64,000 nt of DNA from a virus, in the IMG/VR virus record IMGVR_UViG_3300027733_000030, positions 32,001 through 96,000 of that record; one strand, given 5' to 3'. Every line of letters starts with the position of its first letter. Positions within the stretch are counted from its first letter, which is position 1. The position numbers and the translations under genes are program-made. Below the pieces are notes generated by a model that was given only the letters and a program-made list of their open reading frames with translations, was not told the origin of the DNA and made no database searches. This document shows, piece by piece, positions 1-64,000 of this stretch.

Positions 1-26
1 ATTTTTCCAAAAAAAAGTCTTCTGCC

Positions 27-57
27 TTGACAACATGTAGTTCCATTGTGATATCCT
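27..57 (+). promoter_or_regulatory. sigma70-type promoter (TTGACA, 19-nt spacer, TGnTATCCT)
   Basis: TTGACA at 27-32; extended -10 TG-A-TATCCT at 49-57. Confidence 0.4.
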
Positions 58-114
58 TAATGCCTGTAAGCGTGTATATATTATACACTAAAAAATAAAA
101 ATATGCAAAACAAC

Positions 115-143
115 TTGCATTACCACTAAGAAGGAAGTATACT
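115..143 (+). promoter_or_regulatory. sigma70-type promoter, probably giving a leaderless transcript
   Basis: TTGCAT (115-120), 17 nt, TATACT (138-143); ATG at 151 lies about where +1 is expected. Confidence 0.55.
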
Positions 144-150
144 AATCACC

Positions 151-315
151 ATGAACACATTAACACACATCATCAACACAGCAATTGAAACCATTGACAA
201 CGAAATTATCGAGGACTTGGTTGTAGACCTTGGTTATGACTACGGCGATGCCGTCAAGGTAGTCACAGAGTTCAATGATTTCGATTTTGCTATCGATTCA
301 GATTCAACTTTCTGA
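151..315 (+). CDS. 54-aa highly acidic hypothetical protein (not in ORF track)
   Basis: My translation: MNTLTHIINTAIETIDNEIIEDLVVDLGYDYGDAVKVVTEFNDFDFAIDSDSTF*; flanked by promoter and terminator. Confidence 0.7.
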   Translation: MNTLTHIINTAIETIDNEIIEDLVVDLGYDYGDAVKVVTEFNDFDFAIDSDSTF

Positions 316-345
316 TTCTTTTTTTTAAAAACTACGTATAGAATT

Positions 346-369
346 GGGGCTGGGAAACCAGCCCCTTTT
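346..369 (+). terminator. intrinsic terminator between convergent genes
   Basis: GGGGCTGG-GAAA-CCAGCCCC followed by TTTT. Confidence 0.8.
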
Positions 370-1173
370 CTATTTTCCATAACTATTCTTTTTATTTCTA
401 AAAACACCTGTTGGACACGCACCTGATTTAGCGTGATCGCAATAAGAGCATACTCTGGTATTAGCGGTGGGTGTAAAATTCTGATCAACCATTATTTTTT
501 GAATAGTATCAATCAGTTTATTCTTAACTTCTTCAATATCTTCTTCGGTAAAAAGATGACCTTTTCTTTTTCCAGATCTTAAATAATACAACTCCGCATA
601 GATTTCTTTTTCTGGAAATATATTATGAAGTGCAAGAGCGTATATACCGAGCTGTAGATTAGAGTGCACGTGTTTCTGTGCAACTTCCCATTTACCCGTT
701 TTATAGTCTGTTATGTTAACTCTATCTCCAATAATGTCAACTCTATCTATAAAGCCAATTATCTTGTATGACCCTATAATAAAAGAAAAAGACATTTCCT
801 TATCGTATATGGAGAATTCTTTATCTACATTTTGATCATAAAATTCATTCAATATAATTGATCCAACGGAAATAAGATCTGGAGTTATTTCTTGATTTGG
901 ATCCCAAATAGGAATATTATTTTTGTATTCTTCCTGAAGTTCATTTAAGTCTAAGACTTTATTATTCTCTAAAGTATTTTCAAGAACAGCGTGGACGATA
1001 TTTCCTAGAGCAGCTGGCGCATTGAACTGTCTTGGTTCTTTCTTAATATAAGAGTAGAAGTATCTTGCCGGACATTGATCGTATGTATCTATTCTAGAGT
1101 ATGAAAAATCTACTAAACTTAATTTTTCTAAATCACTTAAGCTATCATAATTTTTAATTAATATAGAACTCAA
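370..1173 (-). CDS. RecB/Cas4-like PD-(D/E)XK exonuclease with Fe-S cysteines
   Basis: CPARYFY...GFIDRVD...ITDYKTG...QLGIYA...CSYC..C; complete catalytic motif set. Confidence 0.88.
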   Translation of the reverse strand: MSSILIKNYDSLSDLEKLSLVDFSYSRIDTYDQCPARYFYSYIKKEPRQFNAPAALGNIVHAVLENTLENNKVLDLNELQEEYKNNIPIWDPNQEITPDLISVGSIILNEFYDQNVDKEFSIYDKEMSFSFIIGSYKIIGFIDRVDIIGDRVNITDYKTGKWEVAQKHVHSNLQLGIYALALHNIFPEKEIYAELYYLRSGKRKGHLFTEEDIEEVKNKLIDTIQKIMVDQNFTPTANTRVCSYCDHAKSGACPTGVFRNKKNSYGK

Positions 1174-1181
1174 AAATATTC

Positions 1182-1349
1182 CTACTGTTCTTCGTTGGGA
1201 TCGTATATTAATCGACCATTTTCATCGAATTCTCTTCCGATTTCATCTATAGTGTGATTATTAAGTTTATTTATATAAGCGCCCTGGCCGATTGCTACCC
1301 AACCAGTTTCACCTATTTCCATATGATCGTCTTCTTCATAGGGCCACAT
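1182..1349 (-). CDS. 55-aa acidic hypothetical protein (not in ORF track)
   Basis: MWPYEEDDHMEIGETGWVAIGQG...PNEEQ*; GGAGG SD 5 nt upstream; fills the gap between neighbours. Confidence 0.7.
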   Translation of the reverse strand: MWPYEEDDHMEIGETGWVAIGQGAYINKLNNHTIDEIGREFDENGRLIYDPNEEQ

Positions 1350-1566
1350 CTTCGCCTCCTATAGATACTTTAACTTCAGTAATATCATCTGCATTCAGAT
1401 AATAACTCACAACTGTGTATAGGTCTTTTAGTTCTTTTTGCGTTAGATAGAATCCAACACAGGTGCACTGTAAGAATAATTTGTCATCATAATTGTAAGT
1501 TGAATCAGTGTATTCTGTTAATTTAATATTACCTTTTTCAACAACTGCTGGAAAGCTTTGGCTCAT
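1336..1566 (-). CDS. hypothetical protein
   Basis: ORF track; start refined to MSQSF after a GAGGA SD. Confidence 0.65.
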   Translation of the reverse strand: MSQSFPAVVEKGNIKLTEYTDSTYNYDDKLFLQCTCVGFYLTQKELKDLYTVVSYYLNADDITEVKVSIGGEDVAL

Positions 1567-1568
1567 TT

Positions 1569-1934
1569 TTAATCCTCGTAATAAGTTATGGGATCCCAAT
1601 TAGGATCATTTAATTTTTCTCTCATATCTTTAACATATGAGTCCCAATCGCGTTCATCATCTGATTTCTTTTCATACTTGACTTGACTCTTAAATGGATT
1701 GGATTTAAACTTAGTCATAATAAGTTTACCCTGCTGGGTTTTCCATCTCAGAGTTCCATTCTTGCAATCGCAGAAATCTTCACTGTCTGCTTTAATAATA
1801 AGTTCTGGATCGTATCGACCTGAGCACCCGTTACATTTTGTATATCTTCCTTTATCCTGACACCTATTGCATGATGGGCAAAACACCCAGCACCATCTAT
1901 CTGTAGGATTAACTGAAGGTCTATCTGCTGACAT
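1569..1934 (-). CDS. Cys-rich putative zinc-binding protein
   Basis: CPSCNRC, CNGC and CDC motifs; abuts the dnaE stop. Confidence 0.65.
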   Translation of the reverse strand: MSADRPSVNPTDRWCWVFCPSCNRCQDKGRYTKCNGCSGRYDPELIIKADSEDFCDCKNGTLRWKTQQGKLIMTKFKSNPFKSQVKYEKKSDDERDWDSYVKDMREKLNDPNWDPITYYED

Positions 1935-4900
1935 TTATTGCTCCAATTCAATTAATTGTCTAATCGCATCTTCCACTTTAGGGGATGCCTCTATCTTATA
2001 TTTGTAAATAAATTTATGTTTACCATCCAATATCTGTAAGAATACAGGACGATCACCTCGTGACGAATCAATTATATCATAAATCTTATCTATAGTCGAA
2101 GTAGATATATTCTTTTTTACATTAAAAATTATTGCCTTACCTGTGGCAAATAAGTGCGCATCTACCTTTTCACATGATGAGAAGAACAACTTACATGTGG
2201 AATTTTCTTCGTCACCCTCTTTATTTAAAGTTCCAGATATAATTACTACATCACCTTTATTGAAGTAATCATCCGCTATATTTTTTGCATTGTTTGGAAA
2301 AATAATTACTTCAACATCTGAAGAAATATCTTCTATTGATATCTTAAACATCTTCTGACCTTTTTTGGTCATTATCTTTTTGGAGGCTGTAATTATTCCC
2401 CCGACTTTTATATTTGATCCGACTTGATACTCAGATAATTCAATTATTTCGCAATCAACTTTCTTAGAAAGTATGTCCCATATTCCCATAATAGGATGAC
2501 TAGTTACATATATTCCAAGTTCTTCTTTTTCTTTTTCTAGCATTTCTATTTCTTGCAGTCTAGGATATTCCCCTAAATCTATATTCACCAATTCATCAAA
2601 TGCCCCAGCAGCTGCTAAATGTTCCAGCGTACTCTTCTTCAAAATTACAGGATCACATCTTCTGAGGAAGTCTACAATGCTCGTATATGGCTCCTCAGTG
2701 TTTCTGCAGTTGACTATTGCATCAGCTATCGATTGGCCAATTCCACTGACCGCAGACAGCCCAAATACGATTGACGTATCTCCTACTACTTCAAAGTCAA
2801 TCCCAGATTTATTGATTGACGGTGGGGAGACTTCTATATTTAATTTTCTACAGTCCGATAAATAGAATGCTTGCTTTTCTTTATTGCCAACTACTGATGA
2901 CATAAGTCCTGCCATATATTCTGTTGGATGATTTGACTTAAGATAAGCCGTGACATAACTAATCATGGCGTAACTTGCGGCGTGTGCTCTGTTAAATCCA
3001 TATCCGCCAAAGTATTCAATATCTGAGAAAATCTTATTAGCTAAAGTTTCTGACATATCAGATGTTCGAACACATCCTTCGACAAACATAGATCGCATCT
3101 TGGCAATTTTATCCATTAATTTTTTACCAATAACTTTTCTTAAATCATCAGCCTCTGCGGAAGTAAATCCTGCCAATTCTCTAGCAACTCCTAAAACATC
3201 TTCTTGATACAGCATGATTCCTAGAGACGGTGCTAGCACCTTAGCTAACTTAGGATGCTCATATTTAATTTGGCTACGACCATGTTTACGGTCAATATAT
3301 TCTTTATCCATTCCAGAACCCATTGGACCTGGTCTATATAATGAGATTAATGCCATAATGTCTTCTACGTTACGTGGTTGAAGCTGCATCATCAATTGTC
3401 TCATGCCCGATGATTCAAGTTGAAAGACTCCGGCGCAGTTACCCTTACATAATTCATCATAAGTTTTTGCGTCGTCAAGCGGAATTTTATCAACATCAAT
3501 AAGTTCGCCTTTACGCTTATGGACCAACTTGATGCAAGAGTCAATAACTCCAAGGTTTCTTAGGCCAAGAAAGTCAATCTTTAAAAGGCCACACTGCTCG
3601 ACTCTGCCCATATCCCATTGCGTAATGATTGGATTATCTACGCCCTTGCGCATGATAGGCAGGTATTCGGTTAGTGCATCCCTAGATATAACTATACCAG
3701 CAGCGTGTATGCCAGTTTGTCTTACTAGACCTTCCAGTCCAAATGCCGTATCTACAATAGTTTTGGCATCTGAGTCTTTCTCATACAGCTGTTTGAATTC
3801 TTCAACTTCCATGCACTCCGAAAGATTTTTCGAGATGCCCAATACTGGCGGAGGAACGAGTTTTGCCACTACGTCTCCACCGGCAAAATCGTAACCTAGA
3901 GCTCTGGCTGCATCTCGGATAGATTGTCTGGCGCCTGTCTTGTTGAACGTGCAAATGTGTGCAACGTGGTCAGACCCATATTTTGCTCTGGCATAGTTGA
4001 TTACTTCGTCACGATATCTATCATCAAAGTCAAGGTCGATGTCAGGCATTGATTTTCTGCCCTCAACAAGGAATCGTTCAAACATTAATCCAAATTTGAT
4101 TGGATCTAGATTTGTAATTTTAAATGCGTAGGAAAGGATACTTCCTGCTGCAGAACCGCGTCCCCAGCCAACTCTAACATTATTATTCTTGGCCCAATTT
4201 ACTAGATCTGATACAACTAAGAAATATTCAGTAAATCCCATTTCTTTTACAACACGTATTTCGTGATTAGCTCTATCTATGATATGAGAAGGTAGAGGAT
4301 CACCATATCTTTCCTTTAGGCCGCTCCAAGCTAATCTATCAAAGTAGTCCATAGGTGCTTCGAGAGTTGGAATAGGAAAGTCAGGGAAGTGAATATCACC
4401 AAAAGAAAGATTTAAATCAATCATGTCACAAACGTCCATACTATTCTTCAACCAGTCTGGATTAAACTTAGATGACATTTCATCATATGATTGAAGATAA
4501 AATTCTTCTCCAGTAAATGAGAATCTATTTGGGGTATGTATATTTGCATTAGTTGCCACGCATAACATGATGTCATGAGATCTAGCGTCGTGCTTATGTA
4601 CATAATGGCAATCCCCACTTGGGACGACCTTTGCACCAATAGTTTCTGCTATCTGCACTAATTGATTAAAGACTTTCTTTTGTTCCCCAAGACCATGATC
4701 TTGAACTTCAATAAAATAGTTTTCCTTACCAACAATATCTTGCATTTTCTTTGCAGATGAAAGAGCAAATTGATAATCATCTCTTAGCAATGCCTGGCAT
4801 ACTTCACTATTTAAACAGCCTGAAAGAACAATAATTCCTTCAGAGTGTTCTGCTATTAAATCATGATCAATACGTGGCTTAACGTAATATCCTTCTAGGA

Positions 4901-5258
4901 AAGATCTAGAAGATATTTTAATAATATTATTATAGCCAACTTTATTTTTAGCTAAAATAGTTATATGGTAAGGACCTCTTTGCTCCCATTCATTTTGTGA
5001 TGGTCCAGATCTTTCTTCAGGATCTCTATCAAATCTAGTTTTTCTAGCTTGATAAAATTCAGAACCAAGAATTGGCTTAACCCCAATAGAAGTTCCAGCG
5101 TCATAGAAGTCCAACCATGAATGTATGTTTCCATGGTCAGTAGTAGCTAAGCCTTTCATTCCTAAGGACTTAGCTCTAGTCAAGTACTGTTCTATGTCGC
5201 CATGACCGTCTAACATTGAAAAGACTGTATGGTTATGGAGGTTAGTCCAATTCTTCAT
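1935..5258 (-). CDS. dnaE: DNA polymerase III alpha subunit (family C) with N-terminal PHP domain
   Basis: HNHT, TDHG, GRGSAAGS, PDIDLDF, KIDFLGL, FNRAHA, C-terminal OB fold. Confidence 0.97.
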   Translation of the reverse strand: MKNWTNLHNHTVFSMLDGHGDIEQYLTRAKSLGMKGLATTDHGNIHSWLDFYDAGTSIGVKPILGSEFYQARKTRFDRDPEERSGPSQNEWEQRGPYHITILAKNKVGYNNIIKISSRSFLEGYYVKPRIDHDLIAEHSEGIIVLSGCLNSEVCQALLRDDYQFALSSAKKMQDIVGKENYFIEVQDHGLGEQKKVFNQLVQIAETIGAKVVPSGDCHYVHKHDARSHDIMLCVATNANIHTPNRFSFTGEEFYLQSYDEMSSKFNPDWLKNSMDVCDMIDLNLSFGDIHFPDFPIPTLEAPMDYFDRLAWSGLKERYGDPLPSHIIDRANHEIRVVKEMGFTEYFLVVSDLVNWAKNNNVRVGWGRGSAAGSILSYAFKITNLDPIKFGLMFERFLVEGRKSMPDIDLDFDDRYRDEVINYARAKYGSDHVAHICTFNKTGARQSIRDAARALGYDFAGGDVVAKLVPPPVLGISKNLSECMEVEEFKQLYEKDSDAKTIVDTAFGLEGLVRQTGIHAAGIVISRDALTEYLPIMRKGVDNPIITQWDMGRVEQCGLLKIDFLGLRNLGVIDSCIKLVHKRKGELIDVDKIPLDDAKTYDELCKGNCAGVFQLESSGMRQLMMQLQPRNVEDIMALISLYRPGPMGSGMDKEYIDRKHGRSQIKYEHPKLAKVLAPSLGIMLYQEDVLGVARELAGFTSAEADDLRKVIGKKLMDKIAKMRSMFVEGCVRTSDMSETLANKIFSDIEYFGGYGFNRAHAASYAMISYVTAYLKSNHPTEYMAGLMSSVVGNKEKQAFYLSDCRKLNIEVSPPSINKSGIDFEVVGDTSIVFGLSAVSGIGQSIADAIVNCRNTEEPYTSIVDFLRRCDPVILKKSTLEHLAAAGAFDELVNIDLGEYPRLQEIEMLEKEKEELGIYVTSHPIMGIWDILSKKVDCEIIELSEYQVGSNIKVGGIITASKKIMTKKGQKMFKISIEDISSDVEVIIFPNNAKNIADDYFNKGDVVIISGTLNKEGDEENSTCKLFFSSCEKVDAHLFATGKAIIFNVKKNISTSTIDKIYDIIDSSRGDRPVFLQILDGKHKFIYKYKIEASPKVEDAIRQLIELEQ

Positions 5259-5464
5259 TAAATTCCTCTACTCTTGTCCGAACCTTCTAAAGAGCTATCT
5301 CTTACTTCTCTATATGTAATAATTACCACTCCACCGCAATACTTGCACGGCACTGGCTTACCTTCTTGAGCAAACGGGCTATTATACATATATCTATCTG
5401 GCTGATCTGATTTACATTCAGAGCAGACGCCAATGACATCATCTGTATCTTCTATCTCAGGCAT
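5258..5464 (-). CDS. small zinc-ribbon protein
   Basis: CSEC...CKYC; GGAGG SD; overlaps both neighbours. Confidence 0.7.
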   Translation of the reverse strand: MPEIEDTDDVIGVCSECKSDQPDRYMYNSPFAQEGKPVPCKYCGGVVIITYREVRDSSLEGSDKSRGI

Positions 5465-6659
5465 GTTCACCTCCTTTATCCATTAATTTATACGCAAAGC
5501 GTACCGGGGATGGAGAGGACTGTTCTTGTGTTTCGACATACTTGTCCCCTATCTTTACCCATTTATTTTTTTTCTCTAGTGAACATTGTCCACATCCAAC
5601 ACCTGCAGAATTAGCTCTTTCGCATGTGTAAGGTCTTCCGCCAATTCCCAATTCTCTTCTTTTAATCCAATCGTTTATATGACTATTAGTTTTTTCAACA
5701 TTATAGTCTGAACAATTACTTAAGATACCATGAAGAAATTTTATTGACTCTTCGTTATAAGTTAATATGGAACATAGGAATAATCTTGCCTCATGCTCTA
5801 AGTATTTCTTTTCAATAGCCTGTTGCTGAAGTCTAGCTATTGACGTACAGCTTTTCAAAAGTTTATCAGGAGTAAATTCTTTTTCTTTCACATTCATTTG
5901 CTTAAACGCAGTTGAACCATACTTGTTGAAATAGCCAATAAAATCTTTTGATTTTTCTTTTTCTATTTCCATATCATAAGTAAACTCTCTAAACCATTCA
6001 TTAGCCTTGGCATTAAAGTTTTGTTCTGATACTTCATTGAAAGAGCGTGTAGTGCAGTAACCTGTTATTGAATCCATGCCCTGAAAAAGAATATCTTCTG
6101 GTATTAAATTCTTATATAGATTTGTATCTTGATGTTTACTGCCCTCTAGGCGCCACATTCTTCTAGCGTCATACACGCTAAAGTCAAGCGACTCTAGCTT
6201 AAGTTTATCTTTTAGAGTTGAAGCTATAAATCTAAAAATATTAGGAAGATTATTGGATGGATTAATTCCCAGCGTAATAGCTTCACATTCTATGTGAAAG
6301 CCTTTTTTCCCGGTAAAGTATACAAGTATAGCAGACTTTGGAATATAATTAATAAGATAATTATACAATTTCATACAGTCAATATATGATTCTTGTGGAT
6401 CTTTGTTATCTATGTCAAAATACAATGATCCTAATCTGATAGCTTTATCTAAATCAGTAGAATTATAATGCCAGATAGAAGTATAAAGGCCAACATTTGC
6501 ATTCTGTTGACGAAAAGATTCCTTATCTTTTGCTTCTATGAACAGAGTATTGTCTCCGTCTTTTTGACGAATAACTCTACCTAAACTTTGTACATACTTT
6601 GCTGTCTCTAGATATTTCCAAGAAGACAAAAATTTATCTGGATCATTTGGTATTATCAT
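5457..6659 (-). CDS. archaeo-eukaryotic primase (AEP) catalytic domain fused to a PriL-like Cys-rich (Fe-S) domain
   Basis: LYFDID (motif I), FTGKKGFH (motif II), VYDARRMWRL (motif III); C-terminal C...HEARLFL...YTC...CGQC. Confidence 0.8.
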   Translation of the reverse strand: MIIPNDPDKFLSSWKYLETAKYVQSLGRVIRQKDGDNTLFIEAKDKESFRQQNANVGLYTSIWHYNSTDLDKAIRLGSLYFDIDNKDPQESYIDCMKLYNYLINYIPKSAILVYFTGKKGFHIECEAITLGINPSNNLPNIFRFIASTLKDKLKLESLDFSVYDARRMWRLEGSKHQDTNLYKNLIPEDILFQGMDSITGYCTTRSFNEVSEQNFNAKANEWFREFTYDMEIEKEKSKDFIGYFNKYGSTAFKQMNVKEKEFTPDKLLKSCTSIARLQQQAIEKKYLEHEARLFLCSILTYNEESIKFLHGILSNCSDYNVEKTNSHINDWIKRRELGIGGRPYTCERANSAGVGCGQCSLEKKNKWVKIGDKYVETQEQSSPSPVRFAYKLMDKGGEHA

Positions 6660-6817
6660 AGTATTTTTGCCTTAGACTCTTCGTTAGAAATATTGGCGAT
6701 TACAATACGATTTTCTTTTTTCAAATTAAATGAATTATTTCTATAGTAGACTGATTCCTTAATTATATCTTCTAATATAGAAATTATATAGATTCTCTTT
6801 GATATTCTACTATTCAT
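6656..6817 (-). CDS. 53-aa hypothetical protein (not in ORF track)
   Basis: MNSRISKRIYIISILEDIIK...KAKIL*; ATGA overlap with the primase start and overlap with the HD-gene stop. Confidence 0.55.
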   Translation of the reverse strand: MNSRISKRIYIISILEDIIKESVYYRNNSFNLKKENRIVIANISNEESKAKIL

Positions 6818-7478
6818 TTGTCCATCTGTCGTTGATTAATTGACTATCTTCGATTACAACATGTACCTTACTAGCTATATTATCAGCTAAGTGAACAATG
6901 TAATCCATGTAAGTTATTGGATATGTTTCTGGAACTGGCGACCAAGGACCTAGGTGACATCTAACTAGTCTCAGTATGCTCTGTACATTTTCTTCAGAAA
7001 TAAACAATGTAGAAGAATGACTATCATTAGCATATTCCTTATCGTGGCGGATACAGTCTGCTACAAATTTATTAACAGTATAGGGATGCATAGGATCATA
7101 CTGGAACATTCCACTTTCTTCAGACGGAATTCCTTTGGTGATATCATGCAATAGACACGCTGCAATTATAAGATCTCTTTCTTCTATACTTAATGCATAA
7201 GAGTCAGATATTATTTCCGCAACTCTAACAACTCTTTTGGTGTGCAAAACATTTCCACCAGGACCATGCTCATCCGGCGGATGATATCTTCCAGAAAAAC
7301 TAGATGGTATTTCCCAAAATGTACTAGCTTTTAGTAAAAGAGATCTAACAAATGATTTAATTCCTTCATCATCTATTGATCCAATTTCTTCTAATAAAGG
7401 AGCTAAGTATTCATCTTCTTGAGTAATTTGACTACTTGTATCTTCTTTGAGAATGTCATCTAAAATACTCTTACTCAT
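6810..7478 (-). CDS. HD-domain phosphohydrolase
   Basis: SGRYHP...LHTKRV...LLHDITK...CHLGPW...HLAD; start refined to MSKS (TAATG overlap). Confidence 0.85.
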   Translation of the reverse strand: MSKSILDDILKEDTSSQITQEDEYLAPLLEEIGSIDDEGIKSFVRSLLLKASTFWEIPSSFSGRYHPPDEHGPGGNVLHTKRVVRVAEIISDSYALSIEERDLIIAACLLHDITKGIPSEESGMFQYDPMHPYTVNKFVADCIRHDKEYANDSHSSTLFISEENVQSILRLVRCHLGPWSPVPETYPITYMDYIVHLADNIASKVHVVIEDSQLINDRWTNE

Positions 7479-8254
7479 TATTTCCATCCAATCCATTTAG
7501 AACATGCGTCGTCGTGCGGGCATTTTTTACAATAAGCTGTTAAGCCTCTTCTTGGTACAAAAGTTTCCTTGTGACACATTGTATCACACCAGTACTCTAA
7601 AGAATCTATATCTTCGCTACTAATTTCATATTCTATAAAATCTAAACTATTTGACATTAGATCAATATAGCCAAAGTTAGTTTCGTTAACTCGACTTGGA
7701 TGACGGAGTTTAAATCCCATATACATGGCAGAAAAATCAACTTGATACATGTGTCTATGATTTGTCTTATAATTAAAAAGAAGTTTTGTTACGTAATTTT
7801 TATTATCTTTTCTAATTATTAAATCAAATTTATCTACTATCTTAATTTCTTTGTTAATAATTGCTATATACTCTTCAGATATAGCTAGAGGAATCATATC
7901 AACGTCTGAATAAGTTTCATGAAACGTAAGTAGTATACTTGCTGCCTTTGTAGTCAAGCTAGCCATATTTCCATACATGCTCTCATGTTGTTCAGTGGCT
8001 ATATCATAATGATCCACATTTTTTGGGAACCATAATTTTTCCCATCTATTTAAAAGAGATGCATAGGAGGGACTAATGCCTGCTTGTTTTTTAAACCAAA
8101 AGAAATAAATAATATTCTTAATAGTTGATTCAAATTTAGCAGTGTATATATCTCTTGAATAAACTTTTTCAGGAAGTTTATCACGATATCTAAAATCATA
8201 TAATCTCTCACAAGTTTGAAAATCCTTAATTGCTTCTACATTTAATTCTAGCAT
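7478..8254 (-). CDS. second RecB/Cas4-like PD-(D/E)XK-fold protein, catalytic motif apparently degenerate
   Basis: CERLYDFRY...VDKFDLII...CKKC....C; YVTKLLF where [DE]xK is expected. Confidence 0.7.
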   Translation of the reverse strand: MLELNVEAIKDFQTCERLYDFRYRDKLPEKVYSRDIYTAKFESTIKNIIYFFWFKKQAGISPSYASLLNRWEKLWFPKNVDHYDIATEQHESMYGNMASLTTKAASILLTFHETYSDVDMIPLAISEEYIAIINKEIKIVDKFDLIIRKDNKNYVTKLLFNYKTNHRHMYQVDFSAMYMGFKLRHPSRVNETNFGYIDLMSNSLDFIEYEISSEDIDSLEYWCDTMCHKETFVPRRGLTAYCKKCPHDDACSKWIGWK

Positions 8255-9714
8255 TAGTCAAAACCTTCTCCACTTAATAGTTCTTGAAGATCTGTTGACT
8301 CTGAATATGATTGATCACTAATGACTTCATAATCTTCATAGATTTTTTTTGCATCGTTATATCTTACTAAAGGTGGATCGTACATGAATGCAGAACCAGT
8401 AATTCTATTTTTAGGTATTTGAAGCTGCATTATATTTTCATCTTCTGTTTCATCATTTGAAGCCAAACGTTTTTCTGTAATGAAAATTGTAACTGCGCAC
8501 TTTTGCTGAATAGCTAAAGATCCACCTGTATCTGATTGCTGTACAACTTCTCTTTTTTCTTTCATTCTGTTTGAGTTTTCCTGGGCAGTTATGATCATAG
8601 CGCAGTTCATATCTCTGGCAAGTTTTTCTAGTCTAACCATCATTTCTTCAAACTCGCCCCATCTTGGCTTGCCCTTACCACTACCACGGGTAAACATAGA
8701 TTGAATAGTGTCAATGATAACTACATCTGGCATATCTCCAGTGTGACCTATTAAATCTCTTAACCAAAACTCAAGGTCTTCAAAATATGGAGTCTCAGGA
8801 TCATGACGAACCATTAATCTGTCTCCCCACTCTTCAAGTTTTGATTTAAACTTAGCCAAGTAAAACTGCTTTTTTTCTTCACTCCATTTATGAGCTTCTG
8901 AATAAACATTTTCACCAATGATTTGAGTCATAAGAATTCTCTCCCAGTGACCCAAAGCTTCTTCAAAGTTTACATACAAAACTCTATAACCAGTATCTAA
9001 CCAATTATTAGCTAGACACTTAGCGAAGGTACTTTTTCCCTTGCCTGAGGGGGCGATAATTGCGTGTACAGCGCCCTTGAAGAATCCACCCTCATCCGTA
9101 TAGCCCATGGCTCTATTTAGAGCTTTAAATTGCGTTGGCACGAAGTCAGGTATATCCAGCAAACGATCAGCTCTATTTAGAATGTCATTAGCTGTAGTTA
9201 ATTTACTAAATGGGTCGTATTTAATTTGATTTTCAAGATCTTTAATTAAAGAAGTTAAATCATTAATGCGATCAATATCTTCTTGTGATTTCAAACCTTT
9301 TTTATTAATAAGTATTTGAAGTTCTTGAAGATTGAGAATCTGTTTACGCTTATTTGCCTTGTGTTTGATTAATTCAACGACTGATTCTTTTGTAGAAGAA
9401 TCCAGACTAAGAATATAATCTATCATTATTCCTACGCCGGAAGAGCCACCAAGTGCATCATATATATCCGTCTCACTAGACAGCCATGATTTAAATGCTA
9501 TTGGATCAACTATATCTAAATTAGTTGCTCGATAAAAACCAAGAAGCGCACCATAGAATTCGTGGATTCCTTTTTCGCCATGAATCATACCAACTATATC
9601 TTGTGGAAGATTTTCGTCAAAATAGGATATCGCACCCTGCTCTTTTAGGCAAAGTGCGAATGCCTGGTATTCTAGTGGGGTTTCTTGTGATTCTTCTATT
9701 TCTTCAAGTGCCAT
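8254..9714 (-). CDS. dnaB: replicative DnaB-like (SF4) helicase
   Basis: Walker A APSGKGKST, YVNFEE, Walker B VVIIDTIQ, TAQEN, PKNR. Confidence 0.9.
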   Translation of the reverse strand: MALEEIEESQETPLEYQAFALCLKEQGAISYFDENLPQDIVGMIHGEKGIHEFYGALLGFYRATNLDIVDPIAFKSWLSSETDIYDALGGSSGVGIMIDYILSLDSSTKESVVELIKHKANKRKQILNLQELQILINKKGLKSQEDIDRINDLTSLIKDLENQIKYDPFSKLTTANDILNRADRLLDIPDFVPTQFKALNRAMGYTDEGGFFKGAVHAIIAPSGKGKSTFAKCLANNWLDTGYRVLYVNFEEALGHWERILMTQIIGENVYSEAHKWSEEKKQFYLAKFKSKLEEWGDRLMVRHDPETPYFEDLEFWLRDLIGHTGDMPDVVIIDTIQSMFTRGSGKGKPRWGEFEEMMVRLEKLARDMNCAMIITAQENSNRMKEKREVVQQSDTGGSLAIQQKCAVTIFITEKRLASNDETEDENIMQLQIPKNRITGSAFMYDPPLVRYNDAKKIYEDYEVISDQSYSESTDLQELLSGEGFD

Positions 9715-10349
9715 CAATTTTTAGAGCCTTTTAGTTTGCGGTAAAGATTCTTTTTATACTCTGAATTTTTCTTTTTCATTTCCTGATAATAATTAGAAGT
9801 TGTAATACTTTGCTTATTATTATCTTTCTTGCTATCTGGACTACTCCTAATAGCTTCCAGCATCCTATTATACACGCTAACTTCAGTTAGAGAGTCATTA
9901 TAGCGAAAAACAATTAACGCAATTCCATTATCCTTGCACCATTGTGCTTTGATTATATCTCTTTTTTGTGCTTCTTCAAATTCATATTTTGATTCAAAAA
10001 ATCTAGACGTGTAAAAGAAATGTTGACGGCCATGATATTCTGCAGCTATTCCATACGAAGGGCAATAAACATCTAATCGAAGTTTTTCGCCAATATGAAA
10101 TTCATTAACTACATCTTCTCCAGGCAAAAGTTTTTTCATTATCATTGTCAAAGCGGTTTGACCACGTGACATTTTCTTTTTAGAATCTTTTAACCAATTT
10201 AATCCAAGATAATTAATCTTTTTATTTATCTCAGATATTGGAACGTCAAGTTCTTTTGCTATTTGATTTATTGAATAATTAGTATCAAATAAAAGATCTA
10301 CTAAAAATTCAATATCATCATCTTGTATTTTTTTATAATTATCTTTCAT
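9714..10349 (-). CDS. N-terminal HTH plus Vsr/DUF559-like endonuclease
   Basis: SINQIAKELDVP (HTH); EFHIGEKLRLDVYCP...AAEYHGRQH. Confidence 0.7.
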   Translation of the reverse strand: MKDNYKKIQDDDIEFLVDLLFDTNYSINQIAKELDVPISEINKKINYLGLNWLKDSKKKMSRGQTALTMIMKKLLPGEDVVNEFHIGEKLRLDVYCPSYGIAAEYHGRQHFFYTSRFFESKYEFEEAQKRDIIKAQWCKDNGIALIVFRYNDSLTEVSVYNRMLEAIRSSPDSKKDNNKQSITTSNYYQEMKKKNSEYKKNLYRKLKGSKN

Positions 10350-10986
10350 TGGTACTGTTATGAAATGCAGCCTTGCTCAATGACAAAGTTTTACCAGTAT
10401 CAATTATGGATATGTTTAGATTATCCCACATCTTATTCATCAATGCTAAACCAAAGACACCACAATCTAGAAGGCAATAGTCTACTTCGTTTTCCATTTC
10501 CGCCAATTGTGCATAAACGCTATCTAACTTTTCGTGATAATTATTATATGGAACATTTATAATATGCGTATCAAATCCAAAGTGGCGTTGAGCCAACTTC
10601 TTATCATGGAGTGTAACGATAACTTTTGGAGTATTTCTAATATAGAAATCAATCACTGATTGATAGGCGTCTTTGTTATTTAGATAAAAGTATTCAAATA
10701 CGTTTGAATAGTAATACTCAAAGTTTTTGTTTAATCCAATTTTAAAATGTCTTCCATTTTCAATATCAGAAACTAGGGTATGTGAAATTGCTTTCATAAT
10801 TCTCTTGTCATTATTTTTTAATGAGGAGATAATATTCTTAGCAAAGTTAGCTGGAAAAGGATTCTCGCTATTTTTACTTAAGGCGACTATGGAAGATTTA
10901 GGAACATTAATGTAACTAAACTTTTCTTTTTTGCCCATTGCCGAAGTAAGATTTCTAAGTGAATCTGTTGGATTAAGAAATGTCAT
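10339..10986 (-). CDS. putative GT-D-fold (DUF1792-like) glycosyltransferase
   Basis: C-terminal YCLLDCGVFGLALMNKMW...IIDTGK resembles the GT-D 'LxxLGxxAxxL...AIDxG' signature. Confidence 0.5.
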   Translation of the reverse strand: MTFLNPTDSLRNLTSAMGKKEKFSYINVPKSSIVALSKNSENPFPANFAKNIISSLKNNDKRIMKAISHTLVSDIENGRHFKIGLNKNFEYYYSNVFEYFYLNNKDAYQSVIDFYIRNTPKVIVTLHDKKLAQRHFGFDTHIINVPYNNYHEKLDSVYAQLAEMENEVDYCLLDCGVFGLALMNKMWDNLNISIIDTGKTLSLSKAAFHNSTNER

Positions 10987-10997
10987 TTTATCTCCTA

Positions 10998-11690
10998 TTA
11001 AATTCCGAATGAACCCCAGTTAATCAAAACTGGCTTTTCATCTACGATTGAATTGATATGGTCTAACTGATGGAAAGCTCCACCGTCTAATTGTGAATAT
11101 CTCTGATGCTTAGAAATTTTATCTTCATCTCTGATATAGCCAAGGTGTTGCATTACGAGTTTAGAATCAACCCAGTAATTTTTTCTAGCAATCATATCAC
11201 CTACATAAGTAGGTTCAGATCCACACGCCAGCTGCCTATTATTGAACCCACCATTTTCTAAGTATCTAAATATTCTAGTACTATTATTTGGTGTCCATAG
11301 TTTATCAACTCTATACTGAGTTTCATTCCACATATGATAGAAGCGGACATTTACTACATCAAAAGGCGATGTATTTAAAACATCTCTAATTGGCGCATCA
11401 TCTAAATGATAGAGCTTTTCATCGCAGTCAATAGCTACGACCCAATCTCCAATACTGGCAAATTTTTCTAGATTACCCCAGGCGAAGGCTCTTAATTTTC
11501 CTTCATGAACATTAAAAAGTTGTTCAGGTGTTTGAAAAACTTCAGCGTACTTTGCTGCTATTTCAGGAGTATTATCAGTTGAACAATCATCTGTAAATAT
11601 TATTTTATCAACTTGAGTTGACAGTCTTTGCAAAACATCTTCCAAAAATCTAGAAGACTCATTTCTACCAATCATTTGTGCAATGATCAT
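10998..11690 (-). CDS. GT-A fold (family 2-like) glycosyltransferase
   Basis: IIAQMIGRNE...TDDCSTDNT...WVVAIDCDE (DxD)...HLGY; start refined to MIIAQ. Confidence 0.88.
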   Translation of the reverse strand: MIIAQMIGRNESSRFLEDVLQRLSTQVDKIIFTDDCSTDNTPEIAAKYAEVFQTPEQLFNVHEGKLRAFAWGNLEKFASIGDWVVAIDCDEKLYHLDDAPIRDVLNTSPFDVVNVRFYHMWNETQYRVDKLWTPNNSTRIFRYLENGGFNNRQLACGSEPTYVGDMIARKNYWVDSKLVMQHLGYIRDEDKISKHQRYSQLDGGAFHQLDHINSIVDEKPVLINWGSFGI

Positions 11691-11716
11691 TTTTTTCTTC
11701 CTTAGCTTTAAATGAG

Positions 11717-11742
11717 ATTGAGGGGGTTTTACCCCCCTCAAT
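11717..11742 (-). terminator. GC-rich hairpin, possible terminator or RNA-stability element
   Basis: ATTGAGGGGG-N6-CCCCCTCAAT in an intergenic gap; weak U-tract. Confidence 0.5.
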
Positions 11743-11781
11743 TTCTGTCCAATAATTACTTAGAGACTTTATTGACGAAGG

Positions 11782-11973
11782 TCAGTCGACCATCTGTTCA
11801 CGAGCCTCAACAGCCGAAATTCGCTCAGTCTCTACTTCTCTGTAGAGCATCTCTCCAAGAGCTGAACGACGATTGCTCGAACTTGTTGCAATCTTCTCTG
11901 CGTCTGTTTTGTTGTTAGCCTTCACGAGCGAAGTTGTTGTCACTGTGAAATACTTGAACTTGTTATCTGACAT
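11782..11973 (-). CDS. 63-aa hypothetical protein
   Basis: ORF track; AAAGGT SD; followed by a hairpin. Confidence 0.75.
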   Translation of the reverse strand: MSDNKFKYFTVTTTSLVKANNKTDAEKIATSSSNRRSALGEMLYREVETERISAVEAREQMVD

Positions 11974-11988
11974 TGGTATTACCTTTCA

Positions 11989-12393
11989 TTAATTTGATGG
12001 ATAATTGGTTGCGATATATTCTATCGCATCTTGCATTGTTGATGCAAGTTTTGTTGCCATATATTTTAGGTAAACTCTGTTCTTATTAGAGTCACAGCAA
12101 AAGACTACTGCTGGCTGATTATTGAATTTAGCCCAAGCTAATTCAAAGTCAGTTCCTATATATGCGCGATCTTGTAACATATATTCTACCAGAATAATAT
12201 CTGCTCGGCGTTGCATGAACAAATTTTTTTCAACAATTTCTTCTGGTGTTTCGTACCCTTGATCTACAATAGTAGTTGGATCCAATACGTCATAGCCTGC
12301 AAGATGCAGTGCTCTAGTTGCTGACTTGCGCCAAAAGCGTCCATAGTCTTCAACGCCTTCAATTGCTCCGGAAAGAAATACTTTAAGCGGCAT
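11989..12393 (-). CDS. nucleoside 2-deoxyribosyltransferase / DNPH1-like N-glycosidase
   Basis: VFLSGAI...GYDVLDP...ADIILV...GTDFELAWA. Confidence 0.8.
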   Translation of the reverse strand: MPLKVFLSGAIEGVEDYGRFWRKSATRALHLAGYDVLDPTTIVDQGYETPEEIVEKNLFMQRRADIILVEYMLQDRAYIGTDFELAWAKFNNQPAVVFCCDSNKNRVYLKYMATKLASTMQDAIEYIATNYPSN

Positions 12394-12802
12394 ATACTAA
12401 TCCTGGCCAATAGTATTCTAAGTCATTTGGTTCGTCAAAATATTGCGAATAATATCCAAAGTCTTTACGAAGAAGATTTGATCTATGAGATCTATGGAAT
12501 TCTTCATTCCCAAACCAGGCCGGCATTACTACACTGCCTGGATCTATCTCTTCATATTGCATATTGTTCTTATATCCCCTATTGACCCATTCTCGAATAG
12601 TTATATTTTGATATAACTTTAGAGCAGATTCATAACCAGTCCACATCAATGTTACCGGATGATTTCTCCAGCCTTTTGTAGGTGTTCTTTCTAGGAGTAT
12701 ATTCAGGACTTGGAATGTTTCAACACGTTGCTTTCCAAGACGACGATAATCTAATACTTCTACAGATTTTTTAAAGTCTGCATATGGTATAAATGTCTGC
12801 AT
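12383..12802 (-). CDS. pyrimidine-dimer DNA glycosylase (T4 DenV-like, MSMEG_6728 family)
   Basis: MQTFIPY...LDYRRLGKQRVE...WRNHPVTLMW. Confidence 0.85.
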   Translation of the reverse strand: MQTFIPYADFKKSVEVLDYRRLGKQRVETFQVLNILLERTPTKGWRNHPVTLMWTGYESALKLYQNITIREWVNRGYKNNMQYEEIDPGSVVMPAWFGNEEFHRSHRSNLLRKDFGYYSQYFDEPNDLEYYWPGLVYAA

Positions 12803-12803
12803 T

Positions 12804-13202
12804 TTAGTCCTTTTTGAATTCAGTGAATGTTTTGTCGCCTACGCCAAAGTATTCTCTAGCAAGACCAGACGCTATTATAGCATCATTTAGACACTCTCCG
12901 GCTTGATTCCATACTCTTGCTAGCACTCTTCCGTACTTTTCATTCTTGTCAATAATTGTTTCTATCTTAACTTTATGATTGGCGGCTGTTAACCACTGAT
13001 CAGTAAATTCTTTTGCAGCTAGACCCATTTTCTTTTCTTCAAGATTAGTTGTGCGACTCTCAGGAGTATTTACTCCATAAAGACGAACTCTACCTCTTTT
13101 TAGTGTATCGAATCCCAAATCGATAACAATATCAAATGTATCGCCATCAATTGTTTTCTTGACCTCTGCGTTGTAGATCCAAGGGTTTAGTTTATCTGTC
13201 AT
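12804..13202 (-). CDS. thermonuclease (staphylococcal nuclease family)
   Basis: IDGDT...RVRLYGVNTPE...KYGRVLA. Confidence 0.9.
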   Translation of the reverse strand: MTDKLNPWIYNAEVKKTIDGDTFDIVIDLGFDTLKRGRVRLYGVNTPESRTTNLEEKKMGLAAKEFTDQWLTAANHKVKIETIIDKNEKYGRVLARVWNQAGECLNDAIIASGLAREYFGVGDKTFTEFKKD

Positions 13203-13203
13203 G

Positions 13204-13995
13204 TTAATCTCTTTCTATTCCAATGTAGTCGCATGCTTTGCGAAATAATGCTTGACTTTCTTTAAATTTAGAATCTGCTTCTCCGCCGACAACTGAAGAT
13301 TTATGCCAACTGTGCCCGATGGATACACTTCCATCATACACCACATTGTAACCTAAGTGTCTGGCAAAGTATGAACACCAGGTTTCCTCATAATAATGAG
13401 GGGTAGGGAGAAATGCGCCTGTTACCCCTGGATACATCTCTTGATACTTGGGATGGTTTGTTAGTGCATTCCAAACTTCTCTACGGATAAAGTATGCGGA
13501 GCCTGAGACCGTAACGCATGGAACTCTATCTTTGTAAAGATGATCGTCAAAATCGCTTTGTCTCCAACCACGATGAGTTGGAGCTGTATTGGTTCCCACG
13601 ATTCCGGCGTGCGTTATCAATCCATTTTCGTCTCTTTGCTTGGGACCTAGAATATGAATATCTGGATTCTCATCAAAAATTTGTTGAGCTCTTACCATAG
13701 AACTACTAGTCATCCATACGTCAGCATTTAGTAGTGCAATCACGTCAGACGAGCCTTCAGCTGCCAATTGATTGCAAGCTCCAGAATATCCTATATTATC
13801 ATTGTGATAGAATTTATTAATTCTATATCTTTGATAATTGTATTTTAACCAACTAGCACTGTCGTCTTGCGAACCGTTGTCTGCTATATATAGATTCCAA
13901 ACCTTAGGAGTATCATGCAGATCACTGTGTAAGCAGTCTAGAAACCTATTCAGCAGTGGTCTTGTATTGTAATTAATTACGCATAGGTCTATCAA
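13204..13995 (-). CDS. family 2 glycosyltransferase
   Basis: VINYNT...IADNGSQD...NIGYSGACN...LLNAD...YYEET. Confidence 0.9.
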   Translation of the reverse strand: MIDLCVINYNTRPLLNRFLDCLHSDLHDTPKVWNLYIADNGSQDDSASWLKYNYQRYRINKFYHNDNIGYSGACNQLAAEGSSDVIALLNADVWMTSSSMVRAQQIFDENPDIHILGPKQRDENGLITHAGIVGTNTAPTHRGWRQSDFDDHLYKDRVPCVTVSGSAYFIRREVWNALTNHPKYQEMYPGVTGAFLPTPHYYEETWCSYFARHLGYNVVYDGSVSIGHSWHKSSVVGGEADSKFKESQALFRKACDYIGIERD

Positions 13996-14246
13996 TTTAT
14001 TTCTCCAAATTCAATTACCGCATCAAAAGCGGATGTGGGACTTAATCCGAATTCTACTAAAGACAAGAATTCTTGTTCTATATCAAATAATAAATCGGAG
14101 TCATAAAACTCTTTCAATCTATTTTTATATTGATATACAGTTGGATCTTTTTTCTTGGGTTTTAAAGAATTGATAGATTTATTTCTAGCAATTGAAACGC
14201 CCAAAATAAAAGAGCTAATCAAGAAAGTAATTTTACCATTCTTCAT
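13992..14246 (-). CDS. hypothetical protein with N-terminal hydrophobic segment
   Basis: ORF track; start refined to MKNGKITFLISSFILGVSIA. Confidence 0.6.
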   Translation of the reverse strand: MKNGKITFLISSFILGVSIARNKSINSLKPKKKDPTVYQYKNRLKEFYDSDLLFDIEQEFLSLVEFGLSPTSAFDAVIEFGEIN

Positions 14247-14451
14247 ATTCAGTATCTGATTCGTTGTAGTGATTTTCATTAGCTTGAAATCTTATATGAT
14301 CTGCTATTTCTCTAAATGAATCTGAATGTTCATCTTGATGTTCAGTAGCTAAATAATCATATGTTTCAGCTATGTGCATAGCTAGCTCATGGCTAATCAC
14401 TATTGCAGTTTCCCCTATATTCAATTTTACTGAGATTTTTTTCTTACTCAT
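14233..14451 (-). CDS. hypothetical protein
   Basis: ORF track; start refined to MSKKK. Confidence 0.6.
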   Translation of the reverse strand: MSKKKISVKLNIGETAIVISHELAMHIAETYDYLATEHQDEHSDSFREIADHIRFQANENHYNESDTEYEEW

Positions 14452-14665
14452 TTGCTTCCTTGTCATTACTTTCTTGATCATTACTTACTTTATACAAACA
14501 GATATTGTCGGTGTCTGGTTCAAATGTTACAAAAAATATATTCTTATCCTCCAAAGACATTCCTTCAGGAGGAGGACTATCAAGTGCTATTTTTTTAGAT
14601 GAACATCCGTAAACTTGACTATGATTTTTATATACTACCATATAATTCAGTTTAGCTGCTGGCAT
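14444..14665 (-). CDS. hypothetical protein
   Basis: ORF track; overlaps neighbours in operon fashion. Confidence 0.6.
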   Translation of the reverse strand: MPAAKLNYMVVYKNHSQVYGCSSKKIALDSPPPEGMSLEDKNIFFVTFEPDTDNICLYKVSNDQESNDKEANE

Positions 14666-15113
14666 TATTGACCTCGAATAAATTGATTGAACATTCTGAT
14701 AAAAATTTCTTTACGTTGTCCCAATCCTTATAAGATTCATCATATAAGTAATAGACATTTTTTATTGTTGAATTAGCTATTAGTTTAGCGCAAGAAAAAC
14801 ATGGAGGACCATTTATATATATTTTTTCTGGTCTACTAGAATAATCAGAATGAAGTAATGCATTAGCTTCAGCATGTACTGCTATGCAGTTATCATAGTT
14901 AGATCCACTAGGTGACTTTTCTGCTAGTCTAGGGCAACCGCCATCTTCGCAATGTTTCTTACCTCTAGGTCCACCATTATAGCCTACTCCAACTATATGA
15001 CCCTGTACATCAACTAACACTGCTGAATATTTTCTTTTTCCACAAGTAGAAAAAATATTAGCTACGGCAGTACACATCTGCATGTACTGAATGTCTTTTC
15101 TTGTAACTGTCAT
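14652..15113 (-). CDS. dCMP deaminase
   Basis: GYNG...HAEANA...PCFSC zinc-deaminase motifs. Confidence 0.92.
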   Translation of the reverse strand: MTVTRKDIQYMQMCTAVANIFSTCGKRKYSAVLVDVQGHIVGVGYNGGPRGKKHCEDGGCPRLAEKSPSGSNYDNCIAVHAEANALLHSDYSSRPEKIYINGPPCFSCAKLIANSTIKNVYYLYDESYKDWDNVKKFLSECSINLFEVNNASS

Positions 15114-15271
15114 AGAACTAATATAGCCGCAATTGCTGAAGCGAGTATGGATATTATAATTGTTATTTTCCTATTCTTTGTACTAGTTGCAGATTGAGAT
15201 ATGGACTGCATCGTAAATGCCCAATTAATGAATATTACAAATAGAATTATTCTAACTGCATCTATTATCAT
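15110..15271 (-). CDS. 53-aa two-TM membrane protein (not in ORF track)
   Basis: MIIDAVRIILFVIFINWAFTM...KNRKITIIISILASAIAAILVL*; ATGA overlaps at both ends. Confidence 0.7.
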   Translation of the reverse strand: MIIDAVRIILFVIFINWAFTMQSISQSATSTKNRKITIIISILASAIAAILVL

Positions 15272-15981
15272 GATACACCAGTTAATAGTGGTATTGATAC
15301 AGGAAATTTATCAATAATTAAATCTTTAACAGCGCGAGCATAGTCTTGAATTTCTCTTTGGGCGTCTTCTTCAAGGCGTTGATTTAGGAATAGGGCTACT
15401 GATTGCAGGCTGCATGACCATCTATAAATGACATACATTCCATATGCTGGAAGGAATAGTCTTGCTTGTTCAGCTGCTACACCATTTTGCATTGCCATAT
15501 TATAAAGAGCTTCTCCCTGTTGAATATAGTCTTCTAATTGTTGAGTCAAAAGCGTTCCAGTCCAAGGGTCAAGGGGTCCTCCGGATCCCTGTTTTTTATT
15601 GTCTGGTGCCAGTCTCCATTCTTCTTGTGATGGAATATAAAATTCAGGTTCAGAAGTTATATATCTTCTACTAGATTCATTCCATGAATCCATAGTATGA
15701 TCAGATCCAATAACATACTTCCAATGCTGACGAGCAACCATTAACGGTGCCTTAATTTCAAAAGTCATAAACGCATGTCTGAAAGGTGACATATGATTTT
15801 CTCTTGCTAAATAATCGATTAATCGTGCATCTCTTGCAGATAAAGTAGTTGATTCTTTAGCGAAAGAAGCTCGTGCGGCATTGGCTACACTAAGATCTGA
15901 ACCCATTACGTCTACTAATCTTACGTAACCTTTATCTAAAACTTTTTTAATGGAGGGTTCATTAACTGAATCATATTCCAT
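15268..15981 (-). CDS. thyX: flavin-dependent thymidylate synthase
   Basis: HMSPF, VARQ, NESSRRY, EQARLFLP, AQREI; start refined after AAGGAG. Confidence 0.93.
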   Translation of the reverse strand: MEYDSVNEPSIKKVLDKGYVRLVDVMGSDLSVANAARASFAKESTTLSARDARLIDYLARENHMSPFRHAFMTFEIKAPLMVARQHWKYVIGSDHTMDSWNESSRRYITSEPEFYIPSQEEWRLAPDNKKQGSGGPLDPWTGTLLTQQLEDYIQQGEALYNMAMQNGVAAEQARLFLPAYGMYVIYRWSCSLQSVALFLNQRLEEDAQREIQDYARAVKDLIIDKFPVSIPLLTGVS

Positions 15982-16330
15982 TTTCATCTCCTTCATCATC
16001 TATGTCAAAATCAGAGTAATATTCTACCATACATTCATTAAAATCTTCAGATATTTTATAGAGCGAAGACAATAAACTACTGTAAACGTTATGCCCAGTA
16101 GTTATTAATTGTTCTTCTCCATCAACTGCATTTATTAGAACTTCAGATATATGGCTCATTGCATCTGATAAAGATTGCTGGATTAAAAGAAGTTCCTTTA
16201 ATCCAAGTTTTACATCTTTTTCAAAATGATCTGACATATCTTTTAATTCATCTGAACTAACAATTTCAGTAAATATTTTTTCAAAATCTTCATTATCAAA
16301 GTTTTCTTTTTCAGGCATGGTATTTGTCAC
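15971..16330 (-). CDS. acidic hypothetical protein
   Basis: ORF track; coupled to nrdJ and thyX. Confidence 0.65.
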   Translation of the reverse strand: MTNTMPEKENFDNEDFEKIFTEIVSSDELKDMSDHFEKDVKLGLKELLLIQQSLSDAMSHISEVLINAVDGEEQLITTGHNVYSSLLSSLYKISEDFNECMVEYYSDFDIDDEGDENGI

Positions 16331-18261
16331 TTAATTGGACAGGCTCCACCTTCACACTCAAGACTATCTAATAAATCTATATTGCTAGAATCGGCAAAAT
16401 TAATTCCATCTTTAATTTTGGACTTTAGTTTATTATATGTGTCCAATGTAATTTCTTCATACGGAGCCATAATAAAACCATGATCACTATGAAGAAGGAA
16501 TGAAACTGACTTCACTTTATTCTTATAGTTTTTCTTCATCCATTCTTGGATTTCAGGAAGTTCTTCTTTACGATAATATACCGTAACACTTACATTATTA
16601 TCTGCCCAACTTGTTTGAGCGCGGACTACCCATTCGAGTTGCTGTATGGCTGTCATTTCTTTTGCCAACGTCGCATGTTCGGGTGTTTCGCATGGGAATT
16701 CTACTACGCAAATTGTATGATTTTCCTTGCCATCTAATCCAATGTCATATTGAACTTTATGACCTTTTTCTCTACAATAATTAACCAACGGATCGTTGCT
16801 GCCCATGCGTACGCGGCGAATATAATATTGCGCATACGCTGGATGAATACCAGGAGTAACTCCAGCTAAAAGGCTCAATGTGCCACTAGGCTTAACTGTT
16901 GTTAACTTAATTGATTTATTAATTTTGATTTCATTTGACCACTTTTCGTCAACAGCTTTAAGATTCTTATAAGCGTCGTCAACCCAAGACAATTGTTCTT
17001 CCGTGGCTTGGAGCCAGCCAGTAATACCTTGACCTAATCTTCTATTTCGCTCAATTACATCTCGGCTCTTTTTGTATGGATAAGCCAATGTTGTAATGGC
17101 TTTTTGCGTCTTATAAAGAAGTGCACTAACATCAAATAATTCTTCCTTAGAAGAAATATTGGGTAAGAAAATTTCAGCCAGATTACAAGGCTCACCGTCT
17201 TCTAAGCCAATTTCCCCACATGGATTAGTTCCAATAACTTTATTGTCATTAACTTTTTCGCCAAGTCGACCATTCTTACGAATTAAATTACGGTTAATCA
17301 AACCATACGGCTCACCAGATCCATCATAACCCTTCCAGAATTCATCAATTATTTCATCATATGAATCTGCGTAAATTGAGTTATTAGAGTTTGCACGCCA
17401 AGCTGGAATATCTCCCTTACCCCAATTCTTAGCCTTTAAGAAGAGGAAGTCATCAGGATCTCCAATGGCGATTTGAGCAGAACGGCGGGCAGAACCAGCT
17501 ACCACTATTTTGCCTATTATGTTAGCGATATCTAGGGCGTCGATGGAACGAATTTTCTTTCCAACTCTAGCATTAAGAATCTCACATATATTTTGAATTC
17601 CCTCAATGAGAACTTCAGGGCCTGAGGCTGTTCCCCCAAATGTCTTGAGAGTAGCGCCATATCCACGAACTAGAATGGTGCTATAAGTAAAGGATTCTCC
17701 AGTTTCAAAATAACTCTTGAGAACCTTACCAAGCAAAGCTGACCAACCGTTGCGTGAATCACCTACAATAAAGTCAGCGTCGTTAGTCTTTTCATGGCGA
17801 ACATAGCCAACATTTTGTACTTTGGGGAAATCGTGAACACTAGCTCTTTCGACTGTAAAACCGACTCCACCGCCAACCATTAAATGGTCCATTAAAAACT
17901 GAAAATCTTCAACTTTTGAGATTGTTGTCATCCAACAATTAACCAAAGAAACGCCACTCATTTTTTCTACTAGGGGTGTGCCTAACTGCCACAAGCACCG
18001 TCCGGCAAAAATACCTTTAAGATTAAAAATATAATCAAATAATCTTTCAGCTTCTTCTTTCGTATAATTCGCCCCAATTGCTTGGGCTCCATTGATGCAG
18101 CGTTCAATCGTCTCATGCCAGTATTCTTTACGGCCTAGAGATTCAATGTCTCTTGAATAAGTTCTGCGATAGACTATTTCCCCTAAACCATTAAAGCCCC
18201 AAGGTGCTTTTTTATCTGCGTATGAATTAACGAATTCTTTTGAAAGAATAATATTTTCCAT
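16327..18261 (-). CDS. nrdJ: class II (adenosylcobalamin-dependent) ribonucleotide reductase, monomeric RTPR type
   Basis: RTYSR, NCW, GGGVG, TNPCGEI, PCNLAE, TVKPSGT, C-terminal CEGGACPIK. Confidence 0.92.
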   Translation of the reverse strand: MENIILSKEFVNSYADKKAPWGFNGLGEIVYRRTYSRDIESLGRKEYWHETIERCINGAQAIGANYTKEEAERLFDYIFNLKGIFAGRCLWQLGTPLVEKMSGVSLVNCWMTTISKVEDFQFLMDHLMVGGGVGFTVERASVHDFPKVQNVGYVRHEKTNDADFIVGDSRNGWSALLGKVLKSYFETGESFTYSTILVRGYGATLKTFGGTASGPEVLIEGIQNICEILNARVGKKIRSIDALDIANIIGKIVVAGSARRSAQIAIGDPDDFLFLKAKNWGKGDIPAWRANSNNSIYADSYDEIIDEFWKGYDGSGEPYGLINRNLIRKNGRLGEKVNDNKVIGTNPCGEIGLEDGEPCNLAEIFLPNISSKEELFDVSALLYKTQKAITTLAYPYKKSRDVIERNRRLGQGITGWLQATEEQLSWVDDAYKNLKAVDEKWSNEIKINKSIKLTTVKPSGTLSLLAGVTPGIHPAYAQYYIRRVRMGSNDPLVNYCREKGHKVQYDIGLDGKENHTICVVEFPCETPEHATLAKEMTAIQQLEWVVRAQTSWADNNVSVTVYYRKEELPEIQEWMKKNYKNKVKSVSFLLHSDHGFIMAPYEEITLDTYNKLKSKIKDGINFADSSNIDLLDSLECEGGACPIK

Positions 18262-18264
18262 TTG

Positions 18265-18975
18265 TTATGCTCCTATTTTATTTTCTATTTTTCTTATGTA
18301 TTTAGGGTTTATTTTAGCTATCTCTGTTGACTTTATTTTGCATATCTGGTCTAACGTATACACCTTATGTATTTGTTTTTCAAAAAAGTATCCGCTTCGC
18401 CAGTTGAATACTTTATTGACAAATACCTTATGATTCACAAACATATTACATATTACAGCACCGCCATATGCTTTAACAATATTCTTGAATTTATTTTCAA
18501 TATCCTCACGATTATTATCATTTATGCACTCATGGCTTACAGCTGACTCGTATAGCCAGTTGTAAGCTTGTCTAGTCATTGGTGCTATGTCAATTGGCTC
18601 TACAATACCAAGTGTTATTATTTTATTCCTATTTTTAGATATCTCAAGATCTTCTTTTAGAACATCTATAAATACCTTAAACCAATCGTCTCTATAGAAT
18701 TGTTTCCATGCGGTACACCAGAATAGTAAGTTACTGGGTGGATCTGGTATGGGCGTATTTTCTACTAGAGGAAGTATAGTAGCGCAGGCTACTGCTCGTT
18801 TAATGTGATCTTTTGCTTCAGTTTCGTTACTAAATTTGTTCATTGAATTTTTCCATAGGGCAGCAATGTGTTCCGACCAACTTATATCTGCTATGTACAG
18901 TTTTAAATACTTTTCTGCGACAGAGAGTGGAAGGCTATTGGTATTAATAGCTTCTTCTATTTCTTTCATTGACAT
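18265..18975 (-). CDS. hypothetical protein
   Basis: ORF track; AAGGA SD; first gene after the terminator. Confidence 0.75.
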   Translation of the reverse strand: MSMKEIEEAINTNSLPLSVAEKYLKLYIADISWSEHIAALWKNSMNKFSNETEAKDHIKRAVACATILPLVENTPIPDPPSNLLFWCTAWKQFYRDDWFKVFIDVLKEDLEISKNRNKIITLGIVEPIDIAPMTRQAYNWLYESAVSHECINDNNREDIENKFKNIVKAYGGAVICNMFVNHKVFVNKVFNWRSGYFFEKQIHKVYTLDQICKIKSTEIAKINPKYIRKIENKIGA

Positions 18976-19031
18976 TTAGAATCCTTCATAAGATTGGATA
19001 AACAGGTTAAAAGGTATAAAAGGCTGACATT

Positions 19032-19060
19032 AATAAGACAACCCCGCCATTAAGGCGGGG
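19032..19060 (-). terminator. intrinsic terminator downstream of the holin
   Basis: CCCCGCC-TTAAT-GGCGGGG followed by TTGTCTTATT on the minus strand. Confidence 0.7.
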
Positions 19061-19093
19061 CTGCTTATAGTTCTTGCTTCCTGCATGCACACT

Positions 19094-19102
19094 ATTATAG
19101 CA
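19094..19102 (-). promoter_or_regulatory. extended -10 promoter TGCTATAAT
   Basis: Perfect TGn-TATAAT on the minus strand in an intergenic gap; no clear -35. Confidence 0.5.
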
Positions 19103-19134
19103 TGGGCAGCTGGAGACTTGTATGAGATTAACAA

Positions 19135-19332
19135 TTATTTGATCGTTGCTGCACTTTCGGGATCGCCAACTTTTGTTGCGACGAGACCTTTAACGACACT
19201 TATTGCTGCTGCAACAGCTGCTGTAGCTGCTGACTTAATTTCGTCAACACCACCAACTGTATAGACTGCAATAAAAGCTTGTGCTGCTGTCCAAATAGCT
19301 CTTTCTAAAATATCTTTTTGTAATTTATTCAT
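19135..19332 (-). CDS. holin (r1t-like, actinophage type)
   Basis: KDILERAIWTAAQAFIAV...AAVAAAISVVKGL. Confidence 0.75.
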   Translation of the reverse strand: MNKLQKDILERAIWTAAQAFIAVYTVGGVDEIKSAATAAVAAAISVVKGLVATKVGDPESAATIK

Positions 19333-19342
19333 AGTACCTACC

Positions 19343-19609
19343 TTAGGAAAAATTCTTTCTAATTAGCTTCTCTATAAGAAGATGAAAAGTTAAACCTAGC
19401 CACACTCCTGTGAATATACTTCCTGTTATTTTATTCTCTGTATGTCTCCAAAAAGCTCTAGTTAATGTTTCGATCTTTTTGGACTTTATGGCATATATAT
19501 CATATGCTATAATTCCTAAAGCTAGTCCACCCCAAGCGAAAGTTCCACTCTTTTTATCCTCTTTATCAAGGACTAGGGGAGTACTAAAAAAATTAGAGAG
19601 CTTGCGCAG
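19343..19609 (-). CDS. 88-aa two-TM membrane protein with probable CTG start (not in ORF track)
   Basis: Stop-free frame: ...AWGGLALGIIAYDIYAI...ETLTRAFWRH...GVWLGLTFHLLIEK*; no ATG/GTG/TTG near the 5' end; GGAG lies 6 nt before a CTG. Confidence 0.6.
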   Translation of the reverse strand: MRKLSNFFSTPLVLDKEDKKSGTFAWGGLALGIIAYDIYAIKSKKIETLTRAFWRHTENKITGSIFTGVWLGLTFHLLIEKLIRKNFS

Positions 19610-20222
19610 AAGCTACTCCAAACCACTGCTTGACTTTTTTGCGACCGTAATCACTCGGATCATTAGCTTGACCAAAGGTAGTTGGGAATGCCTTTACGCT
19701 TGCAACGCCATGAAACTCAGTAGGCTGGAAGAAACCGAAAGACGAGGGAGCTCCCTGCGCTTCCGTTCTTTGACCGTGACCGGTATTACTGAATATGTTG
19801 GCGGATGTAACACCGTCGAAAATATAATTATTGTAGAACGAGTAAGTAGTAACTCTTCCTGATTCGTGACCAAATATTGACGGGAATGCCTTGGCGCCAG
19901 TTAGACCCTTGAATTCCATTGGTCTAAATCTTGAACCTTCGTAATGTGCACCGTCCTGGAATAAACCAGCTAATGGATGAATGTACAGAGTGGTGCCATT
20001 AAACACCTGTGATAGGAATCTATTACCAGGACGATTACCAGTACCAGGAATATTATGATTATCAGGAGCGCCATCTAGAACATGGCTTGTGCTATATAAC
20101 GGATAAAAAGAATAAGTGCCAGTGCCCTTAGCTTTTCCTGTCATTGATGTATATGGATTGACCATTCCAGCAGTGGTTCTACCCTTTAAAACTGGTCTAG
20201 GTCCTACGTAAAAAGTGGCCAT
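19593..20222 (-). CDS. Gly/Phe-rich hypothetical protein with an internal repeat, probably virion-associated
   Basis: FRPMEFKGLTGAKAFPSIFG vs FQPTEFHGVASVKAFPTTFG; AAGGAG SD. Confidence 0.75.
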   Translation of the reverse strand: MATFYVGPRPVLKGRTTAGMVNPYTSMTGKAKGTGTYSFYPLYSTSHVLDGAPDNHNIPGTGNRPGNRFLSQVFNGTTLYIHPLAGLFQDGAHYEGSRFRPMEFKGLTGAKAFPSIFGHESGRVTTYSFYNNYIFDGVTSANIFSNTGHGQRTEAQGAPSSFGFFQPTEFHGVASVKAFPTTFGQANDPSDYGRKKVKQWFGVASAQAL

Positions 20223-20284
20223 TTATTTTCTCCTTATGAAAACTACGTGACTTTATAGTACAGAAAAATTTGCTTTTTTAAACA

Positions 20285-21538
20285 TTACACATAATTAATA
20301 ATTAAATCAGTTAACATTGGGGCAGTTTTATCATCTAACATATTCAATGTAACTTCAATCCATACTGAATTTGAAGCTCCCGGATTACTTAAGGTATAGG
20401 TGCCAGAATCATTATAAATAACTCTATAGCTAAAAGCGCTATTTATGAGGCTTGAGGGAACATTATATATTTTAGCAGTGACGTTAGTCACATCTGTTAT
20501 TACATCACCATCCGGGGCTGTAAATTTAATTATTGTTCTACCACTAGATAGGAACTTTTCATATCTAATATCTAAATCAGATAATCCATAAGTATATATA
20601 AATTTTCCAAGTTCGGTAAAATAATTTCTTTGAACAAACTTAATTCTTATTGCGGTCATATCAGTATCAGGAAATACAAATGCCACTGGTGGACAGTTTC
20701 GTATGGTGTCTGAGCCAGACGTAGACCAACCTCCCGGTGGAACCTTTCCGATTGCTTCTGATACTCCATCATAATATGATTTTTTATTTAAAGAAGTCCA
20801 ACCATCAGAATCAGCTAAAGCCGGATTCTGCTTAGAGGTATATTCAATACTAAATAAATCAACACCAAATGCTGGGTATGGATTAAGTTTAATGGTATTA
20901 GTTTTCAATGATCCAGCAGCCTCTGCAGGTATTTTGACATAGAGCATCATTTGCGCTCCGGCCATAGATGATGACTCAACTATTACATTTCTTTTCCAAA
21001 CTTTATCTGGGGCATCGAGAATAGCATTGTAGATTGGGGTGGTATCAATGACTGCACCATTTCCATCTACCCCAGCAAAGGCTGTGTCTATTTTAGCCTT
21101 AAAGAAATCGGGTACTATTTGGCCCACAGATGGACTAGTAAACTTTAACTTTGAAAATGAACCACTGGATATCTTTGGTAAAGTAATGGTATTGTATATT
21201 GGATCAAAACTCAAAAGTTCTGTACCTGCCACAGCAAAAGAAGAACCAACTAGAGTTGAATAATCTATTTGGCTAAAGGAATGTAAGGAGATTGTGTTTG
21301 AGGCAGCTTCTAGTGCGCTTACTCTATTGGTAAGATCTTCTACAGCTGACGATAAAAATTTATGATCTTTAATTACTCTCTCAAAAGCTTGAGATAATTT
21401 ATTGTCAATAATATTAGATTTATTATAAAGATAAACTAAATCTTTGTAATTTTCTTCTATTCTTTCGTTATAATCGGAACTTTGAACAGGACCATTATAT
21501 TGATAATCTCTTTTTTTAGTATTAAGTATGTCAGCCAT
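20285..21538 (-). CDS. baseplate/tail structural protein (paralog family)
   Basis: ORF track; helical N-terminus, beta-sandwich region, C-terminal TAPMLTDLII. Confidence 0.6.
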   Translation of the reverse strand: MADILNTKKRDYQYNGPVQSSDYNERIEENYKDLVYLYNKSNIIDNKLSQAFERVIKDHKFLSSAVEDLTNRVSALEAASNTISLHSFSQIDYSTLVGSSFAVAGTELLSFDPIYNTITLPKISSGSFSKLKFTSPSVGQIVPDFFKAKIDTAFAGVDGNGAVIDTTPIYNAILDAPDKVWKRNVIVESSSMAGAQMMLYVKIPAEAAGSLKTNTIKLNPYPAFGVDLFSIEYTSKQNPALADSDGWTSLNKKSYYDGVSEAIGKVPPGGWSTSGSDTIRNCPPVAFVFPDTDMTAIRIKFVQRNYFTELGKFIYTYGLSDLDIRYEKFLSSGRTIIKFTAPDGDVITDVTNVTAKIYNVPSSLINSAFSYRVIYNDSGTYTLSNPGASNSVWIEVTLNMLDDKTAPMLTDLIINYV

Positions 21539-21539
21539 A

Positions 21540-21935
21540 TTAATTGCCATTCTCTAATCTTTGTATTTTATTTAATAAACGAGAAAGTTTAGAACTAATT
21601 TTATTCATTATATCTATTTCTAAATTTTCTTCCACTGAACCATCTTTATCTATAAAAATATTTACATTGTCTATTGAGTAACTCAATCCATCATTAAGAT
21701 TGACAGTGTTAGTAACGTCAGTAATATTCCCAATTAAATAAGTTAATTTATTTAAAATACTTATATCGATTAATTCTAGTTCATTTAATATTCTGTTTAA
21801 ATCTAACTGCAAAAAATTAGTCTCTAAATTTTCAGATTGACTTTCCCTGGTTCCCCTAAATCTTACTCTATTAACTTGAAATAAAGGTTCTCTAATTCTT
21901 TTGGTAATTTTTGAATTATTATAAATTGTACTCAT
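21540..21935 (-). CDS. hypothetical coiled-coil structural protein
   Basis: ORF track; start refined to MSTI after GAGGA. Confidence 0.6.
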   Translation of the reverse strand: MSTIYNNSKITKRIREPLFQVNRVRFRGTRESQSENLETNFLQLDLNRILNELELIDISILNKLTYLIGNITDVTNTVNLNDGLSYSIDNVNIFIDKDGSVEENLEIDIMNKISSKLSRLLNKIQRLENGN

Positions 21936-21946
21936 TATTCCTCTTA

Positions 21947-24079
21947 TCAACTATCATTATGTTTGAATTTAATTCTAATAGAATCTATTAAAGGTGTTTG
22001 AAGTGGGTTTTCATACCTAACCAAATCGGCGCGGTATCTTATGGCAGTAACAGTGTCAGACACATTGGAATAATACCGCAATAAAGATTTTCCAGAAATT
22101 TCTCTTGAAGATAGAATTTCTCTTCTGCCATAGAAGTTGTCTATTGTAAATAGATTGGCACTTATATCTATTCTTCTTCGGAATTCCATCGGGTCTAAAT
22201 ACGAGAAATAATCTAAGAACATGGTTCCATATTCAATGAGATTTTTATTAGACATTAAATCAAAATTAATAAGCCCAGAAAAATTCTTATCATAAGTTAT
22301 GACTATATTATTAATCCCAGTAACAAAGTTCCATTCTATAGTAGAGGAAATTACACCCGCTGGAAGGTCTGCTATAAGGCTACCATTCAAGTATACCGCT
22401 AAGTTAAAATCTTCTCTACTCTTTACGACTTTATGGGAAACTTTATATTCTTTAGTCGTCAATAATTTTGTTTCCATTAAACCAACAGTAGAGGAATAAA
22501 TTGATGGATTTATATTACTAATTTGATTTAGTATAATATTTTTATTTAATTCATTTACATCATTAAGGGAGATTTTTTCTGTCCAAATATTTAAAGATTT
22601 ATAATACTCTATATCCGTATTTGAACTTCCAGTCAATATATTGTAATGCCTATAACAATTTAAATTGCCTAGAATATATGGATCTATAAATTGATCATTA
22701 TCGTTCACTACAGTAACACGATATGCTTCCTTATCGGTATATGGAATAATCGCGGGATTTGCTTCATTAATATTATCTGGAGAATTGTTAATTGGTATAA
22801 ATCCTAATTCTTCATTTGAGACATCTATATATTTTAATTGAGCGTTAGATCCACTAAGATTAACAATTTTTTGTGCTGAATTTTCTAATGATGAACTTAG
22901 TTCAATGGGTATCCAATTGAAGTCTGCAATCTGTTCGGCATTTTCATTATCCGCTGCAACATAATACTTAATGTCTGTACCAGAAACTAATTGTTCTTTT
23001 GTTTCAATTGAAATTGAATTTATTGTTAATCTATTATTATCTGAAGTTGGGATTGAAATCGGAGCTGAAACTATTGTGGCTTCCTGATCATAATAGTCGG
23101 CATTGATTACTAGTTCCCTTATTCCAAATTTATATATATAAGGATTTGATGAATTATTTTGTATTTGATCTGGCTCAGTTTTAAAAATAGTTAATTTTAT
23201 ACTTCTATAGAAGTCAGCTGGAATATTAAAAGAAAATCTATTGTAATCTTTTTTAGAATCTTGCGATCTAAGTTGTTCTGGCTTATTATTGTCTGTGCTG
23301 GATGCGGTCATATAAATTGAACATGGCGAAGATGTCAATAATGATCCACTGATTCTTGACAAATTATAAGACAAATTTATTGGTATATCCAAAGTTAGAA
23401 CTACGACAGATGGTTGTGGCGCACTATATGTATATGACCAATAAGTATCATTTAATCCATCAAAAACAGATTCAAAATTTTGTATATCAACATTATTGAC
23501 AACAGATTGATTATTTGACAAAACACTATATTTTGCATTTGAAGAGGTTATATTATTAGTAGTAAGGGCATTTGAAATGCTATTAGTTATTTTTGGTATA
23601 CTAACATTATTATTTAGTATATCAACATAGGCGGACGTTATATTCATGTCAATTTTATCTAAGTTAGAGAAACTTTCTAAATAAGAATAAAAGTATCCAT
23701 CTGAATTTGAATTCGCAAATAATAGATCATCTATTTTATTTTCTAATATTTTTCTTTTACTTTTTAGATTATCTAATTTATTATTTAAAGATGTAACAAT
23801 AGAAAATACTTCTTGGTTGTTTTCTACGATACAATCATATAGAACCTCTACATTAAGAAGAGTGTTAGCCATTAATTCATTTATCAAATTAACATCTGTT
23901 TTTGCAACAATATCTAATTTTGTATAATCTAAAGGAATTGGTTGACCAAATTGATAAACAGAAAAATATTCTCCAAATAATTTTCTTATTTCTTTTTCCG
24001 AAGGTTTTCTTCCTTGGGAATAAAGTAATTTATATATATTACCTAGAAATTTTCTTTTTTGAATAGATGATATATTCAT
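21947..24079 (-). CDS. baseplate/tail structural protein (paralog family)
   Basis: 710 aa; VFDGLNDTYW discoidin-like motif; C-terminal QTPLIDSIRI. Confidence 0.6.
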   Translation of the reverse strand: MNISSIQKRKFLGNIYKLLYSQGRKPSEKEIRKLFGEYFSVYQFGQPIPLDYTKLDIVAKTDVNLINELMANTLLNVEVLYDCIVENNQEVFSIVTSLNNKLDNLKSKRKILENKIDDLLFANSNSDGYFYSYLESFSNLDKIDMNITSAYVDILNNNVSIPKITNSISNALTTNNITSSNAKYSVLSNNQSVVNNVDIQNFESVFDGLNDTYWSYTYSAPQPSVVVLTLDIPINLSYNLSRISGSLLTSSPCSIYMTASSTDNNKPEQLRSQDSKKDYNRFSFNIPADFYRSIKLTIFKTEPDQIQNNSSNPYIYKFGIRELVINADYYDQEATIVSAPISIPTSDNNRLTINSISIETKEQLVSGTDIKYYVAADNENAEQIADFNWIPIELSSSLENSAQKIVNLSGSNAQLKYIDVSNEELGFIPINNSPDNINEANPAIIPYTDKEAYRVTVVNDNDQFIDPYILGNLNCYRHYNILTGSSNTDIEYYKSLNIWTEKISLNDVNELNKNIILNQISNINPSIYSSTVGLMETKLLTTKEYKVSHKVVKSREDFNLAVYLNGSLIADLPAGVISSTIEWNFVTGINNIVITYDKNFSGLINFDLMSNKNLIEYGTMFLDYFSYLDPMEFRRRIDISANLFTIDNFYGRREILSSREISGKSLLRYYSNVSDTVTAIRYRADLVRYENPLQTPLIDSIRIKFKHNDS

Positions 24080-26514
24080 TACTTTTTTACCTTTGCTATT
24101 AGCTCATAAGAATAAATTAATGGAGTTATATTTGTATCTTTATTTTTTATAATTTCTATTTTAACATAAATTTTATTCACAATACTGGGAACTTCAGGAC
24201 TATTTAAGTAAGCTACACCTGGAAGTTGATATGATTCAGATATATTTTTATTAAATGCAACCACTTCTGCTATACCTTGATTGTCTAATTGAACTGGAGA
24301 AATTTTTATCCAATTACTTCCATCCGCAGAAATATAATAGTTAATATTTATCTTATTCGAAAAAGTATTATCAATGCTAGTATCTGCTGACAACATTATG
24401 GTTTCCACGGGAGAGTCAAAAAGATATGGTGTAGAAACTATTTCTGCTTGATCAGCGTAAGTTTCATAGGTAACGTTTACGTCCCTTATTCCTATTGCTA
24501 GTCTTTTTGCTCTATACATTTCTGTTTGAGTTGAGATTGGAACTAATTTTTCCCAACTCCTAGAAGGACCAGTGTAAGTTATGTGTTCAAGATTTGGATT
24601 AGTGATAGTTATTTTAGTGTGATTTAAATCCCCCAAAATAAGGACATTAGTTCTTAGTATATTTGTAATAGTACCAGGTAGTGGTGCTGTTCCACCAGTG
24701 ACTCTATACTTAACGCTATCTGCACTAAGGATCTGAATTACCTCGACAGAATCAGGAGATCCTCCAAATAATTTACCAGTTCCGTTTGTTGCCGTAATGA
24801 GGGCATCTGCTTCAAGATCAGTTACATCTGTCATTCCCTGTATGGTAGCTATCCATGGGCCAGTTCCAGAGACAGAGGTTACTGTACCAGTAGTGCTTAT
24901 TGGAATACTTAATCTATTAATGAATGAAGTGACACCTTGATAGTCTTGACTAGCGTCATTTTCTGATTGAAAATATTTAGCTGGTCTGGTATCTGCATCG
25001 TTGGGTGACGGTTCAAAATTTGGTTCACCTGTCCATTCCATCCCATCGTCAGGATGATCTAGATCAGTTATCCAATTTAAGAAATATTTTTTTTCACCAT
25101 CAACATTAAAAGTTACGATATAAGCAGAATAGGTGACTGCTTTTTTCTTTAATTTCACTTTGACTGATTTAGTAATCTTTGTATTTGATTTAAATTCATT
25201 AGGCTTACTTAAGAGAGGGATTATATTATTTCTATTATATTGAATTTCCTCATAAATTTCTCTACTTAAAATATCTGGATTAAATCTAGATAATCCATAA
25301 AATGGACTATCTTTGTCTTCATTTTCAGAATAGTCAGGTTTCCAGTATACATGCTTTATGTCTATATCCTGTATCGAAGTTTGCTCAAAAGTTACTTCAA
25401 TCTTAAGTATTTTTCTTTCAGAAAATTTAATTGTAGCTTTATTGTAAAAATAGTTTTGTGCCATCTCAACAGTTAAGGGAGCAAAAGAAGATCCTATAAA
25501 GATTGACTTTTCTAAAATATTCTCTGAAGTTCCATCTTCTTTAAATAGTTTAATTTCATTAACTTTAACAAAGTTAGATGAACCAAAGTATGGAACAATG
25601 TCTATGGAATTAGCTTTAGTTGCAGTATTGGATTCCATTGATAGAGTTAATGTCAATGGTTTGGTGATATCGTAGGCAGACCAATTAGTCAATGTGCCCC
25701 TACCTTGATTGATGTCTACTGTTGAACCGGTAAGATAAGAGAATTCATTATCAGATACTCCGTTTTTATTTACGGGACCATTATTTCGATCAACATTCAA
25801 TGCCTCGTATTCAAAGTACGTTAAAGGATTCGAATCCATTACAGCACTTATGGAGCCGATTGTTGGATTGGACTCAAATATATATCTATATGCAGACGTC
25901 CCATCTGCATTATCTGCCCTAATGACTTGATGATTATTGCCCATGAATCCATTAGAAGTGGTCATACTGATTCGCGTTGGCTGCCATGAACGAGATTTAG
26001 CTATTGGAAGAGAAAAGATACCATTATATATATGTGGATTAGAATTAATCTTAACTTTATTAAAATCTACTTGGTCGGCATTATCAAATGAATCGCCTAA
26101 ATAAACTACATCGTTCGATGGACTCTTTGTATACATCTGCAAAATTTTTGCTTTTGAAGCTATTCTTTCCGCATACTTTTTTTCATTTTCTATTTCACTA
26201 GAAAATAAATTAAATGTATTAATTGTTTTAGCAACTAAATAGTCTACATGCTTTGAGATAACATTCATGTCCTTTGCTAAATCCTGAGAAAATTTATTCA
26301 ATTTAGAGGATACAGGTGGTTCACCTTTTATGTAGGGATCAAACTTACTCATTGGACCAGAAATATTTTCATATATTTCTGACAAAAGTTGATTATATTT
26401 TTCCATTCTTTCTTGATTTGTTTTAAAAGAATTTGTTTTTTCTAAAATCATAAAATCTCTAATCTTCAAAAAGATTTGATCATATGCCATTAGGTTAGAG
26501 GAGACTTGTGCCAT
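24079..26514 (-). CDS. baseplate/tail structural protein (paralog family)
   Basis: VMDSNPLTYF; inserted Thr/Gly-rich module; C-terminal ITPLIYSYEL. Confidence 0.6.
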   Translation of the reverse strand: MAQVSSNLMAYDQIFLKIRDFMILEKTNSFKTNQERMEKYNQLLSEIYENISGPMSKFDPYIKGEPPVSSKLNKFSQDLAKDMNVISKHVDYLVAKTINTFNLFSSEIENEKKYAERIASKAKILQMYTKSPSNDVVYLGDSFDNADQVDFNKVKINSNPHIYNGIFSLPIAKSRSWQPTRISMTTSNGFMGNNHQVIRADNADGTSAYRYIFESNPTIGSISAVMDSNPLTYFEYEALNVDRNNGPVNKNGVSDNEFSYLTGSTVDINQGRGTLTNWSAYDITKPLTLTLSMESNTATKANSIDIVPYFGSSNFVKVNEIKLFKEDGTSENILEKSIFIGSSFAPLTVEMAQNYFYNKATIKFSERKILKIEVTFEQTSIQDIDIKHVYWKPDYSENEDKDSPFYGLSRFNPDILSREIYEEIQYNRNNIIPLLSKPNEFKSNTKITKSVKVKLKKKAVTYSAYIVTFNVDGEKKYFLNWITDLDHPDDGMEWTGEPNFEPSPNDADTRPAKYFQSENDASQDYQGVTSFINRLSIPISTTGTVTSVSGTGPWIATIQGMTDVTDLEADALITATNGTGKLFGGSPDSVEVIQILSADSVKYRVTGGTAPLPGTITNILRTNVLILGDLNHTKITITNPNLEHITYTGPSRSWEKLVPISTQTEMYRAKRLAIGIRDVNVTYETYADQAEIVSTPYLFDSPVETIMLSADTSIDNTFSNKININYYISADGSNWIKISPVQLDNQGIAEVVAFNKNISESYQLPGVAYLNSPEVPSIVNKIYVKIEIIKNKDTNITPLIYSYELIAKVKK

Positions 26515-26525
26515 AATATTTCCTA

Positions 26526-29156
26526 TCAACTATTCTTAGCTATTGATGTTAATTTGTCATAATTCGAATCAAAAGTTGCTGTTTTGATTTTTAACAGCAC
26601 TGAGTCAGCTTTAGCGGGGATATCCAAGTGAGGGACATTCTTTCTCATTATTAATCTGAATCGTAAATTATAAGGAACATATTCATAAAAAACTTTAAAG
26701 GCGGAATTGATAACCTTATTGAAGGTAATATTTTTTCCATTTTGAATGAATAAAGTTAAGTTGGTATCATAAAATGTTGCACTATATTGAGTATTCGTAT
26801 AGTTTGTCATATTAACTGCATACGTTCCATCTGACAATAAAATTTTAACAGGACTATATCCAGTTCCTGCTCCCCTAAATGTAGTTCCTATAGTGGAGCC
26901 ATACGTACAATTGTTTAGATATGTTTCATTTATATATGGAATATATTCTAAATTAATAGACCTATTTGAATCAGTTTTAGTAAACTGCTGTCCTGGACCA
27001 GAATTATTTCCGTAGTTTTTTGTTATATCTTCATATAGATTATATTTAATAAAATCTATTTCGTATGGATTATATGTTATGGTATCTAACGTATAAGAGA
27101 CACAAAAAATACTTGAGGGTACAAAAATAGATCTATCTATTATAGATATTTTATTTGAAGTTGAATTGAATGAGTATTCAGATGGATTGCATCTTAAGCC
27201 ATCTTTATAAAGAGTAACCGATCCATTTAAGGCTCTAAATCTTAATTGTGCAGAAAAATCTGTTGTATCAAAAAATGCGATCTCAGAGTCAATTGCTGCG
27301 TCTGAGTTTAAGGCCATAGGAACCCAGTCTGATTCCATGTTTGGAGTTTCTTTGTTCGATATTGAAAGTTCATAAGATAATAAAGTATTTAAATTTAGAT
27401 TGGGCATTGCGGTACTGGTAGAACCTTTGAGTACCTCGGCGCGTCCCTTAACAGCTAATACTTGTCCATTCATAGGAATTTTTCTACTCACGAAACATGA
27501 TTTGTTTAAGCTTGATGAAGTGGATTCTAAAAATTCTATTGACTTTAAAGAAAAAATATATTCATAAGAATCTTCAGATTCCTTAGTTAAAAGATCCACT
27601 ATAGCGTCTTGCGATGTGCCAAATGATCGGGACTGTTCATAGAATTGATATTTCTGATCTGACAAATTGTTGCTACTACCCTGTAACATAGATCCCGGAT
27701 AGGCTAGTGTTTGTTGTGGATTTTTAGTCATGGATGATTCTATGAAATAATTAGAATAAATATTAGAATAATTTGTATCTAAATTGGATATTATATTATA
27801 AAAAAGATTTTTAAATATTGGAGAACCAAATAATTTATTTCTATCTTCTAAATCAATATTACTTGCTTTAAACATTTCATTAGAAATCATCTTAGAATAA
27901 TCATTAAGATCTACAGGAAACCTATAACTATAATATTCATTGTCCATATTAAAATTTTTAGATAAACCATTAACGGTATTATTTCTCTTAAAATGCCAAT
28001 AGACTAAGTCTTGCATTAAACTAAATTTTTTACTTCTCTCATTTAATCTTTCGTTAATAAATGATTGAATCATTTTTGAGTTTAATTCAGAAGTTATTGG
28101 TGTTGTTTTAGTTCTAATATAAGATGATTGATTAAATATAAATATAAATTTATTAATTATTTTTTTCTCAAAAGATATTTCTAATCTTGAATCAAGCATA
28201 CTTGGAGCTGATAATAATAGATTATATGACTCTGCGGTATTTGAATTTGAAGATGGCGTATTAGGAGGATTAAACGCAACAATCTGTAGGAGTTGTAACC
28301 CATTTCCCAAATTTGGATTTATCCTTATTGTGTCAATGTTAATAGGAGAAGTAAATTCTACTTCAACAGCTGTTTGTGCTCCGTTTATATTGCTATAATT
28401 ATAATTTAAATATTTTAAATAATTAATTATATTTGAAGTTAAAACTATTGGACTTTTAATAGTTAGATTCCAAGAATCTTTTAGATTATCATTAAATAAA
28501 TTATTAAAATCACTATCAGTAGTTATATAATTGCCATAATTTGAAACTGTCTTAATTGATTTAATATTATTAATTACATTTTTATTAGTATAATAATTCC
28601 CCATTTTAAGCATTCCGCTAACAGTATCTACGAAATAATTCCCACCGTCAACAAATGCAGTATTATCTCTGTCCGGAATAGCGAAATTAGAACCATCGTA
28701 AGAGTAATCATATAAATTATTATCAAATTTTTCAATATAATTGCTATTATATAAATCGTCCTTGCCAGAAATATATTCGTAATTATTAATAAATATTTCT
28801 AAATCATTTATATCTTTTTCAATTTTTTCTATCTCAGAAGAAAGAACATCAACTATTGAATCTAGGGCTAGGCCAGCTGAATTGGCACCTGAATATAGAT
28901 TACTTAATCGTAATGAAGAATCTCTAAATAATTCTACTAGAACTTCTTTATTTAGAGGGGTCAAGGTTCCAATAACTGAAGCTGCAAAATTATTCCCAAC
29001 AGAGAAAGCTGACAATCTACTTATTAGAGAACCAATTTCAATTTTGTCGATTTTCATGTTTTTAATTAAAGAAGTTACAGTAGTTTTGCTCAAACTAGAA
29101 AATGAATTAATTGTATCAGGTAGTTCTCTTAGCATCTCAGTTCCAACTGTTTCCAT
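26526..29156 (-). CDS. baseplate/tail structural protein (paralog family)
   Basis: 876 aa; LFNDNLKDSW...IDTIRINP. Confidence 0.6.
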   Translation of the reverse strand: METVGTEMLRELPDTINSFSSLSKTTVTSLIKNMKIDKIEIGSLISRLSAFSVGNNFAASVIGTLTPLNKEVLVELFRDSSLRLSNLYSGANSAGLALDSIVDVLSSEIEKIEKDINDLEIFINNYEYISGKDDLYNSNYIEKFDNNLYDYSYDGSNFAIPDRDNTAFVDGGNYFVDTVSGMLKMGNYYTNKNVINNIKSIKTVSNYGNYITTDSDFNNLFNDNLKDSWNLTIKSPIVLTSNIINYLKYLNYNYSNINGAQTAVEVEFTSPINIDTIRINPNLGNGLQLLQIVAFNPPNTPSSNSNTAESYNLLLSAPSMLDSRLEISFEKKIINKFIFIFNQSSYIRTKTTPITSELNSKMIQSFINERLNERSKKFSLMQDLVYWHFKRNNTVNGLSKNFNMDNEYYSYRFPVDLNDYSKMISNEMFKASNIDLEDRNKLFGSPIFKNLFYNIISNLDTNYSNIYSNYFIESSMTKNPQQTLAYPGSMLQGSSNNLSDQKYQFYEQSRSFGTSQDAIVDLLTKESEDSYEYIFSLKSIEFLESTSSSLNKSCFVSRKIPMNGQVLAVKGRAEVLKGSTSTAMPNLNLNTLLSYELSISNKETPNMESDWVPMALNSDAAIDSEIAFFDTTDFSAQLRFRALNGSVTLYKDGLRCNPSEYSFNSTSNKISIIDRSIFVPSSIFCVSYTLDTITYNPYEIDFIKYNLYEDITKNYGNNSGPGQQFTKTDSNRSINLEYIPYINETYLNNCTYGSTIGTTFRGAGTGYSPVKILLSDGTYAVNMTNYTNTQYSATFYDTNLTLFIQNGKNITFNKVINSAFKVFYEYVPYNLRFRLIMRKNVPHLDIPAKADSVLLKIKTATFDSNYDKLTSIAKNS

Positions 29157-31857
29157 CCATGTCTTGAAGTTCGTAAGCTATACCAGCTGTCAAGCTATTG
29201 GATATAATATTATAAATTTCTTTTTGATCTACAAAATAATCTTTTACTTCTTCTGGTATTCTAATTATAACATATCCACCTTTATTATAGGCTTTGCCAT
29301 TTGGGGAATAAACATCCCAGAATGATAGTACCTCGGGGATTGCTTCTATTAACTCATGGTTTGATTTATCTATAGCTATTCCACCGCCCCTTAGTCTTAG
29401 GTCTATGGTTTCCGGGGGAATATTATATGGGTTATTGGAAACGTAAATAGTGGCTATGGGCAGGGCAAATGGGTCATATTTGGCAGATCTGCTGTCGAAA
29501 ATAGAATCATCATAAGTGAATCGGATAGGAGTATCATACAAATAATCATTAATTTTAATTAAATTATTTGTGTTATTTTCAATATTTTGTTTTTTATAGA
29601 TATTCTTTGGTATTATATAAATATATAGTGGTTGGCCATAGTATATATTGCCTGAATTTAACACAGGATTTAATGGAATTGGTTCTCCATTTATATGATT
29701 TAATAAAATATCCTTATTCACTGTTGTATAATTAACTTTGACTAATTCTGAATTTTGAGGTATAATATTTTTATTGAATTCTATTAAACCATTATAGCAA
29801 TCAATATCTTTAATGCTAGAATACGTAACTTCTACCCATTCTGAGGAAATGGATTCTCTAGTATAAATTTTAATCTGAGGCTTAATGATTCCAGCTATTG
29901 AATTTTTATTATTCGTAGGATAATTCCAAGCCAGAATTGGAGTACAATTTACTTTAATTTTATTAGCACTTAGTACTAGTGGAGTTTCATTAATAATATC
30001 TTGATATCCAAATCCAAACAATTCCGAAGACGCTGTCTTAAATTCGTTAATTGTCGTATATTGTGCTGTTAGTTCTTGACCGATATAACTAGTTTTCCAA
30101 TCACTCCATTTATTCTCGGAGGAAATAAAAATCTTCTTCCAGAAACTTCCAGTAGTTAGTGGCAGTGGCCATGCGTTGAACTTGGATAAATTATCATTCA
30201 TTTTTCCAACTTTAATAGCGGAATTAGAATTAGTTTTAACAGAATATACCGGAACTATTGTTTTCAGTGGAACATTGGTTGGCTTAAACGTTGTGTTTAA
30301 TGTTGGGCCAATATATTCATTTTTATTTTGAGTATTACCGTCTGCGTCTATTGCACAAACGCCAATAAATATATTGCTGATACCTCTAGACATAATGTCT
30401 ATATAAGTCATTTGATTTCCTAAAAATTCTTTTTCCAAAATATCATAAAAACCATAAATAAATCCGTCTTGATTTTGAGTTTGGTTTTTTACTATAAATG
30501 AACCATATCTTAAATCTATTTCTTCACTATTTATTGAAGATATTCCTGTTAATTGCGTATTAATTTCAGCAGAGGTTGGCAGTCCATACGGACCCCCATT
30601 TTGATCGCATAACAATAAAATCCCGTCATTAACATCTACTGAGTTTCTTGAATCAGAAAAAATACGACCGTCAATTGTCCTAAGTTTATATCCAGTTGCT
30701 AAAGATTTGGTAATATTAAATATTTGACTTCCGCTATAATAAATTGCTGAAGTAGTTAAGCTGTACTGATTGTTTAATTTTGTTAAAGTTACGGGGTTTC
30801 CTGTGACTGCATTTCCATCAGAGGTAACTTGAGTAATAGCCGCACTATTTAGTGTTATCGACGTTGGCGCGCTTGCAAAATTTATCATAAGATTATCAAA
30901 AGTATAAGTTGTATTATCATTTAACTTATATTGATTATTTGTAAAATTAATAGTTTTAGTTCCCTGAAAAATTTGAGGATCAGAATAGGTGATTGAAGTA
31001 ACATAAGAAGTATTCCTAGTCAGATTAGAAGTAGTATATGTCTTACTCACATCCAGCGCAGATGTTATTCCAGTGTGAGTCTCCTCAGATTCTATTGTTG
31101 CAGTTACGATAGTTTCTCGAACAGGCGTAACTACTTCATTGATTGGATCTTCGCCAGGAGATTCGACCTTGATACTGGTTCCGTAAGCTTCAATTGCTTT
31201 AATGCCAAAACCTTCGCCACTGCCGTAGTACGCGACTGATCTTCCAACAATTGATATCCACATATATTTGCAGTCTGCTGCGGGCATTCCGCCCATCTGA
31301 ATTTCAATATTGTTCTTTAATGCGTTTGCATTTATAAAATGCAGATTTGTTGCGACTATATCAGTGCTGTAAGAAGAGGACCATCCATATGCGTCAATAT
31401 TAAAATTTCTCCAAAGCGGATTATCATCGGCTTCAATAAAAATTGAATTAACAGTCTTTAATTTTAAAGTATTTATTTCAAAGAATATAATATCTCTAGC
31501 TTCACTTGGTCCACCAAATCCTGTAAAAGTAATTTTTCTATATGTCCCATCACCAATGCCAGAAGCAACAACAGCAGCCCTAGCTGCCCTCATATATTTA
31601 ATAACTTCTGGAACACCTTTTGCTTCTGCCCAAAGAATCCAATTATCAAAATTTTCGTTATTTTTCCAGAATAAAGCTAAACTCCATTTAGTTTCACTGT
31701 CAACTTTTCCATCAATATATCTTTCTTTATTGCCTTCTTGAAATGTATGTACGGCGTCCATTGTCTTAGATCCATAAAGACCATCTATTGATGCAGTATA
31801 GGAACCATAAGCAGATAAAGTATATTGTATGTATTTCACATATTCATGAGCAGCCAT
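29137..31857 (-). CDS. structural protein with N-terminal peptidoglycan-binding domain
   Basis: VKYIQYTL...IDGLYGSKTMDAVHTFQ...IDGKVDSET (PG_binding_1 pattern). Confidence 0.7.
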   Translation of the reverse strand: MAAHEYVKYIQYTLSAYGSYTASIDGLYGSKTMDAVHTFQEGNKERYIDGKVDSETKWSLALFWKNNENFDNWILWAEAKGVPEVIKYMRAARAAVVASGIGDGTYRKITFTGFGGPSEARDIIFFEINTLKLKTVNSIFIEADDNPLWRNFNIDAYGWSSSYSTDIVATNLHFINANALKNNIEIQMGGMPAADCKYMWISIVGRSVAYYGSGEGFGIKAIEAYGTSIKVESPGEDPINEVVTPVRETIVTATIESEETHTGITSALDVSKTYTTSNLTRNTSYVTSITYSDPQIFQGTKTINFTNNQYKLNDNTTYTFDNLMINFASAPTSITLNSAAITQVTSDGNAVTGNPVTLTKLNNQYSLTTSAIYYSGSQIFNITKSLATGYKLRTIDGRIFSDSRNSVDVNDGILLLCDQNGGPYGLPTSAEINTQLTGISSINSEEIDLRYGSFIVKNQTQNQDGFIYGFYDILEKEFLGNQMTYIDIMSRGISNIFIGVCAIDADGNTQNKNEYIGPTLNTTFKPTNVPLKTIVPVYSVKTNSNSAIKVGKMNDNLSKFNAWPLPLTTGSFWKKIFISSENKWSDWKTSYIGQELTAQYTTINEFKTASSELFGFGYQDIINETPLVLSANKIKVNCTPILAWNYPTNNKNSIAGIIKPQIKIYTRESISSEWVEVTYSSIKDIDCYNGLIEFNKNIIPQNSELVKVNYTTVNKDILLNHINGEPIPLNPVLNSGNIYYGQPLYIYIIPKNIYKKQNIENNTNNLIKINDYLYDTPIRFTYDDSIFDSRSAKYDPFALPIATIYVSNNPYNIPPETIDLRLRGGGIAIDKSNHELIEAIPEVLSFWDVYSPNGKAYNKGGYVIIRIPEEVKDYFVDQKEIYNIISNSLTAGIAYELQDMDGNSWN

Positions 31858-31875
31858 TACTTATTCCAATCTAAA

Positions 31876-34800
31876 CTACGCATAGTTTTTTATCCTGTTG
31901 TAATAGAATCTATAGTCACTGGCGGCGCCGCCAAAATATCCGGTGAATGTACTGGGATTTGTTATCTTTAGGGCGTCATTTATTGACCAGACATCTTGTT
32001 TAATAAATGCATTTTGCAGTGTGCCGTCATGGACTGATCTTTTAATTGTCTTATTTGAAAAAATAGAAACCGTAACTAATGCATTAGTGACAAATATACG
32101 AGTTGTTGGATTATATTCCGTTCTCGTCCAATGCCACGTTTCTACTGGAATTCGAGTATCTACTGGTGAGGTAGCAACTGTGGTAGGAGGTGCAGTAGTA
32201 ACTGGTATAGTAGTAGTAGTAGTAGCAGCAGCTGGAACAGTAGTCGTGGTAGTAGCTGGGGGCACAGTAGTGCGAGGCACGGTTGTGGGAGGTGCGGTTG
32301 TGGGAGGTGTAGTGATTGTAGGTGAACCACCAGTTGTTCCACTATCATTATTTGGCTTAACGACTACAGAGCCAAAGGAAGCACTCGTATATGTTCCTGT
32401 ATTAGAAACACCCGCTGCTGCTAATATTGCTGATGTTATACCAGCTATATCTTCTGCGGTTAGGGCAGGCGGTTTCTTTGGATCTCCCGAGAAATACCAT
32501 ATTCTAGTATCTTTATGGATATCTATATCGCCAGTATATGGAAACACATTATTTGCGCTTGAGCCAACTGTAGCTCTCAATAATCCTAGATCATCGATAG
32601 CTGATTGGATGGATATGCAACTGGCGCTAACTGATTCTGATTTTCCAGTAGTTTTAGTCGGATTAGTGGTAACTGTTCTTACTTCTTTTAGTGAGGCATT
32701 AAATGTGGCAGTTAGGGTAGTATTTAAAGTTATATTAAATGATAAAGGTTTATCTACGGCTCTTGCGTAATTATATTTAGATATTAAATTAAATGGATAA
32801 GATCTAAAAGAATTTAATACATTTAATTCATTATTTAGTCTTCGTGTACCAGAAGTGCTATATTGGCTATCAATAATTGCGTAGGCGCCAAAATTACTTG
32901 GTATTGTTAACTTTGGAGAAACTTTATTTGTATATGCGTAACATTTAACATTTGGATCTGTAACCTTGAATAAGTAATATGATGAAGGTATATTTTCATT
33001 GTTAATATTTGTACTCGTATCCACAACTGTAGCATTACTTATTGTAATATCAGGATTTGTTACCTCTATAAATATTTCAATATTGGATGATGATAGAGTT
33101 TGAACTATTTCCCTTTGTGCAGGTGGCAAAAAGTTGGTTAGAGATGATTTATAAAAATCAAACATAGAATTATTATTATTTATAATATTTCTGACATATT
33201 TAGATTCTAAATTATTAATTGATATCTGTGTAAAATATTGTTCTTTTTCATCTTCAAAAAGAGCGTCTTGATCCATAGTCCACGATGAGTCCCACTGTGT
33301 AATGAAATTATATAAAGAACTTCTGATATCTATAGAACGAGTTGCTTGGCTTCTGCAATATAGGGCATAGGATACTATGTTATATAAAAGTTTAAAGGGA
33401 CCCTCAACGATACCAGAATACAACGTAGTTCCACTGGGATCTGCTGCAGTCGGGCCATAGTTTGAATCTGCGACTTGCTCTGGACTATTTACGCTATAAA
33501 TAGAATTGCAATAGGACATTAGCGGAAACGTTGTTGCTACAATATTTCCACGCGATAGTGAATCTCCTGTATTCGGGTATGCCAACACTATACCTGCACT
33601 ATATGCTGATGTAGAACTTGCGCCTAAATTTAAAAATGAGTTTGCTACTGCTGCATTATTGAAGTATTTATATCTTTTAAAAGCGTTCCCCCTATATGAA
33701 TAATTAGATCCATATATTCCATAGTTATCTTTTTCAAAGATACCATCTTGTATTGTCCATCCACCATTTTTAGTATTATCTAATAATACATTAGTATCCA
33801 CATTATCAATATAATTAGATGAAGTTGTTGCTGAACTTAAGCTTAATTGTCTATTTAGAGCTGTGGCATTGCATGTCCCATCACTCATATCAATAATCAG
33901 AGTTCCATTTTTTCTTAGAAATTCTTGAAGTTTAGCGTTTTGATTTGCATTTATTGCTGCTGATGGAGACCACGCTAAAACATCAAAATTATTAAGATCA
34001 TCAATAGAATCTATATTGACCTTCCAATAAGAGGCCAATGTTTTGTCTGTACCTGTTGCGTTGGGATTAACAAATGTATATTTAGCTAAATTAAACGGAG
34101 AGTTTTGTAACCTTGCGAAAACATATGGGTTAACAGTAGAATTATTTTCTTGAGTTGGTGAGCTATATAAAACCCCAACATTTACAGTTTTCTGTACAAT
34201 AGCGCCAGAAGAATCTACTTCTGAACCATAGTTAACTTGATCAAAATTAATATTATTTCTTGTCCTGGCAATCATGCGCCAATTAAAAACTTCAAAACTT
34301 CTATAATCTTTAATTGCTTTTGACGGTACAATTATTTGATAGCCACTCTGTTTATTGACTTCAGAAATTAGAGTACGATATTTATCATCTATTTTTTTAA
34401 TAGAAAAATTATTTTTATCTTTGTAGTTATCATCTATGACAAATGATTCTTCTGGAACTTCATAAAAATAAGGAACAGCATTTACTGTTTCAGTATAATT
34501 TAAAATTAAATTAAATGGATTAGCGTTGTCGTCGCATTCTATTTTGTCATATACTAGTTTTAGATTATTTGGTTTATCTGAATCAAAAAGAACTATAATT
34601 CTATAGGGCCATTGATTACCTTGATAGTTATCCAAAGTTTTAAATGGCTCTAAAAGAATTCTATATTTTTTAGTATTAGTTATCGCATCAATATATTCAT
34701 TGTTATTCCCGTCAATAACTTTTATATTTAGACCAGAAATAGATTCGGCTGGCATATATTGCTTTAAAGATATCAGGGATATATTTGCGGGGCCATTGAT

Positions 34801-35178
34801 AAAATATCTACTCATGTACATATAATGAACAAAACCGTCTGCATTGGTTTGAGTAATATCTATTTTTTCTGCATTAGTTGATCTATTTAAAAATATATTT
34901 CCAACAGTAATATCATTACTTGGAAAATCATAACTTCCGTCTATTTTCTTCAAAAAGCCTAGTTCGTCTGCAAAAGCTATGGTTGCTTTTAATCCATCTT
35001 CATTTGTAATTCTATTTTCCTGTATGCTCCCAGATATATCCACTATAGAAATATTGTTGCGTGGATTCACTTTTAGAGAAGAAAACCATGATATGCCAGC
35101 GGCTTCCGTAGGAACATTCTTGCCAATTTTAACTGACTTCTCATTGCCGTCTGTTGTTAAGTTTTCAAATTTTTTCAT
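31876..35178 (-). CDS. large structural protein with a Pro/Thr-rich linker near the C-terminus
   Basis: 1100 aa; TTPPTTAPPTTVPRTTVPPATTTTTVP... tract. Confidence 0.65.
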   Translation of the reverse strand: MKKFENLTTDGNEKSVKIGKNVPTEAAGISWFSSLKVNPRNNISIVDISGSIQENRITNEDGLKATIAFADELGFLKKIDGSYDFPSNDITVGNIFLNRSTNAEKIDITQTNADGFVHYMYMSRYFINGPANISLISLKQYMPAESISGLNIKVIDGNNNEYIDAITNTKKYRILLEPFKTLDNYQGNQWPYRIIVLFDSDKPNNLKLVYDKIECDDNANPFNLILNYTETVNAVPYFYEVPEESFVIDDNYKDKNNFSIKKIDDKYRTLISEVNKQSGYQIIVPSKAIKDYRSFEVFNWRMIARTRNNINFDQVNYGSEVDSSGAIVQKTVNVGVLYSSPTQENNSTVNPYVFARLQNSPFNLAKYTFVNPNATGTDKTLASYWKVNIDSIDDLNNFDVLAWSPSAAINANQNAKLQEFLRKNGTLIIDMSDGTCNATALNRQLSLSSATTSSNYIDNVDTNVLLDNTKNGGWTIQDGIFEKDNYGIYGSNYSYRGNAFKRYKYFNNAAVANSFLNLGASSTSAYSAGIVLAYPNTGDSLSRGNIVATTFPLMSYCNSIYSVNSPEQVADSNYGPTAADPSGTTLYSGIVEGPFKLLYNIVSYALYCRSQATRSIDIRSSLYNFITQWDSSWTMDQDALFEDEKEQYFTQISINNLESKYVRNIINNNNSMFDFYKSSLTNFLPPAQREIVQTLSSSNIEIFIEVTNPDITISNATVVDTSTNINNENIPSSYYLFKVTDPNVKCYAYTNKVSPKLTIPSNFGAYAIIDSQYSTSGTRRLNNELNVLNSFRSYPFNLISKYNYARAVDKPLSFNITLNTTLTATFNASLKEVRTVTTNPTKTTGKSESVSASCISIQSAIDDLGLLRATVGSSANNVFPYTGDIDIHKDTRIWYFSGDPKKPPALTAEDIAGITSAILAAAGVSNTGTYTSASFGSVVVKPNNDSGTTGGSPTITTPPTTAPPTTVPRTTVPPATTTTTVPAAATTTTTIPVTTAPPTTVATSPVDTRIPVETWHWTRTEYNPTTRIFVTNALVTVSIFSNKTIKRSVHDGTLQNAFIKQDVWSINDALKITNPSTFTGYFGGAASDYRFYYNRIKNYA
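32170..32345 (-). repeat. coding microrepeats of the Thr/Pro linker
   Basis: Tandem CGGTTGTGGGAGGTG x2 (32280-32309) and GTA/GCA triplet runs. Confidence 0.8.
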
Positions 35179-38100
35179 TACTGTTCCTCATAATCTGGAT
35201 GAGAATTCTCTAAGGTTGTTATATATTCCGGAGTTGATCCAAATAGCTTTAATTGATATTGATCAAATTTTCTTAATGGAACCCATTGTTCTGGAATCCA
35301 GTTTGGTGTAGCGTTATTTGTGATAACACTAGAAGAATCTGAATACTTATACACAAAATTAGGGGTCGCAGTTAGATCTGAATTCTGCTGCTTGCTATGA
35401 ATGAAGGAACTAGGTAGGGGCAATCCTTCATTAGCATACTGAACATTATCATATGCCTCGTTCCAATAGACAATATCACCAGATATAGTAACAGCGTCTA
35501 GAGATAAATCTTCCCCATCATTTATTAATAAGTTTCTGACTATAATTGGATCATCAATTTCAATTTTAAGGAACCAGTGACCAGGATTAGTATTGGATTG
35601 AGAGACAATATCATTGTTTATTACAAAAGTGCCGTCAGAATTCGTTGTTATACTATCTGCGGGCGTTCCGTCGAAGAGGTCTAATAAAGTTCTTTCCTTA
35701 ATCCAGTTAAGACCTATTGCGTGTTCAAATGGCTTATTTTTCCAATAAACTCTGCCTACAATCGACACATTAGTTAATCCATCAGCTTGGATGGAGTATC
35801 TCACTGGCGTTGCCTTTACTTGTAAATAAAATTTATTATTAGTATATATTTTAAATGGTATTATTTTTTGATGCCCAGCGGTGGGTGTATCTGTGATCCC
35901 AGAAATTAATATTGAACTTTCATCAGTTATCGCAGGTATAGTGCCAGTGTATCTAACTATAGTTGTAGCAAAACCATTATCGTTTGTTTGGACCTGAGAA
36001 TCTTCAGCCTCAATCTCCGTACCAGAAATATCGAAAGACATATTTGGCTTTAAGTTTCCATTTATATCATAAGATACTATGGATAAATACATCAAATCTT
36101 CTGGTGAATCAGTTATGTGTGCTGGTGACAGATAGGCCTCTATCGATCCATATTCGTACTCGTGAGTATCAATATAGACATAGCCTTCTTCTAAAGGATT
36201 GCTAACCTGATTTATATCAAGATCTATGCTGTTATGGTTATTCATATAATCTGATTCATAGACTATTTCATAGGTAGCTGGCGAATTAGGGGTGACTACA
36301 GTTCCGCCAGATGAATAAAGCCCATCGGCCTTAGTTGCAATGGTTAGGGTCAAGTTGTTTGTAGGAGTCGTTCCACCAAGACTTGTTCCAGGAATGGTTA
36401 TTGTATTGCCTACTTGATAGTTAGAACCACCAGCAACAATGGTGGAAGATGAGTTATCTGCCGTACCTGTCCACGAGGCGTTAGCCGTGTTGCCATCAAA
36501 GTAATCGTTAACTGTTAAACTTCTTTCTATGAGCAGCGCATCTATTTGATGCGAATCTCCACTAGAACCCGTGCCAGTTGAATACACGGTAAAGTTAATA
36601 AAAACGGTATTAGCGGGTATCGTTCCTGTGACTGACAATCGTGTAGAAGTAGCACAAGTGGAAGCCGTACCACTAACTGTAGAAATAAGGGTAAGCGCAC
36701 CAGTGTAAAATTGCATCTGTATACGATATGAGCGTGAGCCCGATTTACGCAGACAACTTATTGAGGCGGTCAGAGTATCCCCAACTCTTGAAGTGTTAAG
36801 ACCATAATACACTCCGTAGGTTGCGGCTGATGAAGCAGTTGAGACTAAAGACCACGATCCTGAGCCACCAGCAATAGTCCCTGCTGTTCGCACATTAGTA
36901 GCATTGTTAGCCTGCCATCCGGTCGTATTTGCCCCAAATGATGGGTTAAGACATAAGTTTGTACGGACGGGGCTAACTGTGATAAATCCGTTGTAAGCGG
37001 TTCCTGACCCAGTTTTGACAATGGTAAATACTGCGCCACTACCAGAGCCATTAGTCCCACTTTGGGTGACTCCAGTGTAGGTTGCTGCCGTTGTAATACT
37101 AGTCCCGGAAGATGTATATGTCGTAGTTCCTTGAGCCAAAGCCGACTTTGGGTTTCCGTTAAATGAACCAAGATAGAATGCGGTGGGACTAGTAACTCCA
37201 GTAACAGTCCCTGTAGTGCTATATGAATTTGGTGTTGTGCCAGCGATAGTAGCAGTATCGCCGACTGAAAAGCCGTGAGACTTAGATGTAATGTAGCTTG
37301 TCCGATTATTAGTTGAAGAATAAACGGCTGAGTTTATATTGGATGTAGTTTGAGGAGGGGTACTGGATAGGTATAGGTTAGCTACATAAGAATCTTTTGT
37401 GCTGGAATAGACATCTTTATCTACATAAAAAGCGTTGTTAACATAATACACAACTTCATACTCTCTACCCTGGACTGATGGAGTAGCCTCTGAGAATGGC
37501 GAAATAACATTAGTTGCTGTACTCAAATTGTTATATAAAGTTTTTCCTGTATACAAATCTTTTACAGATATTTTAGATATATTTTCATATGCCAGATATA
37601 AGGAGTTGCCACTATTGCCAAGAACATTTTCAGTATTATAAAAACTTGCCTTACCTGGTGTAGCTGAATCGGTAAATATTAAATTTCTATATTGAACAGC
37701 TGGTGTAGCTGAATCGCTAGCAACATTTATTATTACAGGTGCGCCAAATCTAGGTATAGAAGTTAATTCAATATTAAAAAACTTTCCATTATGATTTTGG
37801 GTTACTGGATTGGCATAGATATAGTGTTGGTCCTGATCAAGATATAACCAGCCGGTATTTAATCCAGTCAGATATGAACTCTCATTCAAATTAGTTCTCT
37901 TGGCGTTGACATTCACGTATGTTTTTTCACTTGAAGATATTGAGGAGTTTAAGCTCTCTAACAATATTTCCGGATTATCCACATAAGTTTCTATGCTATT
38001 CGGTGTTGTCGTAAATTTAACATAATTGATATTATATATATCTTCTAAATCTAGATTAAAAGAAGTTCTATTTAAATCAATAGTCTGCAAGAATTTATCT

Positions 38101-41100
38101 TGATTATAGAAATAATTTTTTGATTCATTTATTTTATTATAAGTATTATTATTTTCATCAATATAACCAGTAAATACATTTGGTGTTGTAGTGGCAGTAA
38201 AGATATCATTACTAATTTTATCAAATGGATAATGAGTTGTAGGAGTCGCAGCATCGACGATAATATAGTCCGGAGTAGCACGGGGGTTACTTGCGGTTCC
38301 GCCAGATGAATAAAGCCCATCGGCCTTAGTTGCAATGGTTAGCGTCAGGTTGTTCGCGGGGGTCGTACCACCAAGACTTGCGCCAGGAATGGTGATAGTA
38401 TTACCGACCTGGTAGTTGGAACCACCAGCGGTTATTGTGACTGTAATAAACCCACTGTAAGCGGTGCCTGAACCAGTTTTCTGGATAGTAAATACTGCGC
38501 CACTACCAGAGCCATTAGTCGCACTTTGCGTTTTCCCAGTGTAGGTTGCTGCGGCGGTGACGCTAGTCCCGGAAGCCGTAAATGTCGTAGTGCCTTGAGC
38601 CAAAGCTGACTTTGGGTTCCCGTTAAATAATGCAAAATAAAATGTGTTAGTACTGTTGATGCCAGCAATAGTCCTTGTAGTGCTATAGGAACTTGGTGTT
38701 GTGCCAGTTATTGTAATGCTGTCACCAACTGCAAAACCGTGAGGTCTAGACGTCGTGTATTGGGTTGTCCCGTAAATGGTAAAAGCGGCACCTGTTATAG
38801 CATGAGAATAATTAGGATAAAGAAAGTTAACTGTTGCAGATGTTAAGTAGTTCTTAGACCCTATTGCAGTATCATCTGATCTATGAAATGCATACTTAAT
38901 ATTTGGAGATGATGGAACCAAGTATGAGTTTTGAGTATATGGATCTATTGCATATCCGCCATGAGAAGAATATGATCCAGAACGGTAAAGATTTTGTATC
39001 GCTGGAGTAGCTGCATTTATGTATAGATAGTTCAGAGATGAGTCTGGTGGATATATGATCTTATCTAATAAATCATCTTTAAAAGATATAATTTTATTTT
39101 CTTTGCCGGAAGCAGATATATCATTTATAGAGTTTAATACAATATTAGAAGTTAATACATCAGAATTTTTTACTTCTTGCTTAGTCGTATAAACAGTTGA
39201 TCCAATTCGTAGATTTGCATTTACATAGTCGATATTTGGTGATGTTAGCGTGGTAGAGGTATTCGCGCTTGGGTTAGATTTATACGCTATAGGCGAAGTA
39301 TTGAAAGAAGCCCTGTAACCAGCGACTGGCACTGTAATGTACGCCTGTGTTGCCTGATCCCATCTAACGCTATATGTAGTCTTAATGCTGGCTGCGTCAT
39401 AGATGCTAATTGAATTTGATGCTGGGGTAGCCTGTGTATTATAGTACACGTCATTTGTTACTTTATTTCTAAACTCAAGATCAGTTAAAGTTAGTCCATC
39501 TTGATCAAATATCTTTATTAGATTAAACTCTGGACTTGCAGAGTTAGTAGATAAAAATCTATTTCCAACATACATATCATCTCTATCTAGATAGGAGAGA
39601 TTTGTATAGAAAGTACTTGTCGCTGCATAGTTGTCGTGTGGTGGCAATACGATTTCGTACGCCAGTGCTACACCTCTATCATTCGCCCGACCTGCTTCAT
39701 AATCTGAAACTGTTCTAGTATAATTTAAATACCAAGAATAATGGATGTCTACTGGAGAATACACATATGAAGGAGTGCTGCTTAGCTTTGTTCCACCTAT
39801 TTCTATAGATCCAGAAAATGATATCGTTGCTGCTTCAACTGGATCTATTATTAACTTAGCGTCATCAAAATCACCAACACCTGGTTGATAGTATGCAGCT
39901 GGCAGATCTGTATCTGTATCATAAATCGCTGCAATTCTGCTTATACCTTCACCTAGTGTGCCTGCATAATCCCATACTCCATCGCCCCAATTCACATATC
40001 CTAAATTACTTGGATATTTAATATTTAAATTTTCCACTAATTGTTTAAAGGCCGGAAGTGGTTTGCCATCTTCAGAAAAATAATCTGTGGAAGATTCAAT
40101 ATCAGATATTTCTAGAATTTCTGGAGTTGCACCTAGATAATCGGAATCTGGAGTTGCACCATATGCTCTCCATAAATCTAATTCTCGCCTAATAGTTTTC
40201 TTGTACGCGTCCGCGGAAACACCAGGAATATTCTTAGTGACATCTAAAATTCTCTTTTTATAATTAGAGTTTGACTCTAGATTAAGCCTCGGTAGGCTAA
40301 CACGAGCGCCAAATTCATCAAAGTCATTATACATATTTAAAGGATCTTGATTATATATAATTCCATTAATATTTAAAACTGAGAAATTTCTCATTGTAAT
40401 TAATTGACGATCTAACATATTGTAATAGAATACATAGTCTGTTGATCTTGAATTAAAGAAATCTAATAAAGATGAAACTCGACCTAGAGGTATATCGTCA
40501 CCAGTAATTGTATTTATATTAGGAGGCACGTTATATGAGACATGGCACCATGCTAATTCATTGATATCTGCGCTATTAATATACGCATTAATTCCATAAA
40601 GATCAATTTGAGCAGATATATAATCTAAATTTTCGCCTAATAATGCATTTAAGAACGCGCCACCAGTAGACTGCGGTATTGCTAGACTGGGCGTTGCATC
40701 CGCCATTGAATCTTCGAATAAAGCTGTCCAAGATGGAAATCTTTTAAGAATGTTTCTGACAGAATTAGAAATAACTGGTGGGATTGGATCATAAATCCCT
40801 ATTTCTAAATAAAATACTAGACCAAGTAAATTGATATCTATTTCGTCGGCATATATCTCAAGTTCTACTTTTACGTAGGGCTTTGCATTCCTGATAAAAA
40901 TAGCATTAGTCTCTCCACTGAGAGCCGACTTTAGCCATGGCCCATCTTCAGCATCTGATTCATACATCTGAAGGTTAAAAGTTGGAGATATAGTTCCAGG
41001 TATATTAGTAAAAATATGCCTGTAACTTAAAATATCAATCCTAGAAGAAGTGTCTATAAATCTTTGTATGCTTGGAGTTGCTTGTTCATATATCACTTCT

Positions 41101-41342
41101 CCGATATTAGTCATATATATTGTGTCAGCATTAAGTGCAGTGTAGCCATCTAGAGTCGATGGTGAAGTAAGTTCTGTTCCGACATAGGTTTTATCACCTA
41201 TTGTATTTAATCCCAGTGCTGATCTTGTGGAAGAATAGTTCTTATATTGATCGTTGCTATATAAATTTATAGCGTCAGTCGTCCATATATTATCTGATTT
41301 ATTAAAATCAGAACTTTTTAAAAGTAGTAAATATTGCTTCAT
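35178..41342 (-). CDS. giant baseplate wedge (gp7/gpI-like N-terminus) with accessory adhesin-like modules and C-terminal Ig-like domains
   Basis: FDEFGARVSLPRLNLESNSNYKKRI wedge motif; follows baseplate J; duplicated FCCH-like/Gly-Thr modules; QTNDNGFA and TTNSDGTF Ig-like motifs. Confidence 0.7.
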   Translation of the reverse strand: MKQYLLLLKSSDFNKSDNIWTTDAINLYSNDQYKNYSSTRSALGLNTIGDKTYVGTELTSPSTLDGYTALNADTIYMTNIGEVIYEQATPSIQRFIDTSSRIDILSYRHIFTNIPGTISPTFNLQMYESDAEDGPWLKSALSGETNAIFIRNAKPYVKVELEIYADEIDINLLGLVFYLEIGIYDPIPPVISNSVRNILKRFPSWTALFEDSMADATPSLAIPQSTGGAFLNALLGENLDYISAQIDLYGINAYINSADINELAWCHVSYNVPPNINTITGDDIPLGRVSSLLDFFNSRSTDYVFYYNMLDRQLITMRNFSVLNINGIIYNQDPLNMYNDFDEFGARVSLPRLNLESNSNYKKRILDVTKNIPGVSADAYKKTIRRELDLWRAYGATPDSDYLGATPEILEISDIESSTDYFSEDGKPLPAFKQLVENLNIKYPSNLGYVNWGDGVWDYAGTLGEGISRIAAIYDTDTDLPAAYYQPGVGDFDDAKLIIDPVEAATISFSGSIEIGGTKLSSTPSYVYSPVDIHYSWYLNYTRTVSDYEAGRANDRGVALAYEIVLPPHDNYAATSTFYTNLSYLDRDDMYVGNRFLSTNSASPEFNLIKIFDQDGLTLTDLEFRNKVTNDVYYNTQATPASNSISIYDAASIKTTYSVRWDQATQAYITVPVAGYRASFNTSPIAYKSNPSANTSTTLTSPNIDYVNANLRIGSTVYTTKQEVKNSDVLTSNIVLNSINDISASGKENKIISFKDDLLDKIIYPPDSSLNYLYINAATPAIQNLYRSGSYSSHGGYAIDPYTQNSYLVPSSPNIKYAFHRSDDTAIGSKNYLTSATVNFLYPNYSHAITGAAFTIYGTTQYTTSRPHGFAVGDSITITGTTPSSYSTTRTIAGINSTNTFYFALFNGNPKSALAQGTTTFTASGTSVTAAATYTGKTQSATNGSGSGAVFTIQKTGSGTAYSGFITVTITAGGSNYQVGNTITIPGASLGGTTPANNLTLTIATKADGLYSSGGTASNPRATPDYIIVDAATPTTHYPFDKISNDIFTATTTPNVFTGYIDENNNTYNKINESKNYFYNQDKFLQTIDLNRTSFNLDLEDIYNINYVKFTTTPNSIETYVDNPEILLESLNSSISSSEKTYVNVNAKRTNLNESSYLTGLNTGWLYLDQDQHYIYANPVTQNHNGKFFNIELTSIPRFGAPVIINVASDSATPAVQYRNLIFTDSATPGKASFYNTENVLGNSGNSLYLAYENISKISVKDLYTGKTLYNNLSTATNVISPFSEATPSVQGREYEVVYYVNNAFYVDKDVYSSTKDSYVANLYLSSTPPQTTSNINSAVYSSTNNRTSYITSKSHGFSVGDTATIAGTTPNSYSTTGTVTGVTSPTAFYLGSFNGNPKSALAQGTTTYTSSGTSITTAATYTGVTQSGTNGSGSGAVFTIVKTGSGTAYNGFITVSPVRTNLCLNPSFGANTTGWQANNATNVRTAGTIAGGSGSWSLVSTASSAATYGVYYGLNTSRVGDTLTASISCLRKSGSRSYRIQMQFYTGALTLISTVSGTASTCATSTRLSVTGTIPANTVFINFTVYSTGTGSSGDSHQIDALLIERSLTVNDYFDGNTANASWTGTADNSSSTIVAGGSNYQVGNTITIPGTSLGGTTPTNNLTLTIATKADGLYSSGGTVVTPNSPATYEIVYESDYMNNHNSIDLDINQVSNPLEEGYVYIDTHEYEYGSIEAYLSPAHITDSPEDLMYLSIVSYDINGNLKPNMSFDISGTEIEAEDSQVQTNDNGFATTIVRYTGTIPAITDESSILISGITDTPTAGHQKIIPFKIYTNNKFYLQVKATPVRYSIQADGLTNVSIVGRVYWKNKPFEHAIGLNWIKERTLLDLFDGTPADSITTNSDGTFVINNDIVSQSNTNPGHWFLKIEIDDPIIVRNLLINDGEDLSLDAVTISGDIVYWNEAYDNVQYANEGLPLPSSFIHSKQQNSDLTATPNFVYKYSDSSSVITNNATPNWIPEQWVPLRKFDQYQLKLFGSTPEYITTLENSHPDYEEQ
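36301..38810 (-). repeat. dispersed duplication of a ~170-aa module (copies at ~38290-38810 and ~36300-36440 plus ~36972-37330)
   Basis: Identical 47-bp run at 36301-36347 and 38296-38342; shared FNGNPKSALAQGTTT, TNGSGSGAVFTI and AGGSNYQVGNTITIPG. Confidence 0.9.
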
Positions 41343-41354
41343 GCAACAACCTTT

Positions 41355-42524
41355 TTAATAATTAGAGGATCCTATTATAACAGAATATATATTAACATTT
41401 CCAGCTGTAATATATTCTTTTATACTATTAGGTATAAAATCTTTTAATGGGAGTTCTCTTCCATCCGCAGTAAATGTATTAATAGTTACCCCTCTTATAA
41501 GATCAGAAGAAAGTTTTATTTGCTGTTCAATTTGCGATAATGAAATAGTATCACCAATAGTCATTGAATTTAAATACCGCTTAACGAATAAAGATGCTTG
41601 ATTGCGCACTCCATTAATAATAGAATCTGAATTTCCAGATGAAAGAGTCACAGTTGCCGACACACTAACGCTAATCTTTTCAGCAACTCTGACGTTAAAC
41701 CTAACTCCTACTGGCTTAACAGCACTGATTGCACTGAGAATGGCTTGGGGCAGAGCTTTAATGGCAGATGATACTTCTGGGACAACTATGATGTCACAAG
41801 AACCTATACCATAAGAGGCCTCACGTATTCTAACATCCTTAACGCCTTTTACAGAAAGGGCAGCAAAACGTACAGATTCAACTGTTCCTGGAGCCTTAGT
41901 CTTCATAGAGGCAAGGATTCTTCTGCGATAGTTGTCATCAGACTCTGAGGTAATATTTGAATAAATTTCTTTAGGGTTATTCGAATACACTACAACTGTT
42001 GGGGGAGCAATAAAATTGTGCTTAGTAAGTGAATTTTTAGGAGCTACATAAGAGTTATCGGAGAAATTAGGTTCAGCTCTACCGTAAGATCTGGTGGCTC
42101 CAGCCGGAATAGAGACTGTTGATGACAGTTTATAGCTATATTGTTTGCTAGTGAAATTAGATACGTCATTATATAGCAGTGTCCCTGCTGGTATAGTCAC
42201 ACCAGCACTATGGGGTTTATCAATAAAGAATTCGATATTAAAAGATTGTCTTTCTTCTGCTACAAAATTTGTTACAGATTTTCTTGAAACACCATATAGA
42301 TCACCAATTAAGTCAAGATTTCTGCCAGAAGCTGTGCTCAAATTACTTTGAGAAACTGTAAATCTAAAAGCTTCATAAAGATCAGATATTTCAGAACTTA
42401 CTGATTCTGCAAAAGCTCTGGCTATAGATCCTGGATATATGGCTGTAATGCCAGCATTTTTTTCAAGTCCATTCAGTATGGAGACTAGGATTTCTGATTT
42501 ATTTTTAACGCCGTAAACAGCCAT
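41355..42524 (-). CDS. baseplate J-like wedge protein (T4 gp6 / P2 gpJ family)
   Basis: GSIARAF...ASGRNLDLIG...ESDDNYRRRI...GTVESV. Confidence 0.88.
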   Translation of the reverse strand: MAVYGVKNKSEILVSILNGLEKNAGITAIYPGSIARAFAESVSSEISDLYEAFRFTVSQSNLSTASGRNLDLIGDLYGVSRKSVTNFVAEERQSFNIEFFIDKPHSAGVTIPAGTLLYNDVSNFTSKQYSYKLSSTVSIPAGATRSYGRAEPNFSDNSYVAPKNSLTKHNFIAPPTVVVYSNNPKEIYSNITSESDDNYRRRILASMKTKAPGTVESVRFAALSVKGVKDVRIREASYGIGSCDIIVVPEVSSAIKALPQAILSAISAVKPVGVRFNVRVAEKISVSVSATVTLSSGNSDSIINGVRNQASLFVKRYLNSMTIGDTISLSQIEQQIKLSSDLIRGVTINTFTADGRELPLKDFIPNSIKEYITAGNVNIYSVIIGSSNY

Positions 42525-42905
42525 TTATGCTCCTAAAGTCTGACTAACAGATAAAACTACTGGTTGGTCAATATCCGAAATGATATGAACATCAAAACGA
42601 AGAGTATCTCTACCAGTAGGTACAGCATCTATTTTAATATTCCTACCCTTAAAAATGCCTTCTCTTTGCAATCCTGTTTGAATCAGCCTTTTGCCAAATT
42701 CACCGGTTTCTGGAGACTGGGGCATACCATATAGTAAGGATAAATCAATGCCTAGCATTGGATATACGTAAAAATCTCCTGGTTCAGTCATTAATCTGAT
42801 ATAAGCTTGCTGAACGTCGCTTTGCATGGAGGAGTTTGTAAGCACTATATCTTTATTGCCACCAATTAAAATATCCCCATTTAATGTAAAATATAAATCA
42901 CTCAT
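42525..42905 (-). CDS. gp25/W-like baseplate wedge (sheath initiator)
   Basis: 126 aa; RLMTEPGD...YPMLGIDL; position immediately upstream of the J gene. Confidence 0.75.
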   Translation of the reverse strand: MSDLYFTLNGDILIGGNKDIVLTNSSMQSDVQQAYIRLMTEPGDFYVYPMLGIDLSLLYGMPQSPETGEFGKRLIQTGLQREGIFKGRNIKIDAVPTGRDTLRFDVHIISDIDQPVVLSVSQTLGA

Positions 42906-43551
42906 TCATTTCCCTTAATGCTTTTAGGTGAGATTGATCAAAAGTAAGACCTTCTCTAATGTATTTTATCATTAGATCAATATGTTCTTTTGAATAATTC
43001 GAAGAATATGCTTCTAATAAGCCAATTTGTTCAAAAGTTAAATCAGATAAATTATCTTCTGAGGTATACGTCTGTTGAGGTATTATTTGCTGTTGGTTAA
43101 AACCATAGTCACCAGATATAGTAACGGTCTTTTGCTTTTCCTGATCTTCTAAATCGTTCATGCGGTCTAAATAATATGAAATTCCATTTTGTGCAGAATG
43201 AATGTTCTTATAATTTAATTTTACAAGTGTAGGCTCTGAATAATCAGATGATGAATAATTAAAATTATAGTTGTTCCACCTAAGCCCATCTTCCTTGCAA
43301 TGTAACCTAATTTCATCCCCAAATAATGAAATGCTTTTAGATCTACCGCTTATAACTATTCCAACTCCGGGAGAAGCAAAAATTTCTATATCACCTTGAT
43401 CATTTAATCTAATGAAACTAGCTAGATCGGGATGAGTTAATCCAACTTCTCTATCGGAAAACTCTCTTCTTTTTTGCATTTCTGCTTCAACTGGAAAATT
43501 GGCTTCTTGCCTTTTACCTTTTTTTAAAGCTTCATTATTTAAAATATCCAT
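42898..43551 (-). CDS. putative spike beta-helix-like baseplate protein
   Basis: VGLTHP...FIRLNDQGDIEIFA short-strand pattern; synteny. Confidence 0.45.
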   Translation of the reverse strand: MDILNNEALKKGKRQEANFPVEAEMQKRREFSDREVGLTHPDLASFIRLNDQGDIEIFASPGVGIVISGRSKSISLFGDEIRLHCKEDGLRWNNYNFNYSSSDYSEPTLVKLNYKNIHSAQNGISYYLDRMNDLEDQEKQKTVTISGDYGFNQQQIIPQQTYTSEDNLSDLTFEQIGLLEAYSSNYSKEHIDLMIKYIREGLTFDQSHLKALREMNE

Positions 43552-43919
43552 CAATGCACCATGAATCTGGGTATACCAGTATTGACTATAGAGTTTCTTA
43601 TATAAAATTTATTGCTAGTAACATCATCAAAATAATTAAGTACATATGGACTAGATTCATTGGTATCTCTAAAGCCCACTAAACAACGTGTTCCTACTGT
43701 TGGAGAAACGGATTGAACGCCTTTAACCATAGGGCACGGCACTGCTTTCAAAACATTACCCATACTATCGGAGTATTGTTCATCTAATATAATATCAGCT
43801 GTACTGTTGACCCTATCATAATTTACAATGATTCCAGGTCTTGTCCTGGATTTTTGCATAGCCGAATTGTCTATTTGATTTTGTATTTTTTTATCAAATT
43901 TTGGATAGTTAACTGGCAT
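43551..43919 (-). CDS. gp5/gpV N-terminal OB-fold-like baseplate spike component
   Basis: GIIVNYD...TADI...VPCP...PTVGTRCLVGF. Confidence 0.55.
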   Translation of the reverse strand: MPVNYPKFDKKIQNQIDNSAMQKSRTRPGIIVNYDRVNSTADIILDEQYSDSMGNVLKAVPCPMVKGVQSVSPTVGTRCLVGFRDTNESSPYVLNYFDDVTSNKFYIRNSIVNTGIPRFMVH

Positions 43920-43940
43920 TGTTTCTCCTATTTTTAATCT

Positions 43941-46100
43941 TTAAAATATTGTTCCAGACATCCACTCTTGTATATGTGGAGCAGATTTAGATGTGGCACC
44001 GTTGTTCGGATTAGCAAAGTATTTTGTTACCCAAGCTTTTAAGTTATCTTCTGTTTTATTAGTATTTCTAGTATAGACCGCTACGGCATCAGACCATTTA
44101 ACTCCTGTAATTGGACCATATGCTGGTCCGCCATCATAGTCTCCCCAAGCAGTTAGCACGTGCTGCATCTCGGGATTAGAACCAAGTTTTTGATCAGCTG
44201 GAAGTGGATACACTGGATCTCTTCCTGTCATTGTTTTGAATGCCATAAAAGCTTGATTAATTGGTATCCACAATCTATCATCAGTTGAATTTCTCGTATT
44301 AGTTTTATATTCTGCAGTAGCCTCATTGGCCTCAGATACACTTATATCTCTAGCAAAACCTTTCCATTGACTAAATGAACTAAGGTTAAAGTATTGCCAT
44401 CCTGATGCAGCCAGTTTCCAACCTTCGATGGGAGTTACAGTTGGCAGGGGGCTGAGGAAAGAATAGTGCCCATATGATAGCAGGTTAAGCTGAAGGAAGC
44501 CAAATGAATAGTCTCCAGATCTACGAATGGTAGGAGTCCAAGAACCAACATTACCTTCTCTTTGTGAAATTGCAGTAAGTACTGCTGCCAATTCTGGATA
44601 AGCTATAGTTCCTGTAAGAAGTTGGAAAATTTCATCAGCGGTTAATTCTCCAGTCCCAGCTGCTTTATAACTTTTTGTAAATTTAGAATCAAGAATATTT
44701 CCTGGAATTGTAACTCCTGCTGGAACATAAAATAATCCTGAAGCTGGATTTCCCGAAGTTGTGGCGGGTGGCGCTATAGGGCCAGTAGTAAAAGCTCCTC
44801 CTGGTCCAGTATAGATTCCAGCTCTTGCTGCACTAAAACTTATATGGATATGATTTCTGTGCTTTGCATCGGGATGGAATTTTATATATTTTAAATTTGG
44901 ATACTTTAATTTTACTGCTGCATCGTCTGCATCGTGGCCTACTCTTACGCCATACTCAGCTGCCAACTCGGGCATGTGCACTATAATATCGGGCATGATA
45001 TGGATAGGTAGTGTGCTTAGTGCCGTCATTAGCACATCCATTGCTTTTCTATATATCTCTACATTTCCAGCATTATCCCATGGGGAGTATTTTTCTCCAT
45101 TTAAGTCACCAGTGAAGTAAATATCGTAAGCCCTACCAAATCCATGATCTGATAAAGATCCATCTTCTTTTGTTCCGGCCTGCATTTCTTCCCGCCATCT
45201 ACCGGTTCCAAAACCACCACCAATTTGTATCTTTGCAGCTAGCGCAATTAGACACTCAATTAGAGCTGGAGATACGTAGGCAAGTTGATTAGGGGCTTTA
45301 ACTATATCAATGGGAACATCTTTTATATTTGTTGCTGGATCTATGTTAGGGAATTCAGATATTCCATCGCCTGCGTAAGATTGTGTAAAGCTATCATTAA
45401 TGTCAAAATAAAATCCACCAGTTAAATTGCTCCAGTCATCGACTACTCCTAAATCTTTTAATACTTTTCCTCTTTCAAGAATCCATACCTTTTCCTCAGC
45501 GGAGACCCTGCTAGTTATAGCAACCATTCTTGCTCCTGCTGTAGGATTACTAGAGTCTGGATTATAGGGCGTGTCACCGTGATCTGCTGGTGAATCTGAA
45601 TTTGCTGGAGAATTAGCAAAAGAATAGTCTTCCATAATAGAATCTGCCGCACCTTGAACAAAACCAGAACCACCTTGTTTTGCAGCTATGCTGTCAGCTA
45701 GAATTCTCGTAAAGGCTGCTCCGCCTGATATTGTAGTAGGCTTTGATGCATCGCCATCAGTGTATGCTGTACTTTCAGGGTTAACAATTGTCACTTTCGC
45801 GGTTGAATTAAATGTTGATTCTGAACCCGCGGTAATTAAAGAATTTAAAGAACTTCCAATAGACTTATTATAAAATGTAGTAGCAAATTTTGGCGATCTA
45901 TATAATATATCTCCAGATATAGCTTCGGATATAGTCCTGCTAGTAAGAGTTTTTCCAGTTACACCGCTTTTGCCAAAAGAAGTATTTTCAACAACAATTT
46001 TTCCATTTGGATATTTTGTACTTTTTGGATAATAGCTATCAAAAATAGCATTTGTTATTGACTGAGAATTTGATATTTGTTCACTATTTATGTCTACCAT
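43941..46100 (-). CDS. tail-associated peptidoglycan hydrolase: M15-like Zn peptidase plus lysozyme-like/SLT domain
   Basis: SDHGFGRAYD...HRNHIHISF (H-x6-D...HxH); AISQREG...GDYSFGFLQLN. Confidence 0.75.
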   Translation of the reverse strand: MVDINSEQISNSQSITNAIFDSYYPKSTKYPNGKIVVENTSFGKSGVTGKTLTSRTISEAISGDILYRSPKFATTFYNKSIGSSLNSLITAGSESTFNSTAKVTIVNPESTAYTDGDASKPTTISGGAAFTRILADSIAAKQGGSGFVQGAADSIMEDYSFANSPANSDSPADHGDTPYNPDSSNPTAGARMVAITSRVSAEEKVWILERGKVLKDLGVVDDWSNLTGGFYFDINDSFTQSYAGDGISEFPNIDPATNIKDVPIDIVKAPNQLAYVSPALIECLIALAAKIQIGGGFGTGRWREEMQAGTKEDGSLSDHGFGRAYDIYFTGDLNGEKYSPWDNAGNVEIYRKAMDVLMTALSTLPIHIMPDIIVHMPELAAEYGVRVGHDADDAAVKLKYPNLKYIKFHPDAKHRNHIHISFSAARAGIYTGPGGAFTTGPIAPPATTSGNPASGLFYVPAGVTIPGNILDSKFTKSYKAAGTGELTADEIFQLLTGTIAYPELAAVLTAISQREGNVGSWTPTIRRSGDYSFGFLQLNLLSYGHYSFLSPLPTVTPIEGWKLAASGWQYFNLSSFSQWKGFARDISVSEANEATAEYKTNTRNSTDDRLWIPINQAFMAFKTMTGRDPVYPLPADQKLGSNPEMQHVLTAWGDYDGGPAYGPITGVKWSDAVAVYTRNTNKTEDNLKAWVTKYFANPNNGATSKSAPHIQEWMSGTIF

Positions 46101-46101
46101 A

Positions 46102-49100
46102 TTATCCTGGTGTTCCTACTTCTATAGGCATTGCTGCCGATTCACCCGCTGTGATTGTTGATTGAGATTCTTTCTGAAGATCTTTAACATAAACTCTAGC
46201 TAAATTATTAACTACTAATTCCCAGTTTAATGTATATGGGTGACCATTTTCAAAATACTCATCCCAACTGACTTGAGGCCATTCTGAAACTAGATTATAA
46301 ATTTCCTCTAAAATCTTCATGTAAACTAATATATTATATTTATTTATATTTTCTTGAGAAAGACCATATAAGGGATCTTGATCATCAAGATTATCAAAAT
46401 AATTTTCTTTTATAGTAGATTCTATATTGTTATATATTTCATTAAATTTTATTCTAAATGGCGATTGATCATACATATCATCTTGAACCTTAGATAGAAC
46501 TGTGTCTAAAGATCCTATGTTATCTCTGAATAAATTGTTAATATTTACTTTATGCTTACCTATATTTTCTTCAGGAAGATAATAAAATATTGTTCCAATT
46601 GTTCTTGAGAATTGATCCTTTACATAATTAGCGTCAATATTTTGAGATGCGCCTGCCTCGTAATCCTGTTCTAAGACTGCTGTTGTTCCAGTTCTGGTTG
46701 GATTAACTCTTAATACAAATATTTTATCCGTCAAAGCTTTAATCGTAAATAATTTAGCTTTACCACCAGGAGTGGAAACATCTAATAGACTTAAATTATC
46801 ATTTGCATTTATTGGATTAGTTGGAGTATCTGGATACCCAACTTTACCTTCCATGGTATTAATTTCGGAAGTGTTCATTCCATCAAAACGAACCTTAAAA
46901 GTAGCTCCGGATAATACATCTTCAACTTCAATTGTGTCACCGTCAACAAAGTGAATTACTTTACAAAGTATTTTGAATTGTGGTTCAAGTCCGGCTTTTT
47001 CTGGACCAAGTCCAGCTAATTTCAAAATTTTACCATGAACTAGTGCATTCTCATAACTAGTATATCTGACTAAATCTGTGATTTGACTTTCATTCCATCC
47101 AAGACTCTTGAATAAATCATCACTTCTGATGTATGCATTTCCTTCAGGTGTTCTGACTTTAGCTCTAACTCCAAGAATGCCTGGAAGTAGTGCTTTAGAA
47201 TGATATTTTCCTACAACCATTCCTTGATTATATGAAAGACCGGCATCCATTGGTTGACCATTTCTATTCAAATACTGCACATAGCATCCGTGTTGATCTA
47301 GTACCTTATCTCTAACCCAGCTCCAACCCTTCCATGCTAATTGGCCAACTAGTGGTCCTCCTATTGCTGCCCCAACAAGACCTGCAGGAGTAACTGCGCC
47401 CAATAGTGCACCGGCTGCCAATCCTCCCGCTAAGATTGCAAAACCCGGAGCTGCGCCCTGTCCTGTTGCTTGTCCCTGTTTTATTAGTTGATCTTTAACA
47501 TCTGGCATGCTTTGTGCAGTTTGATTAGCCATAACATCTTTAACTAACGCACTTGAGCCATGTGTAAATTGGAATCCACCTAATATTTGAGGAGAGAGCG
47601 CTTGGCCGAGAGCATCCATTGATATATTGCCGCCAACAGATATTCCAGAATTACCAGACTTAATTCTATCTAAATAGATTCTAGTATCGTTTCTAATCGT
47701 TTGAACATTCATCCAAGAATGGATCCAAGATGTCATGAACCATCTTGCGGGATCATTTACGGTAACTAAGGCATTTGGTGTTATGGAAGTAATGTAACCC
47801 AACTCTGCAGTAAAGTGATGTATTACCTGTTCTACTTCAAATATGCCATACATTCTTTCATAAACGTCGGCCAAATATATTAGATCGTGCGGTCTAATAT
47901 CTGAGTTTCCAATGACTATTAATTCTCCACCATATATGTCTTTGATAGATTCCTTAAGATGAGAGAGTGCAACTCTTCTTGCTGATAATTCATCTGGAAC
48001 TCCTTGGACGTTTTTTGCTACTCCTCTAAAAGTTTCCAATGGGTGCATTAGGGGGTGGAGGAATCCTGTAAATCCAGAACCAACCATATTGTCAAAGTAT
48101 ATTCCAGTTTCAACAGTTTTTTCTACTTGTCTTTCAGCGGGAGCGCCCTTATCTAGGGCAACCGTTACTGGGTATTTTCCGTCGGAAACTGCAGTTATTA
48201 CTGTAGCTACATTATTTATATTTTCTTGAATTTGATTAGATAGAATATGTGAGAAAGAACTTATGTAATGCAATCTTTGGAATGGTTCACGCACTTCCAT
48301 GACCGGTTCACCATATTCTCTAGTGAAAGGATTGTCTACAGCCCTAAGAAGTGTTCCTGGTCTGCCTAGCGAATAGTAAATAGAATCATTAAGTGCCTTA
48401 TTTAAAATGTTAGCTTGTTTTTTAAAATTACCTGCTTCAGAAAGCGCATATCCCATTTGTTGCATGGACAATTTAAACATTGACAAAAGACCAGTAAGTC
48501 CGTCAGATATAGCAGTAAAGATGGGTCCAATATTCGTATTCCAGAAATCATTGATTCCATCAACAACCTCACCAACAATATTAGTAGCACTATTGCCTTC
48601 ACCTCTAGTTGAAACTAATAGTTGTCTAAATTTATCTTGCTTACCTGGCTTAGCATAATCATTATATGGGTCGATAAATGCTCTAAATATTTTATCTACT
48701 GGTTTAAAACTCCATTGATCTTTTCCAGTTTTCTTTCTATCTGGCTTTAGAACTAACCAAGCTCTGGCATATGGATCTTCCCACATTCTCTGACGGAAAA
48801 TTCCAACCATTAAAAGGAATAATTGTTTTGGTGTTTTAATTTTTTTAACTAGTTCAGCTGTAAGAGTTGGACTTTCTGAATCGGAAGATAGACTGAACAT
48901 CAATGTATTGCTAAGTTTTGTGTTTTTTTCACTTAGGAAATTGTCATGGATTGCCCCTAGAGATTTAACGACAACCGCATTAAAGTAATCTATTAATCCA
49001 CCTTGATCAATACTTGCATCAATATAATTCTGCCTGGCAAATTCAATCGCTGCCTTATAGCTTTCATCACTAAAGGTGTCGGCGCTTGATGAATTAGTTT

Positions 49101-52100
49101 CATCGTTTACTGTATTAAGATTGGATGTAAAATCTGAACCTAAAAGTACTGCAAATTCATCTACTGCGCCTACTGTGCCACCTATAGAATTATTGAAGTG
49201 AGCTATGGGTGTATAGCCTGCATAATTAGATCCAGTAAGTATATTCTTATAAAAATCTGGAAATTCATTTTCGTTATCTGGATCTAAACTAAATGTGTCA
49301 AAAAATATTTTTTTAACACTCTCATACGTATGATAACCAAACCTAAATTGATCCCAAATATCTTCTGCCATTCTTAATGTTCTTCCATCGCCAGCAATGA
49401 CTGATACTGACGCATCAAAATTTTCGTCATAGTATGATCTAGCTTCAACACTAATTAAATCTAAAGGAGAATATACTTCAGCAAATGAAACTCTTCCAGA
49501 GCCTGTAGAGTTATCTGGCCCTGTTGTAGTTAATTCATCATCTAGTATTTGATAAAGATTATCTCTTCCCAGGGAACTGTAATCTGCATCTATTACAGCT
49601 TGAAAATATGTTTTTTGATCTCCCTCATTTATGACATTAAGCGGATTGCCGCCATATTGCAAGCCTTCAACGTTAGAAACTAATGAAGTGTCAATAGGAC
49701 TAAACCGAGTTAGCGAATTATTAAACGCATTAGAAATAGCACTTGTCCCAAAACCAAAATCTACGACAGGCGCGCTGGGGTCGATGAATGCTGACCCTGT
49801 TGCATAATTTGTAGAGCCTTCTTTTGGTTTGAACGATCCAAACCCAATGACTTGCCCCATTTCAGAGTCAATAATTTCACCAGTTTGATTTTTTAAGGAA
49901 AAGTTAACTGCTGGAGCAATAGATGAAGACACTACGCCAACTGGAGTTTCATCTGGCACAAAAGCCATATAGCATTCTTGCATAATTGGATAGGGTCTGA
50001 ATCCAGAATTTCTCCAGTTATTCATGTTTTTTATTCCATCATCTGTACCAGTAGCAGCAGAGACATCCATGTTTTCTTCATTAGAATTTCGTGTGATTAT
50101 ACTCAAGTAATAAGCTGCGTCCGGTGACACTACTGCGCTAGACAATTGGGACTGTTCATCATTGGTACTAATTGTTTTTTCATTACCCCATAAGAAATAT
50201 GCTGGACGACAAACTACTGCCCTTTTATTGTTTGGATTATAAACTAAAACTTTTCTAGACTTATAGTCTTTTACTGTTCCGTATAAATCTTCAAAGCCAT
50301 AATTAGATTTAAATTGACTAATAGTGTCTTCATCTGCTCCAATTTTACTTGTTTCACTTTGTGAGACTGGATGATATGGCCATTTCATAGCTATATAAAA
50401 TTGTTCATCTTCAGCTGTTGCCGGGGAGCCCCATTCTTGGTAGGTTAATTCTCCGTAGTTACCCTTTTGATATTCAAAAGAAAAATTATCATCAACATTA
50501 TTTGCAGCTATATTTCCTTCAGCGTTCCTTGACCCTAGCCCACTCATTCTAGGTAAGGGCATTTTAATTACTTTATAGTCTGGCATAAGGTTTAGCGCAT
50601 CAAAATTAAGCTGTGCTAGATTTAATGGACTATCAAGATTGATAGTATCGTCAGATGGAATAAGTGTTAATTTTGATTGTTCAAAGAAAATATACTCTAA
50701 ACTTTGAAGTTTTAATAAATTATTATAATAATCCTTATTACCTTCAGTGATGTGATCACCATCGCTATCATTCATAAACTGCTTAATATCTACAGCAATA
50801 TCTATAAAAGATGAATTAATAAGTTGATCTGAAGGAAGATCTTCATTAGCGGTAAAATATGGAAAACTGAATCTTGGGGGTAAATTCCCCAGTTGTTGAT
50901 GTTTACTCTCTTGATTAGGTCGACTGTCTTGCGTCCCACCGTTGGGGACTCCATATGGCAAGTGGAGGCCGACATTAACATAACCTTTAGAAACTGGTAA
51001 TTTAGCTAATATTTTAGTAGGAGCCGCTGGATCATAATACGTTGAAGATGGTTGCGCATAAAAGTTAATTACTTTTCCTACTACACTGGATGTCGGTGCG
51101 TATATACCACTTGAGGTTAACATGGATTGTGACATATCTTGAAATGTTTGACTTGGTTCAGAAGCTTGAAAGAATGCCGCGTAGTCAGCTAAAGGATTAG
51201 TATCTTTATTGATTTTATCTAAGATAGAAATTAAATCTTGATCAGGATTTTTCATTTGTGGTGCAATAATACCTAATTCTTCTGCTTTTTCTTGCCCAGG
51301 AAAACCAGTAGTAATTGGCACTACGCCAGATGTATATAGCCAATGTGGCTTACCGTAAAAAACTGTTGATCTATCCTCAAATGGTCTAACTGCAACGATA
51401 TAGTTTGGCAATAGTCTTGCGCACATTTCAAATAAATCCCAAACAGTTCTCATATAAGTTTGAGCTCTAAATGAAACCTCATCAAAACCGGGTAGGTCAT
51501 CATCTGAATTAGGCGATATAATTCCTAACGTTCTAAATAAATTTGTGCCACCTCTACCACGTATAACGCCAAGCAGTCCTGCACCTGCTACCGCCCCAAC
51601 ACCCATGCCGCCTAAAGCAGCGGCTCCAGCGGTTATTCCTCCGGCAAATAGGCCCTTAACTAATCCAGCTCTTCCATCTGAATTGACAAGTTGATTATCT
51701 TGCGTTAAGAAATCTAATGTATTATTACCACCGGTGTCCGATAACCCATAGTTCTCCATTTGACTAGATTCAATTAATTTATTCCAACTACTATCAGTTA
51801 ATCTACCCAGGTAACCATCCGTCCTGTCGTTATAGCTATCTTCTTTGACCAGAGAAGATGCTGTGGACCAACCGTCATCCAAGTCCCCCCCAAGGAATTG
51901 AGCTATACCTGTCCCGTTGCCTGGATAAATATTTCTTTTGAATATTTCAAGATCAACTTGGGCACAGAAATTGGAGAATAATTGACCAACCGCAGAGAGA
52001 GAATTTCCTCTATAATTTAGACTGAAACCTTCAGTTATGCCAACTGCTTTATTCATGAAACTATTATTGCTACCCGCAATACTAAATGCTCCAGTAATAC

Positions 52101-55100
52101 TATCTCTAATAGCATCATTCTTAGCTTGCTCACCAGTAGTTAATGGCTCATAAAGAATATTTCCAAAATGTCTAATACCAAATCTATTTTCTGAAAATAC
52201 TGTACCCCTTGTTGCGTGTGCTAAAGCTTCTCGAGTTCTGGATGCACCCATAGATAGAAGTCTAACCATTAAGTCTCTGGGTTCAGACATGTACATTCCA
52301 GTATCTACGCCGCCATCAATTTTTCCACTATCGCCTTTTTTATTTGTTGAATTCATTACAGCACCTAATTCAATTGCATCAGATTGAGCTGTAATTGTAA
52401 CTATTTCACCTTGTTCAATATTTGTAATAACTCCATTAAATATTGTTTGCAGTGAATTTGGATTAGAGCCATATCCTGATCTTAGGTGAACTCTTACTCC
52501 CGGCTTTAGTCTTATATTAGCAATGTCGACAATATATTCGTTCCTCATATGGCCAAGAATATTTCTTGACATATTTAATGTTCTATCAATAATAGAGCTT
52601 ATTCCCTCAGTCAAGGATAATGAATCATTGGAGTTATCGTCTAGATTAGGATTAAATATTTTACTTGATTCATTTTTTGTCAGCTTGCTATAAAGATTTG
52701 AAACTCTAAATATTAATGTATCGCCCAATAGATCTTCTGAGCTTACTACTGAAAAATCTATGATTGATTGTAATCCGTAAAAATTATCAAATAATTTAAC
52801 ACCGGCAAACATTCCACCTTCATCTATTAACCATAACATATAGGTTGGGAATGCTCTAATCATTCTTCCTGATATATCTCTATATGATGAATCAACCATC
52901 ATAGTTTCCCAATGTGACTGCATGTCTCCATTGTATGAATTCTGGTATTCAGAAATAGCTTTTGCACCTGGGACTCCAGTGTTAACTGTTGTATTTCCAG
53001 TTTCAGGAGTTTGAACATCTTTTAAGTAATTAGTCTGAAGTTTTATAACACCTGAATTTGTTCCATCATTTTCATTGTTAACTTTTTTGATATTATCTCC
53101 TCCAGCAGTGAGATAGAATCTTCCATTGGATCTGACTTGGTATCCAAAATGCGTACCTGCTGCGGTTTGTAAAATAGATGGTATTTTACCTTCCATAACA
53201 TCTTTTGGATCGGATGCGGGTATTGCAAAAATTTGTTTATGAAAATCAACTTCATCAGGATCAAAGCTAACGTATTCTTCATTTGGTAGACTGAAAGCTC
53301 CAGTTATAGCAGCTTCTATGGATGTTGCATTAGATGCACTATTGGGGGATAAATCACCTTGTTGAAAAGGAGCTGCAATAACATCTTCGAAATAGGGATT
53401 TATTTCACTAGTTTCTTCTGCAAAAGTGATAAAGTCTGTTAGTAATTGCACATTTGCAGAATTACTGAACTCGGTATCTCCAGTAACTACGTTTCTAAAT
53501 ATATGTATAAATCTAGATAATCCAATTTGATTTGCAATTATATAATCTTTTATTTGATTAACAATTTCTTCAGTGGTTGTTTCATCTGCAGAATTATTAT
53601 ATAAAGTAATAAATTCTAAAATTTTTGCAGTGATACCAAGTACATCATAACCTTCTCCGCCAACTCCACCGGCTCCGTTTGAATGCGTATCAAAATTATA
53701 ATCTTGAATCTTCTGATGCTGGGTACTAAAACTATTAACAACGTCTTTATCAAACATTTCAAAACTTCTAAAATAAAAATCTGGATCTAGATGCCCTACA
53801 ACATCGCCACCAGAATTTTTCACACTCAAAGGAAAATCTGGATAAGAATTAAACGTTCCCCAGAATTGTTTAATTCTTAAAAATGGATTCTTTTTAGTAC
53901 TAAATTGATCTATTAGTTCTTTCTGTTGCGTGCTGCTAAGTTCTTCACGTTTTTGCTGAAATATATCAAAGTCTATTAAACTTAATTGAACATCATACGC
54001 GTGCGGGTAATTGGGTATTGTGCTAACACTGTAATTTAGTGGGAGGACATATTTAATACCGCACAAGGCAGTAATGATATTTTTAATACCCAAAAAACCA
54101 ATGACTCCAGTGGCGTGTTCTAATCTAGCTAATCCAGAAATATGATCAAATACATTTTTTAGTTTGATTAATTCTTTTTCGCCAATAACAGTCATTGATA
54201 TATTGATATTGCTATCTCTACCACCAATATGTTGATACGTTGGTTCATCTTGCATCTGAATTTGAAGTTTAGCAAGACTATTTCCCATGGAAACAGTTAC
54301 TCCATTAACTATAACGGATTGTGGATCTAAGTCGACTTGTATCATGGGCACTTCCCATTCTTTAAATTGGAACGCCCCAGCTCTTTCTCGGGCAGCCTCC
54401 ATTAAAGATTGAATTGGTCCACTCTTAAAGAACCTTTCATACAAGGTTGCACTAAATGCTTGTGCTAACTCTTTTCGAACCTTTGCATCAACAGCTGCTC
54501 TTGTATCATCTGTTATTTCATCTGCGGGGATTCCAATTTTATCTAATTTCTCTTTAGTCATTCCTTCTCTTAAATAGTCTAAATAAGATGAAGGATTTTC
54601 TGAAATTCTTTCCAAAGAAGTTCTTACAGCATTTAGTGATGTTTTTTCTAAGTATTTACCCTGAAAAATATAAGTAGCTTCTTCTGGATACAATAAAGAA
54701 TATGAATTATAACCATTCTTCAACCACTCTTGTTGTGCTGAAGTAACATTCTTGTTTTCTGCAATGAATGAGGCCACAAAATAGGCATAGGCTTGCTCTG
54801 CCATATTGTCAGAATTAATACCTGCCGTCAATATATTTACTGAGTCTTTGACAATATCTTTTGTTGCTTTGGAGAATGAACTTGAAAGTGATATGTCTTG
54901 GACTTCTTGTAGAGATACTCCATATGAAGTGCTTTGATTGATATCTATGCCTATACTAGACAATAAAGATTCCCATGTACCTTGGCCTAAATCTGTGTAC
55001 ATCTTTTCTTGTTTAGTTCTAAATGAAGATGTATCTGGTAAAAATATTTTTGTTTGGGTTTCCGCTGGGGCAAATAGGGATATATTATTTCCATTACGCC

Positions 55101-57090
55101 ATTCTGATATTACATTTATATTAATTGCACTATCAAATGCTCCAGATTGAGGAATCGTAGGAGTAGGCTCTGGTTGGGCATTGGGGTCTACAATCCCTAT
55201 TCCAAAACCAAAATCTATTCCTGTTTTTACAGTATTGTCTGCTTCTTTTACATCAGATTTTTTTAGTAAAAATTCTTCGTTGACATAATCATGCAGATGC
55301 CCTGCCGCTTTACCCATATATTGACGATACTTACCCCAGTGTATTGCTTGATTAAAATCTTTAATCATTGGAAGAAATGGTTGATGATTAAAATTCAAAA
55401 GTTCAAGATCAACCGCTAGGGCGAATGGATAATTAGGAATAGTGGAAACGGTCATGCTAGAAAGTGCTACTGCAGTTATTCCATGAACAACATTTAAGTA
55501 ATGATTCTTAATAGGAAGAAACGGAGAATATTTAAATGCTGCGACTAGTCCTCTCAGTGAAGAAAGAAATTTATCTATTTTTATTTCTGAATCTCCACCA
55601 TTTTTAAAGTCAATTTTAAATGTATCATTTAAATCTATTTGAGAAGCATTGTCTATTGACAATCCCCAAATTTCTTCATAGTTTGGAAAGAATAATCTCA
55701 TCCTAACACTAGTCTCTTTATAGCCAGAATTAAATTTTGGACTATTCTTTTGTCTAATTGCTGCTCCAGTAAGACTGCCAGTCTTGAAAGATGAATTAAC
55801 ATCTATTGATATAGGTGGAACATAAAAATTAGATGCACCTAATCTTAAGTGAAATATATCTGGAACGTTGGGAGCAATATTTGCTCTAAATGGAGAAGTC
55901 TCAAGAACATTTTTAATACGTTGTGATGTATTTGTAAATTTGTAAGCCATTTCAAAAATGGCTTTACCTTCTCTAGTTATACCAAAAGCTTTTTCTAGTG
56001 ACCTGGCAAAATCTTCAGGATTATTTAAAGTATCTTCTTCTCCGCCACCTTTGCCATTGTTAGAATAATCTCCAACTACTGCTAGTGCATCAACTAGGAA
56101 CGTTGTTAAGCTTGGAAAATAATAGGCAATTGACGCAAAAGCTAAAGGATCTTTTTTTAATTGCTGTACAGCTTCAGTCAATGAGATTAACCATGGCAGA
56201 TCTACTTCTGGGTTGATTACATTATCCGCAGAAGCTTTTAGGGTATCTTTACTTCTTAACCTTTTCTTAGCAAATTCAGATATTTCGTAAGCGTATGACG
56301 CTAAATTTAAAAGTCCTATGTCTTCCATTTTGCTAAATAGCATTGAGGAATTCGTGTCACTTAAATCTTTTATTGATTCACTAATTTTAGAAAATACTCG
56401 AAAATAAGATGTAGATGTATTAGTAGAATCTCTATTTCCAAAACCCGCACTCAATAATGCATCCCTGGGGTCATCTATATTAGGGCGAGCTTTAGATACA
56501 AAATTAAGAAAATCTAAATAGACTTGATCTTCCGGATTACTATCTTCTAACTTTTTTTCATCTTCAGAAGATTTAATCTGTTCAATGTTAGCTATTTCAG
56601 CTAGAACTGTATCATCAATATTTCTTCCATTTGCAGTAGTATTCCATAGCTGTAATCTGGCTAGTACCTTGCCCGCTAAAAGCTTTGTAATATTAGGGTA
56701 ATAACCTGTATAAGCGTACGTTGTAATAAAGTGATAAATTACATCGCTTTCGCTCTGCAGATATGGGTTAGCAATGTTGGTCGCATTTTGAACATAAGTA
56801 TTATACTCATCTATAATAATTGCTGTCTGTGAAGGAATTCCAACTATAAAAGTAGAAACAGCTATCCTATAGGCAACTAGCGCGTAGCTATCGCTTTCGC
56901 CATACTCAAGAAGATCTTTACCCTTATATTCATATTGGGCCAAACCACCTGGTGAACCATCATTAAAAAATCGAAATAATTCATCAGGACTAGTGCTTGG
57001 GTTGGATAATAATTGCGTTACCTGTTCATATAGGGCGGGATGTTCAACAACGTACTTTAGTACATTTTTAGATATTGTATTAATAGCCAT
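46102..57090 (-). CDS. 3662-aa multidomain baseplate hub (gp27/gpD-like) with C-terminal thermonuclease domain
   Basis: LKPGVRVHLRSGYGS...IFNGVI and ELIVIGNSDIRPHD...GIFEVEQVIHHF hub motifs; C-terminal VDGDT...VRFDGMNTSE...DQFSRTIG. Confidence 0.75.
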   Translation of the reverse strand: MAINTISKNVLKYVVEHPALYEQVTQLLSNPSTSPDELFRFFNDGSPGGLAQYEYKGKDLLEYGESDSYALVAYRIAVSTFIVGIPSQTAIIIDEYNTYVQNATNIANPYLQSESDVIYHFITTYAYTGYYPNITKLLAGKVLARLQLWNTTANGRNIDDTVLAEIANIEQIKSSEDEKKLEDSNPEDQVYLDFLNFVSKARPNIDDPRDALLSAGFGNRDSTNTSTSYFRVFSKISESIKDLSDTNSSMLFSKMEDIGLLNLASYAYEISEFAKKRLRSKDTLKASADNVINPEVDLPWLISLTEAVQQLKKDPLAFASIAYYFPSLTTFLVDALAVVGDYSNNGKGGGEEDTLNNPEDFARSLEKAFGITREGKAIFEMAYKFTNTSQRIKNVLETSPFRANIAPNVPDIFHLRLGASNFYVPPISIDVNSSFKTGSLTGAAIRQKNSPKFNSGYKETSVRMRLFFPNYEEIWGLSIDNASQIDLNDTFKIDFKNGGDSEIKIDKFLSSLRGLVAAFKYSPFLPIKNHYLNVVHGITAVALSSMTVSTIPNYPFALAVDLELLNFNHQPFLPMIKDFNQAIHWGKYRQYMGKAAGHLHDYVNEEFLLKKSDVKEADNTVKTGIDFGFGIGIVDPNAQPEPTPTIPQSGAFDSAININVISEWRNGNNISLFAPAETQTKIFLPDTSSFRTKQEKMYTDLGQGTWESLLSSIGIDINQSTSYGVSLQEVQDISLSSSFSKATKDIVKDSVNILTAGINSDNMAEQAYAYFVASFIAENKNVTSAQQEWLKNGYNSYSLLYPEEATYIFQGKYLEKTSLNAVRTSLERISENPSSYLDYLREGMTKEKLDKIGIPADEITDDTRAAVDAKVRKELAQAFSATLYERFFKSGPIQSLMEAARERAGAFQFKEWEVPMIQVDLDPQSVIVNGVTVSMGNSLAKLQIQMQDEPTYQHIGGRDSNINISMTVIGEKELIKLKNVFDHISGLARLEHATGVIGFLGIKNIITALCGIKYVLPLNYSVSTIPNYPHAYDVQLSLIDFDIFQQKREELSSTQQKELIDQFSTKKNPFLRIKQFWGTFNSYPDFPLSVKNSGGDVVGHLDPDFYFRSFEMFDKDVVNSFSTQHQKIQDYNFDTHSNGAGGVGGEGYDVLGITAKILEFITLYNNSADETTTEEIVNQIKDYIIANQIGLSRFIHIFRNVVTGDTEFSNSANVQLLTDFITFAEETSEINPYFEDVIAAPFQQGDLSPNSASNATSIEAAITGAFSLPNEEYVSFDPDEVDFHKQIFAIPASDPKDVMEGKIPSILQTAAGTHFGYQVRSNGRFYLTAGGDNIKKVNNENDGTNSGVIKLQTNYLKDVQTPETGNTTVNTGVPGAKAISEYQNSYNGDMQSHWETMMVDSSYRDISGRMIRAFPTYMLWLIDEGGMFAGVKLFDNFYGLQSIIDFSVVSSEDLLGDTLIFRVSNLYSKLTKNESSKIFNPNLDDNSNDSLSLTEGISSIIDRTLNMSRNILGHMRNEYIVDIANIRLKPGVRVHLRSGYGSNPNSLQTIFNGVITNIEQGEIVTITAQSDAIELGAVMNSTNKKGDSGKIDGGVDTGMYMSEPRDLMVRLLSMGASRTREALAHATRGTVFSENRFGIRHFGNILYEPLTTGEQAKNDAIRDSITGAFSIAGSNNSFMNKAVGITEGFSLNYRGNSLSAVGQLFSNFCAQVDLEIFKRNIYPGNGTGIAQFLGGDLDDGWSTASSLVKEDSYNDRTDGYLGRLTDSSWNKLIESSQMENYGLSDTGGNNTLDFLTQDNQLVNSDGRAGLVKGLFAGGITAGAAALGGMGVGAVAGAGLLGVIRGRGGTNLFRTLGIISPNSDDDLPGFDEVSFRAQTYMRTVWDLFEMCARLLPNYIVAVRPFEDRSTVFYGKPHWLYTSGVVPITTGFPGQEKAEELGIIAPQMKNPDQDLISILDKINKDTNPLADYAAFFQASEPSQTFQDMSQSMLTSSGIYAPTSSVVGKVINFYAQPSSTYYDPAAPTKILAKLPVSKGYVNVGLHLPYGVPNGGTQDSRPNQESKHQQLGNLPPRFSFPYFTANEDLPSDQLINSSFIDIAVDIKQFMNDSDGDHITEGNKDYYNNLLKLQSLEYIFFEQSKLTLIPSDDTINLDSPLNLAQLNFDALNLMPDYKVIKMPLPRMSGLGSRNAEGNIAANNVDDNFSFEYQKGNYGELTYQEWGSPATAEDEQFYIAMKWPYHPVSQSETSKIGADEDTISQFKSNYGFEDLYGTVKDYKSRKVLVYNPNNKRAVVCRPAYFLWGNEKTISTNDEQSQLSSAVVSPDAAYYLSIITRNSNEENMDVSAATGTDDGIKNMNNWRNSGFRPYPIMQECYMAFVPDETPVGVVSSSIAPAVNFSLKNQTGEIIDSEMGQVIGFGSFKPKEGSTNYATGSAFIDPSAPVVDFGFGTSAISNAFNNSLTRFSPIDTSLVSNVEGLQYGGNPLNVINEGDQKTYFQAVIDADYSSLGRDNLYQILDDELTTTGPDNSTGSGRVSFAEVYSPLDLISVEARSYYDENFDASVSVIAGDGRTLRMAEDIWDQFRFGYHTYESVKKIFFDTFSLDPDNENEFPDFYKNILTGSNYAGYTPIAHFNNSIGGTVGAVDEFAVLLGSDFTSNLNTVNDETNSSSADTFSDESYKAAIEFARQNYIDASIDQGGLIDYFNAVVVKSLGAIHDNFLSEKNTKLSNTLMFSLSSDSESPTLTAELVKKIKTPKQLFLLMVGIFRQRMWEDPYARAWLVLKPDRKKTGKDQWSFKPVDKIFRAFIDPYNDYAKPGKQDKFRQLLVSTRGEGNSATNIVGEVVDGINDFWNTNIGPIFTAISDGLTGLLSMFKLSMQQMGYALSEAGNFKKQANILNKALNDSIYYSLGRPGTLLRAVDNPFTREYGEPVMEVREPFQRLHYISSFSHILSNQIQENINNVATVITAVSDGKYPVTVALDKGAPAERQVEKTVETGIYFDNMVGSGFTGFLHPLMHPLETFRGVAKNVQGVPDELSARRVALSHLKESIKDIYGGELIVIGNSDIRPHDLIYLADVYERMYGIFEVEQVIHHFTAELGYITSITPNALVTVNDPARWFMTSWIHSWMNVQTIRNDTRIYLDRIKSGNSGISVGGNISMDALGQALSPQILGGFQFTHGSSALVKDVMANQTAQSMPDVKDQLIKQGQATGQGAAPGFAILAGGLAAGALLGAVTPAGLVGAAIGGPLVGQLAWKGWSWVRDKVLDQHGCYVQYLNRNGQPMDAGLSYNQGMVVGKYHSKALLPGILGVRAKVRTPEGNAYIRSDDLFKSLGWNESQITDLVRYTSYENALVHGKILKLAGLGPEKAGLEPQFKILCKVIHFVDGDTIEVEDVLSGATFKVRFDGMNTSEINTMEGKVGYPDTPTNPINANDNLSLLDVSTPGGKAKLFTIKALTDKIFVLRVNPTRTGTTAVLEQDYEAGASQNIDANYVKDQFSRTIGTIFYYLPEENIGKHKVNINNLFRDNIGSLDTVLSKVQDDMYDQSPFRIKFNEIYNNIESTIKENYFDNLDDQDPLYGLSQENINKYNILVYMKILEEIYNLVSEWPQVSWDEYFENGHPYTLNWELVVNNLARVYVKDLQKESQSTITAGESAAMPIEVGTPG

Positions 57091-57098
57091 ATATTATC

Positions 57099-57542
57099 CT
57101 ATTTAAACATCATATTATTTTTAACGATATTATTAATTTTATTGCTGGAAGATCCAGTTGCTGAACTAGAAGTGTAATTATCCATTATACTATATTTTTT
57201 ATCAATGGGAGGCATATTAAAATTAAACCTATGATTATTATGAGATATTTGATTTTTATTATATCTGGCTTTTTGAAGTGACTTATTATCATATCCCCTG
57301 CCATTCATTTGTAGGACAGTTGAGGAACTATGCTGTAGTCCTTCGTAGGAACCTTTTAGTTTGTCTGAATTGGATTGTCTAATATTATTCTTAGACTCAC
57401 CAACAGCTTTTGTCGGAGATGATTTACTGGAGGAAATTTTAGCAGAGTAGTTATCCGCATTTTCTTTTCTGTGGGAAGTGTCCCTGGGGCGACTAGCTGC
57501 GTCACTGAGCCTTTTATTCTGATCGCCTGCACCAAAAATCAT
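57099..57542 (-). CDS. basic, low-complexity hypothetical protein
   Basis: ORF track; Ser/Lys/Asn-rich. Confidence 0.55.
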   Translation of the reverse strand: MIFGAGDQNKRLSDAASRPRDTSHRKENADNYSAKISSSKSSPTKAVGESKNNIRQSNSDKLKGSYEGLQHSSSTVLQMNGRGYDNKSLQKARYNKNQISHNNHRFNFNMPPIDKKYSIMDNYTSSSATGSSSNKINNIVKNNMMFK

Positions 57543-57554
57543 AAATACCTAACC

Positions 57555-60500
57555 TTAATAGTTGGCTGCCATTTCTTTGTATGGATCATGAGCCACATCG
57601 GGGATTCTATTATACATAGTAGTACTCATATTGCCATTAACCAACCCTCCGGCAGCAGCATTAAATCTTCTTACGGTGTCTTGATCTCCATATAGGTTTA
57701 CTTTATAGCTAACCCCTGAATCATAACCGGGACCACTAAAGGTTCCTATTTGTGGTACTCTATTTGGGTAACCACTCTCGTATGCCGAACCGCCAGGAAG
57801 TAAAGGGGGACCAGTCATATCATCATGTGTTCTATCTCTAATCGCTGTATAGGCTAAGCTGCCTGCTATTAAAGCTCCAATTGCTAAGGTACCTTTTCTA
57901 ATAGTCGGATTTTTAAAGAGATCTTTAAGATCTCCCATTTTTTCCCCTATTCTCTTATATACAGCCTTATTCTTTACGAGTCCATCATCTAATTCACGAA
58001 CAGACCTAATCATATCATCCGTTAGACCATGATCATCTCCGAATTCTCGTATAGCATCTTCCATGTTGGCAATGGTGCCGTTTTTCATTTCCGTATCTAT
58101 AAATCCACTATCTTCTAATTCTCTCTTCTTCATTTGAGCTCTTATTACGGCAGCTTGGTGGTTTGCATCTTTTCTGACCATTTCATCAGCAATTTGTTCA
58201 GACTCATTTGTTAAAGCCCTAAGAGTATCAGTATGTTCGTGGCTTGCAGCTATTACATCAAACATATTTTTTGATCCATTATCCACTCTTTTTTGAGCTT
58301 CATTAATAGCTTTTAATCTTTTTTCAGCTTCTTGAGTAAGTTCTTCCATAGTAGTTTTATTGCCCAAGCTACCTTGAACTTCATTAGCATAGTCTTGATG
58401 AAAACCTTCATAAAATTTTGCTCTTCTATAATCTCTTACTCGTTGAATCTGTGATGCTGTTTGTTGAGCTTCATCTGACATTGTTGAATCGTATGCTGAA
58501 CTTAAGTGCCTAAGGCCACCGATATCTACCCTGGAACCTACTCCGCGGGTTTGTTTATCTATAGAGTTTACAAGATCTGCCATGTTAACATTTTCAAGTT
58601 TTGATGCTTGACCAATGTCACGTAATACTTTTTCTCCAACACTATCCAACATAGCTGCGTGGTTATGTTTTTCGAGTTCAGTCATCTCCTTAAGATGATT
58701 ATTTGTAACATTAAAAATTTGTTCTAAAGAATCTTTATGAGTTTCAAGAATTTTTCGCGCAACTGATTCAGCTTCAGCGGATGTTGAAGTTGAAGCTAGA
58801 ATGTCATCTGCGCCAATACGAGATATTGAAGCCCTTCTTACTGAATCTAAATACGCTTCATATCTAGTTCCTACGTCATGTATTTTTGAAATAGATGAAT
58901 ATTTATGATCGGCGCCTAGACCAATTTTTTCTATTAAAGCTTTTTTTATTTTATCTTCATCATTAGTAGCAGAAAGGGCTTTTAGTTCTTCTATAAGTTT
59001 ATCTAAATCAACTGTTGTTGCGTGTTGATTCCTTTGTGCGTCTTGCATGCCTGTAATCATATTATCTAGAATTAATTTAGTATCACTACCTTTAACTCTT
59101 TCCCTTAATAAGAATTCATCTATACCTAAAAGATTTTCTTGATCCCCCCCCACTGCTCTAGAATAACCAATCATTTTGCCAAGGTTAGCCATACTTTTTT
59201 CTCCAAAAATATCAAGAGTAATACCTTTGTCCCCAGCGCCAGCAAGTCCCAGTTCTCCTAATGCTTTTTGAATGCCTTGATCTTTATAAAATATAGCATC
59301 TGTTTTAGATAACATTTCCCCAACTGCCCCATGCAGTTTTCTTGTTCCAGCAAAGTTTACAGAAAGGTCAATTGCTGTTTCCTGTGATAGCATTCCTATT
59401 TTATAATTTTGAAGCATGTAGTCTTGGACTTTTTTATCTGCGCCCTTTAAAAAAGCTTCATATTGATTTAATGATGAACCTACGGCCATAGATCTGTTCA
59501 CATATAGACCAAGTATATCTCCACCCTCTATTGCCTTTTTCATACCGACTTGTTCAAATGCAGATGCAAAAGCTGCCCTTAATGTAGGATCTTTTTCAAA
59601 TCCGTTAACTTCCATTAAATGCATCATGTGTTCAAATTGACTTAATTGTCTTTGTTTTCCTTCAACAAAATAAGTGCCTGCTTTAGCAGTTTCTAATTGC
59701 TTTAAAACTGCTGGATTAACGTTATTCTGCTTCATTACATCCAACAGGTCACTTCCCATATCAAAAGCGCCAGATTTAGTAAATGCTTTGAATACACCAT
59801 TCCTTGTATATGCTGGTTCTACACCTATATCCGCAACTGTTAAAGCCGAAGATCCATATTTAGCTATTCTTGCTTGCATATCTGGAGTTAGTCTTTGAAG
59901 TTTTGTTTTTCCGGTCTGTTCAAGTCTTTGATATACATCATAAATTCCTTGTTCAAAATAATCTGCAGAAAGTGGTTTTTCAACTACTTTTCCTTTTTTG
60001 ATTTCTGTATGTGTTTTATCTAATACTTCTTGCAAATAAGTATATGTTCTTCTTTTTTGGGCATTAAGTGATGTGTCGGCTGCTAGTTCGTCTAGCGCAT
60101 TTCTAAAATGTCTTACTGCAAATACATCTTCTCCGCCACCAAACAAACCTCTAATAGTTTCTTGATCCATATTCATTCGAGCAAAAATTAATTCTTCAGG
60201 ACCTGATGGTTGACGGAAAATTGAAAATCCTAAACGATTCATTCCCGCATTATCTTGATACGTCAATAGCTTAGGTAGACCTTTGTCGTCTAAGTCAAAT
60301 CCACCAAGTGCATGTCTATAAGGTCCAATGGCATCAGCCGAAAACATCATCTTGTGGCCACTAACTCTGAATTTTAGGATATCATGATCGATATCTCCTA
60401 CTCCAGCCATAGATATTCTGTCATAACCTCTGCCTTTATTGAGTAACATTTTTCCTTCTTTTGTTCCCAAAACTCCAGCTTCACTGTCAATAGCAAACCG

Positions 60501-62372
60501 GTGAGTTTCTGGCAAAACAGATTGAACAAAATTGCCCTTTGTTCGGAATGCTTCAGTTGCAAAGAATGTATGAAGCATATTCATCATTGTTGGATTTTGA
60601 TTAGGACTGACTCCGCTTTGCATCATTTCTATAATTGCATTAGCAAATTCCCTATTTCTAGCTGCAGACCCGCGTGCGTAAGAGGGAAGATGTTCTATAT
60701 TTCTTTCTGCAGCTTGTTCTAACATAGCTTTTACCCTTTTGGGAACTGTACCACTATTAATGGCCCCCTCAAATTCTTGCAGTACAGTTTGAGATCTTTT
60801 TTCCATAGCTTCTATTGTATTAACATCAGCAAAAACTTCTGGGTGGAATGCTGCTGAAACCGGATCCGCATAAACAGCTTCTCTACCAGCGCCCATACCG
60901 CTTAAGTTAAGAATATTAGTTTTACCCGCAAAACCTAATTCGCCCTTAAATCCCATTTTACTAACAATCATTGAATATTTATTTAATTCTTTACCTTCAA
61001 ATTCTGTAACATTAAAAGCAGTTTTGATATCCCCGTACTCCAAGGCGTGACCTCGGCCAGTAACCTGTTCTAATCCACCCTTACTGCCAGCCCTTTTTAC
61101 TTGTCTCTCAATATTTCTTACTTGTTTTAATTCTATTGATAATGCTTCTTTTGCTTCCGCTGTTAAAGTTTTATCTGTTTTTAATTGTTTTTCTATTTGA
61201 TTTGCCCTCACGCCCATAGTTTTTACATAATTATTTAAATATTTGGCATTCAATAAGTCAGACCCGTCATACGCATACTCAATATTATCAAACATGTCTT
61301 TAACAATTTTTTTTCTAGTAGCGTCACCATTGACAAAATGTTTGTCTAGATGTTTCATTAATTGATCACTAGCAAATCTATTGCCAACTTTTCCTGTTGC
61401 ATCATAAGAAAAATTACCCGATTTAATTACCCTCATGAGTTCAACTCTATCGGTTTTATTTAAATTCTTCATTACATTGCCAATAAAATCTTCTGGATCA
61501 GCTTTAGCGTAATATGATCGTAAAGCTTTGGCTTTCGTTGTTTTGCCGCCAAAATCATAAGCTCCACCTAATTCTTTGTGAGCCATTTTTTTCAAAAGTT
61601 CATATTGAGGATCAAGAACTAGCATGGATTGACCAAATTCTGGAGAAGTTTTTTTTATAAAGCTTGCTAAATCGCCTCCTGCTAAAGAAATTTCTCTTTC
61701 AGATGCTAAAGATCTGAATCTTTTTCCAATCTTCATTAATTTATCTGCTAGTTTTGTAGAATCAGCTCCTGCCATTATTTTTCCAAATGTTTCCGGATCT
61801 AACATATCGTGTCCAGTAACTGATAATAATAAATTAGATTGATAACTACTCAGCATTTTGTTTCCAACTCGCATATTGATAACTCGTGCACCTTCGTCAT
61901 CCATGATGGTAATTCCATGCAGGGCGCCACGTTCTCTTAGCGTTTTAATTCTATTAGCAATAGCTTTAGTGCCGCCCTTTTCTGCATGCATTGTGAGAAG
62001 ATCTACTTGCATATCTTTTATCATACTCACGTCAATGCCTGCATTCTGCAGGGTTTGGATTTCGCCAGCGTTAAAACCTTTAGATCTATTTCTAATGTCT
62101 TGCATGATTTGAGCCATACCACTAACCTTATTTCCTAATTTAGGCGTAGTTAATGGATTGACCTGAGTAACGTGCAGAGCTGCTGCAGCGTTAAATGCTC
62201 TTTCAACGCTAGTAAAATTTTCACCAGTGGCGGTTAAAACATATTTAACTTTATCACCATCTGGTTCTATTTTTATGACACCACCCATTCCATAGGTAGT
62301 TCTCATTAATGCTGATCTTCCAGCTGCCATTCTTTCTGGCAGCGTCTGATACATTTTATTAATATTTACCAT
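57555..62372 (-). CDS. 1605-aa virion-module protein with a putative single-subunit two-barrel RNA-polymerase-like core and a C-terminal TM segment
   Basis: YDG(368-370), QVTGR..K450, K476, LGGFDLDD(689-696), RQP(720), LGLYVN(954-959), AID(1000-1002); TM GTLAIGALIAGSLAY. Confidence 0.5.
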   Translation of the reverse strand: MVNINKMYQTLPERMAAGRSALMRTTYGMGGVIKIEPDGDKVKYVLTATGENFTSVERAFNAAAALHVTQVNPLTTPKLGNKVSGMAQIMQDIRNRSKGFNAGEIQTLQNAGIDVSMIKDMQVDLLTMHAEKGGTKAIANRIKTLRERGALHGITIMDDEGARVINMRVGNKMLSSYQSNLLLSVTGHDMLDPETFGKIMAGADSTKLADKLMKIGKRFRSLASEREISLAGGDLASFIKKTSPEFGQSMLVLDPQYELLKKMAHKELGGAYDFGGKTTKAKALRSYYAKADPEDFIGNVMKNLNKTDRVELMRVIKSGNFSYDATGKVGNRFASDQLMKHLDKHFVNGDATRKKIVKDMFDNIEYAYDGSDLLNAKYLNNYVKTMGVRANQIEKQLKTDKTLTAEAKEALSIELKQVRNIERQVKRAGSKGGLEQVTGRGHALEYGDIKTAFNVTEFEGKELNKYSMIVSKMGFKGELGFAGKTNILNLSGMGAGREAVYADPVSAAFHPEVFADVNTIEAMEKRSQTVLQEFEGAINSGTVPKRVKAMLEQAAERNIEHLPSYARGSAARNREFANAIIEMMQSGVSPNQNPTMMNMLHTFFATEAFRTKGNFVQSVLPETHRFAIDSEAGVLGTKEGKMLLNKGRGYDRISMAGVGDIDHDILKFRVSGHKMMFSADAIGPYRHALGGFDLDDKGLPKLLTYQDNAGMNRLGFSIFRQPSGPEELIFARMNMDQETIRGLFGGGEDVFAVRHFRNALDELAADTSLNAQKRRTYTYLQEVLDKTHTEIKKGKVVEKPLSADYFEQGIYDVYQRLEQTGKTKLQRLTPDMQARIAKYGSSALTVADIGVEPAYTRNGVFKAFTKSGAFDMGSDLLDVMKQNNVNPAVLKQLETAKAGTYFVEGKQRQLSQFEHMMHLMEVNGFEKDPTLRAAFASAFEQVGMKKAIEGGDILGLYVNRSMAVGSSLNQYEAFLKGADKKVQDYMLQNYKIGMLSQETAIDLSVNFAGTRKLHGAVGEMLSKTDAIFYKDQGIQKALGELGLAGAGDKGITLDIFGEKSMANLGKMIGYSRAVGGDQENLLGIDEFLLRERVKGSDTKLILDNMITGMQDAQRNQHATTVDLDKLIEELKALSATNDEDKIKKALIEKIGLGADHKYSSISKIHDVGTRYEAYLDSVRRASISRIGADDILASTSTSAEAESVARKILETHKDSLEQIFNVTNNHLKEMTELEKHNHAAMLDSVGEKVLRDIGQASKLENVNMADLVNSIDKQTRGVGSRVDIGGLRHLSSAYDSTMSDEAQQTASQIQRVRDYRRAKFYEGFHQDYANEVQGSLGNKTTMEELTQEAEKRLKAINEAQKRVDNGSKNMFDVIAASHEHTDTLRALTNESEQIADEMVRKDANHQAAVIRAQMKKRELEDSGFIDTEMKNGTIANMEDAIREFGDDHGLTDDMIRSVRELDDGLVKNKAVYKRIGEKMGDLKDLFKNPTIRKGTLAIGALIAGSLAYTAIRDRTHDDMTGPPLLPGGSAYESGYPNRVPQIGTFSGPGYDSGVSYKVNLYGDQDTVRRFNAAAGGLVNGNMSTTMYNRIPDVAHDPYKEMAANY

Positions 62373-64000
62373 TATCTAATCCCTGCTGAAACATCAATAC
62401 TTTGTGAACCAAAAGGATTTATGACTGGAGTAACACTTCCAGAAAATCCAGAACCATTCATTAATCCACGTAACTTATATAGCGTGTCTTGTCTGTCTCC
62501 ACTTTTTCCAAATTGAGGAAAGCTTGGATTAGCTAAATTAGCTTCACGGATCTGTTGAGGATAGTAACCCATCTGAGACATTTCTAGACCCATTGATTCT
62601 CCCGTTTTAATTTTAACTTGATCCATATTTGTATTTGGATGCCAACCTTCCCACGATAAATCGGGAAGTTCATGGCGGGTAAAGTATTCGCCTAAATCTG
62701 GTTTTTTCTCAACATCCATGCCCCAGGATGCCTCATAAATTCTTCTTTCAAGTCGCCCAGCAGTTGAGAGTATTTTACCTCTTTCTGCTTCTGGAGCATT
62801 AATCATTGCTTTAAAGTGTTCCCTTTTTCTTTTAGGTATAGATAGAGATAGTGTATCTAAATCTTTTCCGTAAAGATCAGCTCCATACATTGTTCTTTTT
62901 GCAGCCATATTATATTGCATTGCTGCTTTTCCGTCACCAGAAGCTTTAGCCATAGTCTCTAATCTTTTACTCTTTACATAACTTAAAATGTCAGAATATT
63001 CATCAAGAGCCAATTCTTTTTTTCTCTTCATTGGGATGAATCTGTCACCAGTTACAAGTTCTGATGTTTTTCCGTATGCAGACGCTGCTAGTCCAGTAGT
63101 TACTCCAACTGCTGTTCCCAGTAATTTAGCTTTTGCCGTTCTTCCGAATAAAGATCCAGCTACACCTAATGCGCTGGCTGCGGCTATTGGATTTCTTTGT
63201 GTAGACTTATTGATCATTGGCTTAATATAACTTTCAAATGGTCTTTGCCATTCTGGGAATGTTGCGCCATAAACATTTTTTCTTTCCCAGTCTTCAGTAG
63301 CCGTTCTTTTTCCAATAGCCTTACTTAATACAAAGTTATCTGAGTGAGCTAAATATTCTCCCATTCTTCCTGCACCAAATTTCAATGGATGTTGCCCCAT
63401 TGCTTCAGCAGATGATCCTTTATATTTATAATCTGTAAATTCATTTTTAGTTGTCATACTTTGAACTTGAGATCTTATGTCTGCTACTTGATTTCTTTCA
63501 GCTGGACCCAAATTCATTTTGTCCATTTTTTTGTCTAATATTTTATACTGTTGCGAATACGGTGCAACATCACCTAATATTTTTAGTTGATCTAACATCC
63601 CATATTGCCCAGTGGAGTCTGGATGAAGTCTATTGAATCTTTCATAGCCTACTCCTGGTAATCTTAATTCACCTTCTTGTACTTTCGTAAAAGGATCCCC
63701 TCTAGTGAAATCTGTAAAATATTCAGATCCAGGAAGAAAAGGATACTTTTCACCCATAGTATTTTTAATTGGGTTTAAATAGTCAATGTTAGTTCTTTCT
63801 TTCGGAATAAATCGCCTAACAATTTCCGAAAATTCAAAGTTGCCAACTCCCTCTTTATTTCCCAGTGGTGCATCTCCTAGTCCACCAAGATTAAGATCCC
63901 AGAATGCCCTAGTTGTTCCGTACGCTTTGGATGCTGACTGCAGAACGGATCTTTGTGGTTGGAAATCTGCTTGTCCAAACCCTAATTTCTTTCTTGCATT
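62372..64000 (-). CDS. C-terminal part of a large tape-measure-like protein (5' end outside the window)
   Basis: Frame stays open for 81 codons upstream of the track's ATG, to the window edge; Ala/Gly-rich hydrophobic segment; RLPGVGYE motif. Confidence 0.65.
   Translation of the reverse strand, partial: NARKKLGFGQADFQPQRSVLQSASKAYGTTRAFWDLNLGGLGDAPLGNKEGVGNFEFSEIVRRFIPKERTNIDYLNPIKNTMGEKYPFLPGSEYFTDFTRGDPFTKVQEGELRLPGVGYERFNRLHPDSTGQYGMLDQLKILGDVAPYSQQYKILDKKMDKMNLGPAERNQVADIRSQVQSMTTKNEFTDYKYKGSSAEAMGQHPLKFGAGRMGEYLAHSDNFVLSKAIGKRTATEDWERKNVYGATFPEWQRPFESYIKPMINKSTQRNPIAAASALGVAGSLFGRTAKAKLLGTAVGVTTGLAASAYGKTSELVTGDRFIPMKRKKELALDEYSDILSYVKSKRLETMAKASGDGKAAMQYNMAAKRTMYGADLYGKDLDTLSLSIPKRKREHFKAMINAPEAERGKILSTAGRLERRIYEASWGMDVEKKPDLGEYFTRHELPDLSWEGWHPNTNMDQVKIKTGESMGLEMSQMGYYPQQIREANLANPSFPQFGKSGDRQDTLYKLRGLMNGSGFSGSVTPVINPFGSQSIDVSAGIR

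Follow-up and report, generated by a model that had tools for sequence, protein, structure and literature searches.

The 64,000-nucleotide stretch of viral DNA that we analysed (the window) encodes a protein of 3662 amino acids (46102..57090, minus strand, as are all features given below) that, judged by its sequence homology, is the hub at the centre of the contractile-tail baseplate of a jumbo phage and a member of the gp147 subfamily. Its C-terminal domain is, according to a predicted structure, a divergent staphylococcal-nuclease (SNase)-type fold. The best explanation of the whole is, in our estimate and with a modest degree of confidence, that this domain is still a metal-dependent phosphodiesterase or nuclease, placed at the tail tip as part of an oversized gp147-type hub.

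The open reading frame starts with ATG, contains no internal stops, and matches phrog_20474 (E 5e-120). Proteins of 3300-4100 aa that match the hub fall into more than 350 clusters. Since the hub-SNase fusion is conserved across hundreds of independent assemblies, we reject the assembly error that the original prediction had named as a possible source of the 3662-aa fusion; an architecture kept in >350 independent clusters is genuine. The family is thus very large, and it is also abundant, 228 IMG/VR contigs carrying a linked stand-alone SNase gene. Pfam searches with the whole protein, with four pieces of it and with 15 C-terminal fragments returned neither SNase nor any other significant family, and a megablast search of the hub gene against phages gave zero matches. 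Matches in genome collections were tried for assigning a host and rejected: they fell in bins of metagenome-assembled genomes labelled Cyclobacteriaceae, Saccharibacteria and Iamiaceae, which are probably binned phage contigs, and one matching protein was labelled Flavobacterium sp. There is a weak hint of Bacteroidota as the host.

BLASTP against gp147 of Bacillus phage 0305phi8-36 aligned five blocks in the same order (E 2e-24, 6e-17, 2e-15, 1e-10 and 2e-6). Hub core block A (residues 1398-1643; 52162..52899) is 28% identical to gp147 840-1063 (E 2e-24) and in tblastn searches matched the hubs of Bacillus and Moorella jumbo phages. Block B (residues 1869-1917; 51340..51486), 36% identical to gp147 1120-1169, is almost invariant across the family. 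Block C (residues 2932-3113; 47752..48297), 27% identical to gp147 1191-1415 (E 6e-17), matched in tblastn the hubs of ME3, Edson, WH1, KLEB27-3, MTATph1 and 0305phi8-36. Blocks B and C lie about 1000 aa apart here, compared with about 20 aa in gp147, and the intervening insert (residues 1918-2931; 48298..51339), absent from gp147, is 930-1200 aa long in all close homologs and 600-820 aa in distant ones. The insert gave no usable match in Pfam, PDB and ESM Atlas searches. This collinearity, with the hub-core blocks split by about 1000 aa, agrees with the predicted gp27/gpD hub bearing an insertion of that size. The probable gp27/gpD-type assignment comes by way of the homology to gp147, which Hardies, Thomas and Serwer (2007; PMC2147016; Virol J 4:97) placed in the T4 gp27 / P2 gpD family; a whole-family profile searched against PDB sequences, where a link to T4 gp27 or P2 gpD was sought, found nothing meaningful. 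The N-terminal 410 or so residues (55861..57090) have neither a Pfam nor a gp147 match.

The genomic context is also that of a baseplate module. The hub gene lies upstream of a separate 122-aa gpV-like spike gene (43551..43919), similar to the P2 gpV-like gp148 of 0305phi8-36 (E 5e-5), and of gpW/gpJ-like wedge genes, among them a Baseplate J-like wedge protein that marks the module (41355..42524; PF04865 E 5e-15, phrog_6 E 2e-39); the gene order is as in 0305phi8-36. A 719-aa protein encoded downstream did not significantly resemble the LT-like protein beside the KLEB27-3 hub, and Pfam and PDB searches with it returned nothing. The 3662-aa hub would be expected in the virion; the gp147 record carries no mass-spectrometry note, and the records of its neighbours have one.

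Two tube-like domains precede the hub core. The first (residues 413-573; 55372..55854) corresponds to gp147 260-398 and the second (residues 913-1068; 53887..54354) to gp147 491-654, and each has VSTIPNYP at its end (residues 547-554, 55429-55452, and residues 1022-1029, 54004-54027). Compared with each other (about 416-568 and about 903-1040), they show 30% identity (E 2e-8). A predicted model of the pair (mean pLDDT 69) gave VIA matches to the HFTV1 tail (9fkb_BA; Z 13.6, 246 aa aligned), the T5 tail tube (9iny_A; Z 11.4, 236 aa aligned) and the P74-26 tail tube (8ed0_A; Z 10.0). These matches to tandem tube proteins cover both repeats (model residues 12-649), and many baseplate and tail-tip chains come next in rank at Z 8-9.5; Foldseek on the same model returned weak E-values of 0.014 and above. 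The region of about 340 aa between the domains is predicted to be mostly helical but for a few short strands, and two of its stretches are modelled at low confidence. The internal repeat and the tandem tail-tube match support the suggestion that the two VSTIPNYP-ending repeats are tube-like folds. Such a tandem fold implies that the hub is trimeric. If T5 pb6 is taken as the model, the tube pairs of the three chains would together make up a six-fold-like ring from which the tube starts. A tube-like ring and a hub in one 3662-aa chain would be an extreme consolidation of baseplate parts.

The two Gly/Ala hydrophobic zippers that had been predicted are present at residues 1808-1844 (51559..51669; 60% Gly+Ala) and 3212-3249 (47344..47457; 57-60% Gly+Ala), each with a Kyte-Doolittle peak of 1.83. 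Only about 100 residues separate the last hub block from the second zipper. Such zippers are absent from Bacillus-phage hubs and from shorter, distant aquatic relatives that still carry SNase. The second is followed by a highly conserved linker (residues 3250-3369; 46984..47343) with the motif LDQHGCY.QYLN..G.PMDAGL, whose columns are nearly invariant in the family alignment and which is found too in distant relatives of 2400-3200 aa; its part 3331-3369 is modelled by AF2 at low confidence.

The SNase-fold domain spans residues ~3370-3641 (46168..46983). With its AF2 model as the Foldseek query, the best 50 PDB matches were all staphylococcal nuclease (E 6e-4), and VIA aligned 104-110 of about 130 residues with staphylococcal nuclease at Z 11.7-12.1, rmsd 2.2-3.2 A and 22-25% identity. 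A helical insert of about 100 aa (residues ~3505-3600; 46291..46578), formed by model helices 177-273, lies outside these alignments and is missing in distant relatives. D3383, D3385, R3401, E3409 and R3496 are the equivalents of D19, D21, R35, E43 and R87, so that the fold matches and the residue alignment both bear out the C-terminal SNase domain and the retained residues named in the original prediction. That list made no mention of the position of calcium ligand D40, where the hub has N3406. Among 126 homologs this position is N in 68, I in 21, D in 19 and L in 9.

The same phage encodes a stand-alone canonical SNase of 132 aa (12804..13202; PF00565 E 4e-14, motif alignment), which likewise has Asn at the D40 position. 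Using hhalign with profiles of 126 and 48 sequences, the hub domain matched the family of this Pfam-verified SNase (prob 92%, E 5e-7), with DGDT, R35, N40, E43 and R87 paired in the alignment; a 15-sequence alignment compared with the single stand-alone SNase was insignificant. PF00565 was not found at E up to 10 in the hub, its pieces or 14 homolog fragments; neither phmmer nor profile searches with the C-terminal domain retrieved anything meaningful from PDB sequences; the C-terminal 532 aa, as a tblastn query against phages, had zero matches; and the ESM Atlas held no usable match to the C-terminal 543 aa. With a net charge of -8 and a pI of 4.7, the core of the SNase domain is acidic, and the family median is identical; classical SNase is strongly basic.

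Of the 126 homologs, 80 have the complete set of five catalytic residues, and the other 46 (37%) have lost several of them and retained the domain. On the tree the catalytic set changes state about nine times, with losses limited to a few clades. When columns are ranked by conservation, the catalytic residues come within the top 20-30%; the positions that are truly invariant lie in a non-catalytic block, WP...WDEY..DG.P..NWE. Distant hubs of 2400-3200 aa have compact, near-canonical SNase motifs, such as RFLGIDTPE, and the catalytic set is conserved across deep divergence.

An SNase on a hub of the gp147 family is not new, having been known since 2007. Hardies et al. 2007 (PMC2147016) described the BtI1 homologue of gp147 as bearing an SNase domain, considered it "not obvious why" a hub carries a nuclease, and proposed that the fusion derived from the phage's own stand-alone gene. 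Our search of the literature on virion-associated nucleases and on nuclease domains of tail hubs found only this paper. Pfam-significant SNase domains also occur in the hub of Bacillus phage Edson (GAKEdson_0910, N-terminal, residues 175-264, PF00565 E 9e-6) and, internally beside an M23 domain, in that of Acinetobacter phage vB_AbaM_ME3 (ME3_37, KU935715, residues 1126-1241, PF00565 E 5e-14); the KLEB27-3 hub has an N-terminal motif, without a Pfam match, that matches the Edson SNase by eye. The statement that no characterised phage example was known therefore holds as far as characterisation goes, and the association itself had precedents. The occurrence of SNase at three hub positions (C-terminal, N-terminal and internal) argues for selection for activity at the tail tip.

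Phage tail tips carry cell-wall hydrolases. To our knowledge, a nuclease at a phage tail tip has no explained job, and neither there nor in the periplasm do we know of a nucleic acid that could be its substrate. In our best explanation the protein is the hub of an uncultured contractile-tailed phage of about 200 kb, an oversized gp27/gpD-type hub as typified by gp147, in which one chain joins the tandem tube pair, the split hub core, a Gly/Ala segment, the conserved linker and the SNase-fold domain. That domain occupies the site of the cell-wall hydrolases of relatives (NlpC/P60 and M23 in gp147; M23 by the SNase in ME3). We infer presence in the virion, catalytic activity, place and time of action, and substrate as follows. 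As a tail-tip component of the virion, the putative metal-dependent phosphodiesterase or nuclease would stay idle during assembly in the low-calcium cytoplasm and would work outside it, at the time when the tail crosses the envelope. Counting against this reading are the Asn at D40, the acidic core, the negative Pfam and PDB sequence searches, the 46 homologs that lost catalytic residues, the invariance of non-catalytic positions, the missing substrate and the gp147 record that bears no mass-spectrometry note; in its favour, the same Asn occurs in the phage's own bona fide SNase. We put forward tentatively, as a possibility short of even chances, that tail contraction brings the hub SNase into the host envelope as an active enzyme, a tail-tip nuclease/phosphodiesterase effector.

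The domain could instead be a nuclease-derived pseudo-enzyme, in which the SNase/OB fold is kept and catalysis is irrelevant, acting as a structural plug, as a platform on which the spike or tape measure docks, or as a non-cutting DNA binder comparable to protein N of phage Mu, which binds the ends of injected DNA. We regard this as rather unlikely, though the loss of the catalytic set in over a third of homologs, the invariance of the non-catalytic C-terminal block and the preceding linker, the acidic core, the large helical insert and the lack of a Pfam match all speak for it. The catalytic five are nonetheless kept together over deep divergence, including in the near-canonical 2400-3200-aa subfamily, their losses are confined to a few clades, and separate SNase fusions elsewhere in the hub family score in Pfam as bona fide SNase; a pure DNA-binding role is further opposed by the acidic surface.

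Retained catalysis, which we prefer to place at the tail tip in the envelope, could also act elsewhere. As an injected effector of the evolved-VgrG kind, the zippers would enter membranes and the nuclease would reach the cytoplasm with the tape measure, degrading host or competing DNA early. The pair of Gly/Ala hydrophobic segments, of which the second stands directly before the nuclease, suits this account, as does the stand-alone SNase, whose presence with the same Asn among DNA-metabolism genes suggests a possible cytoplasmic role for this type of SNase. SNase-type enzymes, however, require calcium at levels far above those of the cytoplasm, the domain is covalently joined to the hub with no known cleavage site, its surface is acidic, and the zippers are missing from the Bacillus-phage hubs and the SNase-bearing distant aquatic relatives; the ME3 SNase, moreover, adjoins a cell-wall peptidase, which points to the envelope. 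Cytoplasmic delivery thus appears improbable to us. Lower still, and very improbable, we rate a matrix-clearing enzyme exposed on the free virion that digests extracellular DNA of biofilms or particles before adsorption, a role that the original prediction had also suggested: extracellular calcium would permit such activity, but known depolymerases are borne by fibres or spikes, whereas the hub is buried in the middle of the baseplate, and the domain lies at the site of the wall hydrolases of relatives, active only after contraction.

If an active tail-tip SNase is indeed what these hubs carry, its presence at three hub positions would mark a widespread, uncharacterised infection step in jumbo phages, possibly the destruction of envelope nucleic acid or another phosphodiester-linked polymer, or the blocking of competing-phage DNA. 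The cultured phages Edson, KLEB27-3 and ME3 make the question of a tail-tip nuclease testable.

Compared with staphylococcal nuclease (PF00565), the hub domain shares the fold (Z ~12), DGDT and the R35, E43 and R87 equivalents, and nearly matches the signature D-x-[FY]-G-R-x-L-G-x-I-F. It differs in lying below the Pfam threshold, in having Asn for D40, an acidic rather than basic character, a disordered loop of about 25 aa after E43 and the helical insert of about 100 aa after the R87 strand, and in belonging to a 3662-aa structural protein. The tube pair resembles T5 pb6, the P74-26 tail tube and the HFTV1 tail, which likewise have two tube-fold domains per chain (Z 10-13.6) and build their six-fold-like ring from three chains, whereas the present pair is a single module within a hub, its domains about 340 aa apart, and would make a single ring, not a tube.

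The evolved VgrG proteins of type VI secretion systems and the spikes of extracellular contractile injection systems are likewise contractile-injection tips of the gp27 lineage with a C-terminal enzyme extension. VgrG is a fusion of gp27 and gp5, whereas the hub chain lacks a gp5-like OB domain and beta-helix needle and leaves only about 100 residues between its last hub block and the second zipper. Because the gpV-like spike is encoded by a separate 122-aa gene, evolved VgrG is an analogy only: the description of a gp27-lineage tip protein with a C-terminal enzyme stands, and so does the domain map of the original prediction (tube repeats, hub with an insert of about 1000 aa, zippers and SNase), while its evolved-VgrG and no-precedent framing needs correcting.

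Among the closest known systems is gp147 of 0305phi8-36 with its prophage-like homologues BtI1 and BwK1, which share the five collinear blocks, both tube-like domains and the gp27-type core included. It occupies the same slot, after a large upstream tail gene (annotated as tape measure in 0305phi8-36) and before the gpV-like spike, and is also an oversized hub bearing enzyme domains. The 3662-aa hub is about twice as long, with its core insert of about 1000 aa, and has no recognisable peptidoglycan hydrolase, whereas gp147 has NlpC/P60 and M23; a Gly/Ala hydrophobic segment, absent from the Bacillus hubs, precedes its SNase, which is C-terminal and broken by the helical insert and not N-terminal as in BtI1. 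ME3_37 and GAKEdson_0910 (about 2300 aa) have hub cores homologous to block C (E 7e-10 and 4e-19, respectively) and each bears an SNase, although theirs is compact, above Pfam thresholds, and internal by M23 or N-terminal.

The minus-strand ORF at 46102-57090 begins with ATG and runs uninterrupted through 3662 codons; it lies in a 126-kb IMG/VR virus record whose completeness is rated at ~60%, which therefore implies a genome of ~200 kb. A search of a large protein collection returned more than 350 clusters of homologs (E ≤0.001); the best 120 of these are all 3300-4100 aa in length and 46-79% identical to the hub; their contigs, which reach ~210 kb, derive from JGI, ENA, Logan and NCBI assemblies. 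Since, in addition, the identical protein is present on four contigs, we regard the polypeptide as genuine and its fusion as something other than an assembly artefact, an explanation rejected given the several independent assembly sources. One family member in BFVD, from an uncultured phage, is named "Baseplate hub protein" (34% identity, E 6e-26). A 3208-aa homolog (P0062) contains an intein at residues ~2534-2945, with Hint/Intein_splicing and LAGLIDADG domains.

A Pfam search of the 3662-aa protein matched no family; PHROG 20474 matches it with an E-value of 5e-120. Among cultured phages, its only relatives are jumbo-phage hubs, from phages of Bacillus (0305phi8-36, Edson, WH1 and KLEB27-3), Moorella (MTATph1) and Acinetobacter (vB_AbaM_ME3). 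BLASTP against gp147, the hub of 0305phi8-36, aligned five blocks in preserved order (hub residues 413-573, 913-1068, 1398-1643, 1869-1917 and 2932-3113), and profile methods have placed gp147 in the T4 gp27/P2 gpD hub family (Hardies, Thomas and Serwer 2007, PMC2147016). Downstream of the hub gene are a 122-aa gpV-like gene related to gp148 of 0305phi8-36 (E 5e-5) and a gene for a Baseplate_J protein, and this order of hub, gpV-like and Baseplate_J genes agrees with that of 0305phi8-36. By these sequence relationships, the protein is a baseplate hub. The original prediction had called it "evolved VgrG"-like; the underlying domain map was confirmed and the interpretation as a whole partly supported. 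Because the spike is encoded by the separate gpV-like gene, the likeness to evolved VgrG is one of analogy rather than identity.

The fourth and fifth blocks lie ~1000 residues apart in this hub, whereas only ~20 residues separate them in gp147, which lacks the insert. All close homologs carry an insert of 930-1200 aa, and a distant subfamily of 2400-3200-aa hubs carries one of 600-820 aa. Directly downstream of the hub, a 719-aa ORF (43941-46100) includes the motif S-x-H-x-x-G-x-A-x-D (45123-45152, minus strand), which is typical of LAS/M15-type peptidoglycan peptidases; this ORF may encode the missing tail lysin, although neither Pfam nor PDB supported a peptidase assignment. For the 1605-aa protein encoded upstream of the hub (57555-62372, minus strand), neither Pfam nor PHROG gave a family; it terminates in one hydrophobic helix (IRKGTLAIGALIAGSLAYTAI).

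The two repeats ending in VSTIPNYP share 30% identity (E 2e-8). An AlphaFold model of residues 400-1060, built from a 27-sequence alignment (mean pLDDT 69), gave weak E-values in Foldseek, yet nearly all matches were baseplate chains. With a second structural aligner, VIA, the best matches were tandem-duplicated tail tube proteins spanning both repeats: those of HFTV1 (Z 13.6, 246 residues aligned), T5 (Z 11.4, 236 residues) and P74-26 (Z 10.0), each of which has two tube folds per chain, as does the hub. Below these (Z 8-9.5) came single-domain matches to chains from the baseplates and tail tips of many phages, pyocins and contractile injection systems. The proposed tube-initiator character of the repeats is thus supported in terms of fold. 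Three tandem tube chains form a ring of six-fold-like symmetry in T5 and P74-26; by analogy, the hub would be a trimer whose N-terminal part provides a tube-starting ring.

Both predicted Gly/Ala hydrophobic zippers are present. Neither the Bacillus hubs nor the distant aquatic relatives that retain the nuclease domain have such segments when the same hydrophobicity threshold is applied, so the zippers characterize this subfamily and are not linked to the nuclease. Glycine-zipper channel proteins and those parts of T5 pb3 and pb2 that insert into membranes are analogues for these segments, and on that likeness membrane insertion is plausible. The linker between the second zipper and the nuclease domain (residues 3250-3369; 46984-47343, minus strand) contains the motif LDQHGCY.QYLN..G.PMDAGL; it is better conserved than the nuclease domain and is kept even in the distant 2400-3200-aa hubs.

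By structural modeling, the C-terminal domain has the staphylococcal nuclease (SNase) fold. When the C-terminal 332 residues were modeled with AlphaFold (core pLDDT >85), all of the top 50 Foldseek matches were staphylococcal nucleases (E 6e-4), and VIA aligned 104-110 of ~130 residues over hub residues ~3370-3641 (Z 11.7-12.1, rmsd 2.2-3.2 Å, 22-25% identity). The model has a disordered loop of ~25 aa after the E43 equivalent and a helical bundle of ~100 aa inserted after the R87 strand. A phmmer search of 1.8 billion representatives with this domain found 65 relatives, all giant hubs or fragments thereof. The predicted equivalents of D19, D21, R35, E43 and R87 were found as D3383, D3385, R3401, E3409 and R3496, and that of D40 is N3406. 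An hhalign profile-profile alignment of 126 hub C-termini with 48 distinct sequences from the family of the phage's own stand-alone SNase (probability 92%, E 5e-7) pairs DGDT, R35, position 40, E43 and R87.

Whether the domain is active is a question on which the sequence evidence points both ways. The rival view, that it is a pseudo-enzyme whose role is structural or lies in DNA binding, is favored by the 46 of 126 full-length homologs that retain the domain while having lost several catalytic residues, by the confinement of invariant residues to a non-catalytic block (WP...WDEY..DG.P..NWE), and by an acidic core (net charge -8, pI 4.7, equal to the family median), classical SNase being strongly basic. 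Against it, the remaining 80 homologs retain D, D, R, E and R (position 40 being N in 62 and D in 17), a tree of the neighboring hub region requires only ~9 changes between intact and degenerate states, by conservation the catalytic columns fall within the top 20-30% of those in the domain, and the domains of the distant 2400-3200-aa hubs are compact, lack the helical insert and show near-canonical motifs. Asn at position 40 does not in itself indicate decay, since a stand-alone SNase of the same phage (132 aa; 12804-13202, minus strand; PF00565, E 4e-14) also reads N-T-P-E and thus makes Asn a natural variant among its SNases. On balance, we lean toward an active nuclease in this phage. Within 11989-13995 (minus strand), the stand-alone gene lies beside those for a pyrimidine-dimer DNA glycosylase (PF03013), a nucleoside 2-deoxyribosyltransferase-like protein and a GT2 glycosyltransferase; the SNase is 84-99% identical among the best 80 of 228 IMG/VR contigs, a conservation far above that of the hub.

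On our favored reading, the C-terminal module of a trimeric hub would fill the chamber that houses wall hydrolases in relatives, would be bared only once the sheath contracts, and would work in the envelope, with calcium at hand. During assembly, the scarcity of calcium in the cytoplasm would render it innocuous, and this would account for the apparent lack of an immunity gene. The module might instead be an effector delivered to the cytoplasm, where that same scarcity would be expected to silence it, or a matrix-digesting DNase carried by the free virion, on which the proposed housing would still cover it; we favor action in the envelope.

To our knowledge, SNase-bearing hubs of this kind have never been characterized, as originally stated. 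An SNase on a hub had, however, been reported: Hardies et al. 2007 (PMC2147016) described an N-terminal staphylococcal nuclease domain on the BtI1 homologue of gp147, found its purpose "not obvious", and proposed for domains of this type a site equivalent to that of the T4 tail lysozyme and an origin as copies of stand-alone genes of their own genome. gp147 itself has NlpC/P60 and M23 domains. In the deposited Edson genome, PF00565 covers residues 175-264 of the 2319-aa hub (E 9e-6), and by eye the KLEB27-3 hub has a matching motif below Pfam detection. At the D40 position, these N-terminal SNases (residues ~150-270) carry Gln instead (V-Q-A-P-E and T-Q-T-P-E, respectively); with Asn in the present hub, an amide at the calcium-ligand site recurs among the hub-borne SNases examined. 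The 2329-aa "baseplate hub protein" of ME3 carries PF00565 internally, at 1126-1241 (E 5e-14), immediately before Peptidase_M23. Across the family, SNase thus occupies three distinct hub positions, a pattern pointing to fusions that arose separately. Whereas the domain is N-terminal in BtI1 and Edson and internal beside M23 in ME3, here it is C-terminal, insert-bearing and preceded by a zipper on a hub of double length, a new architectural variant of a kind noted in 2007.

Follow-up and report, generated by a model that had tools for sequence, protein, structure and literature searches.

The 1605-aa open reading frame at 57555–62372 on the minus strand of the window (the whole 64,000-nucleotide stretch analysed here) is very probably the gene for a single-chain protein related to cellular RNA polymerase, in which one barrel is re-threaded and the metal loop is one residue short. 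More broadly, the evidence inclines us to the view that a widespread, uncultured and probably actinobacterial clade of ~200-kb myophages uses, for transcription, as many as three paralogous single-chain two-barrel RNA polymerases acting in cascade. One of them would be tail-borne; every one would be re-threaded, with one psi-loop lost, and most would have a DxDD loop.

The gene can be divided into a predicted polymerase (aa ~1–1120), a helical stalk (aa ~1120–1490), a hydrophobic segment and a conserved C-terminal domain, and the region that first drew attention (59340–61290) corresponds to aa ~361–1011. All of its features lie on the minus strand. The N-terminal lobe contains a KxxKR motif (K214, K217, R218; 61719–61733) that is at least 90% conserved in the 1605-aa family and invariant in the 850-aa paralogue. 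Barrel B (DPBB-B, aa 369–503; 60864–61268) follows the canonical order (D369-G370, R440, K450, K476, D503) and contains a helical hairpin insert at aa 376–430. An inter-barrel helical connector (aa 504–620; 60513–60863), which may be clamp-like given its position, leads to barrel A (DPBB-A, aa 624–735; 60168–60503). Barrel A carries the putative metal-binding acidic loop GGFDLDDK (D693, D695, D696; 60282–60305), a DxDD loop one residue shorter than DxDGD, and downstream of it an RxP element (R720-Q-P722 with E727; 60192–60215). Further along are a bridge-helix-like helix (aa 953–977, with G955, N959, R960 and Q970; 59442–59516) and a trigger-loop-like helix (aa 997–1005, with E998 and D1002; 59358–59384). 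The motifs from which a preliminary description had read a two-barrel polymerase were all present where it placed them, including GGFDLDDKG at 60279–60305, and their conservation was far beyond chance. The same description had the protein end in a transmembrane helix. A hydrophobic segment is present (aa 1493–1511; 57840–57896) and may be a membrane anchor, but it is moderate (Kyte-Doolittle 19-mer maximum 1.33) and is followed by a conserved domain of ~100 aa with a GPPLLPGG motif (57558–57839), probably a virion-assembly handle.

Searches recovered more than 200 homologues of the 1605-aa protein (104 and 172 sequences, plus 158 loci) with ~20–93% identity, and conservation was counted over 206 non-redundant homologous cores. 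The acidic-loop aspartates were invariant (D693 in 203/203, D695 and D696 each in 202/202), as were R720, P722 and E727 (each 202/202). The loop consensus was G[GT][FYMH]D[LFMNH]DD, the triad was spaced DxDD and not DxDxD in all 202 cores, and R720-P722 lay 24 aa past D696 in 202/202; no conserved RxP upstream of the acidic loop within the barrel was found in the alignment. Both the shifted third aspartate and the RxP behind the loop, as originally noticed, are fixed features of the family. The basic residues of barrel B were conserved (K476 in 196/197, K450 in 186/190, R440 in 184/189), and so were D369 (186/187), G370 (97–99%) and R625 (198/205). G955, N959 and D1002 were at least 90% conserved, in keeping with the bridge-helix-like and trigger-loop-like motifs proposed earlier. 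Two proposed motifs held only in part: K476 was conserved but not the "SM" of SMxxxxxxxK, and in QVTGR the arginine R440 was kept, with T438 two residues before it in 146/189 cores but Q436 in only 117/189. The remaining alignment columns were mostly variable, and the invariance of catalytic-type residues across 20–93% identity suggests, at the level of sequence, an active enzyme.

Pfam, PHROG and PDB sequence and profile searches with the 1605-aa protein gave nothing significant, and no tape measure (TMP) profile was matched in Pfam or PHROG. The RdRP/YonO family profiles (PF05183/phrog_4291) detected the 0305phi8-36 control but matched neither the 1605-aa protein nor anything in two complete relatives. 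By tblastn against 50,697 annotated phage records (cultured phages), the 1605-aa protein and both of its paralogues had no match. ESM Atlas features were uninformative, with every score ≤0.82 and the matches to TMP clusters below 0.8. The single match in a GTDB scan was a phage-like contig inside a Cyclobacteriaceae MAG, a probable misbinning. One homologue (P0222, 1820 aa) has both a YDFDD loop and, apart from it, a GDFDADG string. At eight loci (L015, L018, L021, L024, L029, L052, L074 and L077) the gene is broken into two or three frames, the break often falling near aa 750–780; such splits are probably assembly errors or frameshifts, and in L015, L018, L021, L024, L052 and L077 the intactness of close relatives led us to read them as assembly frameshifts. 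Alternatively, the gene may be recurrently split in nature after barrel A.

AlphaFold2 models of aa 1–1120 (pLDDT 89.2, pTM 0.90) and aa 355–745 (pLDDT 90.3, pTM 0.85) were compared with known structures. Foldseek against the PDB gave no match at E ≤ 0.001; the best natural match was crAss gp66 (E 7e-3, prob 0.80), and QDE-1 was also among the best. In VIA-align, aa 1–1120 placed RDR2 and QDE-1 first (Z 5.3–6.8, 430–513 residues) and aligned over 584 residues with gp66 (Z 3.8). The core matched RDR2 with Z 9.3 (rmsd 4.0, 232 residues) and QDE-1 with Z 8.0–8.5 (240–250 residues), and the core rmsd for QDE-1/RDR2 ranged from 4.0 to 6.0. This polymerase group took rank 1 among 48,161 chains in both wide VIA searches. 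The Z scores (5–9) are modest and near the chance level for helical matches; long matches were confined to single-chain two-barrel polymerases (RDR2, QDE-1, crAss gp66), and most rival matches covered only 50–90 residues, mainly one helical hairpin. P23-45 gp96/gp64 and cellular RNA polymerases were absent from the top rows among the matches listed. In BFVD, the only significant matches were three uncharacterised proteins of uncultured phages (851–1141 aa, E 1e-8 to 1e-10), which are probably compact paralogues. The models match two-barrel polymerases across both barrels, as the preliminary description had anticipated, and indicate that the N-terminal part belongs to the two-barrel polymerase superfamily, with two predicted DPBB-type barrels.

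The canonical DPBB chain runs b1-b2-b3-RxP-b4-b5-helix-DxDxD-b6, and the barrel order is 1-5-2-4-3-6. In the model of barrel A, b1 (626–630), b2 (665–671) and b5 (674–677) are followed by a helix (679–689) and the acidic loop, after which come b6 (697–706), b3 (712–719, ending at R720) and b4 (729–733). From secondary structure and covariation, the most likely order is b1-b2-b5-helix-DxDD-b6-b3-RxP-b4, a non-circular rewiring that would use two new hairpins and keep RxP beside the acidic loop. The assignment of the six strands and of six neighbour pairs was predicted before covariation was computed by mean-field DCA and compared with 12 column shuffles, which ignore phylogeny. The top pair was D629–K674, and all six predicted pairings were among the top strand pairs. 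The six-neighbour joint score was 18.8 in the 1605-aa family against a null maximum of 11.7 (12 shuffles ignoring phylogeny) and 16.5 in the paralogue family against a shuffle maximum of 12.6 (phylogeny again ignored). Among single pairs, b1||b5 and b1-b6 exceeded the null in the 1605-aa family and b3-b4 tied with it, while b3-b4, b3-b6 and b1-b6 exceeded it in the paralogue family; b2-b5 and b2||b4 were not above shuffles in either. Weak covariation was seen for R625–F692, R625–Q721 and E631–G691, and for V505/S506–S723, as would fit a single metal site at which the aspartates, lysines and RxP arginine meet. The pairings in barrel B were canonical. Most QDE-1 core alignments end at aa ~705 (QDE-1 1020–1025), just past the acidic loop, as expected if the last two strands of barrel A lack a sequential counterpart. 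We rejected a simple circular permutation for barrel A, since b1 (R625) keeps the first position and is paired in parallel with 674–677, giving the order b1, b2, b5, b6, b3, b4. Barrel segments reordered in silico gave no hhalign signal, in any order, against the ME3 gp36 family or the YonO-like protein of 0305phi8-36.

The same centre recurs in compact, free-standing proteins, mostly of 800–900 aa. The record that holds the window (G000) is 126 kb, ~60% complete, and ends before the arm in which they lie; complete relatives have two of them in the early arm, with the same motif order. One is an 877-aa gene without annotation in the opposite-strand arm of the nearly complete relatives G001 (204.9 kb) and G002 (216 kb), located at L178:9897–12530 (plus strand) and G002:71924–74557. 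It keeps the motif order of the 1605-aa protein, with a DxDD loop followed by RSP. The catalytic set is invariant in its family of at least 224 members, 160 of the 163 members of the compact paralogue family read DxDD and then RxP, and hhalign aligned it to the 1605-aa core over 304 collinear columns (prob 69.5, E 4e-5). Of the 12 viral contigs >165 kb that bear the tail gene, 11 also carried the 877-aa paralogue, and a reverse search added two more genomes with both. A weak match to phrog_4291 in barrel B (E 0.05) was its sole link to known families.

A third paralogue of 837–1119 aa (hhalign 99% to the second) was found in four genomes, 38–71% identical, at G001:157320–160061, G002:58348–61707, L236:2919–5429 (minus strand) and L238:3256–5853 (plus strand). 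It has the textbook triad WDQDGD, yet its RSP is downstream. This combination settles the register, in which DxDD corresponds to DxDGD without its glycine, and shows that the rewiring does not depend on the change in the loop. In G014, whose tail protein is 58% identical to the 1605-aa protein, the compact paralogue reads PDLDD and then RNP, and DxDGD is therefore confined to some lineages. At its N-terminus the G002 copy of the third paralogue is longer by ~200 residues, which include an HxD motif, putatively 2OG-Fe(II)-oxygenase-like by eye. The occurrence of one centre, in one order, in compact stand-alone proteins argues for a working enzyme (predicted).

The phage is a myophage, with sheath, tube-like genes, a hub-type gene and a baseplate wedge flanking the 1605-aa ORF. 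Across 81 loci, wherever the flank is present, tube-like genes and a pair of chaperone-sized genes precede a ~2200-aa gene and the 1605-aa homologue, after which come a ~150-aa gene and the hub; L085 (Cyclobacteriaceae-binned) differs downstream. The start of the 1605-aa gene overlaps the upstream stop (TAATG), indicating translational coupling to a 2206-aa gene whose 3' end lies at 62372–64000 (minus strand). That gene is a homologue of the 0305phi8-36 virion protein gp145, and the 1605-aa gene therefore occupies the slot of gp146, which is a virion protein by mass spectrometry and owes its assignment as tape measure chiefly to its length (PMC2147016). The gene does precede the hub, as the preliminary description had it, but by synteny it is this gene and not the upstream one that fills the tape-measure slot of 0305phi8-36. 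It is followed by a 147-aa gene (57099–57542, minus strand), found in all relatives with the flank, and by the 3662-aa hub-type gene (46102–57090, minus strand; phrog_20474, E 5e-120) in the slot of gp147. Within the hub-type protein, a GGDLDDG string occurs at aa ~1734, and near the C-terminus there is a nuclease-like segment (SNase-type by eye).

In the same slot, the Acinetobacter phage ME3 has gp36, an unannotated 1603-aa protein (L088:16409–21220, plus strand) with motifs in the canonical order (DG 522, K632/K639, REP 1174, D1217/D1219/D1221), invariant in 12 homologues; judged by these motifs, it is a candidate virion RNA polymerase in a cultured phage. The slot in the Moorella phage MTATph1 (L086:18278–25891) holds CDS27, with a DEDD exonuclease-like domain (phrog_192, E 5e-11). 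A similar DEDD exonuclease-like motif was seen by eye in 0305phi8-36 gp146 (L087:17771–21700), which is annotated as tape measure. No homology of the 1605-aa protein to gp146, ME3 gp36 or the MTATph1 slot protein was detected, nor any C-terminal homology to gp146 or ME3 gp36. The slot looks like that of a virion protein with exchangeable cargo.

WhiB was encoded in 4/4 complete relatives, which suggests an actinobacterial host. A 286-aa sigma70-like factor with a region 4 match (G000:12598–13458, minus strand) lies 517 bases before the window, so host RNA polymerase is probably used for later genes. The phage encodes its own PolIII-type polymerase, primase and helicase. Near the terminase region is a 1173-aa protein without a Pfam match (G000:116033–119554, minus strand).

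We consider it probable that the 1605-aa protein is a DNA-dependent RNA polymerase, active and virion-borne, with which the phage transcription cascade starts; its place in the virion is probable from operon position and slot equivalence. The N-terminal ~1120 residues would form a catalytically competent single-chain two-barrel enzyme, with barrel B giving the basic residues R440, K450 and K476 together with D369, and barrel A giving the three Mg-binding aspartates of the shortened DxDD loop plus R625 and R720. In the non-canonical threading of barrel A, the RxP hairpin would come after the acidic loop and occupy its usual place in space. The gene would be expressed late, with the tail genes, and its product would be built into the virion via the C-terminal stalk or anchor and ejected with the DNA. 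The ejected polymerase would transcribe a pre-early block of short genes separated by terminator, T-run and TAG cassettes. This block would include a compact paralogous polymerase, starting a phage-encoded cascade, and host RNA polymerase with the phage sigma-like and WhiB factors would take over later.

Such cassettes, each a terminator hairpin, a T-run and xxxxxTAG, form arrays between small genes in a GC-rich block at L246:7570–13230 (G014 125.6–131.2 kb) and G002:50480–55730. In G014, the 5.6 kb immediately upstream of the compact paralogue hold 11 strong plus-strand hairpins with T6–7, eight of which are followed by GAGGATAG, and the block has 47–50% GC compared with 36% nearby. Six cassettes with ATGACTAG lie 2.6–8 kb upstream of the third paralogue in G002, where a second CTAG-stem hairpin often follows. 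No array was found in G001, one complete relative, or by a plus-strand cassette search in the record of the window, which stops short of the paralogue arm. The cassettes are candidate promoters, which one or another of the paralogous polymerases may use.

Four other readings were weighed against an active virion-borne RNA polymerase. The protein could be a two-barrel nucleotidyl transferase that is active but uses a different template or makes a different product (RNA-dependent, primase-like, PolD-like DNA-synthesising or template-independent), the altered loop reflecting altered chemistry. Its nearest folds are the RdRPs QDE-1 and RDR2, three paralogues per genome exceed the obvious need for transcription, and DxDD is not the canonical triad. 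We nevertheless regard this as unlikely. The RxP arginine is linked to ribose selection, and R720, which stands in its place, is invariant; the bridge and trigger elements are kept, some paralogues have DxDGD on the same scaffold, and the phage already has a PolIII-type polymerase, primase and helicase. An active RNA polymerase that is not packaged and works late in the cytoplasm or at the membrane would fit the undetectable homology to virion proteins proven by mass spectrometry. It is an unlikely reading as well, given the translational coupling, the fixed place among tail genes, the ~480 C-terminal residues that the free paralogues lack, and a slot equivalent (gp146) that is a virion protein.

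We give little credence to a catalytically dead polymerase fold reused as a tape, ejection or DNA-binding pilot protein, although the third aspartate is shifted, RxP is displaced and the slot cargo is unrelated in other phages (the exonuclease-like domain of MTATph1). Exactly the catalytic positions are invariant in more than 200 sequences, and 160/163 compact stand-alone paralogues share the DxDD...RxP centre. Because these paralogues use the same rearranged centre, the dead polymerase considered in the preliminary description is disfavoured, and its other suggestion, a permuted polymerase, gains. It is very improbable that the protein lacks two barrels and resembles polymerases in motif and fold by coincidence. 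Low Z and a non-significant Foldseek E against the PDB would fit such a coincidence; against it, the same polymerase group came first in four VIA searches, over 230–500 residues compared with 50–90 for most unrelated proteins, and over ~800 aa the motifs remain collinear.

All cellular-type RNA polymerases are regarded as sharing two invariant marks, the DxDxD loop and the double-psi barrel, and searches key on them; the discovery of P23-45 gp96 relied on such a motif search (PMC10770324). If our reading is true, the proteins described here would be the first active RNA polymerases to depart from the DPBB topology as well as from the DxDxD signature. Their activity would reveal the extent to which the universal transcription core can be rebuilt, and would mean that whole families escape motif surveys. 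The family has a built-in control in its DxDGD and DxDD paralogues on the same scaffold. Tail-delivered RNA polymerases would extend to contractile-tailed phages, and the work would point to the overlooked canonical-motif candidate ME3 gp36 and to compact polymerases with candidate promoters. In a literature search of incomplete coverage, we found no paper on a DxDD triad, FDLDD or a re-threaded or permuted catalytic barrel in such enzymes, and the available part of the PMC10770324 supplements does not mention ME3 or FDLDD.

The best structural matches were QDE-1 and RDR2 (PF05183; 2J7N, 7Y7P, 7EU1, 7W84), which the protein resembles from the N-terminal lobe to the trigger-loop region, with the DG, R..K, K, bridge-helix G..N and trigger-loop A.D motifs in order. 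Those enzymes are eukaryotic and RNA/DNA-templated and have DxDGD with RxP before it, and they differ from our protein at 9–13% identity with no HMM match. In phi14:2, a crAss-like phage, gp66 (PDB 6VR4) is likewise a single-chain two-barrel RNA polymerase and is virion-packaged, but it has a DFDxD motif and is a podophage ejection protein of 2166 aa. YonO-like polymerases (0305phi8-36 gp99; phrog_4291) are also single-chain phage two-barrel enzymes, whereas gp99 has RSP ~50 aa before DTDGD, is non-virion, and shows no profile match to the 1605-aa family. With gp146 and ME3 gp36 the protein shares its place between the gp145 homologue and the hub and a C-terminal hydrophobic segment, but the two-barrel motif was not found in gp146 and homology to either protein was not detectable. 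Because triad spacing and motif order fail and no profile matches, we would not file the 1605-aa protein under the canonical two-barrel families, and we presume that it works like gp96 or gp66.

Virion two-barrel RNA polymerases are already known. In P23-45, gp96 is a tape-measure-fused virion RNA polymerase with DFDGD, and gp64 is its non-virion paralogue (PMC10770324). By tblastn there was no match to P23-45. Compared to gp96, which lies within a 5002-aa siphophage tape measure, the protein described here belongs to a myophage and has 1605 aa, and it differs in its DxDD loop, in the RxP after the loop and in having up to three paralogues. It resembles gp96 as a predicted single-chain two-barrel enzyme, N-terminal in a tail-module protein with a membrane segment. 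The two systems may also share a non-virion paralogue in the pre-early region and repeated motifs upstream of pre-early genes, and the cassette arrays resemble the P23-45 plan, in which the non-virion enzyme is encoded within a short pre-early block that the virion enzyme transcribes.
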